From: Kiritimatiella glycovorans
GTDB lineage: Bacteria; Verrucomicrobiota; Kiritimatiellia; Kiritimatiellales; Kiritimatiellaceae
NCBI RefSeq assembly: GCF_001017655.1
Contig: NZ_CP010904.1
Location: 2,460,001 to 2,492,000, forward strand
Length of the DNA stretch: 32,000 nucleotides
Reading direction: 5' to 3'
In this document: one piece after another, positions 1-32,000 of the stretch
How the letters are laid out: the number at the start of each line of letters is the position of its first letter
How positions within the stretch are numbered: position 1 is the first letter of the stretch
The notes under the pieces: model-generated
What the model saw: only the letters and a program-made list of their open reading frames with translations
What the model was told of the DNA's origin: nothing
Databases searched by the model: none
Program-made: the position numbers and the translations under genes

Positions 1-913
1 ACAGGCCCAGGCGGCACTGCGCGAGATCCTTTCCCGGGGCGTCGAGCAGGGAGGTCAGCGCGACATACAGCGAGGCCGCGTAGCAGTTTCCGGTGACGCG
101 GGCGTACTCGCGCGTGCCTTCCAGCCACTCCTCGATCCGCTTCCCGTCCGCCTCCGCATGCAGCGCGCGCGCGAGCCGGACCTGTGCCTTTTCGGCCATG
201 CGGCTGAACGGCAGGTGGTAGCAGAACCGCTCGAAGTCCTCCAGCCCGCGGCCGCTCTGACCGGCGTAGTCCCGCCAGCAGTGCAGCATCGTGTCGATAT
301 AGACGCGCGTGGAGTACTTGCCGTCGACCAGCGCCTCGCGGCGGTAATTCGGCCGCCAGAAATCCATCACGTCCTCGGCATGATATCCCGCTTCGGGGTC
401 CAGGGCGAGAACCGCGGGGTCGGCCGCGACCGTAAAGGCGACGGCCCCGCACCCCTGGGTGGCTTCGCCGGGGTTTTCCAGCTCGTAGCGCGCGACATCG
501 GAAGCGATCACGAGTGCCTTGCGGCCGGGGCTCCCCCGCACGTGGGCTGCGGCGAGCTGGAGCGCCGCGGTCGCGCTGTAGCAGGCCTGTTTCACTTCCA
601 GGACGCGGCAGCGGGAGGGAAGATCCAGCAGGCCGTGGATGAACAGGCCGCCCGCCTTCGACTGGTCCACACCGCTCTCCGTGGCGAACAGGAGCAGGTC
701 GATGTCGTCCAGTTTCCCGTCGCGCCGCAGCGGGTGGGCCGCGCTGGCACCGAGCGTCACGGCGTCCTCATCCGGCGGCGCCACGCTCATGCGTTCCTGC
801 CCGAGGCCCTGAAGGTACTTTTTCGGGTCGACCGAACGCGCCTCCGCCAGTTTCTCGAGATCGAAGGCGTACTGCGCGGTGTAGAAACTGATGCTGTCGA
901 TGCCGATATTCAT
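1..913 (-). CDS. mvaS: Hydroxymethylglutaryl-CoA synthase (mevalonate pathway), 5' part only; the C-terminus lies beyond the window start
   Basis: Manual reverse translation from the ATG at 913..911 gives MNIGIDSISFYTAQYAFDLEKLAEARSVDPKKYLQGLGQERMSVAPPDEDAVTLGASAA...LLLFATESGVDQSKAGGLFIHGLL...EVKQACYSATAALQLAA...EATQGCGAVAF. This matches the bacterial MvaS N-terminus and the active-site Cys context (KQACYS). It is absent from the ORF track because it runs off the edge. The ATG overlaps the fni stop (ATGA at 910-913). Confidence 0.85.
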   Translation of the reverse strand, partial: MNIGIDSISFYTAQYAFDLEKLAEARSVDPKKYLQGLGQERMSVAPPDEDAVTLGASAAHPLRRDGKLDDIDLLLFATESGVDQSKAGGLFIHGLLDLPSRCRVLEVKQACYSATAALQLAAAHVRGSPGRKALVIASDVARYELENPGEATQGCGAVAFTVAADPAVLALDPEAGYHAEDVMDFWRPNYRREALVDGKYSTRVYIDTMLHCWRDYAGQSGRGLEDFERFCYHLPFSRMAEKAQVRLARALHAEADGKRIEEWLEGTREYARVTGNCYAASLYVALTSLLDAPGKDLAQCRLGL

Positions 914-1983
914 GCCGGATGTATGCCTCCGCGGGGACCGGCTTCATATTCACCGTCTCCGACAATCCACTGTTCCTGTCCTATCAAATATTCCGGGCGG
1001 CGGCAGCCGAGCAGGAAGAGGGCCAGACGGAACTCCTCGCGGTAGCGTCGGATGACCGCGCAGACCGCGTCCTCCGACTCCATCGCGGGCGCCAGCAGCG
1101 GGCGCGCCGCGCTGCCCAGCGAAGCGCCGAGAATCATCGCCCGGGCGATATCGACACCGGACCGGATGCCGCCGGAACCGATCAGCGTCGCGCCTTCCGA
1201 GCGAAGCGGAGAGAGGCGGCGCAGCGCCTGCGGCGCGGGTACGCCCCAGTCGGCGAAGGCCGCGGCCCGCGCGCGGCGCTCGGCATCGTCGCCGCGGCGA
1301 CTCTCCACATAGCTCCAGGAGGTGCCCCCGGCCCCGGCCGCATCGAAGTAGCGGACGCCTGCGGGGATGAGCGCACGCAGGTCGTCGGGGTGCAGACCGG
1401 CCCCCACCTCCTTGACCAGTACGGGCCGGTCGAGCGCCTCGGCGACCGCCCCGATCCGGGAGGCCAGTCCGCCGAAGGTGGGGGTGCCTTCGCGCTGCAC
1501 TGCTTCCTGAAGCGGATTGAGGTGCAGGTAGAGGCCGTCGGCCGCGAGCACGTCCACGGCTGCGCGGCATTCCTCGATCCCCATCCCCTGCCTGAGCTGC
1601 ACGGCGCCGAGGTTGGCGATCAGGGGCACCTCCGGGGCCAGCGGCCGCAGATCGAATGCCGCGCGCGCCTGCGGGTCCGAGAACATGACGCGCTGGGAGC
1701 CGACGGCCATGGCGACCCGTTCCCTGCGCGCCGCTGCGGCGAGGTTCCGGTTGATGCGGCGGAGCTGCCCGTCCGCTCCGCCGGTCATGGAAGCCATCAT
1801 GAACGGGAACGAGAGGCGGTGTCCCAGGAACTCGCAGGACGGATCCACCTCGTCGAGGTCCAGTTCCGGCAGGGCGCGATGATCGAGGCGCAGGGCGGCG
1901 AACGCACCGGCACTGCGGTCCGCCGCGGCCTCTTCCGCCGCGATACGCACATGATCGGCTTTACGCTGACTCATCGGCTCCAT
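910..1983 (-). CDS. fni: Type 2 isopentenyl-diphosphate delta-isomerase (FMN-dependent IDI-2)
   Basis: ORF 910..2085. From MEPMSQRKADHVRIA onward it resembles IDI-2: FMMASMTGG, AMAVGSQR, LVKEVGAGL, GAGGTSW, GSGGIRSGVDIARAMILGAS. I chose the start at 1983 because GGGAAGGGAG lies about 11 nt upstream and it avoids overlapping the upstream gene. 1974 and 2085 are alternative starts. Confidence 0.85.
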   Translation of the reverse strand: MEPMSQRKADHVRIAAEEAAADRSAGAFAALRLDHRALPELDLDEVDPSCEFLGHRLSFPFMMASMTGGADGQLRRINRNLAAAARRERVAMAVGSQRVMFSDPQARAAFDLRPLAPEVPLIANLGAVQLRQGMGIEECRAAVDVLAADGLYLHLNPLQEAVQREGTPTFGGLASRIGAVAEALDRPVLVKEVGAGLHPDDLRALIPAGVRYFDAAGAGGTSWSYVESRRGDDAERRARAAAFADWGVPAPQALRRLSPLRSEGATLIGSGGIRSGVDIARAMILGASLGSAARPLLAPAMESEDAVCAVIRRYREEFRLALFLLGCRRPEYLIGQEQWIVGDGEYEAGPRGGIHPA

Positions 1984-2059
1984 CGCGGCGCGATACTCCC
2001 TTCCCCCCGAACCGGTGTCCACGTCAAAATCCGCTCCAAATCGTCGGGGCAGGATACGA

Positions 2060-2641
2060 TCACGGGCCTTCGCTGCGGGATTCACGGTCGAGATCGAGGG
2101 CGTATTCCACCTCTTCCGCGGTCAGAGGACTGGTGACGCCCTCAAACGACTCGAACAGTTCCACCGGTCGGGTCGCCGACGGCTCTGCGGTTCCGGAAGG
2201 GCGCGCGGCCGGCTCCGGCGGGGGGGTGCGGGTCATCGCCAGCCAGCCTGCGGCGGCCATGACGGCGAGGACCACGATGAGGACCGCCAGCAGGTTGAGG
2301 GTCCGCTCCGAGCGCCGCAGCCGGGCGGCCATGGCCTCCTCGCTGCGCCTGCGCTCGTCGAGCTGGCCGCGGATATGTTCGAGACATTCGAGCGCGGCCG
2401 GGATCCGGTCGAGGTTCTCCGCCACGCGGTCCTGGAACTCGCGCTGGCGCCGCAGGTGGGACTGCACCGACTCCACCAGCTCGGCCATCCGGCGGTCCGT
2501 CTCTCCGGAGGCCTCCCCCCCGCCCGCGGCGGGAAGTCCGCCGCGTTTCCGGGCGGAGTCCGGTTTGACCGACGTCCACCCGCGGCTGGTCCTGTGTCCG
2601 GCACCCGTGAGTTTCCGCCACCAGCGGGTCCAACGATTCAT
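2060..2641 (-). CDS. Hypothetical membrane-anchored protein: basic N-terminus, coiled-coil-like segment, one TM helix (LLAVLIVVLAVMAAAGWLAM), acidic C-terminal tail
   Basis: 193-aa ORF with a strong SD (GGGAGGTG 5 nt before the ATG at 2641). It fills the gap between the kinase gene and fni on the same strand. I recognise no family. Confidence 0.55.
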   Translation of the reverse strand: MNRWTRWWRKLTGAGHRTSRGWTSVKPDSARKRGGLPAAGGGEASGETDRRMAELVESVQSHLRRQREFQDRVAENLDRIPAALECLEHIRGQLDERRRSEEAMAARLRRSERTLNLLAVLIVVLAVMAAAGWLAMTRTPPPEPAARPSGTAEPSATRPVELFESFEGVTSPLTAEEVEYALDLDRESRSEGP

Positions 2642-2673
2642 GCGACACCTCCCGCGGCGATTGTACGGCCGCC

Positions 2674-4722
2674 TCAGCCGGTCTCCCGTGCGAGGGCGTC
2701 TTCCGGGGCGGTCTTCGGGTTCCCGTCTGATCCGGGGACGTCCCGCTCGACCGGAAGCGTGACCGACACCCGCGTTCCCTCCTGCCCGGAATCCACCTCG
2801 ATCTTACCGTTATGGTCGACGACGATTCTTTTCGCGATGGGCAGGCCGAGTCCCATACCGCGGGCCTTGGTCGTGCAGAAGGGGGAGAAGAGTTTGGCGC
2901 GGAGTTCCTCGGGAATGCCGGCGCCGTTGTCCTGCACCGTAACCAGGACATACTCGCCCGACTCGCCGGCGGACATCCGGCGTGCCGTCACGCCGATGCG
3001 CGCGTCCCGGCCCGACTCCACCGCCTCGACGGCATTGACGACCAGGTGGCGCAGACATTCGCTCATCGCGGAGGCGTCGCCGGTGAGCACGGGCAGATGG
3101 TCGTCCACATAGAGGTCCAGGCTCAGGCCTTCCGCGTTACGGTCCTGCATGGCGCGCCGCACGGCCGTCTGCACGACGGGCCCCGGGGCGAAGGGCTCGT
3201 ACTTCGGATTCGGGGGGCTGGCGAAATGGTTGATCTGATCGATGATCTGGTTGAGCCGGTCGACCTCCCGTTCGACGTTGAGGCTGAACTGATCGCGGAA
3301 TTCGGGGTCGTCGTACCGCTCCGGGAGAAGCTGGGCGAAGGTTTTGATCGCGACCAGCGGATTACGGATCTCGTGCGACATGCTGGCGGCGAGTTCGTTC
3401 CAGAAGGCGACGCGCTCGAGCTGCTCCTCTTTCTCCTCGAGCCGGCGCTCTTCGGTGAGGTCCTTGATCAGCGCCACGGCGCCGACGCAACGGCCGTCGT
3501 CGAGCAGCCGCCGGGTCTCCGCCGAGAAGAGGCGCTGCGTGGCCGGATCGCTCCACTCGACCGGGTGGTGGATCTCCTCGCCGTCGAGCGCGCGGCGGAG
3601 GATATCGGAGAGCCGGCTGCCGAAGATTTCGACCGGCATCCCGCACACGCTCCCGGCCTCGACGCGCAGCGCGGTCTGGGCCGCCCCGTTGCACCAGCGG
3701 ACTTCGCCGTCCTCGCCGATGGCGATCAGCCCGGCGGGGATCGACTCCAGCAGGGTTTCGCCCAGCGCCTCGCGCATGCGGGTGTCCTCGTGCTGGAGCG
3801 CGTTATCGACCGTCGCGCCGATATGGTCCGTACAGGTGGACAGGTATTCCAGGTCCTCGGCGCTGAACGGCCGCCCGGTGATCCGCGCGCCGAGGAAGAG
3901 CCACCCTTTGACTCTCCTCCGGCCCGAGAGCGGCATGATCAGCTCCGCGCCCATTTCGTGGAGGGCCTCGGCGACCATTTCGCGATCCATCGGGTCTTCG
4001 ATCGTCTCGAGCGAAGAGCGCAGGACGGCCCTCCCGTTCCAGTCCAGCCACTGCACAAACCGGTCGCGGTCGGAGAAGTGGAGGCTTCGCAGATGATCGG
4101 AACACCGGTGGCCGCCGCGCAGGCAGTAGGTACCTCCGTCGCGCAGGGCGCAGAAGATGCCGGCGCGCGTGACCTTAAGGGCGGACGCCAGCCCGTCCAT
4201 CAGACTGTCGTAGAGAGCCGCAGGGTTCTCGAAATCGCCCATCGCCCGCGAGAGGTGGCGCAGGATATCCGAGGAGGGCGCGGTCTCCTCCGGGCCGGGC
4301 CCGGCGGCCGGGGTCTCGCGGCGGCGGATTTCTTCGCGCAATACGCGATTTTCGCGCTGCAGCTCCAGTCGGCGGTGCGCATCCTCCACGATCCGCCGGA
4401 ATTCGTAGGGCTCGAACTCGAGCGGCGAAACGGCGAAGACCTCGAGTTCGCGCGCCTCGCGCACGGGCGCCGAGCGGGCCTCGCCGAGCGTGATGACCGG
4501 CGCATCGGGATGCCGTTCGCGGATTTCGCGAAGCACATCGAGCGCCTCGGGGGCGCGGAGGTCGAGCACCACGACGCGGTGTGGGGTCCGGTAGAGGGCG
4601 CGGCTCAGTTCGGCGGCGCTGCCCGCGGCGCGGACTTCCGCCAGCTCGTGGAGGCTTCCGGTCACCCGCACGCGGACCTCGTCCTGCGCGCAGTAGAGAA
4701 AACAGGAGGGGCGCTGTTTCAT
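2674..4722 (-). CDS. Cytoplasmic sensor histidine kinase: N-terminal receiver-like domain, GAF-like region, PAS-like region, HisKA, HATPase_c
   Basis: 682 aa. H-box SMSHEIRNPLVAIKTFAQLL. N/G boxes NAVEA...DNGAGIPEEL...FSPFCTTKARGMGLGLPIAKRIV. The N-terminus (VVVLDLRAPEALDVLREIRERHPDAPVITLG) has a receiver-like fold signature. No TM segments are evident. The ATG overlaps the upstream kinase stop (ATGA 4719-4722). Confidence 0.85.
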   Translation of the reverse strand: MKQRPSCFLYCAQDEVRVRVTGSLHELAEVRAAGSAAELSRALYRTPHRVVVLDLRAPEALDVLREIRERHPDAPVITLGEARSAPVREARELEVFAVSPLEFEPYEFRRIVEDAHRRLELQRENRVLREEIRRRETPAAGPGPEETAPSSDILRHLSRAMGDFENPAALYDSLMDGLASALKVTRAGIFCALRDGGTYCLRGGHRCSDHLRSLHFSDRDRFVQWLDWNGRAVLRSSLETIEDPMDREMVAEALHEMGAELIMPLSGRRRVKGWLFLGARITGRPFSAEDLEYLSTCTDHIGATVDNALQHEDTRMREALGETLLESIPAGLIAIGEDGEVRWCNGAAQTALRVEAGSVCGMPVEIFGSRLSDILRRALDGEEIHHPVEWSDPATQRLFSAETRRLLDDGRCVGAVALIKDLTEERRLEEKEEQLERVAFWNELAASMSHEIRNPLVAIKTFAQLLPERYDDPEFRDQFSLNVEREVDRLNQIIDQINHFASPPNPKYEPFAPGPVVQTAVRRAMQDRNAEGLSLDLYVDDHLPVLTGDASAMSECLRHLVVNAVEAVESGRDARIGVTARRMSAGESGEYVLVTVQDNGAGIPEELRAKLFSPFCTTKARGMGLGLPIAKRIVVDHNGKIEVDSGQEGTRVSVTLPVERDVPGSDGNPKTAPEDALARETG

Positions 4723-7199
4723 GAATCCGGATCCCCCTCGTTTACAGTTTCGAACGAGATAAAGAAGCTGGTTCCCTCGCCCTGCGCGCTGCGGACCTCG
4801 ACCTCGCCTTGATGGTCCTTGATGATCCCGTGGGCCACCGGAAGACCGAGTCCGGTCCCCTCATCTTTTCCGGTGAAGAAGGGGTCAAAGATACGCGGGA
4901 CATCCTCCCGGGGTATACCGCACCCCGTGTCCGCGATTTCCACGCGGACCGCTGGCCGTCCGTCCCGCCGCTCGTTGCGCGTCTCCATGCTCAATACCCC
5001 ACCTTTTTCCATAGCCTCGATCGCATTCAAGCAGAAATTGAGGAAGGCTTGAATGAGAAGCGAGGCGTCGCCGCGGATCAGATCGTTGGAAGCCTCCCAC
5101 CGGGTGCGCGATTCGATGCCTTTCTGCTTCATGTTTTCCGCGACGAGGCTCTGCACGCGCTGCAGGATCTCCTGCAGGTGCACCGGGACCAGATGGGGGG
5201 GCTGGGGGCGGGCGAAGCGCAGCAGCTGATTGACCGTATTGTCGATCCGGCCCACCTCGTGCCCTACGAGTTCCGAGAAATTGCGGCGGAAGTCCGGGTC
5301 CTCGTAGCGTTCCGGCAGGAGCTGGGTGAAGGTCTTGATGGTCACCAGCGGGTTCTTGATTTCGTGGGCCATGCCCGCGGCGAGCGTACCTGCGCTGGCC
5401 AGGCGGTCCGACCGGCGCACCTGCTGCTGGAGGCGGTGCACGGCGCTCACATCGTGAAAGACCAGCAGCCCGCCCAGCCGGGCTTCGCCGCGCCCGGTAA
5501 TCACGGCGGCCCCGAGCCGCAGGTGGTATTCTTCGTCCGCCGTCGAGCGTATGAGGGTATCGCAGTCGCGGCGCCCCTTCCCGGTGGCCAGCGTCTCCTC
5601 CATAAACTCGTTGAGGGGTTCGGGCAGTTCGGAGCAGGGCGAGCCGAGCAGGGCGCTCGAGGGGACCCCGGTGATCCGTTCCGCCTCGCGGTTGAAGATA
5701 CTCACGCGGCCCCGCGAATCGGTGGCCGCCACGCCGGTGACCAGGTGTTCCACCAGGAAGTCGTTGTAGATCTTGCTGTTCTGGACCTCCGTGTAGAGCT
5801 GGGCGTTTTCCACCGCCACCGCGAACTGGTTGCAGAGGCTCTGCAGGGCATTCTGTTCGGGGGAGCCGTAGATGCGTTCCGATCGTCGCGGCCCCAGCAG
5901 CAGCATCCCGCGCAGGTACCCCTTGGAGTAGATGCCGATGCCGATCGCCATCCCGAGGGCCTGGAGCTCCGCGCAGGCCGCGGCGCGCTGTTCCGTGGTG
6001 CGCAGCCGTCCCTCGATCTCCGGAACGAGCGGTCTGCGCTGCTGGGAGAGCACGCGCACGACCGGCGAATCCTCGGCCAGCTCGAGCGGGTTCTCCTCCT
6101 TCAGTTCGGGCGGGGGGCGGTAGAACCCGTCCGGCTGGCGGAAGAGGAACATGCCGCGCTCCGCATCCATGGTCCTCAGCACCAGCCCTGACGCCTGGTT
6201 CAGCAGCGAGGGCAGTGTGGACACCGTCCGCAGCAGGTCCGAGGCCCGCCGCATCAGTTCCGCCGTGTCGATATTTCCGGCGTCGTCGAAGAGCTTACCG
6301 GTCATCCGGTGAACACGGTCCTTGAGGGGCGGAGCGAAAATGGCCGTGACCACCGCCGCCACGCAACAGGCCACGATATCCGGCATCGCGAACCAGCCGG
6401 TAAAGAGGAGGTCGGCGACCCACCACGAGAAGAGAAAGATCACCGCGAGATAGGCGGAGAGCACGATATAGCCCAAGGCCCGCTGCAGGAGGTGTGACAC
6501 GTCCATGATCCGGTGGGTGGCGATCCCGTAGGCGATGATTACATTGAGCAGAATTACGCCGTAGGGTGCCAGCGGGGCGGTTTTCGAACTCCCACTGATC
6601 GCGGGTATGATAATTCCCAGCGTGATCCCGGTACTGATCCCCACGATGGCGCCCAGGCATACGAACTTGAGTTCCACCTGCCGGATCGACTTCGTGCTGC
6701 GGATATCCCGGATGAAGTGCCGGATCAGCACCGCCACCAGTGCGATATACATCAGGGAAAACAGGTGGAACAGCGGCCCGTAACGCGGTTCGGCAAACAC
6801 CACGTTCAATTCGGTGTCGCGTGTCAGCACTACCTCGCGGATGAAAAGGTCGGTTCCGCAGAGCAGGGCCGCCAGGAGGTTGACGAGGATGAAAATTCCG
6901 GAGCGGCGCACGCTATGCCAGAAGCCTTCCGATTCGTCGAGCAGCGAGAGTCGCAGCAGGAAAAAGGCCGTAGGCACGAGAATGCAGACCCGGGAGGCCT
7001 GACGGATCCAGAATTCGGCATCCTCCGCCTCCTGCGCATTCAGCACCATCCACTGACAAAACAGCCAGAGCGCGATGATCACCGAAAAAAGCAGGTAGCG
7101 CCGATTCGCCCTGCGCCCGCTGTTGGTGAAAAACACCAGCAACCCGAGGGCAAAAACGGTGATCGTCGCACTTAGAATGGAGAAGTGAAAAAAGTTCAT
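4719..7199 (-). CDS. Membrane sensor histidine kinase: ~290-aa polytopic (about 7 TM) N-terminal domain, GAF-like, PAS-like, HisKA, HATPase_c
   Basis: 826 aa. Multiple hydrophobic helices lie in the first ~290 residues. H-box GMAHEIKNPLVTIKTFTQLL. ATP-lid DTGCGIPREDVPRIFDPFFTGKDEGTGLGLPVAHGII. The ATG overlaps the ketosynthase stop (ATGA 7196-7199). Confidence 0.85.
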   Translation of the reverse strand: MNFFHFSILSATITVFALGLLVFFTNSGRRANRRYLLFSVIIALWLFCQWMVLNAQEAEDAEFWIRQASRVCILVPTAFFLLRLSLLDESEGFWHSVRRSGIFILVNLLAALLCGTDLFIREVVLTRDTELNVVFAEPRYGPLFHLFSLMYIALVAVLIRHFIRDIRSTKSIRQVELKFVCLGAIVGISTGITLGIIIPAISGSSKTAPLAPYGVILLNVIIAYGIATHRIMDVSHLLQRALGYIVLSAYLAVIFLFSWWVADLLFTGWFAMPDIVACCVAAVVTAIFAPPLKDRVHRMTGKLFDDAGNIDTAELMRRASDLLRTVSTLPSLLNQASGLVLRTMDAERGMFLFRQPDGFYRPPPELKEENPLELAEDSPVVRVLSQQRRPLVPEIEGRLRTTEQRAAACAELQALGMAIGIGIYSKGYLRGMLLLGPRRSERIYGSPEQNALQSLCNQFAVAVENAQLYTEVQNSKIYNDFLVEHLVTGVAATDSRGRVSIFNREAERITGVPSSALLGSPCSELPEPLNEFMEETLATGKGRRDCDTLIRSTADEEYHLRLGAAVITGRGEARLGGLLVFHDVSAVHRLQQQVRRSDRLASAGTLAAGMAHEIKNPLVTIKTFTQLLPERYEDPDFRRNFSELVGHEVGRIDNTVNQLLRFARPQPPHLVPVHLQEILQRVQSLVAENMKQKGIESRTRWEASNDLIRGDASLLIQAFLNFCLNAIEAMEKGGVLSMETRNERRDGRPAVRVEIADTGCGIPREDVPRIFDPFFTGKDEGTGLGLPVAHGIIKDHQGEVEVRSAQGEGTSFFISFETVNEGDPDS

Positions 7200-8488
7200 G
7201 GTCGGGTCACGCGGCTTACCACCAGGGAGCTGTTAATACCGCCCATGCCGTGCACGTTGAGCATGGCACAATCCGCGCGGTAGCGACGCGGTCGCAGGGG
7301 CACGTAATCCAGATCGCAGGCGGGATCGGGCTCCCTGTAATTCGCCGTCGGGGGAACAAGGTCGTCCCGAAACACCCCCGCGCAGGCGGCGAGCTCCAGC
7401 GGGCCCGCGGCCGCGAGAGGGTTGCCCGTGACCCCTTTAATCGAACTCACCGGTATCCGGTAAGCCCATGGACCGTATACCGCCTTGATGGCCTCCGTTT
7501 CGCGCTGATCCAGCTCCGGGTCGCTGGGGCCGTGCGCGCAGATATAGTGCACGTCCCGTGGCGCGGTCCCGGCGGCGTCGAGGGCCTCGCGCATCGCGTC
7601 CTCGAACCCCGACCCCACGGCCTCCGCCGAGCGATCCAGCCGGCTTCCCCATCCCAGGAGTTCCAGGCGCGGCTCCGCGCCCCGCGCCATGGCGTGGACG
7701 AGCGACTCGACCACGAAAAACGCTCCTCCCTCGGCCATCACACCACCCTCCCGCCGCCGGTCGAACGGGCAGCTTCGCGTGGCCGCATTCACGACCCCCC
7801 CGGGCACCATGCGGGTGCGGCCGAAACACGCAACCGTCAACGGGTTGATCGGGGCGTCGACCCCCCCGGCCAGGACCAGGTCGCTTCGCCCCTCCCGGAC
7901 GACCGACGCCGCCTCGGCGAGCGCGTCCATCCCGGCTGCGCACGCCGTCGAAACCGTCATGGCGCGCGTGTTCAGCCCCATGTGCTCGGAGATGGCAGTA
8001 GCCACGGCATGCGGCTGACAAGCTCCGACGATATGCGGACTGACCTTGTTCGGGCCGCGGCGCGACATCTGTTCCTTACCCTGCTCAATCACCTCAATGG
8101 CACTGGTGCTTACGCCCACATAGATCGGAAGAAGCGAGCCGCTCTGGAGATCGGCCGATTCCCCGACCCGTGCGTCCTTGATCGCCATGCAGGACGCCGC
8201 AAGGGCAAACTGCGTGTGACGCCCCATGCGCTTCGGCTTAACAGGAAAAGGAATATGAATCAGGGGATCAAATCCGTCTACCTCGCCGGCAATCCCCACA
8301 AAATGTTCGGATGCATCAAACAATGAAATAGGCCCGATGCCGCTCCGTCCTTCGAGGAGGGCGGACCAGAAGTCCTCGACGCCGATACCGTTCGGCGCAA
8401 GAACCCCTATTCCCGTGATGACGACTCGTCGCGCGTCGACCAAGCCCTTCTCCCCTAAAGGCAGCGAAGCCTCCGGACCGTAAACCAC
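7196..8488 (-). CDS. Beta-ketoacyl synthase of the KAS I/II (FabB/FabF) fold, atypical (apparent Cys-His-Asn instead of Cys-His-His)
   Basis: 430 aa, GTG start at 8488. RRVVITGIGVLAPNGIGVEDFW, active-site Cys context VSTACAAG, first His YICAHGPSDP, C-terminal NVHGMGGINSSLV. The position aligned to the second catalytic His of FabF (KSMTGHLLGAAG) reads IKGVTGNPLAAAG. Confidence 0.8.
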   Translation of the reverse strand: MVYGPEASLPLGEKGLVDARRVVITGIGVLAPNGIGVEDFWSALLEGRSGIGPISLFDASEHFVGIAGEVDGFDPLIHIPFPVKPKRMGRHTQFALAASCMAIKDARVGESADLQSGSLLPIYVGVSTSAIEVIEQGKEQMSRRGPNKVSPHIVGACQPHAVATAISEHMGLNTRAMTVSTACAAGMDALAEAASVVREGRSDLVLAGGVDAPINPLTVACFGRTRMVPGGVVNAATRSCPFDRRREGGVMAEGGAFFVVESLVHAMARGAEPRLELLGWGSRLDRSAEAVGSGFEDAMREALDAAGTAPRDVHYICAHGPSDPELDQRETEAIKAVYGPWAYRIPVSSIKGVTGNPLAAAGPLELAACAGVFRDDLVPPTANYREPDPACDLDYVPLRPRRYRADCAMLNVHGMGGINSSLVVSRVTRP

Positions 8489-8600
8489 CGCCCCCTGGCG
8501 GAAACATTTTACGGCTTGTCCGTATCATCCCGCCTGTGCTATCAAAACCCCCGTCGGAACGGTCAAGCCCGAAGCCTAAGCAACCCGGGAGAGGTGTACA

Positions 8601-9881
8601 ATGTTTTATTTGCACGCGTCCAGATGGTCGACGACCCCCCGAATGGTCCGTGTTCTGCTGTGTGTCGCGGCGCTTATCGCGGCGGGGTCCGCTTTCGGGG
8701 ACGGCTACCGCAATCCTCCTCCGACGGCGGAGGGGATCGGCAAGGGGGGCGCGAACCGCGCTTTTGTCGACGACGCCTCGGCGATCTTCTACAACCCGGC
8801 GAACCTGATGTTCCTGGAGCGCCCCGAAGTGGTGGGCGGCGTCACGATAGCCCGCGCTCACGGCGACTTCGACCCCGACAACCTCGCGGGATCCCGCGAA
8901 TCCGAGGACCCGTGGCAGGCGATGCCCAACGTGTTCGCCGCCTGGCCGATGCCGGAGAGCGGCCTCGTCTTCGGCCTCGGCATCTCCACGCCCTACGGGC
9001 AGTCGGTGGAGTGGGACCGGGATGCGTTTTACGCTCCCATGACCCCGTCACTCTACCGCGCGGAGATGAAAATGGTCGACTTCGCGCCCACGGCCGCGTG
9101 GAAATTGAATGACAACCTCTTCTTCGGTGCGGGCGTCAACATCATGTACTCCACCTTCGACCTCGACCAGAACGTGCCGTGGAGCGATCTGCCCTCTCCG
9201 CCGTTTACCGGTCCCGACAGCACCGGCGAAATTGAAAGCGACGGCATGGGACTGGGCGGGAATGCCGGCATGACCTGGCTGATCACGGAACGCCAGCGCA
9301 TGGCCTTTACGTACCGCTCCCGCTTCCAGATCGAATACGACGGCGACCTTCATGTCGGCAATTTCCAGCCCGGCGGGTACTTCGCGGCCGCCTCCAGCGA
9401 TTTTTCCACCGACATCCAGTTCCCCGATACTTTCGCGCTGGGCTATGGCGTCCGCGTGACCGACCGGATGAACCTGGAATGCAACGTGGAGTGGCTGAAC
9501 TGGAGCAGTAACGACGAGGCCGTGTTCGACCTCGGCAACAACGGTTCCCTGCCGGTCAACTACGACTGGGAAGATACGTTCACCTATGCACTCGGCGCCG
9601 ACTGGTCGCTCGACGACCACTGGACCGCCCGGTTCGGGTACGCCTACATAGAGAGTCCCGTCCCGGACCACACCTACAGTCCTTTCTTCCTTGAGGAGGA
9701 TCGTCACGTCCTGAGCACCGGCATCGGGTACCGTGCGGGCGGGCACCGGATCGATCTGGCCTACGCCTACAGCCTCTACGACGAACGCGACGTGAACACC
9801 AACACGGAAAACCCCCTCTACGAAGGTGAGTACGAGTACGACTCCGATCTGCTCGGCCTGACCTACGCCTACACCTTCTGA
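8601..9881 (+). CDS. Outer-membrane beta-barrel of the FadL/OmpP1/TodX long-chain fatty acid / hydrophobic compound transporter family
   Basis: 426 aa. Signal peptide MVRVLLCVAALIAAGSAFG. Family-typical N-terminal segment GKGGANRAFVDDASAIFYNPANL. Alternating aromatic beta-strand pattern with terminal YAYTF (C-terminal Phe). SD GGGAGAGG lies 7 nt before the ATG at 8601; 8643 is an alternative start. Confidence 0.75.
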   Translation: MFYLHASRWSTTPRMVRVLLCVAALIAAGSAFGDGYRNPPPTAEGIGKGGANRAFVDDASAIFYNPANLMFLERPEVVGGVTIARAHGDFDPDNLAGSRESEDPWQAMPNVFAAWPMPESGLVFGLGISTPYGQSVEWDRDAFYAPMTPSLYRAEMKMVDFAPTAAWKLNDNLFFGAGVNIMYSTFDLDQNVPWSDLPSPPFTGPDSTGEIESDGMGLGGNAGMTWLITERQRMAFTYRSRFQIEYDGDLHVGNFQPGGYFAAASSDFSTDIQFPDTFALGYGVRVTDRMNLECNVEWLNWSSNDEAVFDLGNNGSLPVNYDWEDTFTYALGADWSLDDHWTARFGYAYIESPVPDHTYSPFFLEEDRHVLSTGIGYRAGGHRIDLAYAYSLYDERDVNTNTENPLYEGEYEYDSDLLGLTYAYTF

Positions 9882-9902
9882 TCAGCGGGAGCACGAGGAT
9901 TC

Positions 9903-11099
9903 ATGGCCACCGGGGAACCACAGGGCAAAGTGCTCGTGATCGACGACGAGCAGGGACCGCGGGAAAGCCTCAAGATGGTTCTCAAGGGGCCTTACGAGGT
10001 CGTCACCGCCGATCACGTGGATGAGGGCCTGCGCAAATTCGAAGAGGAAAACCCCGACCTGGTGATCCTCGACATCCGCATGCCCGGCCGCAACGGCATC
10101 GAGGCGCTCAAAGAGATCCGCGAACGGGACTCGGAAGTGGCCGTCATCATGCTCACCGGCTACGGGGCGCTCGAGACCGCGCAGCAGGCGATCCGGCTCG
10201 GCGCCAACGACTACCTGGAAAAACCCTTCGACATCAACAACATCAGAAAAATTGTCGACACCAATGTGGCGCATACGCGGCTCAACCGCCGCCGGAACCG
10301 TGCCGAACACGAGCTGGAGTCGCTGACCGAGCGACTGCAGTCCGAGATTGGCGTGAAGGACAACATGGCCTCGCTCGGCGTGGCCTCCGCCGAACTGGTG
10401 CACGATATCCGCAACCCGCTCACGGTCGTCCTCGGCTACGTCCAGCTCATGATGCACCAGCTCGGCGAACTGAGCACCGGCGATTCAGAACGCGACTCGC
10501 AGGATCTCTCCGAGTATCTCGGTGCGATCGAAAAAAATGCGCGCTACTGCGCCAAGCTGGCCGAGGACTGGCATATGCTGGGGCGCGGCGAGCACGATTC
10601 GGTCGAGCCGGTGGCGATCCCCGGGCTGCTGCGCGATGTGGTCGAGAACGCGCAGGCGGTCGATCCCGAGGCCGCGATCCGGCTCGAGATCGAGTCCCCC
10701 GAAGACGACCTCACCTGCCGTGCCGCCCATATCCAGCTTCAGCGGGCCCTGCAGAACATCGTCAACAACAGCGTCCAGTCGCTCCAGGGGCGCGACGTCA
10801 GGAACGTCGACATCCACTGCAGCCGCAACGGCGACGGACAGATCCGGATCGTGATCGCCGACACCGGCTGCGGAATCGCCCGCGAAACGCTCGAGTGGAT
10901 TTTCGAGCCGTTCAAGACCACCAAGAAGGGCGTACAGAAGGGAACCGGACTCGGCATGTTCATCACCAAAAAGGTCATCGACCGCCACGGGGGGCGGATC
11001 GAATTCGAGAGCGAAGAGGGCCGCGGAACCACGGTTACCGTGCTGCTTCCCGAGCGGCCGCCGGATCACATGGACGAGGGAAAAAACGCAGACGCGTAA
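9903..11099 (+). CDS. Hybrid response-regulator/histidine kinase (N-terminal receiver, C-terminal HisKA-like + HATPase_c)
   Basis: 398 aa. Receiver: KVLVIDDEQG...DLVILDIRMPGRNGIEALKEIR...VIMLTGYG...DYLEKPF. H-box ELVHDIRNPLTVVLGYVQL. ATP-binding part NNSVQS...DTGCGIARETLEWIFEPFKTTK...GTGLGMFITKKVI. Confidence 0.85.
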   Translation: MATGEPQGKVLVIDDEQGPRESLKMVLKGPYEVVTADHVDEGLRKFEEENPDLVILDIRMPGRNGIEALKEIRERDSEVAVIMLTGYGALETAQQAIRLGANDYLEKPFDINNIRKIVDTNVAHTRLNRRRNRAEHELESLTERLQSEIGVKDNMASLGVASAELVHDIRNPLTVVLGYVQLMMHQLGELSTGDSERDSQDLSEYLGAIEKNARYCAKLAEDWHMLGRGEHDSVEPVAIPGLLRDVVENAQAVDPEAAIRLEIESPEDDLTCRAAHIQLQRALQNIVNNSVQSLQGRDVRNVDIHCSRNGDGQIRIVIADTGCGIARETLEWIFEPFKTTKKGVQKGTGLGMFITKKVIDRHGGRIEFESEEGRGTTVTVLLPERPPDHMDEGKNADA

Positions 11100-11110
11100 A
11101 GGGGGCATAC

Positions 11111-11494
11111 ATGGGGGACGAAGCGCGGAACATACTCATTATTGACGACGATCCCGACATCCGGCGGCTGCTGGAACAGTTTCTGGCGAGGGAAGGTTAT
11201 AACATCCTGACCGCCTCCACCGGCGCGGAGGCCGAACAGATCTATCTGGAAAACCCTCCCGACCTGGTCATCACCGATATCATCATGCCGGATCGCGAGG
11301 GGATCGAGACGATCCGCGAGATGCGCCGCATGTACCCGGAGATGACGATCGTCGCCATCTCGGGCGGGGGACGCATCGATTCGCAGGACTACCTGGTGCT
11401 CGCCCGAAAACTGGGCGCCGACCGGACCTTCGGAAAACCGTTCGACCTCGCTGAAATGCTCAACTATATCAGAGAAGCGCTCGGCGATGCGTGA
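11111..11494 (+). CDS. Single-domain CheY-like response regulator (no output domain)
   Basis: 127 aa starting at the internal ATG 11111, with SD AAGGGGG just upstream. NILIIDDDPDIRR...DLVITDIIMPDREGIETIREMR...IVAISGGG...FGKPF. Confidence 0.85.
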   Translation: MGDEARNILIIDDDPDIRRLLEQFLAREGYNILTASTGAEAEQIYLENPPDLVITDIIMPDREGIETIREMRRMYPEMTIVAISGGGRIDSQDYLVLARKLGADRTFGKPFDLAEMLNYIREALGDA

Positions 11495-11545
11495 ACCGCA
11501 CGCACGCCCCGGCCTTCCGATCCGCACTCCGGAGGATAACGACCC

Positions 11546-14500
11546 GTGTATCTGAAATCGCTCGACCTGTTCGGATTCAAAAGCTTCGCCGAAAAAACCC
11601 ACCTCGACTTCGAACCCGGCATGACGGCCGTCGTCGGCCCCAACGGCTGCGGCAAGAGCAACGTGGCCGACGCCGTGCGCTGGGTCCTCGGCGAGCAGCG
11701 CCCGACCATGATGCGCGGACAGTCGATGGAGGACTGCATCTTCAACGGCACCGACTCCCACAAGGCGCTGAACATGGCGGAGGTCAGCCTCACGATCGGT
11801 GACTGCCGGACGGAACCGAATTTCGAGTACGATGAGGTATGCCTGACCCGGCGCGTCTTCCGCTCGGGCGAAAGCCAGTACTTCCTCAACAGGCAGCCCT
11901 GCCGACTGAAGGATCTTCAGCGCCTGTTCATGGATACGGGCGTCGGCACGGACGCCTACTCGATCATCGAACAGGGAAAGATCGACCGTGTACTGAGCTC
12001 GCGCCCCCAGGACCGCCGCGCCGTCTTCGAGGAGGCCAGCGGGATCACGCGGTTCAAGAACGACAAGAAGGAGGCCCTCCGCAAACTCGAACGCACGGAG
12101 GCCAACCTGATGCGGCTGGCCGACGTCATTCGCGAGGTCAAACGCCAGATCATCTCGCTGCAGCGCCAGGCGGGCAAGGCGCGCCGGTACCAGGAGCTGC
12201 GCACGAAGCTGCGCGCGCGCGATATCCACCTCTCCAGACTCCGCCGGGACCGTCTGGCCCGCGAACTGGAAGAGCTGCACGAAAAATTGAAGGAACTGGA
12301 CGGAGCGCTGGAGGCGAAACACGAAGAACAGCGCAAACTCGAGGAGCAGTCCGCCGGCTTCCGGGAACAGCTCGATCGGGCCGAACAGCAGGTGGCCGAA
12401 CGGAATGACGCCTACCTGAAGGCGCGCCACGACCTCGAGCGCTCGCTGGAAACGGTCCGGGTGAACCGGGAGAGAATTTCCGAACTGCGGTCGCTCGCCG
12501 AACAGCAGAACCGCGAATCCGACGACGCGCAAAACCGGCTTGAAGAACACCGCAAAGCGCTGGAGACGGCGAAAGGGGAACTGGGCGGGGCGGAAGAAAC
12601 CGAACGCAGCGAAACCGGACAACTCGAAGCGGCGCGCGGCCGGCAGACCGAGATCGACCGTCGGCTGGAGAGTCAGCGCGAGACGCTCGGCGAACTCCGC
12701 AACCAGAGCATGGAGTGCGAGAGCGAGGCCACGCGCCTGCGCAACCACCTCCAGGAACTGGAAGAACGGGACCGGCGCGAGACGATGCGCCGGGAGCGGC
12801 TGACGGCCGAGAAGAGCGAGCACGAGCGCAGCCTTGCGGCCCACCGGGAGCGACGCGAAGAGATGGCGCAGACGCTCGAACACCTGCGCAACGAGGTCGG
12901 CAGGGCCGAAGCCGAACTCGAACAGGCCCGCCGGGAGGCGGAAACGCGGCGCGAACAGAGGAGTCAAATCGAAGCCGGGCGACAGGAGGCCCTGACCCGC
13001 TGTGCCGCCATCGACGCCCGCCTCGAAATGATCCAGGAAGCGGAGTCCGGCGGCGAGGACTACCCTGCGGGATGCCGCGCCCTGCTCCACCCGCCCGACG
13101 GCGCGGAACCGCCCGGCGAGGTGCTCGGCCCGCTGGCCGATTTCGTCCGTACGGACCCCGCGGTTCAGCACGCCCTCGAGGCCGCGCTGCGGCCCTGGCT
13201 CGACGCACTGGTCGTGCGCGACCCGGAATCGGCGACGGCGATGATCGGCTGGCTGCGCCGCGGCGAACACGGTTCGGCCCGCCTGCTCTGCGTCGACGGC
13301 CCCGAGGCGCCGCCCGAACCCCCCGGACTGCCGGGCCGCCCGCTCAGCGAATGCGTGACCTGCGAACCGCACACCCTGCCGCTGCTGCGGCGCCTGCTCC
13401 GCGGCATCCGGCTGGTGGACGAACTGCCGGACCGCCCCCGCGACCTCCCCGCCGGGGCGGTGGCGGTGACCTCCGACGGGCGCCTGGTCTCCGGCCGCGG
13501 CGAGGCCGAACTCTGGATGCCGCGTGACGACCAGGCCTCGCCCGTGGCGCGTCGCCACCTGCGCGAATCGCTGGAGCGCGAACGGGAGGAACACCGAACG
13601 GCGATCGCCGGCCACGAGACCTCGATCCGCGGCCTGGAAGAGGAGGAGTCCGCGGGGCGCGAACGTCTCAAAAGCCTCGAACATACCCTCGAAGAGAGCC
13701 GCCGCCGCCTTTCGGTCCAGGAAGGCGAAAAACAGGTGATCGATCGCGAAGCCGAAGAAGTGCGCCGCCGACACGAGACGGTCGAGGCCGAACTGGAACA
13801 GCTCCAGTCGAAGAGTACGCCCGCCGAGGCCGAACGCGCAGACCTGCGGGAACGCATGCGCGCACGCGAGGCGGACCGCGAACACCTCGTGGAGCGCATC
13901 CGCGCCGCCTCCGAATCGCTCAATGAGATCGAACAGGAGCGCGGACGGGCCATGGAGGAGACCACCGAGCGGCGCATCGCCCACGCGCAGGCGCGGCAGA
14001 ATGTCGAACAGTGCCGCGCACGCGTGCGCCAGTTCGAGGCCCGCATCGGAGAACTCGAGGAACTCATCCGCAACCGGACGGAGGGGAGCCGCGAGTATGT
14101 AGACCGGACCCGTAAGCTGGAATCGGAGGTGACCGCGGAAGAGGAACGCCAGGTGCAGCTGCGCGAACTCATCGAGTCCGGCCGCAGGGAATGGGAGACG
14201 GCCAGGGAGGAGCGCGAACGGATCGCGGCCGAGGCACGGCGCGTGGAGCAGGCGCAGCGGGAGTTGGGACGCAAGCTGGAGGAAATCCAGGAGCAGCGGT
14301 CAAAACACGACCTTCAGCGCGCCGAAAAGCAGATGCGACTCGACAACCTGATCGAACGGGTCACCTCCGACTGGCATATCACCGCGGAACAGATGGACGA
14401 AGAACCCCCGCCGGAATGGGACACCGAAGAAACACCGAACGAGGAGGCGCTTGAATCCGAAGTCGCGGAGATGCGCGCCAAACTCGATTCGATGGGGCCG

Positions 14501-15100
14501 GTAAACCTCGTGGCCATCGAGGAACACCGCGAACTCGAGGAGCGCTACGCGTTTCTGCAGCAGCAGCAGCAGGATCTGACCTCGTCCAAAGAACAGATGA
14601 TGGAGCTGATCCGGAAGATCAACAAGACCTCGACCGAGAAGTTCACGGAGACCTTCCACGCGGTGAACGCGAACTTCCAGCAGACTTTCAAGCAGCTCTT
14701 CGGCGGCGGGAGCGCCAAGCTGGTACTGATCGACGAAGAGGACGTACTCGAATCCGGCATCGAGATCATCGCCCGTCCCCCCGGCAAAAAACTCCAGAGC
14801 ATCTCGCTGCTCTCCGGGGGCGAGCGCACCATGACCGCCGTGGCGCTGCTGTTCGCGCTTTACCTCGTCAAGCCCAGCCCCTTCTGCCTGCTCGACGAAC
14901 TGGACGCGGCGCTCGACGACGCCAATATCGGCCGGTTCGTGAAGGTCGTGAAGGGATTCCTGGAAACGTCGCAGTTTATCGTCATCACCCACAACAAGCA
15001 GACGATCGCCGCCTCCTCCACCATCTACGGCGTCACCATGCCGCAGAAAGGCGTCTCACGCATCGTGTCGATGAAGTTTGCGGACTACGAGGGGGAATAG
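11546..15100 (+). CDS. smc: Chromosome partition protein SMC
   Basis: 1184 aa, GTG start with GGAGGA 9 nt upstream. N-terminal Walker A FKSFAEKTHLDFEPGMTAVVGPNGCGKSNVADAVRWVLGEQ. Very long coiled coils with a central hinge. C-terminal signature LSGGERTMTAVALLFAL and Walker B FCLLDELDAALD. Confidence 0.95.
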   Translation: MYLKSLDLFGFKSFAEKTHLDFEPGMTAVVGPNGCGKSNVADAVRWVLGEQRPTMMRGQSMEDCIFNGTDSHKALNMAEVSLTIGDCRTEPNFEYDEVCLTRRVFRSGESQYFLNRQPCRLKDLQRLFMDTGVGTDAYSIIEQGKIDRVLSSRPQDRRAVFEEASGITRFKNDKKEALRKLERTEANLMRLADVIREVKRQIISLQRQAGKARRYQELRTKLRARDIHLSRLRRDRLARELEELHEKLKELDGALEAKHEEQRKLEEQSAGFREQLDRAEQQVAERNDAYLKARHDLERSLETVRVNRERISELRSLAEQQNRESDDAQNRLEEHRKALETAKGELGGAEETERSETGQLEAARGRQTEIDRRLESQRETLGELRNQSMECESEATRLRNHLQELEERDRRETMRRERLTAEKSEHERSLAAHRERREEMAQTLEHLRNEVGRAEAELEQARREAETRREQRSQIEAGRQEALTRCAAIDARLEMIQEAESGGEDYPAGCRALLHPPDGAEPPGEVLGPLADFVRTDPAVQHALEAALRPWLDALVVRDPESATAMIGWLRRGEHGSARLLCVDGPEAPPEPPGLPGRPLSECVTCEPHTLPLLRRLLRGIRLVDELPDRPRDLPAGAVAVTSDGRLVSGRGEAELWMPRDDQASPVARRHLRESLEREREEHRTAIAGHETSIRGLEEEESAGRERLKSLEHTLEESRRRLSVQEGEKQVIDREAEEVRRRHETVEAELEQLQSKSTPAEAERADLRERMRAREADREHLVERIRAASESLNEIEQERGRAMEETTERRIAHAQARQNVEQCRARVRQFEARIGELEELIRNRTEGSREYVDRTRKLESEVTAEEERQVQLRELIESGRREWETAREERERIAAEARRVEQAQRELGRKLEEIQEQRSKHDLQRAEKQMRLDNLIERVTSDWHITAEQMDEEPPPEWDTEETPNEEALESEVAEMRAKLDSMGPVNLVAIEEHRELEERYAFLQQQQQDLTSSKEQMMELIRKINKTSTEKFTETFHAVNANFQQTFKQLFGGGSAKLVLIDEEDVLESGIEIIARPPGKKLQSISLLSGGERTMTAVALLFALYLVKPSPFCLLDELDAALDDANIGRFVKVVKGFLETSQFIVITHNKQTIAASSTIYGVTMPQKGVSRIVSMKFADYEGE

Positions 15101-15118
15101 ACCATGAAGGCCGGTTGA

Positions 15119-15169
15119 GGGGCGGGGCTCTCCCACTCAGGTTTCAGGTTTCTTGCTCAGCCCCGCCCC
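15119..15169. terminator. GC-rich hairpin between convergent smc and clpC (11-bp perfect stem, 29-nt loop); possible bidirectional terminator or REP-like element
   Basis: GGGGCGGGGCT (15119-15129) is the exact reverse complement of AGCCCCGCCCC (15159-15169). It sits 18 nt after the smc stop and 4 nt before the clpC stop. Neither side has a U-tract, so an intrinsic-terminator function is uncertain. Confidence 0.4.
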
Positions 15170-15173
15170 GTCT

Positions 15174-17633
15174 TCACCCCACCGGAACAAACTCGATACC
15201 CTCTTTCCCGGCGCGGGCTTCCACCGTCTCGGCGTCCTCGAGCCTGCCGCGCAGGATGGCGTCGGCCAGCCGGTCCTCGACCTCGCGTTCCACGGTGCGT
15301 CGCATCTGGCGCGCACCATAGGTCGGGTCGAACCCTTTTTCGATGAGGTATTCCTTCGCCGAATCCGCCAGCCGCAGATCGACCTTGCGTCCCGCCAGGC
15401 GGGTGCGCACCCGCTCAACCTCGTTATCGAGAATCCGCTCGATGTGCGTGCGGTTGAGCTTGCGGAAGACCACGATATCGTCGAGACGATTGATCAGTTC
15501 CGGTTTGAAGACGTTGCGCGCCTCGGAGAGCATCGTGTCCTTGAGCTTCGCGTAATCCATCTCGCCCGAGATCTGGCCGAATCCCATGCCCCCGCCCTTT
15601 TTGACCAGCTCGCCGCCGAGGTTGGACGTCATGATGATCACCGTATTCCGGAAGTCGACGCTGCGCCCGAGGCTGTCGGTCAGACGGCCTTCCTCGAGGA
15701 TCTGAAGCAGCATATGCATCACGTCGGGGTGGGCCTTTTCGACCTCGTCGAAGAGGACCACCGAATACGGCCGGCGGCGGACTCTTTCCGTGAGCTGTCC
15801 GCCCTCCTCGTGGCCCACGTAGCCCGGGGGCGAACCCACCAGCCGCGAGACGTTGAACTTTTCCATGTACTCCGACATGTCGAGCTGAATCAGCGCGTCC
15901 TCGTCGTCGAACACGAACCGGGCCAGCTCCTTCGCCAGCATCGTCTTGCCCACACCCGTGGGGCCGAGAAAGATGAACGATCCGATCGGCCGCGTGGGAT
16001 CCTTGAGGTCCGCGCGCGAACGACGCAGTGAGCGGGCAATGGCGGTGATGGCCTCGTCCTGCCCGATGACGACGCGGGAGAGGGTGTCCTCCATCTCGAG
16101 GAGCTTCTTCATCTCCGCCTCGCCCATTTTGGCGACGGGCACCCCGGTCCACTTGGAGACCACCACCTTGATCTCCTCGTCGTCGATCGAGATCGTATTC
16201 TCCTCGCGCTCCCGGCGCCATTCGTTGACCACCTCGTCCAGCTTCTCCTTGGCGCCGCGCTCCCGGTCGCGCCAGGAGGCCGCCTCTTCGAAATTCTGGT
16301 CCTGGATCGCCTGATCCTTGTTCCGCCGGGCCTCTTCGATCTCGTCCTCCAGCTTCCTGATTTCCGGGGGCCGCGTCATGGTGGTGATCCGGCCGCGCGC
16401 GCCGGCCTCGTCGATCAGATCGATCGCCTTGTCGGGCAGGAAGCGGTCCGGGAGGTAGCGGGCCGAGAGTTCCGCGGCCGCCTTGAGCGCCTCGTCCGAG
16501 AACCGGGCGTGGTGGTGCTCCTCGTACTTCGAGCGCAGCCCGCGCAGGATCTCCACCGTCTCCTCGATCGTCGGTTCTTTCACCGTGATCGACTGGAACC
16601 GGCGTTCGAGCGCGGCGTCCTTCTCGACGAACCGCCGGTACTCCTTGAGGGTCGTGGCCCCGATACACTGCAGCTCCCCGCGGGAGAGCGAGGGTTTAAT
16701 GATGTTGGCCGCGTCCATGGCGCCCTCGGCGCTGCCGGCGCCGACGATGGTATGCAGTTCGTCGAGGAACAGGATGATATTGCCCATGCGGCGGATTTCA
16801 TCCATCACCGCCTTGATCCGCTCCTCGAACTGACCTCGGTACTTCGTGCCCGCGACCATGAGCGCCAGGTCGAGCTTGACGACTTTGCGGTTCGTGAGCA
16901 GGTCGGGCACTTCGCCTTCGACAATATTCTGGGCGAGACCTTCCGCGATCGCCGTCTTGCCGACCCCCGCCTCGCCCAGCAGTACGGGGTTGTTCTTGGT
17001 CCGGCGGCAGAGGATCTGGATGACGCGCTCGATCTCCTCCTTGCGCCCGATCACGGGATCGAGTTCGCCCTTGCGGGCCTCTTCCGTCAGGTCGAGGCCG
17101 AAGGCGTTCAACGCGGGGGTCTTCGACTTGCCCTTCTTCTCCTTGCGCGCCGTGCCGAGTTCGGGACCCGGCGCCTCCTCCTCGTCGCCCGGCTCATAGT
17201 TCGGGTCGAGTTCCTTCATCACCGCCATGCGGCTCTCTTCGAGGTCGATGCCGAGGCTCTCGAGCACGCGCGCGGCCACGCCCTCGCCCTCGCGCAGCAG
17301 GCCGAGCAGGATATGCTCGGTGCCGACGTACGTATGCCCCAGCGACTGCGCCTCGCGTCCGGCGAGGGCCAGCACCTTCTTCGCCCGCGGCGTGAAGGGG
17401 ATGTTGCCGATCGTCTTCATCTCCGGACCCGTGCCGACGGCCTTTTCCACCTCCATGCGGAGGGTCTCCAGCTCGACGCCCATCGACTTCAGCACGCTGA
17501 CCGCCACGCCCTGGTCGAGGCCGATCAGTCCCAGCAGGATGTGTTCGGTGCCGACATAGCCGTGGTTGAACCGCTCGGCTTCCGCGCGGGCGGCCTGCAG
17601 TACCTTCTGGGCTCTGGGGGTAAAATTATTCAT
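15174..17633 (-). CDS. clpC: ATP-dependent Clp protease ATP-binding subunit ClpC (class III stress AAA+ unfoldase)
   Basis: The true start is [36 protein letters not shown] (ATG 17633). It has a duplicated Clp_N repeat, two AAA+ modules ([10 protein letters not shown]; [15 protein letters not shown]) and the UVR-like linker [12 protein letters not shown] typical of ClpC. The ATG overlaps the mcsB stop (ATGA 17630-17633). Confidence 0.9.
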
Positions 17634-18688
17634 GTCTGTTCCTCTCCGCGCAGCATACTCCGGATCAGCCCCGCGCGTACCCTGTCCCTTTCGCCGGAGG
17701 GCAATGTCTGCTTTTCGATCCGCTGCAGATGCGCCGGCTGCGTATGCACGAGAAGCCGGTCGATCTGCTCGCGGCGCGCGTAATCGATCATACCCAGATC
17801 GCAACCGAGCCGCAAGGCGGACAGCAGATCCAGCGCCTCCTTGGAGCCCAGGATGCGGGCGTGGGAAAGGATCCCGTAGGCCCGGCCGATATGATCCTCG
17901 AGCACCGTCTCGCGGGTCTCGAAAAGCCGTTTGCGGGCGTTTTCCTCGTGTTCGACCAGCTCCAGCGTAATCTGTTCAAGATGGTCGACGATGTCCTCTT
18001 CGCGCTTGCCGAGCGTGATCTGGTTGGAAATCTGGAACATGTGGCCGGCGGACTCCGTCCCTTCGCCCCACAGGCCGCGCACGGCCAGCCCGATGCGGGA
18101 GACCCCTTTGAGCACCGGGTTCATCTCCTCCATCAACACGAGGCCGGGCAGATGGAGCATGACACTGACGCGAATTCCGGTGCCGACGTTCGACGGGCAG
18201 GCCGTAAGGTACCCGAGCTTCGGCGAAAAGGCATAGGTGACTTCGCCCTCCACGCCGTCGTCGAGCTCATTGACCTCGCGCCACACTTCGTGAAGCGCGA
18301 TCCCCGGGCGGATCACCTGCATGCGCAGGTGGTCCTCCTCGTTGATCATGACCGAGGTCCTTTCATCGGGGCTGATCAGCACTCCGCTGCCCGCGGCGCG
18401 CGCCACCTGTTCCCGGCTGATGAGATGCCGCTCGTACAGCAGTTCGCGGTCGACGTCATCCAGCTCGCCCATCTCCCACGCCGCCGCGCCGGCGATCCAT
18501 TCATGGCTGAGAAAGAGTTCGCGCAGACCGCCCCATAGGCGGACGCGGTTCTTCTCCCCGGCCCAGTCCGGGAACCGTTCCCCCTTCAGGTTCCGCGCAA
18601 GGCGCGCCCGGCTGCTTATGACGGGGCCCTCGCGGAGGCCCGTCTCGAACCACCCCTCGCGGCGGCCGATCAGTTCCTCCGGATTCAT
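17630..18688 (-). CDS. mcsB: Protein arginine kinase McsB (ATP:guanido phosphotransferase family)
   Basis: The true start is MNPEELIGRREGWF (ATG 18688). VISSRARLARNL, MINEEDHLRMQV, phosphagen-kinase signature CPSNVGTGIRVSVMLHLPGL, and a C-terminal dimerisation/pArg region. The ATG overlaps the mcsA stop (ATGA 18685-18688). Confidence 0.9.
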   Translation of the reverse strand: MNPEELIGRREGWFETGLREGPVISSRARLARNLKGERFPDWAGEKNRVRLWGGLRELFLSHEWIAGAAAWEMGELDDVDRELLYERHLISREQVARAAGSGVLISPDERTSVMINEEDHLRMQVIRPGIALHEVWREVNELDDGVEGEVTYAFSPKLGYLTACPSNVGTGIRVSVMLHLPGLVLMEEMNPVLKGVSRIGLAVRGLWGEGTESAGHMFQISNQITLGKREEDIVDHLEQITLELVEHEENARKRLFETRETVLEDHIGRAYGILSHARILGSKEALDLLSALRLGCDLGMIDYARREQIDRLLVHTQPAHLQRIEKQTLPSGERDRVRAGLIRSMLRGEEQT

Positions 18689-19212
18689 TCGCTTTCGCTC
18701 CCCTCTTGCGAACCCAGCGCGCGCACTTCGTCGCGCAACTCGGCCGCCTTCTCGTATTCCTCGCGCGCCACCGCCCGTTCGATCTCCTTCTGCAGGCGGG
18801 CCAGCTTTGCGTTCCTGCGGGCCGCCGCCCCGGCGCGCGCCGGGATCTTGCCGGCGTGCTGATTGCTGTGATGCATGGCGTTGATCAGCGACATGATTTC
18901 GCCCATGAAGGTATCGTAACACCGCGGACAGCCGAGGCGGCCGATCCGCTTGAAGTCGGACCGCCGCATGCCGCAGTCCGGACAGGCCAGCTCCAGTTCC
19001 TCGCCTCCGCCCGGAGGGGACGCCTCTTCGCCGCCGGCCGATTCGCCCTGCCCCAGACCGAACAGGATGTCGGTGATCGAAATCGGGCTCTGCACGTCCC
19101 AGCCCTTCTTCTCCGCGCAGGACTCGCAGATGTGGATCTTCTTCACGACGCCGTTCACCACCTGGGTCAGGTGGATCGTCGCTTCCTTCTGATGACAGAA
19201 TTCACACTTCAT
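18685..19212 (-). CDS. mcsA: McsA-like activator of McsB (four CxxC zinc-finger motifs plus UVR domain)
   Basis: The true start is MKCEFCHQKEATIHL (ATG 19212). CxxC motifs: CEFC, CESC, CPDC, CPRC. C-terminal UVR-type helix LQKEIERAVAREEYEKAAELRDEVRAL. The ATG overlaps the ilvE stop (ATGA 19209-19212). Confidence 0.85.
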   Translation of the reverse strand: MKCEFCHQKEATIHLTQVVNGVVKKIHICESCAEKKGWDVQSPISITDILFGLGQGESAGGEEASPPGGGEELELACPDCGMRRSDFKRIGRLGCPRCYDTFMGEIMSLINAMHHSNQHAGKIPARAGAAARRNAKLARLQKEIERAVAREEYEKAAELRDEVRALGSQEGSESE

Positions 19213-20075
19213 ATCGGATCGCCGCTGTCCGCGATCACCCGCTGGAACCGCTCGAGCAGTTCGCCGGTGACCGGCCCCGGCTCTCCCGTCCCGATCCGGC
19301 GGCGGTCGATTTCCACCACCGAAATAAGCTCGGCGGCCGTACCCGTCAGAAAGACTTCGTCGGCCGTGTAGAGATCGTAGCGCGTCATCACGCGCTCCTC
19401 GACGGGATACCCGGTTTCGCGGGCCATCTCCATCACCTTGCCGCGCGTAATGCCCTCCAGCGCTCCGCACCACGTGGGGGGGGTGGCGAGCACGCCGTCG
19501 CGCACGGCGAAGACGTTATCCCCGGAGGCCTCGGCCACGTACCCCTGCGGATTCAGCATCAGGCACTCCATCACTCCGGCGTTGATGGCCTCGATCTTGG
19601 CCAGGACGTTGTTGAGATAATTGAGGCTCTTGATACGCGGGTTGATGGCCTCCACGTGATTGCGCGCCGTGCCCACGGTCACGATCTTGAGCCCGGTCTC
19701 GTACAGTTCCTTCGGATAGAGCTGGATGGCGGCGGCGATGATGATCACCTGCGGGTCTTCGCAGTTGTAGGGGTTGAGCCCGAGGGTGCCGCACCCGCGC
19801 GTCACTACCAGCCGGATGTAGCCGTCGCGGATGCCGTTGGCGCGGCAGGTCTCGAGCACGGCCTCGCGCATCGCCTCCCGCGTCATGGGTATTTCCAGCG
19901 CGATGGCGCGCGCCGAATCATAGAGCCGGTCGACATGCTCGCGCAGCAGAAACACGCGTCCGTTGTAGGCGCGGATGCCCTCGAACACCCCGTCGCCGTA
20001 CAGCAGCCCGTGATCGAACACGGAGACGCGCGCCTCCTGCTCCGGAACCATCTCGCCGTTCATGTAAATCTGCAT
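19209..20075 (-). CDS. ilvE: Branched-chain amino acid aminotransferase (PLP fold type IV)
   Basis: The start MQIYMNGEMVPEQEARVSVFDHGLLYGDGVFEGIRAY (ATG 20075) has GAGGAAAGG upstream. Also RLVVTRG, IKSLNYLNNVLAK, FLTGTAAE. Confidence 0.9.
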   Translation of the reverse strand: MQIYMNGEMVPEQEARVSVFDHGLLYGDGVFEGIRAYNGRVFLLREHVDRLYDSARAIALEIPMTREAMREAVLETCRANGIRDGYIRLVVTRGCGTLGLNPYNCEDPQVIIIAAAIQLYPKELYETGLKIVTVGTARNHVEAINPRIKSLNYLNNVLAKIEAINAGVMECLMLNPQGYVAEASGDNVFAVRDGVLATPPTWCGALEGITRGKVMEMARETGYPVEERVMTRYDLYTADEVFLTGTAAELISVVEIDRRRIGTGEPGPVTGELLERFQRVIADSGDPI

Positions 20076-20121
20076 ACCGTCCGCCTTTCCTCGCCGGGAC
20101 CGAAACACCTGACCGTCCACG

Positions 20122-20832
20122 TTATCCTTCCAGCACACCATCCTTCAAGACCCGTTTGCGGCCGCAGTACGCCGCCACGGCGGGGTCGTGCGTGACCAGC
20201 AGCAGGGTGCGGTTCCGCTCTTCCGCGAGCTGGAGCAGCAGGTCCAGCACGCGGCGACCCGCCCCGGAGTCGAGATTGCCGGTGGGCTCGTCCGCCATCA
20301 GGATGTCCGGTTCATTGATCAGCGCCCTCGCGACCGCGGCGCGCTGGCGCTCCCCGCCCGAGAGTTCGGCGGGCCGGTGATCCATCCGATCCTGCAGCCC
20401 CACCCGCTCGAGAAGCTCCGCGGCCCGCTCGCGCGCCCGGGCGGGGTCCGGCCGCTCCAGCGCGAGGTCGGGAAGCATGCAGTTTTCGAGCACGTTCATC
20501 TCGGGCAGGAGATGGTAGGACTGGAATACGAAACCCAGCGACCGCGCGCGGAAGCGCGCCCGCCGCGCGGCGCTCAGCGCTCCGATCTCCGCACCCCGGA
20601 ACAGGACCCGGCCCGAGGAGGGGGTGTCCAGCCCGCCGAGCAGATAGAGCAGCGTACTCTTGCCCGCTCCGCTCGCACCGGTAATCGCCAGCGACTCGCC
20701 GGCCTGCACCGAGAGCGACACGCCGTCGAGCACCGTCAGCGTGCGCGACCCCGCGCGAAACAGCCGGGAGAGCCCCTCCGCCCGCAGTACCGCGTCGCCG
20801 TGCCCCGGGGTCCCCTGCCGCGTCTCATTCAT
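20122..20832 (-). CDS. lolD: Lipoprotein-releasing system ATP-binding protein LolD
   Basis: 236 aa. Walker A GASGAGKSTLL, FVFQSYHLLPEMNVLEN, signature LSGGERQRAAVARAL, Walker B ILMADEPTGNLD. It overlaps the upstream permease gene by 8 bp. Confidence 0.85.
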   Translation of the reverse strand: MNETRQGTPGHGDAVLRAEGLSRLFRAGSRTLTVLDGVSLSVQAGESLAITGASGAGKSTLLYLLGGLDTPSSGRVLFRGAEIGALSAARRARFRARSLGFVFQSYHLLPEMNVLENCMLPDLALERPDPARARERAAELLERVGLQDRMDHRPAELSGGERQRAAVARALINEPDILMADEPTGNLDSGAGRRVLDLLLQLAEERNRTLLLVTHDPAVAAYCGRKRVLKDGVLEG

Positions 20833-22054
20833 ACCGGATCGCCTCCACGGGATCGAGACGCGCCGCGCGCCAGGCCGGCAGCAGCCCGGCGAGCGTGCAG
20901 ATCGCCATCACGAGCGCCACCACCGCCACCACATCCGTCCAGACCGTGCGGGCCGGGATCTCCGCGAGCTGGTAGAGTTCTTCGGGGAGCAGTTCGACCC
21001 GGAACCGCGAGGAGAGCGCCCGCAGGAGTCCGTTCCGGTAGCGGAGGATCAGCGACCCGAGTCCGAGCCCCAGCAGCGAACCCGCCGCGCCCTCCATCCA
21101 CCCCAGCCACACGAAGATACGCATGATGCGCCCGCCCGAAAATCCGAGCGCCTTGAGCAGGCCGATCTCGTGGGTCTTCTGCACCGCCAGCGTGATCAGG
21201 GTGTTGGTGATGCCGAAGGCCGCGACGATGGTGATAAAAATGAGGAGAAAGAACATCATGTTCTTCTCCACGTTGAGCGCGGAAAAGAGCTGGCGGTTCT
21301 GTTCCATCCAGGTAACGGCGGAGTACGCCCCCCCCAGCGTCTCCTCGATCTCCGCCGCGGCCTCCGGCGCGCGGTACGGGTCGCGGGTGCGCACCCGTAC
21401 GCGGTGCACCCCCCGTTCGACGCCGTAGAGGTCGCCCGCGGTGGCGAGCGAGGTGAGCATGTAGCCGGCATCGAACTGGTACATGCCGACATCGAAGATG
21501 CCGCTGACCGTGAGCTCGACCGGGAGCATGATCTCGTCCTCCATCGCGAAGCTCTGCGGCGAGATCACCACCAGCACCTCGCCGACCCCCACGCCGAGGC
21601 GCGAAGCCAGGTCGGCGCCCAGCACGGCCTCCCCGTAGCCCGGATCAAAGCGGCCCGCGGTCACGCTCTCGGGTATGCGGCTCACGCCGGGTTCGAGTTC
21701 CGCGTCCACCCCCATCAGAAGCGGCGTGAAGACCCGGCCGCGATGGCGCACAAAAACCACGCCTTCCAGCGCCGGGGCCGCCCCCGTCACGCCCTCGATC
21801 CCGCGAATCCGCTCCATGAGCGGGCCGGGCTCGTCTATCTCGCCGCCCCACCGGGACACCGAGACATGGGCGTTGAAATCCAGGATCCGGTCCCGCCACA
21901 TCTCGTCGAATCCCGTCATCACGGACAACACGACGATCAGCACCGCGCATCCGAGCGTCACCCCCAGCACGGAGATCACCGTGACCGCAGAGAAGAAGCT
22001 CCTCCGCGGACGCAGGTACCTCAGCGCGAGAAATAATGAAAAAGACTTCCGCAT
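20825..22054 (-). CDS. lolC: Lipoprotein-releasing system permease LolC/LolE family (MacB/FtsX-type)
   Basis: 409 aa. N-terminus FSLFLALRYLRPRR...SVISVLGVTLGCAVLIVVLSVMTGF, a large periplasmic loop, and a C-terminal FtsX-type 3-TM bundle ending ...AWRAARLDPVEAIRYE. Confidence 0.85.
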   Translation of the reverse strand: MRKSFSLFLALRYLRPRRSFFSAVTVISVLGVTLGCAVLIVVLSVMTGFDEMWRDRILDFNAHVSVSRWGGEIDEPGPLMERIRGIEGVTGAAPALEGVVFVRHRGRVFTPLLMGVDAELEPGVSRIPESVTAGRFDPGYGEAVLGADLASRLGVGVGEVLVVISPQSFAMEDEIMLPVELTVSGIFDVGMYQFDAGYMLTSLATAGDLYGVERGVHRVRVRTRDPYRAPEAAAEIEETLGGAYSAVTWMEQNRQLFSALNVEKNMMFFLLIFITIVAAFGITNTLITLAVQKTHEIGLLKALGFSGGRIMRIFVWLGWMEGAAGSLLGLGLGSLILRYRNGLLRALSSRFRVELLPEELYQLAEIPARTVWTDVVAVVALVMAICTLAGLLPAWRAARLDPVEAIRYE

Positions 22055-22148
22055 TCCATCGTCCGGATGTTGGGTCCGTAAGCCCGTTTATACCCTGCGC
22101 CGCGCCGGAAATAAATGGTATGAGTCTGAAAAGACACCGGAAGGGACT

Positions 22149-23447
22149 ATGAGCAGGCTTCATTTCACGGGAATCGGAGGGGTCGGCATGAGCGCGCTGG
22201 CCCGCGCGGCCCTGCATCTGGGCCATGCCGTCAGCGGCTCCGACCGGACACGGGACCGCGGCGTGAGGACGCCCCTGCTGCAGGCGCTCGAATCCGAAGG
22301 CGCACGCCTCTTCCCGCAGGACGGTTCGGGCGTAACCCCGGAGACCGACGCGCTGGTCATCAGCTCCGCGATCGAAGCGGACAATCCGGAATGGACGGCG
22401 GCGCGGCGCCTGGACGTCGCCGTCCGCGGCCGCGCGGAACTGCTCGCGGACTTCTGTCGCGGGTCGGAGCTGGTCGCCGTGGCGGGAACCGCGGGCAAGA
22501 CCACGGTGACCGGCATGCTCGGTCATATCTTCCGCCATCTGGGCCGCAGCCCGAACGTGTACTGCGGCGGCGAAATGCTCGCGGAAAACGGGCGGCGGCT
22601 CGGAAATTTCCTGCCCGGCTCGGAGCCGCTCTGGATTGTCGAGACCGACGAGAGCGATCGCTCGCTGCTCAAGTTCAGCCCCGATCATGCCGTGATCACC
22701 AATCTCGGCCGCGATCACTTCGACCTCGACGAGGTCCGCGAGCTGTTCGACCGGTTCGCAGCCGCAACCCGGCGCACGCTCGTTACGGACGGCGCACGGG
22801 AAGCGGCGTCGATCGAAACGCGCGCCCGCGGCGCGGGAACGGCCTTCACCTGGCGGGGCATGGAGTACACCCTTCCGCAGCCGGGGCGGCACAACGTCGA
22901 AAACGCCGTGAACGCGATCCTGCTCTGTGAGGCGATGGGATTCGCAGCGGAGTCGGTGCGCGACGCCCTCGCATGTTTCGGCGGCATCGCCCGACGGCTC
23001 GAACGCGTCGGGACGCGGAACGGCCTTCCCGTCTACGACGATTATGCCCACAATCCTCTGAAAATCCGCTCGGCATGGCGGACGCTGAGCGAACGGTGTG
23101 GACGGGTGGTCGGATGGTGGCGCCCGCACGGCTACGGCCCGCTGGCCGACCTGGCCGGAGCGCTGGAAGATACCTTCGCGGAGGTCTGCCGCCCCGATGA
23201 CCGGCTTCTGGTCCTCCCCGTCTTCTACGCCGGCGGCACGGCCCGCCGACGGCTGAAGACGGACGACTTCGTGAAACGGCTGGCCGCCCGCGGCGTTCCG
23301 GCTGAATTTGCGGGCTCGTACGAAGCGCTCCACGCCCGCATCGGGGAACTGACGGGCGGACCCGGCGCCGGGGACACCATCCTGCTGGGCATGGGCGCGC
23401 GCGACCCCGAACTGGAAATGTTTGCAAGACGGGTGGCGTGCGTTTGA
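22149..23447 (+). CDS. murC: Mur ligase family protein, MurC-like (UDP-N-acetylmuramate--L-alanine ligase or close paralogue)
   Basis: Start at internal ATG 22149 (SD GGAAGGGA). HFTGIGGVGMSALA, ATP P-loop VAGTAGKTTVTGML, ETDESDRSLL, VITNLGRDHFD, PGRHNVENAVNA, YDDYAHNPLKI. At 432 aa it is a little short for canonical MurC, and no other cell-wall synthesis genes adjoin it. Confidence 0.65.
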   Translation: MSRLHFTGIGGVGMSALARAALHLGHAVSGSDRTRDRGVRTPLLQALESEGARLFPQDGSGVTPETDALVISSAIEADNPEWTAARRLDVAVRGRAELLADFCRGSELVAVAGTAGKTTVTGMLGHIFRHLGRSPNVYCGGEMLAENGRRLGNFLPGSEPLWIVETDESDRSLLKFSPDHAVITNLGRDHFDLDEVRELFDRFAAATRRTLVTDGAREAASIETRARGAGTAFTWRGMEYTLPQPGRHNVENAVNAILLCEAMGFAAESVRDALACFGGIARRLERVGTRNGLPVYDDYAHNPLKIRSAWRTLSERCGRVVGWWRPHGYGPLADLAGALEDTFAEVCRPDDRLLVLPVFYAGGTARRRLKTDDFVKRLAARGVPAEFAGSYEALHARIGELTGGPGAGDTILLGMGARDPELEMFARRVACV

Positions 23448-23745
23448 TTGGCCCCTTCACCGGGCCGCCCCGTTCCGAAGCCGCGCCGCAACGCCGCCTT
23501 CTGCGCGCCCCTTGGTCAGCGCCCGCCGTTATCCGCTCCTGAAGCGCTCCACTCCCCGCAAGCGGAACCCCAATCCACGCCCTCGACCAACCATCGTTCC
23601 ACGGCATCGATCCATCGTCGCTTCGCTCCATGGATAAAAGAAAGGCGCGCGAAGCAACTGGCAATAAGGGACAGCCAGATCAAATTGACGTTCTGATTGT
23701 GAACTTCAGACTCCCGCATTTCATTTGGGTGATGCAAATTGTTCC

Positions 23746-23888
23746 AGCGATTCTCATTATGGCTTCACCCTTTTCGGTCGGGGTGGCACCCGACCCTCCC
23801 AGTGCCCGAAAATGCGTCGGATATCGACTCGGGAGGGACGGCTGCCACGCCGTCCGCGGTCGGAATGCGGCCATAATGAGAACTGCTG
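23746..23888. mobile_element. MITE-like non-autonomous element, copy 1 (143 bp, imperfect 18-19-bp terminal inverted repeats, 10-bp target-site duplication AAATTGTTCC)
   Basis: 100% identical to 24479-24621. Ends are AGCGATTCTCATTATGGC ... GCCATAATGAGAACTGCTG. AAATTGTTCC is present at both 23736-23745 and 23889-23898. There is no coding capacity. Confidence 0.75.
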
Positions 23889-24089
23889 AAATTGTTCCCT
23901 TGTGGCTGTACAAGAAGGGCTTTTGCGTGTCAGAAATAGTGTTTGATCAACGTCTGGCCACGAAGAGGATGGCCTCCTGTACATGCGAGTAGGCAGTGAT
24001 TTCTCGACGGCGGAGAAAGAGGAGAAGAACGTTGAGCGTGCACGCGAGGTGTTCCCTCTTTATCGACACAACCTGGGAGAAAGCGTGAT

Positions 24090-24305
24090 ATGAGTGACAA
24101 AGAAGAGATATTGGATGGCTTCTGCCTAGACCCTGGGGAGTTCTTCAAAGACTCTGATTCCTGCACGATTCATGCGGAAGTCATGGAGCATGTCCGAAAA
24201 GAGCGTTCCGAGCAGTTTGTGGATCCTCGCCAAGTTCGGGACAATCAAGACTGGAGTTTTCTGGCCGACAAGGTCGTTGGCTCAGAGCTGCAGCCAACTG
24301 CATAG
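24090..24305 (+). CDS. Hypothetical small acidic protein (71 aa) in the lower-GC islet
   Basis: ORF MSDKEEILDGFCLDPGEFFKDSDSC... with GGGAG 13 nt upstream. Codon usage is A/T-ending rich, unlike the surrounding genes. I recognise no family, so the coding status is uncertain. Confidence 0.3.
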   Translation: MSDKEEILDGFCLDPGEFFKDSDSCTIHAEVMEHVRKERSEQFVDPRQVRDNQDWSFLADKVVGSELQPTA

Positions 24306-24336
24306 TACCCGTCTGTTTGAATTTCCGAAATCTGCA

Positions 24337-24410
24337 TGGGCGGTACAGGATTCGAACCTGTGACCTACTGGGTGTAAACCAGTCGCTCTAACCAGCTGAG
24401 CTAACCGCCC
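24337..24410 (-). tRNA. tRNA-Val (anticodon UAC), CCA not encoded
   Basis: The reverse complement folds as a cloverleaf: acceptor GGGCGGT/ACCGCCC, D arm GCTC-AGCTGGTTA-GAGC, anticodon arm ACTGG-TTTACAC-CCAGT, variable AGGTC, T arm ACAGG-TTCGAAT-CCTGT, discriminator A. Length 74 nt. Confidence 0.92.
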
Positions 24411-24478
24411 GTCCTCTGCATCGGCCGATCAGGGTAGGTCAGACGCCGGAAAGCGTCAAGCGGCGGACGCGCCGGGAC

Positions 24479-24621
24479 AGCGATTCTCATTATGGCTTCA
24501 CCCTTTTCGGTCGGGGTGGCACCCGACCCTCCCAGTGCCCGAAAATGCGTCGGATATCGACTCGGGAGGGACGGCTGCCACGCCGTCCGCGGTCGGAATG
24601 CGGCCATAATGAGAACTGCTG
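24479..24621. mobile_element. MITE-like non-autonomous element, copy 2 (143 bp, 10-bp target-site duplication GCGCCGGGAC)
   Basis: Identical to 23746-23888. GCGCCGGGAC is present at both 24469-24478 and 24622-24631. It is inserted in the divergent intergenic region between tRNA-Val and purN. Confidence 0.75.
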
Positions 24622-24721
24622 GCGCCGGGACCCTCCCGCTTTTCTTGCCCAAACGGGTTCTTGATCACCGGGCCTCGCGGGAGTATGCATGGCGGAGCGC
24701 ATCAGCCACAGGGAGACGCCC

Positions 24722-25342
24722 ATGCTAAACCTAGCCGTATTCGGATCCGGAAGCGGAAGCAACCTGCAGAGCATCCTCGACGCCATTCGTGCAGGCCGTC
24801 TCGACGCGCGCCTGCGCTGCGTGATTTCCGACGTTCCGGACGCGTATATCCTGGAGCGGGCGCGCTCGGCCGGCATACCCGCCGTCCATCTCGACTGCGC
24901 TCCCTTTAAAACGAAGCTCGACGGCGAAGCACAGCAGCGGGCGATCGAACTGCTCTCGGAGCACGGTGCCGACACGATCGCGCTGGCCGGGTTCATGCGT
25001 ATCGTCAAGTCCGGTCTGCTCGATGCCTATCCGCGCAGGATCGTCAATATCCACCCCGCCCTGCTCCCCGCCTTCCCCGGGCTGGAGGCCTGGAAACAGG
25101 CACTGGACTACGGCGCCAAGGTCGCCGGCTGCACCGTCCATTTCGTCGACGCCGGCATGGATACCGGACCGATCATACTGCAGCGCGCCGTGGAGGTACA
25201 CGACGACGACACGCCGGAGAGCCTCCACGCCCGCATCCTTGAGCAGGAGCATGCCGCCTACCCCGAAGCCCTTCAGCGGCTCGCGGAGAACCGGCTCCGG
25301 ATGGAGGGGCGGAGGGTCGTTCTGAGTGTAAACCCTGAGTGA
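24722..25342 (+). CDS. purN: Phosphoribosylglycinamide formyltransferase
   Basis: Start MLNLAVFGSGSGSNLQSILDA (ATG 24722, AGGGAG 6 nt upstream). IALAGFMRIV, IVNIHPALLPAFPG, GCTVHFVDAGMDTGPII. Confidence 0.9.
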   Translation: MLNLAVFGSGSGSNLQSILDAIRAGRLDARLRCVISDVPDAYILERARSAGIPAVHLDCAPFKTKLDGEAQQRAIELLSEHGADTIALAGFMRIVKSGLLDAYPRRIVNIHPALLPAFPGLEAWKQALDYGAKVAGCTVHFVDAGMDTGPIILQRAVEVHDDDTPESLHARILEQEHAAYPEALQRLAENRLRMEGRRVVLSVNPE

Positions 25343-25346
25343 AGCG

Positions 25347-27833
25347 ATGCCTCAGTACTCCGGGCCCGGGGTTCCGCTCCCCCGGGCCGGCTTACGTCTC
25401 TCTTACTCTGACCTTCCTCTCCCTCTCCCCTTGCGCATCAGGCGCGGGATGTCTAACCTGTCGCTCATGGGGAAGGACAACACACCGAAGGCCCGCTCGG
25501 GTCCGCGCGAACTCGCGGGGGTCGTCTGGCTCGCGCTGTTCCTGATCGCCTGTCTGAGCTTCATCACTTATCACCCCGGCGACATTTCAGCGCTGCAGTC
25601 GCCGCCGGTGCGTCCGGCGCACAATGCGGTCGGACCGGTCGGCGGCTGGTTCGCCTACACGGGGATGCTCTTCTTCGGTCTCGCGGGCTACGGCATTCCG
25701 ATAGCCTGCCTTCTGATCGGGCTGCTCGCCATCGTACGCTCGGACCGCCGGCTGTGGCCGCGGATCGCGTGGGCGCTGGGTGCGCTGCTCTGTCTCGGGA
25801 CCCTGCTGGATCTGAGCGGCGCTATGGCGGCGGGGCTGGTGGACCGCCTGAACCTTCCCTCCTCAGGCGGGGTGCTGGGCCAGGCGATCGCCCACCGCAC
25901 GCTCGGCGCGTGGTTCGGCGCGGCCGGGACGGGGGTTCTCGCCGCGGCGGGCCTGATCGTCTGTTTCGCGGGGCTCACGGACATCTATCCGCTCGCCCTC
26001 CTGCGCGGGTCCGGAACGTTGTTCCGCAACCTGCGCAAGTGGGGCGGCGCGCTCAAGGCCGGGCTCGCCGCCGCAGCGGCGCGTGTTCAGGCGGCGGTGC
26101 AGCGCAGGCGCGAGGCGGCCGCGACGCCGGAAGTCGATGAAGACCCGCAACCTGCGTCCTTCGGCGGAGACGATGAGGGTCTTTTCCCTGCCGCGCCCAC
26201 GGCGTCCGGGGAGCGCGAATCGCCGCCCAAAAAGAAGCCGCGGAAAAAGAAGCCGGCGAAACCCGCCGAGCCGCCCCGCGAGGAGCCCGAACCCGAGCCC
26301 GAGCCGCGGCCGGTGTCGAAGGGCCCTTCCGAGTATGCCCTCCCGCCCCTCACCCTGCTTCAACAGCCCGCCGCGGGAAAGGCCGGGGGCGGCAACCCCG
26401 ACACCGACCGCGAGTCGGAGGTGCTCCAGAGCACGCTGACCGAATTCAACGTGCAGGCCCAGGTCACCAACGCCGAGGTCGGGCCGGTGGTCACGCGCTA
26501 CGAAGTCCGGCCCGCGCCCGGCGTCCGCGTCGGCCGCATCTCGCAGCTCTCCAACGATATCGCCCGCGCGCTGAAGGCGCGCACCGTACGCATTCAGGCG
26601 CCGGTCCCGGGCAAGGACGTGGTCGGCATCGAGATCCCCAACCCCGAGACCTCGATGGTCGTCGCGCGCCAGCTCGTCGAGACCAAAACCTTCCGCTCGG
26701 CCAAGACGGCGCTCCCCCTGATTCTCGGCAAAGACGTCAGCGGCAAGAACCTGATCGCCGACCTCGCCGACATGCCCCACATCCTGATCGCCGGCGCGAC
26801 GGGCTCCGGAAAAACCGTCTGCATGAATTCGCTGCTGGCCGGACTGCTGATGTCGCGCACCCCGGACGAACTCAAGCTGATGCTGATCGACCCCAAGATC
26901 GTCGAATTCCAGCACTACCAGAACCTCCCCCACCTCGTCGTTCCGGTCATCACCGACCCCAAGAAGGTCATCTTCGGCCTCCGGTGGGCGATCAAGGAGA
27001 TGGAGCGTCGTTTCCAGCTCTTCTCGAAAGCGGGCGTGCGGAATATCGCCGGATACAACGCGCGCCCGAAGGTGCGGCAGGGCCAGCTCTTCGAGGAGGG
27101 CGAAGACGAGACCTCCGAACTGCCCGAACGGCTCCCGTACATCGTCATCGTGATCGACGAACTCGCCGACCTGATGATGGTCGCGCAGGCGGAGATCGAG
27201 GGCGGCATCGCCCGCCTCGCCCAGCTCTCGCGCGCGGTGGGCATCCACATGATCATCGCCACCCAGCGCCCCTCCGTAAACGTCATCACCGGCACGATCA
27301 AGGCCAACTTCCCGGCGCGCATCGCCTTCCAGGTCGCGCAGAAGGTCGACAGCCGCACGATCATCGACGCCTCCGGCGCCGACAAACTGCTCGGGCGCGG
27401 CGACATGCTCTTCGCGCCGCCCGACGCCAGCCGGCTGGTGCGCGCCCAGGGGACCTTCACCACCGACGAGGAGATCGAGAAGATCACGGAACACTGGCGC
27501 GGGCAGGGACAGCCCGAATACGTGCAGGAGATCCACAAGAAACTCGACAACCCCTCCGCACCCACCGGACTGGAGAGCGAAGAGGAGAGCAAGGACGACG
27601 ACGTGCTCGAGCAGGCGATCGAGATCATCCGCCAGACCAAGCGCGCCTCGACCTCGTCGCTCCAGCGCCGCCTGCGCATCGGGTACAACCGTGCCGCGCG
27701 CCTGATGGACCAGCTCGAGGAACGCGGCGTGGTCGGGCCGCCTTCGGACACCGGTCCGAGGGAGATTCTGATCGATTTCGACGGCGAAATCCCCCAGAAC
27801 AGGGAATCTGCGGAAACCCCGCCCGCGGAATAA
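25347..27833 (+). CDS. ftsK: DNA translocase FtsK
   Basis: N-terminal TM helices, a Pro/Glu/Lys-rich linker (KKKPRKKKPAKPAEPPREEPEPEPEP), the motor domain (HILIAGATGSGKTVCMNSLL, YIVIVIDELADLMM, IATQRPSVNVITG) and the gamma winged helix (SSLQRRLRIGYNRAARLMDQLEERGVVGP). The start is uncertain: 25347, 25449 or 25467. Confidence 0.9.
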   Translation: MPQYSGPGVPLPRAGLRLSYSDLPLPLPLRIRRGMSNLSLMGKDNTPKARSGPRELAGVVWLALFLIACLSFITYHPGDISALQSPPVRPAHNAVGPVGGWFAYTGMLFFGLAGYGIPIACLLIGLLAIVRSDRRLWPRIAWALGALLCLGTLLDLSGAMAAGLVDRLNLPSSGGVLGQAIAHRTLGAWFGAAGTGVLAAAGLIVCFAGLTDIYPLALLRGSGTLFRNLRKWGGALKAGLAAAAARVQAAVQRRREAAATPEVDEDPQPASFGGDDEGLFPAAPTASGERESPPKKKPRKKKPAKPAEPPREEPEPEPEPRPVSKGPSEYALPPLTLLQQPAAGKAGGGNPDTDRESEVLQSTLTEFNVQAQVTNAEVGPVVTRYEVRPAPGVRVGRISQLSNDIARALKARTVRIQAPVPGKDVVGIEIPNPETSMVVARQLVETKTFRSAKTALPLILGKDVSGKNLIADLADMPHILIAGATGSGKTVCMNSLLAGLLMSRTPDELKLMLIDPKIVEFQHYQNLPHLVVPVITDPKKVIFGLRWAIKEMERRFQLFSKAGVRNIAGYNARPKVRQGQLFEEGEDETSELPERLPYIVIVIDELADLMMVAQAEIEGGIARLAQLSRAVGIHMIIATQRPSVNVITGTIKANFPARIAFQVAQKVDSRTIIDASGADKLLGRGDMLFAPPDASRLVRAQGTFTTDEEIEKITEHWRGQGQPEYVQEIHKKLDNPSAPTGLESEEESKDDDVLEQAIEIIRQTKRASTSSLQRRLRIGYNRAARLMDQLEERGVVGPPSDTGPREILIDFDGEIPQNRESAETPPAE

Positions 27834-27840
27834 CACGTTT

Positions 27841-28422
27841 ATGGCAACGATCGGTCCACAACTCAGAAAAGCTCGCGAGGCCAAAGGCGTCACGATCTCC
27901 GAGGCGGCGCACAAGACCAAGATCCTTCCCCAGATCCTGGAGGACCTGGAAAAGGACGATTTCAAACGCATGGCCGCGCCCATGTACACGAGAGGATTCA
28001 TCAAGATCTACTCGGAGTACCTGGGCCTGGACCCGGAGGCGATGCTTGCGGAATGGGCCGGGGAGGAGCCCGCGGAAACGCGGGAAACCCCCGAGCAACC
28101 GTCCGCGGGCCGCCGCTGGAGGCTCCCCCCCTGGATCCGCAACCTCCCGGCGAACATCCGTTTCGGACGCTTTGCGAAGAAGAAGCTGACCCCGCGTCTC
28201 CGCCTCACGCTCATCATCGCGTCCGCCGCGGCCGTGCTGGTCCTCCTCCTGCTGCTGATCCTTTCGAGTTGCGGTGCTTCGCGGGGCATTCCGGCGGAGA
28301 CCGCCCTGCCTGCCGAACGCGGATCGAACCTGATCGCTCCGCCCCCCGAGGTCTATCTCGAGGGACCGGACACCGTGCGGACCGACATCCGGACGCGCGA
28401 AGGCGGGGAGGCTCCCGAATGA
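27841..28422 (+). CDS. RodZ-like bitopic protein (N-terminal XRE-type HTH, basic linker, one TM helix)
   Basis: 193 aa. IGPQLRKAREAKGVTISEAAHKTKILPQILEDLEKDDF...YTRGFIKIYSEYLGLD resembles the RodZ/HTH_25 N-terminus. TM helix LTLIIASAAAVLVLLLLLIL. Its stop overlaps the pgsA start (ATGA 28419-28422). Confidence 0.6.
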   Translation: MATIGPQLRKAREAKGVTISEAAHKTKILPQILEDLEKDDFKRMAAPMYTRGFIKIYSEYLGLDPEAMLAEWAGEEPAETRETPEQPSAGRRWRLPPWIRNLPANIRFGRFAKKKLTPRLRLTLIIASAAAVLVLLLLLILSSCGASRGIPAETALPAERGSNLIAPPPEVYLEGPDTVRTDIRTREGGEAPE

Positions 28423-28988
28423 ACCTCCCCAACCGGCTCACGGTCGCCCGCTTCGTGATGACCGCCTTCATGGTGGCGGGGCTGAGCCTCGATTTCCCCC
28501 TGGCGCGCACTGCCGCGCTGATCCTCTTTATCGCCGCTTCGCTCACCGACTGGCTCGACGGGGCCATCGCCCGGAAGACCGGGTCGATTACGGACTTCGG
28601 CAAACTCATGGATCCGCTCGCCGATAAGGTGCTGGTCGCCGGCGCCTTTGTGGCCCTCATCCCGCACGGTATGGTGGAGGCGTGGCTGGTGATCGTCGTG
28701 CTGGCGCGCGAATTCCTGATCACCGGCCTGAGACTGCTCGCCGCGGGGCGCGGCGTACTGCTCTCCGCCGCCTGGTCCGGAAAGCTCAAAACCACCTTTC
28801 AGATGATCGCCGCCTCGCTCTTCATGCTCGTGCTGGCCGTTCCGGAGTGGACCCCGACGCACGCCCCGGCGCCGAAGCTCCTGCTCCTGCCGGCCCTGGT
28901 CGCATGGTACGGCGCGGTCCTCGCCGCCGTGGCCTCGGGCGCCGAAGTCGTATGGAAAAACCGCGCGCTGTACGCGGATACGGGCTGA
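28419..28988 (+). CDS. pgsA: CDP-diacylglycerol--glycerol-3-phosphate 3-phosphatidyltransferase
   Basis: Starts at MNLPNRLTVARF (ATG 28419). CDP-alcohol phosphotransferase motif DWLDGAIARKTGSITDFGKLMDPLADKV, followed by multiple TM helices. Confidence 0.85.
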   Translation: MNLPNRLTVARFVMTAFMVAGLSLDFPLARTAALILFIAASLTDWLDGAIARKTGSITDFGKLMDPLADKVLVAGAFVALIPHGMVEAWLVIVVLAREFLITGLRLLAAGRGVLLSAAWSGKLKTTFQMIAASLFMLVLAVPEWTPTHAPAPKLLLLPALVAWYGAVLAAVASGAEVVWKNRALYADTG

Positions 28989-28990
28989 CG

Positions 28991-29040
28991 GGGCGGGCGA
29001 AGAGCCCGCGCTTCGTCCTTTCGCCCCCGCCCGGTATTTC
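28991..29040 (+). terminator. Possible intrinsic terminator after pgsA (imperfect GC-rich hairpin followed by TATTT)
   Basis: GGGCGGGCGAA (28991-29001) pairs with TTCGCCC/CC-bulge/GCCC (29020-29032), followed by GGTATTTCG. The stem has a 2-nt bulge and the T-tract is short. Confidence 0.3.
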
Positions 29041-29078
29041 GTAGGCTGTCGGCCTCTTTCAACAGGAGACGAATACTC

Positions 29079-29627
29079 ATGGCCGGCGATACCGCTTATT
29101 CGATCCGGAAACGCGCTCCGCAGTGCGCGGCGTGTGAGCGGCCGTTCGAGGACGGCGACACGGTGGACACCCGCCTGTTCCGGGGCGCGGAAGGGTACGA
29201 GCGGCGCGATTACTGCCCGCAGTGCGCGCCGGCGCCCGATGCGTCGGACCCCTTCAGCCACTGGAAGACGGTGTTTCATCCCCCTCCCCCGCCCGAGCCC
29301 GAACCGGTGCGGCGCGAGAGCGCCGAATCCCTGCTCCGCCGACTGATCGAGGAGGAGGAAGCGGGCGCCGAAGCGGCGATCTTCGTACTGGCGATTATGC
29401 TCGAGCGCAAAAAGCTGCTCGTCGAAAAAGCGGTGCGGGAAGAGGAAGGCCGCAAGCTGCGCTGCTACGAACATCGCAAAACCGGCGAATCCTTCGTCGT
29501 GGAAGATCCCGAACTCCGCCTCGCCGAACTCGAGCATGTGCAGGAAGACGTGGTGCGACGGCTGGAAGGGGATGGAGAACGCGGGGAACAGGGTCAGAGT
29601 AGAGAGAGTGTGAAACCTGAGACCTGA
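29079..29627 (+). CDS. Hypothetical zinc-ribbon protein (CxxC...CxxC), Pro-rich linker, acidic helical C-terminal domain
   Basis: 182 aa with AGGAG 12 nt upstream. Cys pairs CAACERPF...YCPQCAP. I recognise no family. The last ~10 codons and the stop are encoded by the first module of the tandem array. Confidence 0.6.
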   Translation: MAGDTAYSIRKRAPQCAACERPFEDGDTVDTRLFRGAEGYERRDYCPQCAPAPDASDPFSHWKTVFHPPPPPEPEPVRRESAESLLRRLIEEEEAGAEAAIFVLAIMLERKKLLVEKAVREEEGRKLRCYEHRKTGESFVVEDPELRLAELEHVQEDVVRRLEGDGERGEQGQSRESVKPET

Positions 29628-29984
29628 AACCTGAGTAAGAGAGGGTGGGGAACCTGGTAAGAGAGAGTGTGAAACCTGAGACCTGAAACCTGAGTAAGAG
29701 AGAGTGGGGAACCTGGTAAGAGAGAGTGTGAAACCTGAGACCTGAAACCTGAGTAAGAGAGAGTGGGGAACCTGGTAAGAGAGAGTGTGAAACCTGAGAC
29801 CTGAAACCTGAGTAAGAGAGAGTGGGGAACCTGGTAAGAGAGAGTGTGAAACCTGAGACCTGAAACCTGAGTAAGAGAGAGTGGGGAACCTGAGACCTGA
29901 GACCTGAGTAAGAGAGGGTGGGAAACCTGGCAAGAGAGAGTGGGAGACCTGGTAAGAGAAAGTGGGAAACCTGAGACCTGAGTG
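29599..29984. repeat. Compound tandem repeat, 59-bp period, built from 22-nt and 37-nt purine-rich modules (about 13 modules)
   Basis: GTGTGAAACC recurs at 29608, 29667, 29726, 29785 and 29844, spaced exactly 59 bp apart. Units 29694-29752, 29753-29811 and 29812-29870 are identical. Unit 29635-29693 differs at one base (29644). Degenerate modules flank on both sides. Confidence 0.95.
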
Positions 29985-29994
29985 TCCCCGCATC

Positions 29995-30456
29995 ATGGAG
30001 CAATACGAACGCAGATTTCTTGTGGAGCGGCTGCCCGACCTCGCGGGGACGGCGGGCGAGCGCGTGGTGCAGGGATATTTCTATTTCGACCGCGGCGTCG
30101 GGCGGGTACGGCTGGCGGGCGGCGACCGGGCGTACCTGGCGCTGAAGTGTCCGGGAGAGGCGGGCACGCATCATGAATTCGAATACCCGCTGCCGCCGGA
30201 CGACGCGCGGGAGATGCTGGAACGGCTCTGCGAGACGCCGTGGATCGATAAGACGCGCTACCGCCTGCCTCACGCGGGCAGGATCATCGAATTGGACTGC
30301 TTTCACGGCGCTTACGAGGGACTCATGATCGCGGAACTGGAGACGAGGCCCGGCGAGGAGGCCGTCGGGTCCCTTCCGGCGTGGGTCGGCGAGGAGATCA
30401 CCGGCCAGCACCGCTGGTCGAACGCCGGCCTCGTACGTGCGGGGCAGCGCGCATGA
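29995..30456 (+). CDS. CYTH-domain protein (CyaB/thiamine-triphosphatase-like triphosphate tunnel family)
   Basis: 153 aa from ATG 29995. MEQYERRFLV..., ALKCPGEAGTHHEFEYPLP, IDKTRYRL, IELDCFHGAYEGLMIAELE and PAWVGEEITGQHRWSN match the small bacterial CYTH family pattern. Its stop overlaps the tilS start (ATGA 30453-30456). Confidence 0.75.
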   Translation: MEQYERRFLVERLPDLAGTAGERVVQGYFYFDRGVGRVRLAGGDRAYLALKCPGEAGTHHEFEYPLPPDDAREMLERLCETPWIDKTRYRLPHAGRIIELDCFHGAYEGLMIAELETRPGEEAVGSLPAWVGEEITGQHRWSNAGLVRAGQRA

Positions 30457-31877
30457 AGGTCTTCGATCAGGTGCGCGCCTCCCTGAAGCAGAGCGGTTTT
30501 GCGGGGCGCGGGGCCACGATCGCGCTGGCCGTATCGGGCGGAGCGGACTCGGTCTTCCTTCTCCACGCCCTCCATTTTCTGGCCGCGCCGCTCGACCTGC
30601 GCCTCTGCACGCTGCACCTCCATCACGGTATCCGGCCGCGCGGGGCGGAACAGGATCTCCGCCTGGTCCGGGCGCTCTCCTGGCGGCTCGGCATCCCCTG
30701 CTTCAGCGCGCGGCGCGACGTCCCCGCCCTTGCGGAATCCGAAAACCTTTCCATCGAGATGGCCGCACGGCGGGCGCGGCGGGATTTCTTCACCGACGCC
30801 GGCCGGCGGCTGGAGATCGACGCCGTCGCACTCGGGCATACCGCCGACGACCGGGTGGAATCGGTGCTGCTGAAACTGAGCCGCGGGACCGGACTGCGCG
30901 GGCTGGCGGGCATGCGGCCCGTACACCGCGAGGATGCGCTTACGCTGCTCCGCCCGCTGCTCGACGTCCGGCGCGAGGAACTGGTCGCCGTCCTGCACGC
31001 ACACCGCATCCCGTGGCGCGAGGATACCACCAACCGCGATCGGAAGATTCCGCGCAACATGGTTCGCCACCGCATCCTGCCCGAGATCGAGCAACGGCTC
31101 CATCCGGCCTTCCGGGAAAACGTCCTGCGCAGTCTCGACATCCTCCGCGAAGAAGAGGCCTGGCTCTCCGACATGGCGCTCGGGCTCATGAAATCCGTCA
31201 CCGCACCGCGCCGCGGACAGCTCCTGGCCGAACGCCTGCGCGCCTACCCGGTCGCCGCCCGCCGCCGCATGCTGCAGGCCTGGCTGCACGAATGTGAAGT
31301 CGAAGTGGACGCACTGTCCTTCGAGACCCTCGAGCGCATCGATGCGCTCTGCGCCCACGACCGCGGCACGCGCTCCGTCCCGCTCAGAGGGACGCTGCGG
31401 GTCGTCAACCAGTACGGCAAACTGCGCGTCGCGCGTCGCGGGGAGCGCCGCAGGGCCGGGTTCCGGACGGAGATCCAGGTGGAGGGGGAGACCTGGCTGC
31501 CCGGTCCCGGGCTGCATGTGGCGGCGCGTTTCGGGCGCGGCATTCAGCGCGACCGCGCCCGACGCATCGGCGAATTCCCCGCGCGGGCCTCGATCAGCCG
31601 CAAGGCGGTGGGCGGGCACCCTCTGACCGTCCGCTCCTTCCGTGAAGGCGACCGCATGCGCCCGCTCGGCTCGGGCGGCACGCGCAAGCTCCAGGACATC
31701 TTCACCGACGCCAGGGTCCCGCGCGAGGAGCGGACGCAGATCCCGCTCGTCGAATGCCGCGGCGAAATCGTATGGATCCCGGGCTTTCGCATCGCCGAAA
31801 ACTGGAAACTACACGACCCGCGCCAGAAAGCCGTGTGGCTCTCCATCGACCGCAAAGGGCCGGAAGAGGACGGCTGA
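30453..31877 (+). CDS. tilS: tRNA(Ile)-lysidine synthase
   Basis: Starts at MKVFDQV (ATG 30453). PP-loop ALAVSGGADSVFLL, LHHGIR, ALGHTADDRVESVLLKLSRGTG, and a C-terminal domain ending GDRMRPLG...KLQDIFTDARVPREER...IVWIPGFR. Confidence 0.9.
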   Translation: MKVFDQVRASLKQSGFAGRGATIALAVSGGADSVFLLHALHFLAAPLDLRLCTLHLHHGIRPRGAEQDLRLVRALSWRLGIPCFSARRDVPALAESENLSIEMAARRARRDFFTDAGRRLEIDAVALGHTADDRVESVLLKLSRGTGLRGLAGMRPVHREDALTLLRPLLDVRREELVAVLHAHRIPWREDTTNRDRKIPRNMVRHRILPEIEQRLHPAFRENVLRSLDILREEEAWLSDMALGLMKSVTAPRRGQLLAERLRAYPVAARRRMLQAWLHECEVEVDALSFETLERIDALCAHDRGTRSVPLRGTLRVVNQYGKLRVARRGERRRAGFRTEIQVEGETWLPGPGLHVAARFGRGIQRDRARRIGEFPARASISRKAVGGHPLTVRSFREGDRMRPLGSGGTRKLQDIFTDARVPREERTQIPLVECRGEIVWIPGFRIAENWKLHDPRQKAVWLSIDRKGPEEDG

Positions 31878-31953
31878 GGAAAGAGAATGCTTTGTCAAAC
31901 CCCCGCCCTGTTGCTAGTCTGGCCCGATTATTCAGCGATGGAAACGGAGTGTC

Positions 31954-32000
31954 ATGAACAATAATCCCGACAAAAAGACCCCGGCTCCGGAAGGCGGAGG
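31954..32000 (+). CDS. 5' end of an unidentified CDS (MNNNPDKKTPAPEGG...) running off the window. tilS is often followed by ftsH, but 15 residues cannot confirm that.
   Basis: ATG at 31954 with GGAG 6 nt upstream, and an open frame to the window end. Confidence 0.3.
   Translation, partial: MNNNPDKKTPAPEGG

Follow-up and report, generated by a model that had tools for sequence, protein, structure and literature searches.

The region at positions 2060-11494 of the window, i.e., the whole stretch of 32,000 nucleotides of Kiritimatiella glycovorans DNA that was analysed, is the K. glycovorans version of a signalling module conserved in Verrucomicrobiota, Kiritimatiellia and Lentisphaerae, whose core comprises a ketosynthase (KS), two histidine kinases (HK1 and HK2) and a receiver–kinase hybrid (REC-HK). 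This copy is a derived variant, without the activator gene or sigma-54 motif of its relatives. Taken as a whole, the explanation that we favour (a conserved family module, sigma-54 output in the relatives, a derived variant in the window and a KS-derived ligand as the input) has about an even chance of being correct. No published description of the module was found in the literature, in agreement with a preliminary description of this DNA which knew of no such system, and the gene set is apparently undescribed. The features are as follows.

1-913, minus strand: mvaS, HMG-CoA synthase, N-terminal 304 codons, cut by the window edge (TIGR01835, 373 vs. a cut-off of 360.35)
910-1983, minus strand: fni, type 2 isopentenyl-diphosphate isomerase (TIGR02151, 342.9 vs. 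a cut-off of 281.3)
2060-2641, minus strand: orf193, predicted single-pass membrane protein of 193 aa, an orphan ORF between HK2 and fni
2674-4722, minus strand: HK2, soluble histidine kinase with pseudo-receiver, GAF, PAS_4, HisKA and HATPase_c (Pfam)
4719-7199, minus strand: HK1, membrane histidine kinase with HisKA_7TM, GAF, PAS, HisKA and HATPase_c (Pfam)
7196-8443, minus strand: KS, FabF-like ketosynthase with a Cys-His-Asn active site (Pfam ketoacyl-synt, 3.3e-41, and Ketoacyl-synt_C)
8444-8600, no strand: divergent intergenic region, with these bounds if KS starts at 8443
8601-9881, plus strand: FadL/TodX-family outer-membrane channel for hydrophobic compounds (Pfam Toluene_X, 214.8 bits, 2e-63)
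9903-11099, plus strand: REC-HK, canonical receiver, HisKA and HATPase_c, a core member (Pfam)
11111-11494, plus strand: stand-alone canonical receiver, CheY-like, 127 aa (Response_reg, 1.9e-25)

Every gene that the preliminary description listed was found at, or very near, the coordinates it gave, with small corrections. The divergent intergenic region, earlier placed at 8489-8600, is present but begins at 8444 if the KS start is 8443; the KS ORF reaches 8488, and the corresponding database entry (P0001) has 415 residues. The tiny gaps and translational coupling described there are also real, as the KS/HK1, HK1/HK2 and fni/mvaS junctions are ATGA overlaps and the remaining gaps in the window measure 11-75 nt.

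The loci compared with the window are the best 80 of 302 KS relatives, from Verrucomicrobiota, Kiritimatiellia and Lentisphaerae. Nearly all of them are from metagenome-assembled genomes, and the remaining relatives may therefore give different counts. In these loci, ORFs were called from stop to stop and labelled via phmmer, the queries being parts of the proteins of the window. The core consists of two divergent units, i.e., an operon that begins with KS and continues with HK1 and HK2, and an opposite unit with REC-HK, preceded in some loci by FadL. KS is followed by HK1 in 78/78 loci and HK1 by HK2 in 66/67, and REC-HK is oriented divergently to KS in 62/63. A neighbourhood survey had been asked for in the preliminary description, and its result is that the core set co-occurs, in syntenic order, in 80 other genomes. 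Because of this synteny, the gene arrangement is far from chance, and the proposal of one multi-kinase unit with a lipid-type enzyme holds, with KS, HK1, HK2 and REC-HK syntenic in essentially every locus examined. A fortuitous juxtaposition of unrelated two-component and lipid genes in a compact genome is extremely improbable as an account of the region. Bacteria carry numerous two-component genes, and fni, mvaS, an SMC gene and the small receiver are truly unrelated neighbours; however, the order and orientation of the four core genes are constant in essentially all 80 loci, across three classes, and conserved cis elements lie between the core genes. For the core, chance juxtaposition is already refuted by the synteny counts.

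The remaining genes are conserved to a lesser degree or not at all. FadL is an accessory member, present at the window's position in 18/63 loci, and the tie to FadL suggested earlier thus applies to part of the family. An NtrC-type activator (REC-AAA+-HTH_8) lies directly 3′ of HK2 in 12/55 loci with sufficient flank, and in 12/14 of the FadL-type loci with sufficient flank; both FadL and the activator are present in 12 loci, neither in 37, and FadL alone in 2. None of fni, mvaS, orf193, the SMC gene or a receiver directly 3′ of REC-HK was found in any of the 80 loci (0/80).

In the relatives, the output appears to run through sigma-54. By consensus matching, a −24/−12 motif directed at the REC-HK operon (or FadL-REC-HK operon) was found in 72/76 loci, with a fixed spacing, whereas shuffled sequences gave expectations of 0.34 of 21 and 0.66 of 55 loci. 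In most lineages among the 80 loci, no adjacent response regulator with an output domain was found. In the family, HK1 and HK2 would probably signal to a single receiver, that of the sigma-54 activator, which in turn may induce FadL and REC-HK, the latter as a second-tier kinase. The description of the system as output-less therefore stands for the window's locus but not for its relatives, given the activator in the FadL-type loci and the motif. Likewise, the expectation that no DNA-binding partner regulator would be linked to these kinases elsewhere does not survive at the family level, where the NtrC-type activator is such a partner.

The window lacks these elements. No DNA-binding or enzymatic output domain was found within 2060-11494, and no sigma-54 activator anywhere in the 32 kb; orf193 and fni-mvaS occupy the site that the activator holds in FadL-type relatives. 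On sequence comparison, 8444-8600 has none of the elements that relatives carry at this place, namely a sigma-54 promoter, TGT-N10-ACA palindromes and TGTGAATAA boxes. In PWM and consensus scans for sigma-54 sites, the best true-intergenic position in the window scored at most 13 of 21, vs. 16.5-21 at the relatives' sites, and no match to the sigma-70 consensus was found in 8444-8600. In the window, HK1 and HK2 would probably signal to the receiver of REC-HK, and REC-HK in turn might act on the small stand-alone receiver; the K. glycovorans genome may also encode an activator at another site.

The stand-alone receiver carries the canonical residues (DD, D, S and K) and an AAGGGGG Shine-Dalgarno sequence, and lies 11 nt from REC-HK if translation begins with the ATG at 11111. 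It is an addition seen in the K. glycovorans copy only, relative to the 80 loci, and its homologues (50-60% identity) belong to a generic family found in many phyla and varied contexts. The preliminary description had taken this protein as the final output of a branched phosphorelay, acting by protein–protein contact and, via co-transcription with fni and mvaS, linking envelope or hydrophobic-molecule sensing to isoprenoid or lipid synthesis. The missing output domain in the window and the canonical receiver next to REC-HK are in line with such a scheme, as are the lack of a terminator-like site among HK2, orf193, fni and mvaS, the HK2-orf193-fni order kept in a second contig, and a small receiver ORF lying 1-2.3 kb 3′ of HK2 in 22/41 activator-less loci. 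However, genes for FBP aldolase and LpxD lie between HK2 and the small receiver in the one such locus inspected for this (L067), the receiver position after REC-HK recurs in none of the 80 loci, and the relatives possess the sigma-54 activator and promoter motif. A flagellar CheY role is excluded, since K. glycovorans is non-motile (PMC5148204).

The isoprenoid part of that scheme fares no better. The genes fni and mvaS are neighbours seen in Kiritimatiella only and lie outside the conserved module, and the HK2-orf193-fni adjacency recurs in one contig only, which has ~90% DNA identity. A published study reports that the mevalonate pathway of K. glycovorans is missing from the other sequenced Verrucomicrobia, Lentisphaerae and Planctomycetes, and suspects lateral acquisition (PMC5148204). 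With the absence of both genes from the syntenic loci, this argues against a link between the signalling genes and isoprenoid synthesis, and we consider the output-less phosphorelay as a whole to be quite unlikely. The likely start of fni is the ATG at 1983, preceded by GGGAAGGGAG. The adjacent orf193, in which no Pfam or NCBIfam match was found, has a single hydrophobic segment (residues 111-140), a GGGAGG Shine-Dalgarno sequence ahead of its ATG and a GC3 of 0.845. It is genus-specific, with one real homologue (91% identity) among 1.84 billion representatives, from which it differs at 30 codons synonymously and at 20 non-synonymously, suggesting purifying selection.

The three kinases all retain the H-box His and the N, G1 and G2 boxes. 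HK1, with the H-box AHEIKNPL, matches HisKA_7TM at 41.1 bits (cut-off 28.6) as well as PAS, HisKA and HATPase_c, and its AF2 model (pLDDT 80.9) shows approximately nine helices in residues 3-305 and a β-hairpin at 120-140. The N-terminus of HK2 aligns with receiver domains and keeps the equivalent of Asp57 without the DD pair, Thr87 or Lys109; this pseudo-receiver gave no Pfam detection and is 33% identical to the receiver of the relatives' activator. Thus, of the three kinases and three receiver-type domains counted earlier, the kinases are intact by their motifs, but the REC-like part of HK2 is a pseudo-receiver. Identity between HK1 and HK2 is 59% in the dimerisation/phosphotransfer (DHp) helix region and 20% in GAF-PAS, and their nearly identical DHp helices suggest that both probably feed one receiver.

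The kinases that HK1 and HK2 resemble most are those of the AtoS/ZraS/NtrB type, whose partners are sigma-54 activators. Both have PAS-HisKA-HATPase cores with AtoS and ZraS as their best NCBIfam matches, although the AtoS scores (298 and 237 bits) are far under the equivalog cut-off of 646, and the ZraS cytoplasmic domain is a structural match to this kinase type at 32% identity. As in NtrB/NtrC-type systems (AtoS/AtoC, ZraS/ZraR), the operon of relatives of the window includes a gene for a REC-AAA+-HTH_8 activator, and a −24/−12 motif is present at the target. We note two differences from these systems. First, the module has two sensors with one shared DHp type, a third kinase (REC-HK) and a ketosynthase. 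Second, the window copy has neither the activator nor the sigma-54 motif. PrsK/PrsR, a regulator pair of PEP-CTERM/exosortase genes that is common in Verrucomicrobia-type genomes, likewise combines a multi-helix membrane domain, GAF and kinase with an NtrC-family sigma-54 activator. However, TIGR02916 covers the HK1 kinase core only, at 77 bits vs. a cut-off of 300, and the module loci contain no PEP-CTERM/exosortase genes. In multikinase networks such as GacS/RetS/LadS, several kinases feed into a single pathway or modulate it, and the near-identical DHp helices of HK1 and HK2 would permit a shared partner or heterodimers; in contrast to those networks, the kinases of the module are encoded alongside an enzyme and inherited as one unit across classes.

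REC-HK has neither a sensor nor an output domain; its receiver carries the DD, D, T and K residues and its H-box is VHDIRNPL. The best match among solved structures is Leptospira LvrB (8vc9, residues 45-383), which shares the architecture of receiver, HisKA and HATPase_c, again with no sensor or DNA-binding domain. The NCBIfam LvrB model matches REC-HK end to end but at 110 bits vs. a cut-off of 500, and REC-HK is therefore not an orthologue. In addition, LvrB (of LvrA/LvrB) belongs to another phylum with other partners, whereas the REC-HK gene is, by its motif, a sigma-54-controlled target in the relatives. Myxococcus AsgA and Ralstonia PhcR are further REC-HK hybrids, and by analogy with such proteins REC-HK probably holds a middle position in a branched pathway.

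KS resembles FabF/KAS II elongating ketosynthases in fold and length and aligns with B. subtilis FabF at 257 bits (SIKGVTGNPLAAAG in KS, KSMTGHLLGAAG in FabF), whereas its score against TIGR03150 (fabF), 337 bits, is under the cut-off of 493.75. The Cys, first His and Lys are common to FabF and KS. Among 28 family members, in which residue conservation was counted, Cys168, Lys336 and Asn341 are invariant (28/28) and His304, the first catalytic His, is retained in 25/28. In contrast, the second catalytic His of FabF is replaced by Asn in 28/28, such that the HGTGT of FabF becomes HGP(S/G)(D/H), and the gating Phe (Phe400 in FabF) is Leu, Met or Ile. Outside this family, a Cys-His-Asn active site is typically found in FabH/CHS-type enzymes, among them the signal synthases PqsD, PpyS and DarB. 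Among the loci seen, KS is never in a fab operon and always lies 5′ of the kinases.

Translation of KS is coupled to that of the sensors, and KS does not lie behind the sigma-54 motif of the (FadL-)REC-HK operon; it is therefore placed on the input side. This argument is weakened by approximately 15 Chthoniobacterales-type loci in which a sigma-54-like motif is oriented at KS. We propose that KS makes or processes a hydrophobic acyl-derived ligand, which the membrane-embedded HK1 would sense and which FadL may pass across the outer membrane. No ACP, thioesterase, tailoring or export gene was found in the module.

Two other roles for KS were considered. In a membrane-lipid homeostasis system of the DesK type, which we regard as doubtful, a multi-helix kinase would sense a bilayer property or exogenous fatty acid, with KS as the effector on the acyl-chain pool and FadL as the supplier of external fatty acids. 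KS has Cys, His, Lys and Asn with an elongating FabF as its nearest relative, the modelled intramembrane domain of HK1 is large with almost no extracytoplasmic part, FadL is by its motif a sigma-54 target in FadL-type loci, and the Chthoniobacterales motifs facing KS and the LpxD gene downstream in the Chthoniobacterales-type locus L067 agree with such a role. However, the conserved motif in most loci directs REC-HK or FadL rather than KS, the co-translation of KS with sensors is typical of input-side genes rather than of targets, and the changes at the second catalytic His and gating Phe argue against ordinary elongation. Alternatively, KS could be a trigger enzyme or co-sensor whose acyl-enzyme or substrate-bound state signals acyl-ACP/malonyl-ACP flux through direct contact with HK1 and HK2, with no diffusible product. 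This is unlikely: the invariable KS-HK1 adjacency with overlapping genes in the window, the substitutions that could slow turnover, and a module free of ACP, thioesterase and export genes would suit it, but no KS-kinase fusion was found among the homologues listed, and the catalytic residues are strictly conserved, as expected of a working enzyme.

A KS-derived ligand on the input side would resemble lipid-signal quorum sensing, in which a synthase works with a polytopic membrane kinase, as in Vibrio CqsA/CqsS, Legionella LqsA/LqsS/LqsT/LqsR and Ralstonia PhcBSRQ. These units likewise place a signal-synthase-like enzyme gene beside a multi-helix membrane kinase, and they share with the module extra kinases, output-less receivers (PhcR is a REC-HK and PhcQ a receiver) and hydrophobic chemistry. 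Their enzymes, however, are unrelated to the FabF-fold KS, being aminotransferase-like (CqsA, LqsA) or a methyltransferase (PhcB), and the likeness is an analogy only, drawn at the domain level. For the proposed role of FadL, there is a precedent in a FadL homologue reported to modulate extracellular long-chain signal lipids (AHLs) (PMC9938287). The window's FadL has a signal-peptide-like N-terminus; the E. coli FadL equivalog was rejected for it, at 96 bits vs. a cut-off of 585.

The signalling cluster and its flanking genes were delimited by ORF listing together with Pfam and NCBIfam profile searches, with the following result.

913 to the window edge, minus strand: mvaS (TIGR01835, above cut-off)
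910-1983, minus strand: fni (TIGR02151, above cut-off)
2060-2641, minus strand: orf193, an unannotated ORF of 193 aa
2674-4722, minus strand: HK2, a kinase with GAF, PAS, HisKA and HATPase_c domains after an N-terminal 165 residues without Pfam match
4719-7199, minus strand: HK1, a kinase with HisKA_7TM, GAF, PAS, HisKA and HATPase_c domains (Pfam)
7196-8443, minus strand: KS, a FabF-like ketosynthase (ORF listing and profile search; database entry P0001, 415 aa)
8601-9881, plus strand: FadL/Toluene_X (Pfam)
9903-11099, plus strand: REC-HK, a receiver fused to a histidine kinase (Pfam)
11111-11494, plus strand: stand-alone receiver of 127 aa (Pfam), followed by an SMC gene

Apart from minor corrections, this gene content and arrangement agrees with the preliminary description, as do the tiny gaps and overlaps that it had claimed: ATGA overlaps occur at three junctions (KS/HK1, HK1/HK2 and fni/mvaS), and the remaining junctions in the cluster are gaps of 11-75 nt with Shine-Dalgarno sequences. 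No output domain was found within the three-kinase gene region, and no sigma-54 activator was found in the 32-kb window, either by tblastn with a relative's activator or by Pfam annotation of the remaining ORFs. A sigma-70 promoter scan of the window gave 0 matches, and terminators were no more frequent than expected from shuffles.

The core of this arrangement, i.e., a KS-HK1-HK2 operon divergent from an operon encoding REC-HK with or without FadL, is conserved. A KS-alignment scan with one genome per species gave 302 relatives, the best 80 of which were tabulated; these belong to Verrucomicrobiota (including Chthoniobacterales and 'Spartobacteria'), Kiritimatiellia and Lentisphaerae, with a few records named just 'bacterium' or 'PVC group'. 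Most of the 80 loci come from metagenome-assembled genomes. ORFs in all loci were called stop-to-stop and labelled by matches to pieces of the window proteins and of the activator of L001, the first relative inspected. The KS of L001 is 57% identical to the window KS, with FadL and REC-HK divergent from it, and this locus also encodes an 828-aa kinase, a 670-aa kinase and a REC-Sigma54_activat-HTH_8 protein. Counted over the loci with enough flank for each feature, out of the best 80 of 302, HK1 follows KS in 78 of 78, HK2 follows HK1 in 66 of 67, and REC-HK is divergent from KS in 62 of 63. FadL lies between REC-HK and KS in 18 of 63 loci (FadL-type; the others are termed REC-HK-type). FadL and an activator of the NtrC type (REC-AAA+-HTH_8) co-occur, with both present in 12 loci, neither in 37 and FadL only in 2, both of the latter being Kiritimatiellales, as is the window. 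The same core was repeated in two further loci reached through HK1 homologues. These synteny counts bear out the multi-kinase unit tied to lipid-type genes as real and conserved, and the neighbourhood survey for which the preliminary description had called shows that KS, HK1, HK2 and REC-HK co-occur across the best 80 of 302 relatives.

All three kinases have intact H-boxes (HEIKNPL in HK1, HEIRNPL in HK2 and HDIRNPL in REC-HK), N boxes (NAIEAM, NAVEAV and NNSVQSL, respectively), G1 boxes (DTGCGI, DNGAGI and DTGCGI) and G2 boxes (GTGLGL, GMGLGL and GTGLGM), and match Pfam HisKA and HATPase_c, which places them among HisKA-class histidine kinases. Residues 9-234 of HK1 correspond to HisKA_7TM (PF16927; 41.1 bits vs. 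a gathering threshold of 28.6), and the predicted structure (pLDDT 80.9) has about nine helices plus a single short hairpin. In this model the sensor would be almost wholly intramembrane, which fits the sensing of a lipophilic ligand or of a property of the bilayer. A Foldseek comparison of the model with the PDB matched only the kinase, PAS and GAF parts and not the membrane sensor. The N-terminus of HK2 keeps the equivalent of Asp57 as its sole receiver residue (the DD pair is replaced by C-A, T87 is lost and K109 is replaced by S), and orthologues show the same losses. Pfam has no match at this N-terminus in the window, and judged from its residues it is a pseudo-receiver. The receiver of REC-HK and the stand-alone receiver are canonical, with the acidic pair, the phospho-acceptor Asp, Thr/Ser87 and Lys109 (Response_reg scores of 106 and 89.6 bits, respectively).

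HK1 and HK2 are 59% identical over the DHp helices, where 15 of the 17 residues after the His are the same, and 20% identical over GAF-PAS. This combination suggests that the two kinases probably respond to different inputs and share one receiver as their target, or else pair as heterodimers. Both cores are of the AtoS/ZraS/NtrB type, a type paired with sigma-54 activators, and the DHp of REC-HK differs from theirs. A metagenome scan with HK2 returned generic kinases and no close relatives.

KS passes both Pfam ketoacyl-synt (142 bits) and Ketoacyl-synt_C (76.1 bits; gathering threshold 20.8), and is thus a thiolase-fold ketosynthase. On the fabF model TIGR03150 it scores 337.2 bits, under the cut-off of 493.75. 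Alignment with B. subtilis FabF shows an unchanged active-site Cys, first His and Lys, with Asn in place of the second catalytic His (SIKGVTGNPLAAAG vs. KSMTGHLLGAAG in KS and FabF, respectively). Cys168, Lys336 and Asn341 do not vary across 28 family members, 25 of which also have His304; the HGTGT motif of FabF becomes HGP(S/G)(D/H), and the gating Phe of FabF is Leu, Met or Ile (Met in the window). An assignment as FabF was rejected based on the score, the lack of a Cys-His-His triad and the lack of the gating Phe. That the active-site residues are so strictly kept suggests that KS is a functional enzyme whose chemistry or kinetics have changed. Enzymes of the FabH/CHS type, several signal synthases among them, have a Cys-His-Asn triad.

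A -24/-12 element directed at the (FadL-)REC-HK operon was found in 72 of 76 loci, where shuffles predict 0.34 and 0.66 loci; promoter calls here are motif matches. The element has the form TGGCA[CT]-N5-[TC]TGCT in FadL-type loci and GGCACG-N4-TAGCT in the others, and its spacing is tight: the distance downstream to the first aligned residue is 29-46 nt for REC-HK, or 53-169 nt for FadL in FadL-type loci. In addition, FadL-type intergenic regions contain paired TGT-N10-ACA-like palindromes, seen by eye. The preliminary description had called the cluster output-less, subject to finding no DNA-binding partner regulator linked to these kinases elsewhere; the label holds at this genome's locus but not for the family, in which an NtrC-type activator follows HK2 in 12 of 55 loci. 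The two Kiritimatiellales loci that have no activator alongside keep the sigma-54 motif, indicating that the activator can be unlinked.

In the window intergenic region, scans with a position weight matrix and a weighted consensus found no sigma-54 motif, and no TGT-N10-ACA-like palindromes are present. No site scoring at least 18.5 of 21 precedes any module gene in the window, the sole such site in the 32 kb lying within fni (position 1025, minus strand). With neither a -24/-12 motif nor an activator gene in the window, a sigma-54-dependent operon was rejected there. The plus-strand stretch at 8495-8510, TGGCGGAAACATTTTA (TGGCGG-AAACA-TTTT), about 90 nt upstream of the FadL start, has a -24-like TGGC, TT in place of the essential -12 GC and a hand score of 12.5 of 21; it is possibly chance, or at best a relic of the relatives' sigma-54 promoter.

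All functional statements on the module rest on sequence, and the signal flow proposed here is to be read in that light. In FadL-type relatives, HK1 and HK2 would phosphorylate the activator, which in turn would switch on the sigma-54 promoter so that FadL and REC-HK are made; the most fitting role for REC-HK may be that of an induced second-tier kinase or of a phosphate sink. Among the receivers in the window, the one in REC-HK most resembles that of the relatives' activator (35.5%), which suggests that HK1 and HK2 may instead signal to REC-HK, and REC-HK to the small stand-alone receiver.

KS heads the sensor operon, where it overlaps with HK1, and the conserved sigma-54 motif precedes the other operon. 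Such a placement is typical of input-side genes (signal synthases, co-sensors) rather than of regulated effectors, which argues for an input-side role of KS. FadL-family channels pass hydrophobic molecules. Together with the intramembrane sensor of HK1 and the chemistry of FadL, the placement leads us to favour the interpretation that KS makes or processes a hydrophobic ligand which HK1 would sense. KS could alternatively be the lipid-remodelling effector of a DesK-like circuit, a reading to which about 15 Chthoniobacterales loci with a sigma-54-like element facing KS would lend support, and which we regard as unlikely given the position of KS among the sensors. That KS is a trigger enzyme reporting acyl-ACP flux to the kinases seems to us quite improbable. 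Returning to a KS-made ligand, a more specific and decidedly tentative version is that KS makes a new class of hydrophobic, acyl-derived signal (e.g., a beta-keto acid or alkyl ketone), that HK1 senses it, and that sigma-54-induced FadL imports it in FadL-type lineages. This would amount to cell-cell or lipid signalling specific to Verrucomicrobiota, Kiritimatiellia and Lentisphaerae, with K. glycovorans rewired without sigma-54. A FadL homologue is reported to modulate long-chain AHL signals outside the cell (PMC9938287).

The FadL gene of the window matches PF03349 in full (214.8 bits, model positions 3-421 of 421), and was rejected as an equivalog of E. coli FadL (96 bits vs. 585). The remaining neighbours are not shared with the family: none of the 80 loci has fni, mvaS, orf193, SMC or a receiver placed after REC-HK. 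The coupling to isoprenoid synthesis envisaged in the preliminary description would therefore be confined to this locus, and its CheY-like protein does not hold as the output of the family. The stand-alone receiver belongs to a generic family, with homologues 50-60% identical in many phyla which sit alone or after a different hybrid kinase, with no neighbourhood tie to the module.

The two isoprenoid genes are assigned by equivalog score, fni as a type 2 IPP isomerase (TIGR02151, 342.9 vs. a cut-off of 281.3) and mvaS as a bacterial HMG-CoA synthase (TIGR01835, 373 vs. 360.35). K. glycovorans L21-Fru-AB makes isoprenoids via mevalonate, in contrast to the methylerythritol pathway of all other sequenced Verrucomicrobia, Lentisphaerae and Planctomycetes, and the mevalonate enzymes of this strain affiliate with proteobacterial proteins, so that lateral transfer is possible (PMC5148204). 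The GC and GC3 of orf193, fni and mvaS show no anomaly, which has no bearing either way on a lateral origin. orf193 has a Shine-Dalgarno sequence, a high GC3 and one predicted membrane helix. A search of 1.84 billion representatives gave one real homologue, located on a metagenome contig of 1.2 kb with about 90% DNA identity and the order HK2 end, orf193, fni; 30 codons differ synonymously and 20 non-synonymously. On these features, orf193 is a real but orphan gene, and the shared order indicates that the HK2-orf193-fni adjacency is stable within Kiritimatiella. Neither the 80 related loci nor the further loci inspected show this adjacency, and the metagenome scan found no further close relative of the window. 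The isoprenoid link, not conserved outside Kiritimatiella, may be only a local insertion. No terminator was found between HK2 and fni-mvaS, in a scan whose terminators were at or below the shuffle expectation, and read-through transcription from HK2 into fni-mvaS is possible in K. glycovorans.

The module parts belong to known superfamilies, and none passes the test for FabF, AtoSC, LvrB, PrsK or chemotaxis CheY. As AtoS/AtoC (NF008468/NF008469), HK1 and HK2 score 297.8 and 236.6 bits vs. 646 and the window has no activator; relatives carry one of the NtrC type. REC-HK shares the architecture of Leptospira LvrB and aligns with it end to end (8vc9 is the best PDB match, 84.9 bits), whereas its score on NF047466 is 110.5 bits vs. 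a cut-off of 500, so that it is no orthologue. HK1 matches PrsK (TIGR02916) at 77.1 bits vs. 300 and in the kinase core alone. The stand-alone receiver scores 63 bits on CheY_Halo vs. a cut-off of 200, with no che genes in the window, and K. glycovorans is described as non-motile (PMC5148204). The likeness to the Cqs, Lqs and Phc synthase-receptor quorum-sensing systems consists of gene adjacency and domain analogy, while the enzyme families differ from KS. By analogy, the module may stand closest to NtrBC-type sigma-54 systems, multikinase networks, REC-HK proteins of the LvrB/AsgA/PhcR type, and Cqs/Lqs/Phc units of a synthase plus a membrane kinase. A full-text literature search of incomplete coverage gave no account of a three-kinase unit linked to a ketosynthase in these phyla, in line with the preliminary description, which knew of no system of this composition.

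Verrucomicrobiota, Kiritimatiellia and Lentisphaerae are abundant in soil, gut and marine sediment, and to our knowledge their signalling is almost uncharacterised. A four-gene unit that recurs in three classes, its order fixed and its cis elements conserved, makes a strong candidate for a regulatory circuit that defines the lineage, and its constant ketosynthase partner with an atypical active site would point to a lipid-derived cue or to a new coupling of fatty-acid metabolism and two-component signalling. Experimental handles are the active-site Cys of KS, the sigma-54 promoter before REC-HK or FadL, and the in-operon activator. K. glycovorans, a cultured strain, would provide a natural rewiring, with no activator gene or sigma-54 motif at its locus.

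Several further observations were made in the related loci. The element facing KS, GGCACGCAAGGTGCA in some Chthoniobacterales loci and conserved as TGGCA[CT]GCAAGGTGCA in related loci such as L024, L027, L040, L067 and L082, lies about 100 nt from the REC-HK sigma-54 motif and may represent either another sigma-54 promoter or a palindrome (GCAC-N5-GTGC) for activator binding. Between REC-HK and KS, the 9-mer TGTGAATAA (= TTATTCACA) of REC-HK-type loci (L013-L082) fits the DnaA-box consensus TTATNCACA; it is present in 49 of 55 such loci, with 57 copies vs. 0.75 expected. Several printed intergenic regions have two TGTGAATAA copies 9 nt apart, usually with AAATATAATGAC further downstream, and FadL-type loci have TTATCAACA variants. 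The TGTGAATAA boxes and TTATCAACA variants are described for related loci and not for the window.

Downstream of HK2, Pontiellaceae bacterium B1224 (L034) has at 15569-15937 a small stand-alone HTH_8 (Fis-family) protein directly in the slot of the full NtrC-type activator of other FadL-type loci. This protein could be vestigial, or could serve as a minimal DNA-binding partner. A class II FBP aldolase is located 3' of HK2 in the Chthoniobacterales loci checked (L067 15448-18386, L019 15855-16874), followed in L067 by genes for LpxD and a stand-alone receiver, in that order. Of the 41 activator-less loci, 22 have an ORF for a small receiver 1-2.3 kb beyond HK2, and an MscS gene is 3' of HK2 in the nearest HK1 relative (45% identity). 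In L083 (GCA_030012885.1), a weak AMP-binding gene (adenylate-forming, acyl-activating type; 5999-7291) converges on REC-HK and is not conserved in other loci.

The rest of the window contains the following features.

15174-17804, minus strand: ClpC/ClpB-type AAA+ chaperone with UVR motif
17630-18922, minus strand: McsB-like ATP:guanido phosphotransferase
18685-19473, minus strand: McsA-like UVR-motif protein
24337-24410, minus strand: tRNA-Val (anticodon TAC)

Four long ORFs (22846-23664, 28353-29996, 29079-29627 and 30312-31619) have no Pfam match; several such ORFs overlap opposite-strand Mur ligase, CDP-alcohol phosphatidyltransferase and TilS genes, and these are probably not genes. The tRNA-Val sits in the sole AT-richer, ORF-poor stretch of the window. 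The McsA-McsB-Clp arrangement is best known from Firmicutes, and here the three genes are consecutive (15174-19473) in a PVC bacterium.

Follow-up and report, generated by a model that had tools for sequence, protein, structure and literature searches.

The ketosynthase (KS) of Kiritimatiella glycovorans analyzed here provides the enzyme of a conserved signalling cassette; it is neither a fatty-acid elongation enzyme nor a part of the mevalonate pathway. It lies in a window of 32,000 nucleotides, the whole stretch of DNA that was analyzed (contig NZ_CP010904.1, positions 2,460,001 to 2,492,000), and all coordinates count from its first letter (Table 1). The cassette, conserved and unpublished (a literature search found no paper describing a KS and sensor-kinase cassette), occurs in Kiritimatiellia, Verrucomicrobiota and Lentisphaerota.

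Table 1. Genes and catalytic codons of the ketosynthase cassette and its surroundings in the window.
Feature	Position	Strand	Basis and remarks
FabF-fold ketosynthase paralogue (KS, P0001)	7196..8488	-	PF00109 + PF02801, TIGR03150, AF2 model
HK1, HisKA_7TM - GAF-like - PAS - HisKA - HATPase sensor kinase	4719..7199	-	domain searches; after KS in every locus examined
HK2, soluble REC-like - GAF - PAS - HisKA - HATPase kinase	2674..4722	-	domain searches; conserved after HK1
REC-HisKA-HATPase hybrid (receiver fused to kinase core)	9903..11099	+	domain search; conserved fadL partner
CheY-like receiver standing alone (127 aa, start ATG 11111)	11111..11494	+	domain/start analysis
Outer-membrane channel of the FadL/TodX family (hydrophobic compounds), divergent from KS	8601..9881	+	Pfam Toluene_X 2e-63; 20/27 loci
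Divergent intergenic region KS/fadL	8444..8600	.	no sigma54 promoter here
193-aa ORF, one predicted membrane helix, no family match	2060..2641	-	only in this genome, at kinase cassette/mevalonate junction
fni (type 2 IPP isomerase), likely ATG 1983	910..1983	-	first gene of relocated mevalonate block, outside cassette
mvaS (HMG-CoA synthase), runs off left window end	1..913	-	family profile match
Cys183 codon (TGC), motif VSTACAAG = E. coli FabF Cys163	7940..7942	-	alignment; invariant in family
His319 codon, motif CAHGPS = FabF His303	7532..7534	-	family: His 18, Tyr 5, Asn 4 of 27
Lys351 codon, motif SSIK = FabF Lys335	7436..7438	-	family: Lys 23, Arg 4 of 27
Asn356 codon (AAC), motif VTGNPL = FabF His340; invariant Pro357 next	7421..7423	-	family: Asn 23, His 4 of 27
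His413 codon at FabF Phe398 (NSFGFGG -> NVHGMGG)	7250..7252	-	family: His 22, Arg 5

Fold and catalytic residues of the ketosynthase

The open reading frame list and its translation put the KS on the minus strand, a detail that the initial annotation had left out, and give it a maximal form of 430 amino acids beginning at GTG 8488. The database form has 415 residues and matches a start at TTG 8443, for which the ribosome-binding stretch GGGGAGAAGGG is better placed; judged from this start-codon context, TTG 8443 is the likely start. Pfam recognizes the N- and C-terminal ketoacyl-synthase domains, and the AlphaFold2 model (pLDDT 92.3) has the two-domain thiolase fold common to the FabF/KAS II enzymes of E. 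coli and B. subtilis, with a TM-score of 0.90 to B. subtilis FabF (4LS8). Structural alignments give approximately 34-39% identity to solved FabFs.

The initial annotation had described a KAS I/II fold with a Cys-His-Asn set, and this is borne out by Pfam, by the HMMER and MAFFT alignments and by the AlphaFold2 model. Its motifs VSTACAAG, CAHGPS and SSIK and the Asn at the His340 position are all found in the translation, and its by-eye register was correct. HMMER alignments to solved FabFs set the KS stretch 'ssikgvtgNplaaag' opposite 'sstksmtgHllgaag', and MAFFT alignment to E. coli K-12 FabF (from NC_000913) places Asn356 on His340, with no His there, His319 on His303, Lys351 on Lys335 and Cys183 on Cys163.

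The His340 position carries Asn in 117 of 121 database homologues of the KS (Ser in the other 4) and in 23 of 27 synteny-verified orthologues, as opposed to His in 65 of 65 ordinary FabFs. Positions 319 and 356 of the 27 KSs always hold one Asn and one His or Tyr (H/N 18, Y/N 5, N/H 4), Tyr319 co-occurs with Arg413, and Cys183, Asp327 and Glu330 are invariant. As read from these alignments, Asn at the His340 position is a family trait and one of several coupled changes. Values of dN/dS in close pairs are 0.03-0.12, indicating purifying selection. Because the Asn is kept in homologues and orthologues and dN/dS is so low, the Cys-His-Asn set is, on sequence grounds, neither a product of chance nor a sequencing error, and the conserved catalytic set together with dN/dS predicts that the family is still functional. 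KAS III and chalcone synthases, NphT7 included, work with this same pairing of Cys with His and Asn, and decarboxylative Claisen chemistry is therefore plausible for the KS.

Remodelling of the extender pocket and gate

Alignment to FabF, with gate residues as defined in PMC7138838, gives the substitutions T305P, T307D/H, F400M/L, F398H, F229G and I108T/S. The malonyl/pantetheine threonines are replaced or deleted, those of HGTxT being replaced, and FabF Tyr267 to Thr270 are deleted, leaving gate loop 2 four residues shorter, i.e., half gone. The Gly-rich loop and Ile108 region reads GVSTSA instead of GSGIGG. Judged by this alignment, the HGTxT threonines, half of loop 2 and Phe400 are missing from the KS, and with them the features that give FabF its ACP-gated elongating activity. 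It retains FabF Asp311, Glu314, Lys335, the GxGG turn, Asn396 and Asn404, as well as two ACP-docking basic residues (Arg87 for Lys69; Lys or Arg at positions 68 and 128). The Phe398 position, occupied in the KS by His413 or Arg, presumably lies in the extender pocket; His413 is predicted to be in the active site from its alignment with Phe398 and from the FabF and KasA structures.

A paralogue in a clade of its own

The canonical fabF of the genome lies in a separate plsX-fabH-fabD...fabF cluster at 255-260 kb. The KS is therefore a paralogue and not the sole fabF, a point on which the initial annotation had called for a check. Against TIGR03150 (cut-off 493.75 bits) the canonical fabF scores 637 bits and the KS 337 bits, fabF being the best family match of the KS (1e-100). 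In the tree, 27 synteny-checked KSs form one clade (SH-like support 97-98), whose sister is a Lentisphaerota KS that itself precedes HK1, HK2 and a sigma54 response regulator. The genome's own FabF falls among ordinary FabFs, and the KS stands apart from the KS-alpha/CLF pairs.

The kinase cassette

The cassette consists of two operons, usually divergent. One carries KS, HK1, HK2 and usually a sigma54-dependent response regulator, and the opposite one carries fadL, the REC-kinase hybrid and sometimes a SAM methyltransferase. In K. glycovorans the co-directional genes of the first operon share ATGA overlaps (KS/HK1 at 7196-7199, HK1/HK2 at 4719-4722). Among 27 loci, including the one described here, the KS-HK1 pair is found in 27, fadL in 20, the REC-kinase in 26 (the contig of L006 begins at the KS) and the sigma54 response regulator in 15; HK2 is present wherever the contig extends far enough. 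The N-terminal half of HK1 occurs in 48 of the 111 genomes of the class and adjoins a KS wherever checked. No gene for an ACP, acyltransferase, thioesterase or ligase, nor any catabolic, CoA ligase or beta-oxidation gene, is conserved with the cassette among the loci examined. In relatives of the same order a gene resembling the CheY-like receiver is located after HK2. Variable loci, exopolysaccharide genes among them, are frequent neighbours of the cassette.

With the kinase cores controlled for, KS distances track those of the HK1 7TM and middle domains and of FadL (partial rho 0.39-0.56); tracking of the HK2 sensor part is weak (0.09-0.27). Mosaic pairs exist, such as L004/L064 with 60% identity in the KS, 36% in the 7TM and 92% in the HK1 kinase core. 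This co-divergence of the KS with the HK1 N-terminus and FadL could reflect mere adjacency, i.e., replacement of the DNA as one block, as an alternative to a shared ligand.

A sigma54 promoter motif, TGGCA[CT]-N7-[TC]GCT, faces fadL in 15 loci. The sigma54 response regulator is present in 14 of them, and in the 15th (L044) the contig ends inside HK1. The motif is absent from every locus shown to be without the regulator; one locus (L050) has the regulator and no fadL-facing motif. After the REC-kinase, 7 loci carry a class I SAM methyltransferase, and 2 further loci have a Methyltransf_2 O-methyltransferase between fadL and KS, which makes 9 in total. The K. glycovorans copy of the cassette has no sigma54 regulator, sigma54 promoter or methyltransferase. 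In the Verrucomicrobiae variant (Tyr319/Arg413) neither fadL nor the sigma54 regulator is present; the FadL channel is therefore not obligatory.

Signal synthesis and alternative roles

The reading we favour, at about an even chance, is that the KS synthesizes a hydrophobic, acyl-derived signal and that the adjacent kinases sense it. A lipid signal of this kind, one of two roles suggested initially, would fit the gene order, the sigma54-fadL promoter, the methyltransferases and the joint divergence of the KS and the sensor half of the kinase.

A less likely reading is that the KS synthesizes nothing and acts as an acyl-thioester reporter or co-sensor. Cellular acyl- or malonyl-ACP/CoA would acylate its Cys or fill its pocket, and HK1 and HK2 would read its state. 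In several loci the start/stop overlap of KS and HK1 suggests that the two are made in equal amounts. The catalytic set differs among lineages, with the Cys as its one invariant member, the cassette is without a carrier protein or release enzyme, and the elements for gating and pantetheine binding in FabF are gone. However, the retention of Asn with His or Tyr, Lys/Arg351, Asp327 and Glu330 is in excess of what a binding protein needs, and the methyltransferases suggest a product. Fast co-divergence of KS, membrane sensor and FadL is also something seen more typically between a signal and its receptor than in the sensing of universal metabolites.

Less probable again is conversion by the KS of a FadL-imported hydrophobic substrate into the true inducer or first metabolite of a substrate-inducible uptake circuit. 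FadL-family hydrocarbon channels under two-component or sigma54 control have precedents in TodX with TodST and TbuX with TbuT. The predicted sigma54 promoter of the fadL operon and the frequent proximity of variable loci would suit such a circuit. However, the cassette has no conserved genes for catabolism, CoA ligation or beta-oxidation, a condensing enzyme would be an odd opening step for catabolism, and fadL is missing from the Verrucomicrobiae variant.

The mevalonate neighbourhood

The initial annotation had also proposed that the KS makes acetoacetyl-CoA or -ACP from acetyl and malonyl thioesters and feeds HMG-CoA synthase in place of a thiolase, in the manner of NphT7, the enzyme that makes acetoacetyl-CoA in the mevalonate cluster of Streptomyces. 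The ORF layout is as it described: the KS is co-directional with fni and mvaS and ATGA-coupled through the two kinase genes. The gaps are 32 nt from HK2 to the 193-aa ORF and 76 nt from there to fni, no terminator-like site is predicted between KS and mvaS, and in the genome mvaS is followed by two GHMP kinases and then diphosphomevalonate decarboxylase. The thiolase that it had found missing is undetectable, in bacterial or archaeal type, in the complete genome. The Cys-His-Asn triad is of the NphT7 type, GVSTSA in place of GSGIGG might shorten the acyl pocket, and mvaS is present in 30 of 36 KS-positive genomes of the phylum sample, a figure confounded by shared ancestry.

However, conservation of this neighbourhood, which the annotation had wanted checked, did not appear: in the 26 other loci examined, the KS never has mvaS or fni as its neighbour. 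Relatives have a mevalonate operon (HMGR-fni-mvaS-MK-MK-MDD, where MK are the kinases and MDD the decarboxylase) sited away from the KS, 1 Mb apart in one closed genome. The KS adjacency to fni-mvaS is a lineage-specific rearrangement in this genome only. Six KS-positive genomes are without mvaS and 27 mvaS-positive genomes are without the KS. Some mevalonate-positive genomes in which no thiolase was found are also without the cassette, and three of them (G011, G053 and G098; 95-98% complete) carry just one KAS I/II gene and no HK1. The genome's second FabH-like gene shows no co-distribution with mvaS. Given the separate operon of relatives and the independent occurrence of KS and mvaS, acetoacetyl supply is unsupported and very unlikely; the constant companions of the KS are kinases and not enzymes of the mevalonate pathway. 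KAS III and NphT7 differ from the KS, which falls in the KAS I/II branch of the thiolase fold, carries its Asn on another structural element and has no mevalonate association that is conserved.

That the KS is a FabF isozyme, redundant or needed under particular conditions, which elongates membrane fatty acids is scarcely credible: it has the FabF fold, the best match to the fabF family, the nucleophilic Cys and first His of FabF and two ACP-docking basic residues, but it scores under the fabF cut-off, has lost His340, Phe400 (now Met/Leu), half of loop 2 and the HGTxT threonines along with other gate and pocket residues, falls in a separate clade and, in the loci examined, is always encoded with sensor kinases and never in a fab cluster.

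Relation to known systems

Signal-synthase-plus-sensor-kinase loci with fatty-acid derived signals are phcBSRQ of Ralstonia, CqsA/CqsS-LuxO of Vibrio and LqsA/LqsS/LqsT of Legionella. As in the KS cassette, a dedicated enzyme of lipid chemistry is encoded with membrane sensor kinases. The phc locus offers further parallels in the REC-kinase hybrid PhcR, the CheY-like PhcQ and a methylated signal, and the Cqs pathway ends in a sigma54 activator, LuxO, as a parallel to the sigma54 regulator of the cassette. In contrast, their enzymes are a methyltransferase (PhcB) or PLP acyltransferases (CqsA/LqsA) instead of a FabF-fold ketosynthase, and the KS cassette has two kinases and an inducible FadL channel built in. 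Apart from generic kinase domains there is no sequence relation.

Replaced triad residues within a KAS I/II fold are also seen in the megasynthase-embedded KS0 domains of trans-AT PKS, which lack the HGTGT His, and in the chain-length factors of type II PKS, which lack the Cys. KS-family variants with Tyr or Asn at the His303 position resemble KS0, whereas the KS itself keeps both Cys and His303, is a stand-alone protein and is separate from KS-alpha/CLF in the tree.

PpyS of Photorhabdus is KAS III-like and its signal is received by a LuxR solo, whereas the KS is KAS II-like and its receptors would be histidine kinases. FadL-family channels such as TodX, TbuX and that of Sinorhizobium likewise serve the passage of hydrophobic compounds; in the KS cassette the channel is under sigma54 control and forms a fixed unit with a ketosynthase and three kinases. 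In Sinorhizobium a FadL homologue has been linked to the perception or uptake of long-chain AHLs (PMC9938287), and in the PpyS/PluR system a ketosynthase-like protein synthesizes a cell-cell signal, photopyrone (PMC4235431).

A model for the cassette

If the KS is a signal synthase, its Cys would be acylated by an acyl thioester and the His/Asn(/His413) set would support its Claisen condensation with an extender, of malonyl type or another. What results would be a small hydrophobic compound derived from a beta-keto-acyl intermediate, methylated in some lineages, that may pass the outer membrane via the FadL channel and be sensed by the 7TM/GAF part of HK1. A phosphate relay through HK1, HK2 and the REC-kinase hybrid would then reach the sigma54 regulator and induce fadL; in K. 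glycovorans the phosphate would go to the CheY-like receiver and an unlinked regulator. If the KS is a reporter, the cassette would make the sigma54-dependent expression of the FadL channel follow the status of lipid precursors or an imported fatty compound.

Active-site architecture of the ketosynthase

The ketosynthase (KS) gene is the sole ORF at its position and encodes 430 aa when read from GTG, the form used here for residue numbers. The public protein has 415 residues, corresponding to a start at TTG 8443; this TTG has a well-spaced purine-rich ribosome-binding stretch and the GTG has its own just 2 nt off. KS has the two-domain thiolase fold of KAS I/II enzymes, seen both in matches to PF00109 and PF02801 and in an AlphaFold2 model (pLDDT 92.3) with a TM score of 0.90 to B. 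subtilis FabF 4LS8. Its best family matches are all KAS I/II, and KAS III-type models (FabH, ACP_syn_III) give no match. Thiolase family models match only a 50-residue stretch at the Cys with 27-36 bits, and none matches over the full length. Against the FabF model TIGR03150 the protein scores 337 bits, under the curated equivalog cut-off of 493.75.

The four motifs quoted in the initial annotation are all found: Cys183 in VSTACAAG, His319 in CAHGPS, Lys351 in SSIK and Asn356 in VTGNPL. Its by-eye placement of an Asn at the second catalytic His of FabF is borne out by HMMER alignment with solved FabFs, by a MAFFT alignment in which 117 KAS I/II sequences, E. coli K-12 FabF from NC_000913 among them, were compared, and by superposition of the AlphaFold2 model, all of which put Asn356 on His340 (E. 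coli numbering). The triad of KS is thus composed of Cys183-His319-Asn356, which matches the Cys-His-Asn of KAS III, CHS and NphT7-type enzymes in composition only. The catalytic triad of FabF is Cys-His-His (PMC9006962). A literature search for a Cys-His-Asn KAS II enzyme found no description.

The 121 nearest database homologues (48-59% identity) all keep the Cys, and 117 of them carry Asn and four Ser at position 356. The 27 orthologues verified by gene order carry Asn (23) or His (4) at this position, and the 65 ordinary FabFs aligned with them all have His. At the level of sequence, Asn356 is a family trait, one among several coupled changes. Between them, positions 319 and 356 contain an Asn and either His or Tyr in every orthologue (His/Asn in 18, Tyr/Asn in five and Asn/His in four). 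Position 351 is Lys in 23 of 27 and Arg in four, and the position of FabF Phe398 is occupied by His (n=22) or Arg (n=5). These residues covary, Tyr319 always occurring with Arg413 and Asn319 always with Arg351 and His356. His413 aligns with Phe398 and, by comparison with structures of FabF and KasA, presumably lies at the extender pocket. Cys183, Asp327 and Glu330 are invariant in the family, and the KS gene is under purifying selection (dN/dS 0.03-0.12).

Other differences from E. coli FabF include Thr305 to Pro, Thr307 to Asp or His, Phe229 to Gly, Ile108 to Thr, Ser or Cys, and GSGIGG to GVSTSA. In FabF, loop 1 (Phe400 and the GFGG turn) and loop 2 (Asp265-Pro273) jointly form the gate of elongating ketosynthases (Mindrebo et al., PMC7138838). 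The family has Met, Leu or Ile at the Phe400 position, the turn in KS is GMGG, and four loop 2 residues (Tyr267-Thr270) are deleted in 27/27 members; Asp265, Asn396 and Asn404 of FabF are kept. Judged from the aligned residues, the FabF-type gate is lost in KS, its Phe being gone and half of loop 2 missing. Our reading is that the active site of KS probably works in the manner of KAS III, with a basic residue added or moved, and that the KAS II scaffold around it appears to have shed the ACP-gated elongation apparatus.

More distant FabF-like ketosynthases also precede a 7TM kinase in Lentisphaerota (L069), Nitrospiraceae (L072), Thermodesulfobacteriota (L124) and Verrucomicrobiae (L139). In the Lentisphaerota and Thermodesulfobacteriota proteins position 356 is Ile or Gln, and 413 is once more His.

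A conserved cassette of enzyme, kinases and channel

The neighbourhood of KS was compared with 26 other loci, comprising three database homologues on long contigs, 20 loci from phylum genomes and three from a wide scan. The same kinase surroundings are found in all of them. In the full arrangement a gene for a FadL-family channel is followed by one for a REC-HisKA-HATPase hybrid (the REC-kinase); divergent from these are KS, the sensor kinase HK1 (7TM-GAF-like-PAS-kinase), the soluble kinase HK2 (REC-like-GAF-PAS-kinase) and a sigma54-dependent response regulator, in this order. The KS-HK1 pair is present in 27/27 loci and also in outgroups from Lentisphaerota, Nitrospirota and Thermodesulfobacteriota; quorum-sensing-type loci likewise keep the synthase gene beside the receptor kinase. 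The REC-kinase is encoded in 26/27 loci (the 27th contig, L006, begins at KS, so that its upstream side is unseen), fadL in 20/27 and the sigma54 regulator in 15/27. The cassette occurs in roughly 40% of sampled Kiritimatiellia, and the non-kinase half of HK1 in 48/111 genomes of the class, beside KS wherever coordinates were compared; the genomes sampled are related to one another and these counts are not independent. A wider search of genomes, using the family alignment, was dominated by ordinary FabFs, two of the three patterns being shared, and yielded only three more clade members, plus outgroups and four distant pairs of KS and 7TM kinase.

A predicted sigma54 promoter, TGGCA[CT]-N7-[TC]GCT, lies just 5′ of fadL in 15 loci, oriented towards the fadL-REC-kinase operon. 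Fourteen of these encode the sigma54 regulator, and the contig of the remaining one (L044) stops within HK1. One locus (L050) has the regulator and lacks the motif. The motif is absent 5′ of fadL from the loci shown to be without the regulator, the window included. What is observed is a conserved cassette of enzyme, kinases and channel; a sigma54 output on its channel operon is predicted, for genomes other than that of K. glycovorans. The variant in the window, which is that of its order, has a CheY-like receiver instead of the regulator; no remnant of a sigma54 activator is detected 3′ of HK2, even at E = 10, and the four sigma54 activators of the genome are located away from the cassette. 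At its N-terminus HK2 weakly resembles receiver domains, so HK2 may itself receive phosphate. The loci with Tyr319 and Arg413, from Verrucomicrobiae and Chthoniobacterales (L004, L046, L054, L064 and L068), are without fadL and without the sigma54 regulator; behind the REC-kinase they encode an 800-aa protein with a weak lantibiotic-dehydratase N-terminal match and a ParA/CbiA-like ATPase.

Coordinates of features in the window, the genome and the compared loci
Feature	Sequence	Coordinates	Strand	Remark
KS ORF	window	7196-8488	minus	
Receiver-like N-terminus of HK2	window	4387-4722	minus	Pfam E 0.007; tblastn with sigma54 regulator REC, 1e-4
CheY-like receiver	window	11111-11494		takes the place of the sigma54 regulator
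HMG-CoA reductase	genome (L013)	1154493-1155473		1.3 Mb from the rest of the mevalonate genes
Second divergent FabH-like gene	genome (L010)	2178378-2179451	minus	176 bits, below cut-off; sulfotransferase adjoining
B12-binding radical SAM enzyme	L008 (genome 2445001-2461000)	7563-9119	minus	directly 3′ of the mevalonate genes
NMO/FabK-like flavoenzyme	L008	9193-10629	minus	same downstream stretch
Class I SAM methyltransferase	L003	6233-7162		after REC-kinase
Class I SAM methyltransferase	L045	5901-6797		after REC-kinase
Class I SAM methyltransferase	L048	3473-4267		after REC-kinase
Class I SAM methyltransferase	L050	13009-13830		after REC-kinase
Class I SAM methyltransferase	L055	3220-4005		after REC-kinase
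Class I SAM methyltransferase	L060	12298-13110		after REC-kinase
Class I SAM methyltransferase	L063	5895-6779		after REC-kinase
Methyltransf_2-type O-methyltransferase	L052	7913-9013		between fadL and KS
Methyltransf_2-type O-methyltransferase	L053	10880-11962		between fadL and KS
Predicted sigma54 motif 5′ of fadL	L003, L044, L045, L047-L049, L051-L053, L055-L058, L060			

A paralogue distinct from the housekeeping FabF

The assembly is one contig of 2,949,723 bp and contains a canonical plsX-fabH-fabD...fabF cluster at 255-260 kb, the fabF of which scores 637 bits with TIGR03150 (cut-off 493.75). The initial annotation had allowed that KS might be the only fabF of the genome; a separate one is present. 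With fabF elsewhere and KS standing with kinases in 27/27 loci, a role as the cell's elongation enzyme is very improbable. In a phylogeny built with FastTree only, a single clade (SH-like support 97-98) contains the 27 orthologues, its sister is a Lentisphaerota KS, and the genome's own FabF is placed among ordinary FabFs. Pairs of actinomycete KS-alpha and CLF fall outside the KS clade. Identity as a chain-length factor or KS-beta is not supported either, given the invariant Cys, the lack of a second adjacent KS and the position outside the KS-alpha/CLF clades.

The mevalonate neighbours

It had been proposed, from the triad, the gene order and the lack of a visible thiolase, that KS supplies the acetoacetyl thioester for HMG-CoA synthase. 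The observations behind the proposal hold. KS is co-directional with fni and mvaS, which follow HK2 on the same strand, and no terminator is predicted between the kinase operon and fni/mvaS. The thiolase that was missing from the window is undetectable genome-wide with Pfam Thiolase_N, TIGR01930 and an archaeal-type model, the sole and weak matches being FabH, a second FabH-like gene and the two KSs. The remaining mevalonate genes have been located, two GHMP kinases and diphosphomevalonate decarboxylase in the cluster beyond the window and HMG-CoA reductase at 1.15 Mb.

Near KS, mvaS or fni is found in 0/26 other loci, and in a closed relative KS and mvaS lie 1 Mb apart. Eight relatives (L175-L182) have the order HMG-CoA reductase-fni-mvaS-kinase-kinase(-decarboxylase) with no KS. 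This intact order indicates that the cluster was broken between the reductase gene and fni in K. glycovorans and that the remainder landed behind the kinase operon. A 193-aa orphan ORF between HK2 and fni, with gaps of 32 and 76 nt, marks the junction. Directly 3′ of the mevalonate genes the same DNA encodes a B12-binding radical SAM enzyme and an NMO/FabK-like flavoenzyme.

Across 301 sampled genomes of the phylum, KS is present in 36 and mvaS in 57, with both in 30, KS alone in six and mvaS alone in 27. The overlap of 30 is attributable to shared ancestry within Kiritimatiellia. Three genomes that are 95-98% complete (G011, G053 and G098) have mvaS and one KAS I/II gene only, and neither a thiolase nor HK1 was found in them. 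With the adjacency unique to this genome and presence and absence discordant in both directions, supply of the acetoacetyl thioester by KS is very improbable, and no conserved mevalonate association supports an NphT7-like role. By this distribution KS is no general part of the Kiritimatiellia mevalonate pathway.

Mevalonate-positive Kiritimatiellia are mostly without a recognisable thiolase, TIGR01930 matching in none of the members of families f2 (0/9), f7 (0/5), f8 (0/3), f9 (0/6), f10 (0/9) and f13 (0/3), and their mevalonate operons contain no gene for an acetoacetyl-CoA-forming enzyme. KS is not the general source of acetoacetyl-CoA in this class. The second FabH-like gene was rejected as an NphT7 analogue, with orthologues in only three other genomes of 300, none of which has mvaS.

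A possible ketosynthase-derived signal

The layout of the KS cassette is like that of the synthase-kinase loci phcBSRQ and cqsA/cqsS-luxO. PpyS is a precedent for a ketosynthase-like signal synthase (PMC4235431), and FadL homologues influence long-chain AHL signalling (PMC9938287). A literature search found no description of the cassette and no characterised cell-cell or lipid-sensing system in PVC bacteria.

In the mechanism proposed as the most likely one an acyl group would be loaded on Cys183 of KS and condensed with an extender by His319 and Asn356 (and His413). KS would then release a small hydrophobic product, which may be methylated in some lineages, as the cassette-borne methyltransferases (class I SAM type in seven loci, Methyltransf_2 O-methyltransferase in two) hint at a methylated small-molecule product. 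The product would go through FadL and be sensed by HK1, and the three kinase cores would pass the signal on to the regulator.

From locus to locus, distances for KS follow those for FadL and for the 7TM and middle domains of HK1, with partial rho values of 0.39-0.56 when the kinase cores are controlled for; the correlation with the sensor part of HK2 is much weaker (0.09-0.27). Related loci can be mosaics. Identity between L004 and L064 is 60% for KS, 36% for the 7TM region and 92% for the HK1 kinase core, and between L048 and L051 it is 55%, 32% and 77%. Such co-divergence of KS, the HK1 sensor domains and FadL would favour a shared ligand and is suggestive only, because the parts are physically adjacent and block replacement alone could give the same pattern.

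The main rival explanation is that KS makes no product and reports acyl-thioester status to the kinases. It is rather unlikely. In a complex prediction, residues 16-430 of KS and residues 236-600 of HK1, its cytoplasmic sensor part, gave a score of 0.01, which weighs neither way on binding. Still less probable is a third reading in which KS converts a compound imported through the channel.

Taken with the signal-synthase reading, these loci may tentatively represent a new class of cell-cell signalling in PVC bacteria (Kiritimatiellia, Verrucomicrobiota and Lentisphaerota). The autoinducer, lipid-derived and lineage-specific, would be made by a FabF-fold enzyme whose catalytic set has been relocated. 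A dedicated FadL channel, induced through sigma54, would pass it out and in, and a 7TM histidine kinase would read it, with synthase, channel and receptor diversifying together as in pherotype loci.

Implications

The current database name of these genes, '3-oxoacyl-ACP synthase II', misleads metabolic reconstruction. If the reading of the active site is true, the KAS I/II scaffold would be workable with Cys-His-Asn and a relocated His or Arg, constituting a new functional subfamily, and gating loops, which are regarded as general among stand-alone enzymes of this type, would be dispensable. The cassette is a concrete candidate for signalling in PVC bacteria, in which synthase, channel and receptor are clear and a target promoter is predicted for most species.

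Follow-up and report, generated by a model that had tools for sequence, protein, structure and literature searches.

What is the purine-rich tandem array that separates a zinc-ribbon-like gene from a CYTH-domain gene in Kiritimatiella glycovorans, and what, if anything, does it do for its neighbours? We address this within a 32,000-nt stretch of the chromosome (the window), to which all positions refer. Our preferred reading, which we hold at roughly 55%, is that the array belongs to a dispersed heptad-repeat family and was amplified by slippage, that it probably serves as an intercistronic linker without structure and with stops in all three reading frames, and that its large copy number is probably neutral. 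Three genes frame it:

29079-29627, + strand: zinc-ribbon-like gene for a conserved 182-aa protein with a four-Cys motif; its non-conserved tail is encoded by the array
29995-30456, + strand: CYTH-domain gene (Pfam CYTH; 153-aa product per NCBI)
30453-31877, + strand: tilS, tRNA(Ile)-lysidine synthetase (Pfam PP-loop, TilS and TilS_C; 474 aa, as in NCBI)

By our own parse, positions 29599-29984 consist of 13 purine-rich modules, each made of a head (GTAAGAGAGAGTG) followed by KGRRACCTG and zero to two ARACCTG heptads. The periodicity is nested, with 7-bp heptads inside 22-nt and 37-nt modules (two to three heptads in the latter) and these modules inside 59-bp units. Together with one further module at the left edge, the array reads as follows:

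29574-29598, + strand: M0, a degenerate leading module in the 3' tail of the zinc-ribbon gene
29599-29634, + strand: M1, a 37-type module minus one A, holding the zinc-ribbon gene stop (TGA, 29625-29627)
29635-29693, + strand: M2 and M3, a 59-bp unit one base off the consensus (G at 29644)
29694-29870, + strand: three identical 59-bp units (22-nt plus 37-nt module), the recently expanded core
29871-29907, + strand: M10, a hybrid 37-nt module with a 22-type head and then two AGACCTG heptads
29908-29984, + strand: M11-M13, degenerate trailing modules starting at 29908, 29930 and 29952

M2 is the 22-mer at 29635-29656, which carries the G at 29644, and the 37/22 alternation then runs through M3-M9 (29657-29870). 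Tandem Repeats Finder reports a period of 59 at 29601-29981 (6.5 copies, 87% matches, score 590), and the array thus has the head-to-tail units of ~10-100 bp and the high identity of a VNTR or minisatellite. Allowing up to two mismatches, the head has 12 matches, all on the + strand within 29635-29964, against 0.3 in shuffles. ACCTG is invariant in 26 of 26 copies and accounts for every C residue of the array except one. Modules are homogeneous in the centre and degenerate toward the edges, and the edge modules M2 and M11 have the GAGAGGGTG variant in common, all of which are signs of slippage or unequal exchange.

An earlier note, made from the sequence alone, had described the 22/37-nt alternation and its 59-bp unit, the three identical units at 29694-29870 with a fourth differing only at 29644, degenerate modules at both ends and a first module carrying the stop of the upstream gene. 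Tandem Repeats Finder and the parse bear these points out, and the identical central units back its suggestion of recent expansion. It was also right that the array takes up all of the space between the two genes and that the last module ends close to the CYTH ATG (10-13 nt upstream), but the ATG is at 29995, not 29996, and the extent of 29599-29984 is one module short. Positions 29574-29597 align without gaps to the module junction GAGAGAGTGGGGAACCTGGTAAGA (18/24, p about 0.05), so we move the start of the array one degenerate module upstream. That module, M0, starts immediately downstream of aa 164, where conservation in the zinc-ribbon protein family ends.

Could the array be an artefact of assembly, with a repeat collapsed or expanded, or does its minus strand encode a repetitive protein? 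We consider this pair of explanations extremely improbable. The genome was assembled with HGAP from PacBio RSII libraries of >10 kb at 265x coverage and checked with Illumina reads (PMC5148204), which makes an artefact unlikely. Minus-strand coding is suggested by the absence of stops in any minus-strand frame across the array, which long antisense ORFs traverse (the + strand has 12-13 stops per frame). However, the minus strand is open because the purine-rich strand lacks TCA, TTA and CTA, the 59-bp period is not a multiple of 3, and the antisense ORFs overlap genes with Pfam domains. No relative of the antisense translation turned up among 5.8 billion proteins, and we rejected it as a coding sequence.

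The array also lacks the marks of several familiar kinds of element. As the earlier note had said, the strand is purine-rich (71.5%) and without dyad symmetry, since we found no inverted repeats inside the array, and its fold z-scores of +2.75 (+ strand) and +6.3 (- strand) mean that it is less structured than shuffled sequence. The palindromic hairpins of REP or BIME elements are therefore missing, and CRISPR-type unique spacers are too, because the sequence between heads is itself repeated in the three identical 59-bp units; the note's exclusion of both classes holds. Around the array there is no terminal inverted repeat of at least 10 nt, as a MITE would have, only a 7-nt one. Two of the note's proposed roles fit poorly: an iteron-like array, since head spacings alternate between 22 and 37 bp, the 22, 37 and 59 bp spacings are out of helical phase and no rep gene lies nearby; and an RNA that titrates an RNA-binding protein, since the array has 8 GGA motifs, no AGGA, no hairpins and no Rfam match, where a CsrB/RsmZ-type sponge for a CsrA-like protein would present many GGA motifs in hairpin loops and match an Rfam family.

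Searches for the unit elsewhere agree with the note's statement that it belongs to no described family. Rfam gave no family match even at E<=10, neither plasmids nor cultured phages contained a BLAST match to the array, and a search of the literature for the heptad-dimer string gave nothing relevant, the genome paper (PMC5148204) making no mention of the repeat. Inside the array there is neither a sigma-70-like promoter nor an intrinsic terminator. Inspected by eye, the G-runs lie ~20-55 nt from one another and the purine tracts are broken up, an observation relevant to ideas of G-quadruplex or H-DNA formation. The 22-nt module contains GGGGAACCUG, which equals the loop region of helix 45 in E. 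coli 16S rRNA, and this match is likely a coincidence.

The zinc-ribbon-like protein belongs to no Pfam family and has 126 homologues, from Kiritimatiellia and Verrucomicrobiota-type sources, and relatives that lack the array nevertheless have this protein family. Synteny is absent on both flanks in the relatives, where other genes follow the zinc-ribbon gene and CYTH homologues lie elsewhere. In 90% clusters, the zinc-ribbon and CYTH proteins are each represented only by this genome's protein, on one contig. By these comparisons the zinc-ribbon/CYTH junction is lineage-specific and the position of the array is not conserved. The array is not peculiar to the CYTH-tilS pair: the flanks are not syntenic and, as set out below, the repeat core is dispersed elsewhere. 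The neighbouring genes are ftsK, an HTH_25 gene, pgsA, CYTH and tilS. Protein accessions run consecutively from FtsK (AKJ65348) to TilS (AKJ65353), with four numbers for the four genes between them, and there is thus no gene annotated inside the array. In the predicted model of the zinc-ribbon protein, aa 166-182 have pLDDT <50 (81 for the whole model).

Two related copies lie elsewhere in the window:

15119-15169, - strand: solo related element with an 11-bp GC stem and a 29-nt loop, GAGCAAGAAACCTGAAACCTGAGTGGGAG
25398-25432, - strand: third related copy, AAGGGGAGAGGGAGAGGAAGGTCAGAGTAAGAGAG in purine orientation and pyrimidine-rich on the sense strand

The solo element sits between the convergent smc and clpB-like genes, downstream of clpB and in clpB-sense orientation. 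It gave a 15-nt exact match (E=0.003), and the 3' end of the array with its flank, GAAACCTGAGACCTGAGTG-T-CCCCGC, matches it at p<0.0005, CCCCGC being the 3' arm of its stem. The third copy lies 16 nt upstream of the RefSeq ftsK start (25449), from which the product is 794 aa (828 aa from the GenBank start), and aligns to the left edge of the array (29565-29610) with a score of 37 against 18.6 +/- 3.4 in shuffles (p=0.001). GC hairpins follow both pgsA and clpB; a REP-like family of GGGGCGGGG hairpins was considered and rejected, its counts being at chance level.

Further relatives of the array are viral. The sequence TGARACCTGARACCTGAG occurs at 56 sites in 43 stretches of 39 uncultivated phage contigs, and a 17-mer pattern of similar information content gives zero matches. 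The 37-nt module of K. glycovorans is 83-86% identical to the viral cassettes (30/35 to 36/43), over 35-43 columns that include the head and the following GTAAGA; the 36/43 match is that of M10 to the cassette of contig L020. The 19-mer GAAACCTGARACCTGAGTG has three viral matches, and 3/3 are true family members with matching flanks. The family is strand-asymmetric, with an AAGAGAG(A/G)G-type head and TGA-R-R-S-Y heptads, mostly TGAAACC or TGAGACC. Heptad copies number 3-13 in the viral relatives. Fetched contig stretches hold 1-11 heptad clusters per locus, the 11 within 13.9 kb, compared with three heptad-type loci in the 32-kb host window, and one contig (L013) has a compound array of its own (40-bp period x 2.9) between the tail chaperone and tape-measure genes.

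These matches bear on a simpler account, in which the array is a purely local VNTR and the viral resemblance is convergence of simple purine-rich sequence. A scan of genome contigs and metagenome contigs with the 22-mer gave one chance match each, inside a CDS; the heptad-to-head junction is likewise found nowhere else apart from single chance matches, and Kiritimatiellales relatives have no heptad clusters in ~30 kb, all of which would suit a local origin. However, every viral match of the 19-mer is a family member, the identity extends through head and GTAAGA, and the similarly informative 17-mer pattern matched nothing, and we think a local origin very unlikely. BLAST of a viral cassette against cultured phages gave chance matches only, and tblastn with one capsid and one portal protein from the viral contigs gave distant matches only. 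The earlier note had allowed that the unit might prove to be a common, randomly placed minisatellite; the result moves the array toward an ordinary minisatellite, but the placement is not random, as the copies fill intergenic gaps.

The viral cassettes, singly or in short runs, occupy short gaps between co-directional genes of at least 39 contigs, with clusters in both orientations (27 vs 27), on gene maps that are our own rough ORF calls. Purine-sense copies start -10 to +12 nt from the upstream stop, and pyrimidine-sense copies end 4-24 nt before an ATG in ~10/27 cases. Shine-Dalgarno use is low in the cassette-bearing contigs. Start regions next to pyrimidine-type copies fold weakly (median -3.5 vs -15.2 kcal/mol for cassette-free starts, p=1.7e-5), as to a lesser degree do those next to purine-type copies (-9.5 vs -15.2 kcal/mol, p=0.07), in a comparison with few cassette-bearing start sites (9 and 6). 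In K. glycovorans, the CYTH start has no Shine-Dalgarno sequence (its anti-SD duplex reaches only -4.7 kcal/mol), and the folding energy of its start region is -9.4 kcal/mol (window median -15.2). The CYTH stop overlaps the tilS start (ATGA, 30453-30456), and tilS is probably translationally coupled to CYTH.

A further idea is that the array is an expression valve whose setting depends on copy number. One form of this idea concerns a 7-nt inverted repeat that brackets the array and pairs in the centroid fold:

29579-29585, + strand: GCGGGGA, left arm
29985-29991, + strand: TCCCCGC, right arm, 3 nt before the CYTH ATG

The array would then be the expanded loop of a terminator-like hairpin, GCGGGGA/TCCCCGC, and the length of the loop would set read-through into CYTH-tilS-ftsH. 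The solo element, whose GC hairpin carries heptads in the loop, gives this some appeal; it also has ...GAGTG..CCCCGC in common with the 3' edge of the array. However, a 7-bp stem on a 400-nt loop is thermodynamically negligible, and such a repeat could be due to chance, which we estimate at a few per cent. In the other form, ribosomes that finish the zinc-ribbon gene would be relayed to the CYTH start by GTG..TGA mini-ORFs encoding VGNLVRESVKPET. These are spaced so that 17 nt separate one stop from the following GTG, and each added unit would lower efficiency. The same 13-codon mini-ORF is present in every unit, the same frame, ...RESVKPET*, is the one in which the zinc-ribbon gene ends, reading from the last GTG (29962) continues in frame into CYTH, the heads are SD-like (down to -11.4 kcal/mol with a generic anti-SD), CYTH has no SD of its own, and translational coupling has been proposed for STRR repeats (PMC2670836). 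Against this, mini-ORFs are expected in any GTG-containing unit with stops in all frames, 5/13 of their codons (GTA, AGA, AGT, AAA, CCT) end in A or T and are presumably uncommon at 66% GC, and the SD-like head abuts the GTG with almost zero spacing. We regard a valve of either form as rather improbable.

A sequence-specific role is a tentative alternative, which we judge unlikely. The heptad (TGARACC as DNA; UGARACC or GGUYUCA as RNA) may be a site for a nucleic-acid-binding protein of host or phage, in which case the 26 ACCTG cores would form a high-valency sponge, a roadblock resembling L5 stoperators, or a nucleation site controlling CYTH-tilS-ftsH. The TGA and ACC of the heptads are strictly kept across the 39 viral contigs and the bacterial chromosome, the invariance of ACCTG in the array points the same way, many intergenic copies per viral contig recall repressor-site families, and the use of both orientations fits a site at the DNA level. 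However, nothing links a candidate binding protein to the element, the spacings and 7-bp cores are out of helical phase, and the count of 8 GGA motifs with no hairpins makes a CsrA-type sponge improbable. The adjacent zinc-ribbon protein is a poor candidate, its family occurring in relatives without the array; a nucleic-acid-binding role for it was rejected, as the predicted model has no PDB match at E<0.2 and so none to a nucleic-acid-binding fold. A broader proposal, which we rate as rather improbable, is that the heptad cassette is a conserved cis-element of Kiritimatiellota-like hosts and their phages, read by a dedicated factor or by a Shine-Dalgarno-poor translation apparatus and setting expression at junctions, with the 13-module array tuning or buffering the essential tilS-ftsH genes.

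We return to the amplified linker as the reading we prefer. A single cassette at a lineage-specific gene junction in K. glycovorans would have been the starting point, and slipped-strand mispairing or unequal recombination in the nested registers of 7, 22 and 59 bp would have multiplied it, the latest rounds probably very recent. The array and the genes on either side would be transcribed together, and the RNA of the array would be purine-rich, C-poor and unusually low in secondary structure. Its TGAs would shut each of the three frames once in every unit, with the zinc-ribbon gene ending at the first TGA in its frame. The CYTH start, which has no Shine-Dalgarno sequence, would be left in a weakly folded context, with tilS following by coupling. 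We infer the linker role from this presumed co-transcription, the closed frames, the absence of a terminator and the weakly folded CYTH start; the array would then be a passive spacer between cistrons, its large copy number neutral or merely quantitative for expression. Several points count against this reading. A 370-nt untranslated spacer far exceeds any linker's need; the identical heptad recurs across many unrelated gene contexts and on a bacterial chromosome, which filler does not explain and which points to mobility, common descent or sequence-specific recognition; and weak folding may be a by-product rather than a selected property, because it follows from purine/pyrimidine asymmetry.

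Taken alone, the array is an ordinary lineage-specific minisatellite. Its wider interest is that it exposes an undescribed, dispersed, STRR-like family outside cyanobacteria, because its module matches the cassette of 39 contigs and recurs in the window. The cassette family offers a handle on intercistronic junctions in GC-rich genomes with little Shine-Dalgarno use. Common cassettes are also a possible marker for linking uncultivated phages to hosts among the poorly sampled Kiritimatiellota, and the array is a natural copy-number series for testing the function of STRR-type repeats, a question more than thirty years old.

Among known systems, mycobacteriophage L5 has its stoperators, short asymmetric sites that recur, as the present family does, in many of the small gaps between genes of a phage genome. 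Each stoperator is one 13-bp site for the repressor; they all lie the same way round with respect to transcription and are not arranged in tandem, but our family is tandem, uses both orientations and has no repressor linked to it. The BOX elements of Streptococcus pneumoniae are modular, dispersed and intergenic, with a boxB module in variable tandem copy number and stable stem-loops. The likeness is in this modular plan with one module in variable tandem number; the sequences are unrelated, and for the present family the predictions give less structure than in shuffled sequence.

MIRU elements and other intergenic VNTRs have tandem units of 40-100 bp in operon gaps, with near-identical copies and a first unit overlapping the end of the upstream gene, and our array likewise lies in the intercistronic gap of co-directional genes (zinc-ribbon and CYTH, both on the + strand). 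A MIRU has a fixed orientation and contains an ORF whose stop overlaps the start codon of the next gene, a -4 nt coupling (PMC12548453). In contrast, GCATCATGGAG has no overlapping stop (the nearest TGA, 29979-29981, ends 13 nt upstream), the unit of our array is not a multiple of 3, and the family occurs in both orientations.

The nearest known analogue is the STRR repeats of heterocyst-forming cyanobacteria, which are also tandem 7-bp repeats in non-coding DNA, often intercistronic. A dispersed, multi-copy character is suggested for the present family by its three loci in the window and its 1-11 clusters per viral locus. Their heptads are CCCCAGT, TTGGTCA and CAACAGT. STRR repeats are dispersed through the genome, often between genes of one operon such as hupS-hupL, and roles in transcript stability or translational coupling have been proposed (PMC2670836). 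The present family differs in belonging to another phylum, in occurring also in phages, in its TGAAACC/TGAGACC heptads, in its purine/pyrimidine asymmetry and non-heptad head, in the lack of hairpins in its single-orientation copies, and in the 22/37/59-bp array of K. glycovorans. Since host and heptad sequences differ, we regard the array as an analogue of STRR repeats rather than a member of them.

The array is a regular tandem repeat with worn ends. Tandem Repeats Finder places it at 29601-29981 (period 59, 6.5 copies, score 590), and its 13-nt head GTAAGAGAGAGTG (≤2 mismatches allowed) is found at 12 sites, all of them on the + strand within the array, vs 0.3 in shuffles. The array parses into 13 modules, each consisting of the head, KGRRACCTG and up to two further ARACCTG heptads. 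Modules M3-M9 (29657-29870) form a fully regular run, so one 59-bp unit stands three times without change at 29694-29870, and the copy at 29635-29693 departs from it at 29644 only. The earlier note therefore described the array and its anatomy correctly, including the three identical units and the one-base change in a fourth. Modules are degenerate at both ends, and one head variant, GAGAGGGTG, is found in both M2 and M11 at the edges, which suggests that a single internal 59-bp pair of an older, short array multiplied recently.

The array overlaps the gene on its left and stops just short of the one on its right:

29625-29627, + strand: TGA stop codon of the zinc-ribbon gene, inside module M1
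29995, + strand: ATG start codon of CYTH

Positions 29574-29597 align with a module junction at 18 of 24 positions, and from this match we place the true array start one module earlier than 29599. Since 29574 lies directly past the last conserved residue of the zinc-ribbon-like protein, the array encodes the entire non-conserved C-terminal tail, which is disordered in the structural model. The protein (29079-29627) has a family that numbers at least 126 proteins from Kiritimatiellia and Verrucomicrobiota-type sources; it has no Pfam family, and its model (pLDDT 81) has no significant fold match in the PDB.

An assembly artefact is unlikely because the 386-bp array is well inside PacBio read length: the genome was assembled with HGAP at 265x from PacBio RSII libraries of >10 kb, with an Illumina check (PMC5148204). 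Minus-strand coding could be suspected because that strand has zero stops in any frame, but this only reflects the lack of TCA, TTA and CTA on the 71.5%-purine + strand, and a search of 5.8 billion proteins found no relative of the minus-strand product. Taken together, artefact or minus-strand coding is a very improbable account of the array. As + strand coding sequence, the array was rejected for its 12-13 stops in each frame, and as a coding repeat because its period of 59 is not divisible by three. FtsK to TilS, six genes in all, take up the six consecutive accessions AKJ65348-AKJ65353, so no gene is annotated within the array.

A structured RNA was also rejected: both strands fold worse than dinucleotide shuffles (z = +2.75 and +6.3), and an Rfam search of the array found no family, even at E≤10. 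No terminal inverted repeats were found in the array, nor any sigma-70-like promoter or intrinsic terminator in it or adjoining it. C-poor, G-rich RNA is a poor loading site for Rho, so the sense RNA (13.7% C, 36.8% G) should load Rho poorly despite its ~370 untranslated nt. GC-rich hairpins do lie downstream of pgsA and clpB. The one in the 90-nt gap 3' of pgsA (28989-29032; GGGGCGGGCG...CGCCCCCGCCC, then GGTATTTCG) is probably a terminator or attenuator, and if so, the array may be transcribed as part of a unit that opens with the zinc-ribbon gene.

From ftsK, the order continues with an HTH_25 gene, pgsA, the zinc-ribbon-like gene, the array, CYTH, tilS and then an ftsH-like start. CYTH and tilS overlap by ATGA, coupling tilS translation to CYTH. 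The CYTH start has no Shine-Dalgarno sequence, and its region folds at -9.4 kcal/mol vs a window median of -15.2. The earlier note tied the array to the CYTH-tilS pair, but this link is incidental: none of four zinc-ribbon relatives has an array after the gene, and the closest CYTH homologues (four loci, 45-52% identity) sit in unrelated neighbourhoods, none beside tilS. After the zinc-ribbon gene, three of these relatives have an Amidohydro_3 amidohydrolase gene (overlapping in two, 14 nt away in one), and the fourth has a prephenate-dehydrogenase-like gene and then EPSP synthase. The zinc-ribbon/CYTH junction is thus lineage-specific. CYTH (29995-30456) may have arrived there by rearrangement or transfer. 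The genome's 75 transposase genes and 12 putative islands (PMC5148204) fit a rearranged genome.

The 59-bp unit as such is an orphan: searches of viral, genome and metagenome collections with its 22-mer gave only single chance matches inside genes. Its core, however, recurs elsewhere. A scan of viral contigs for a shared 19-mer gave three matches, all with the same extended motif, and the 18-mer TGARACCTGARACCTGAG was found 56 times, spread over 43 stretches from 39 contigs, while a 17-mer pattern of about equal information content has zero sites. Several stretches hold numerous clusters, e.g., 11 in 13.9 kb of contig L051 and 9 in 11.4 kb of L024. The viral cassettes have similar flanks, reading GGAAGAGAGGG - (A/C)TGARGGC - (TGARACC)n - TGAG - GTAAGA/TGAA, and the K. 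glycovorans 37-nt module matches them at 30/35, 33/40 and 36/43 positions, head and following GTAAGA included. That this likeness is due to chance is quite unlikely. Heptad runs in phage contigs reach 13 copies and one contig (L013) has a higher-order array (40-bp period x 2.9); of all compound arrays seen, that of K. glycovorans is the largest.

By our rough ORF calls on the phage contigs, clusters occupy short gaps between co-directional genes in equal orientations (27 vs 27); in purine-sense copies, the first heptad lies at -10 to +12 nt relative to the stop of the preceding gene, which is often itself part of the heptads, and those of ~10/27 pyrimidine-sense copies reach 4-24 nt from an ATG (e.g., GGTCTCAGGTCTCAGCCCTCAGGTTTCAaaaaaATG). 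As an example of such a stop, the tail-chaperone frameshift product of L013 ends ...MRPET*, resembling the ...VKPET* of the zinc-ribbon protein. The pyrimidine-sense leaders shown have no Shine-Dalgarno sequence, and GGAG, GAGG or AGGA occurs at -20 to -4 of 8% of predicted starts when L024 and L042 are pooled and of 0% for L051, which suggests that the hosts of L024 and L051 initiate translation largely without Shine-Dalgarno pairing. Start regions with a cassette have much weaker predicted folds (medians -3.5 kcal/mol for pyrimidine-type and -9.5 for purine-type cassettes) than the remaining start regions of the cassette-bearing loci (-15.2; p = 1.7e-5 and 0.07). In some phage intergenic regions (L018, L021, L025, L026, L039, L051:8106-8290 and L054), a GC hairpin sits in the middle, with purine-type heptads on one side and pyrimidine-type heptads on the other. 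Visual inspection suggests that these heptad arms might base-pair, in part via G-U, to form an extended RNA hairpin on a single strand, e.g., 5' of the SU10-type capsid gene of L051.

Related copies also occur elsewhere in the window:

15119-15169: solo element, a GC hairpin 3' of the clpB-like gene; its loop and 3' arm match the array's 3' edge and flank (GAAACCTGAGACCTGAGTG-T-CCCCGC; score 34 vs 13.4 ± 2.4 in shuffles)
25398-25432: pyrimidine-sense element 16 nt 5' of the RefSeq ftsK start, matching the array's left edge (p = 0.001)

The ftsK start (25343-25451) has two annotations: GenBank AKJ65348 (828 aa, from 25347) and RefSeq WP_074041470 (794 aa, from 25449). We favour the shorter FtsK because the 102 nt in dispute hold both the pyrimidine-sense copy of the cassette and a GC hairpin. 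In a Kiritimatiellales relative (L002:174-263), the divergent gap just 5' of ftsK holds a pyrimidine-rich microsatellite of another heptad, TTTTCCG x 12.7; the clade may more generally place heptad repeats beside gene starts.

We conclude that there is an undescribed family of intergenic heptad cassettes, common to a Kiritimatiellota chromosome (seen in a 32-kb window) and many uncultivated phages. Our preferred reading, at a probability of roughly 55%, is that the array is a cassette copy amplified by slippage at a rearranged gene junction. Strand asymmetry would be independent of orientation, since purine-rich and pyrimidine-rich transcripts alike would be unable to self-pair; this fits the use of both orientations and would make the cassette an open, terminator-free spacer. 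The purine-sense cassette would additionally be closed in three reading frames, and the K. glycovorans array would join the zinc-ribbon gene to CYTH-tilS(-ftsH) genes without Shine-Dalgarno sequences. We infer transcription through the array, a linker role and neutrality of its high copy number.

None of the functional ideas in the earlier note (iteron-like binding array, expression switch, RNA titration) gained support. A sequence-specific binding platform is possible but unlikely: TGA..ACC is strictly kept across many contexts, which specific recognition or mobility explains better than 'filler', but no partner is linked to the heptads, repeat spacings are not in helical phase, and elsewhere members of the neighbouring zinc-ribbon family are found with no array beside them. 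A copy-number valve on expression is more doubtful; a 7-nt inverted repeat flanks the array on both sides, and 13-codon mini-ORFs, each with an SD-like head, follow one another regularly from the zinc-ribbon stop to the CYTH start, but both could be by-products. Each 22-nt module also contains GGGGAACCUG (e.g., 29704-29713), a 10-mer that we take to recur unchanged in the helix-45 loop region of E. coli 16S rRNA, close to that molecule's 3' end, with an estimated ~7% chance of such a match.

Among known systems, the closest analogue is the cyanobacterial STRR family, whose 7-bp tandem repeats are intergenic and often intercistronic, with proposed roles in transcript stability or translational coupling (PMC2670836). 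The array shares the 7-bp tandem repeats and the intergenic/intercistronic location, but it is not a member: its host and heptads are different, and the K. glycovorans/phage element has an added head, strong strand asymmetry and phage occurrence. MIRU-type intercistronic VNTRs occupy the same kind of location, but the array lacks their defining -4-coupled ORF and fixed orientation (PMC12548453). In kind, the array is an STRR-like or minisatellite repeat, and it leads to an undescribed family that spans a bacterium and phages.
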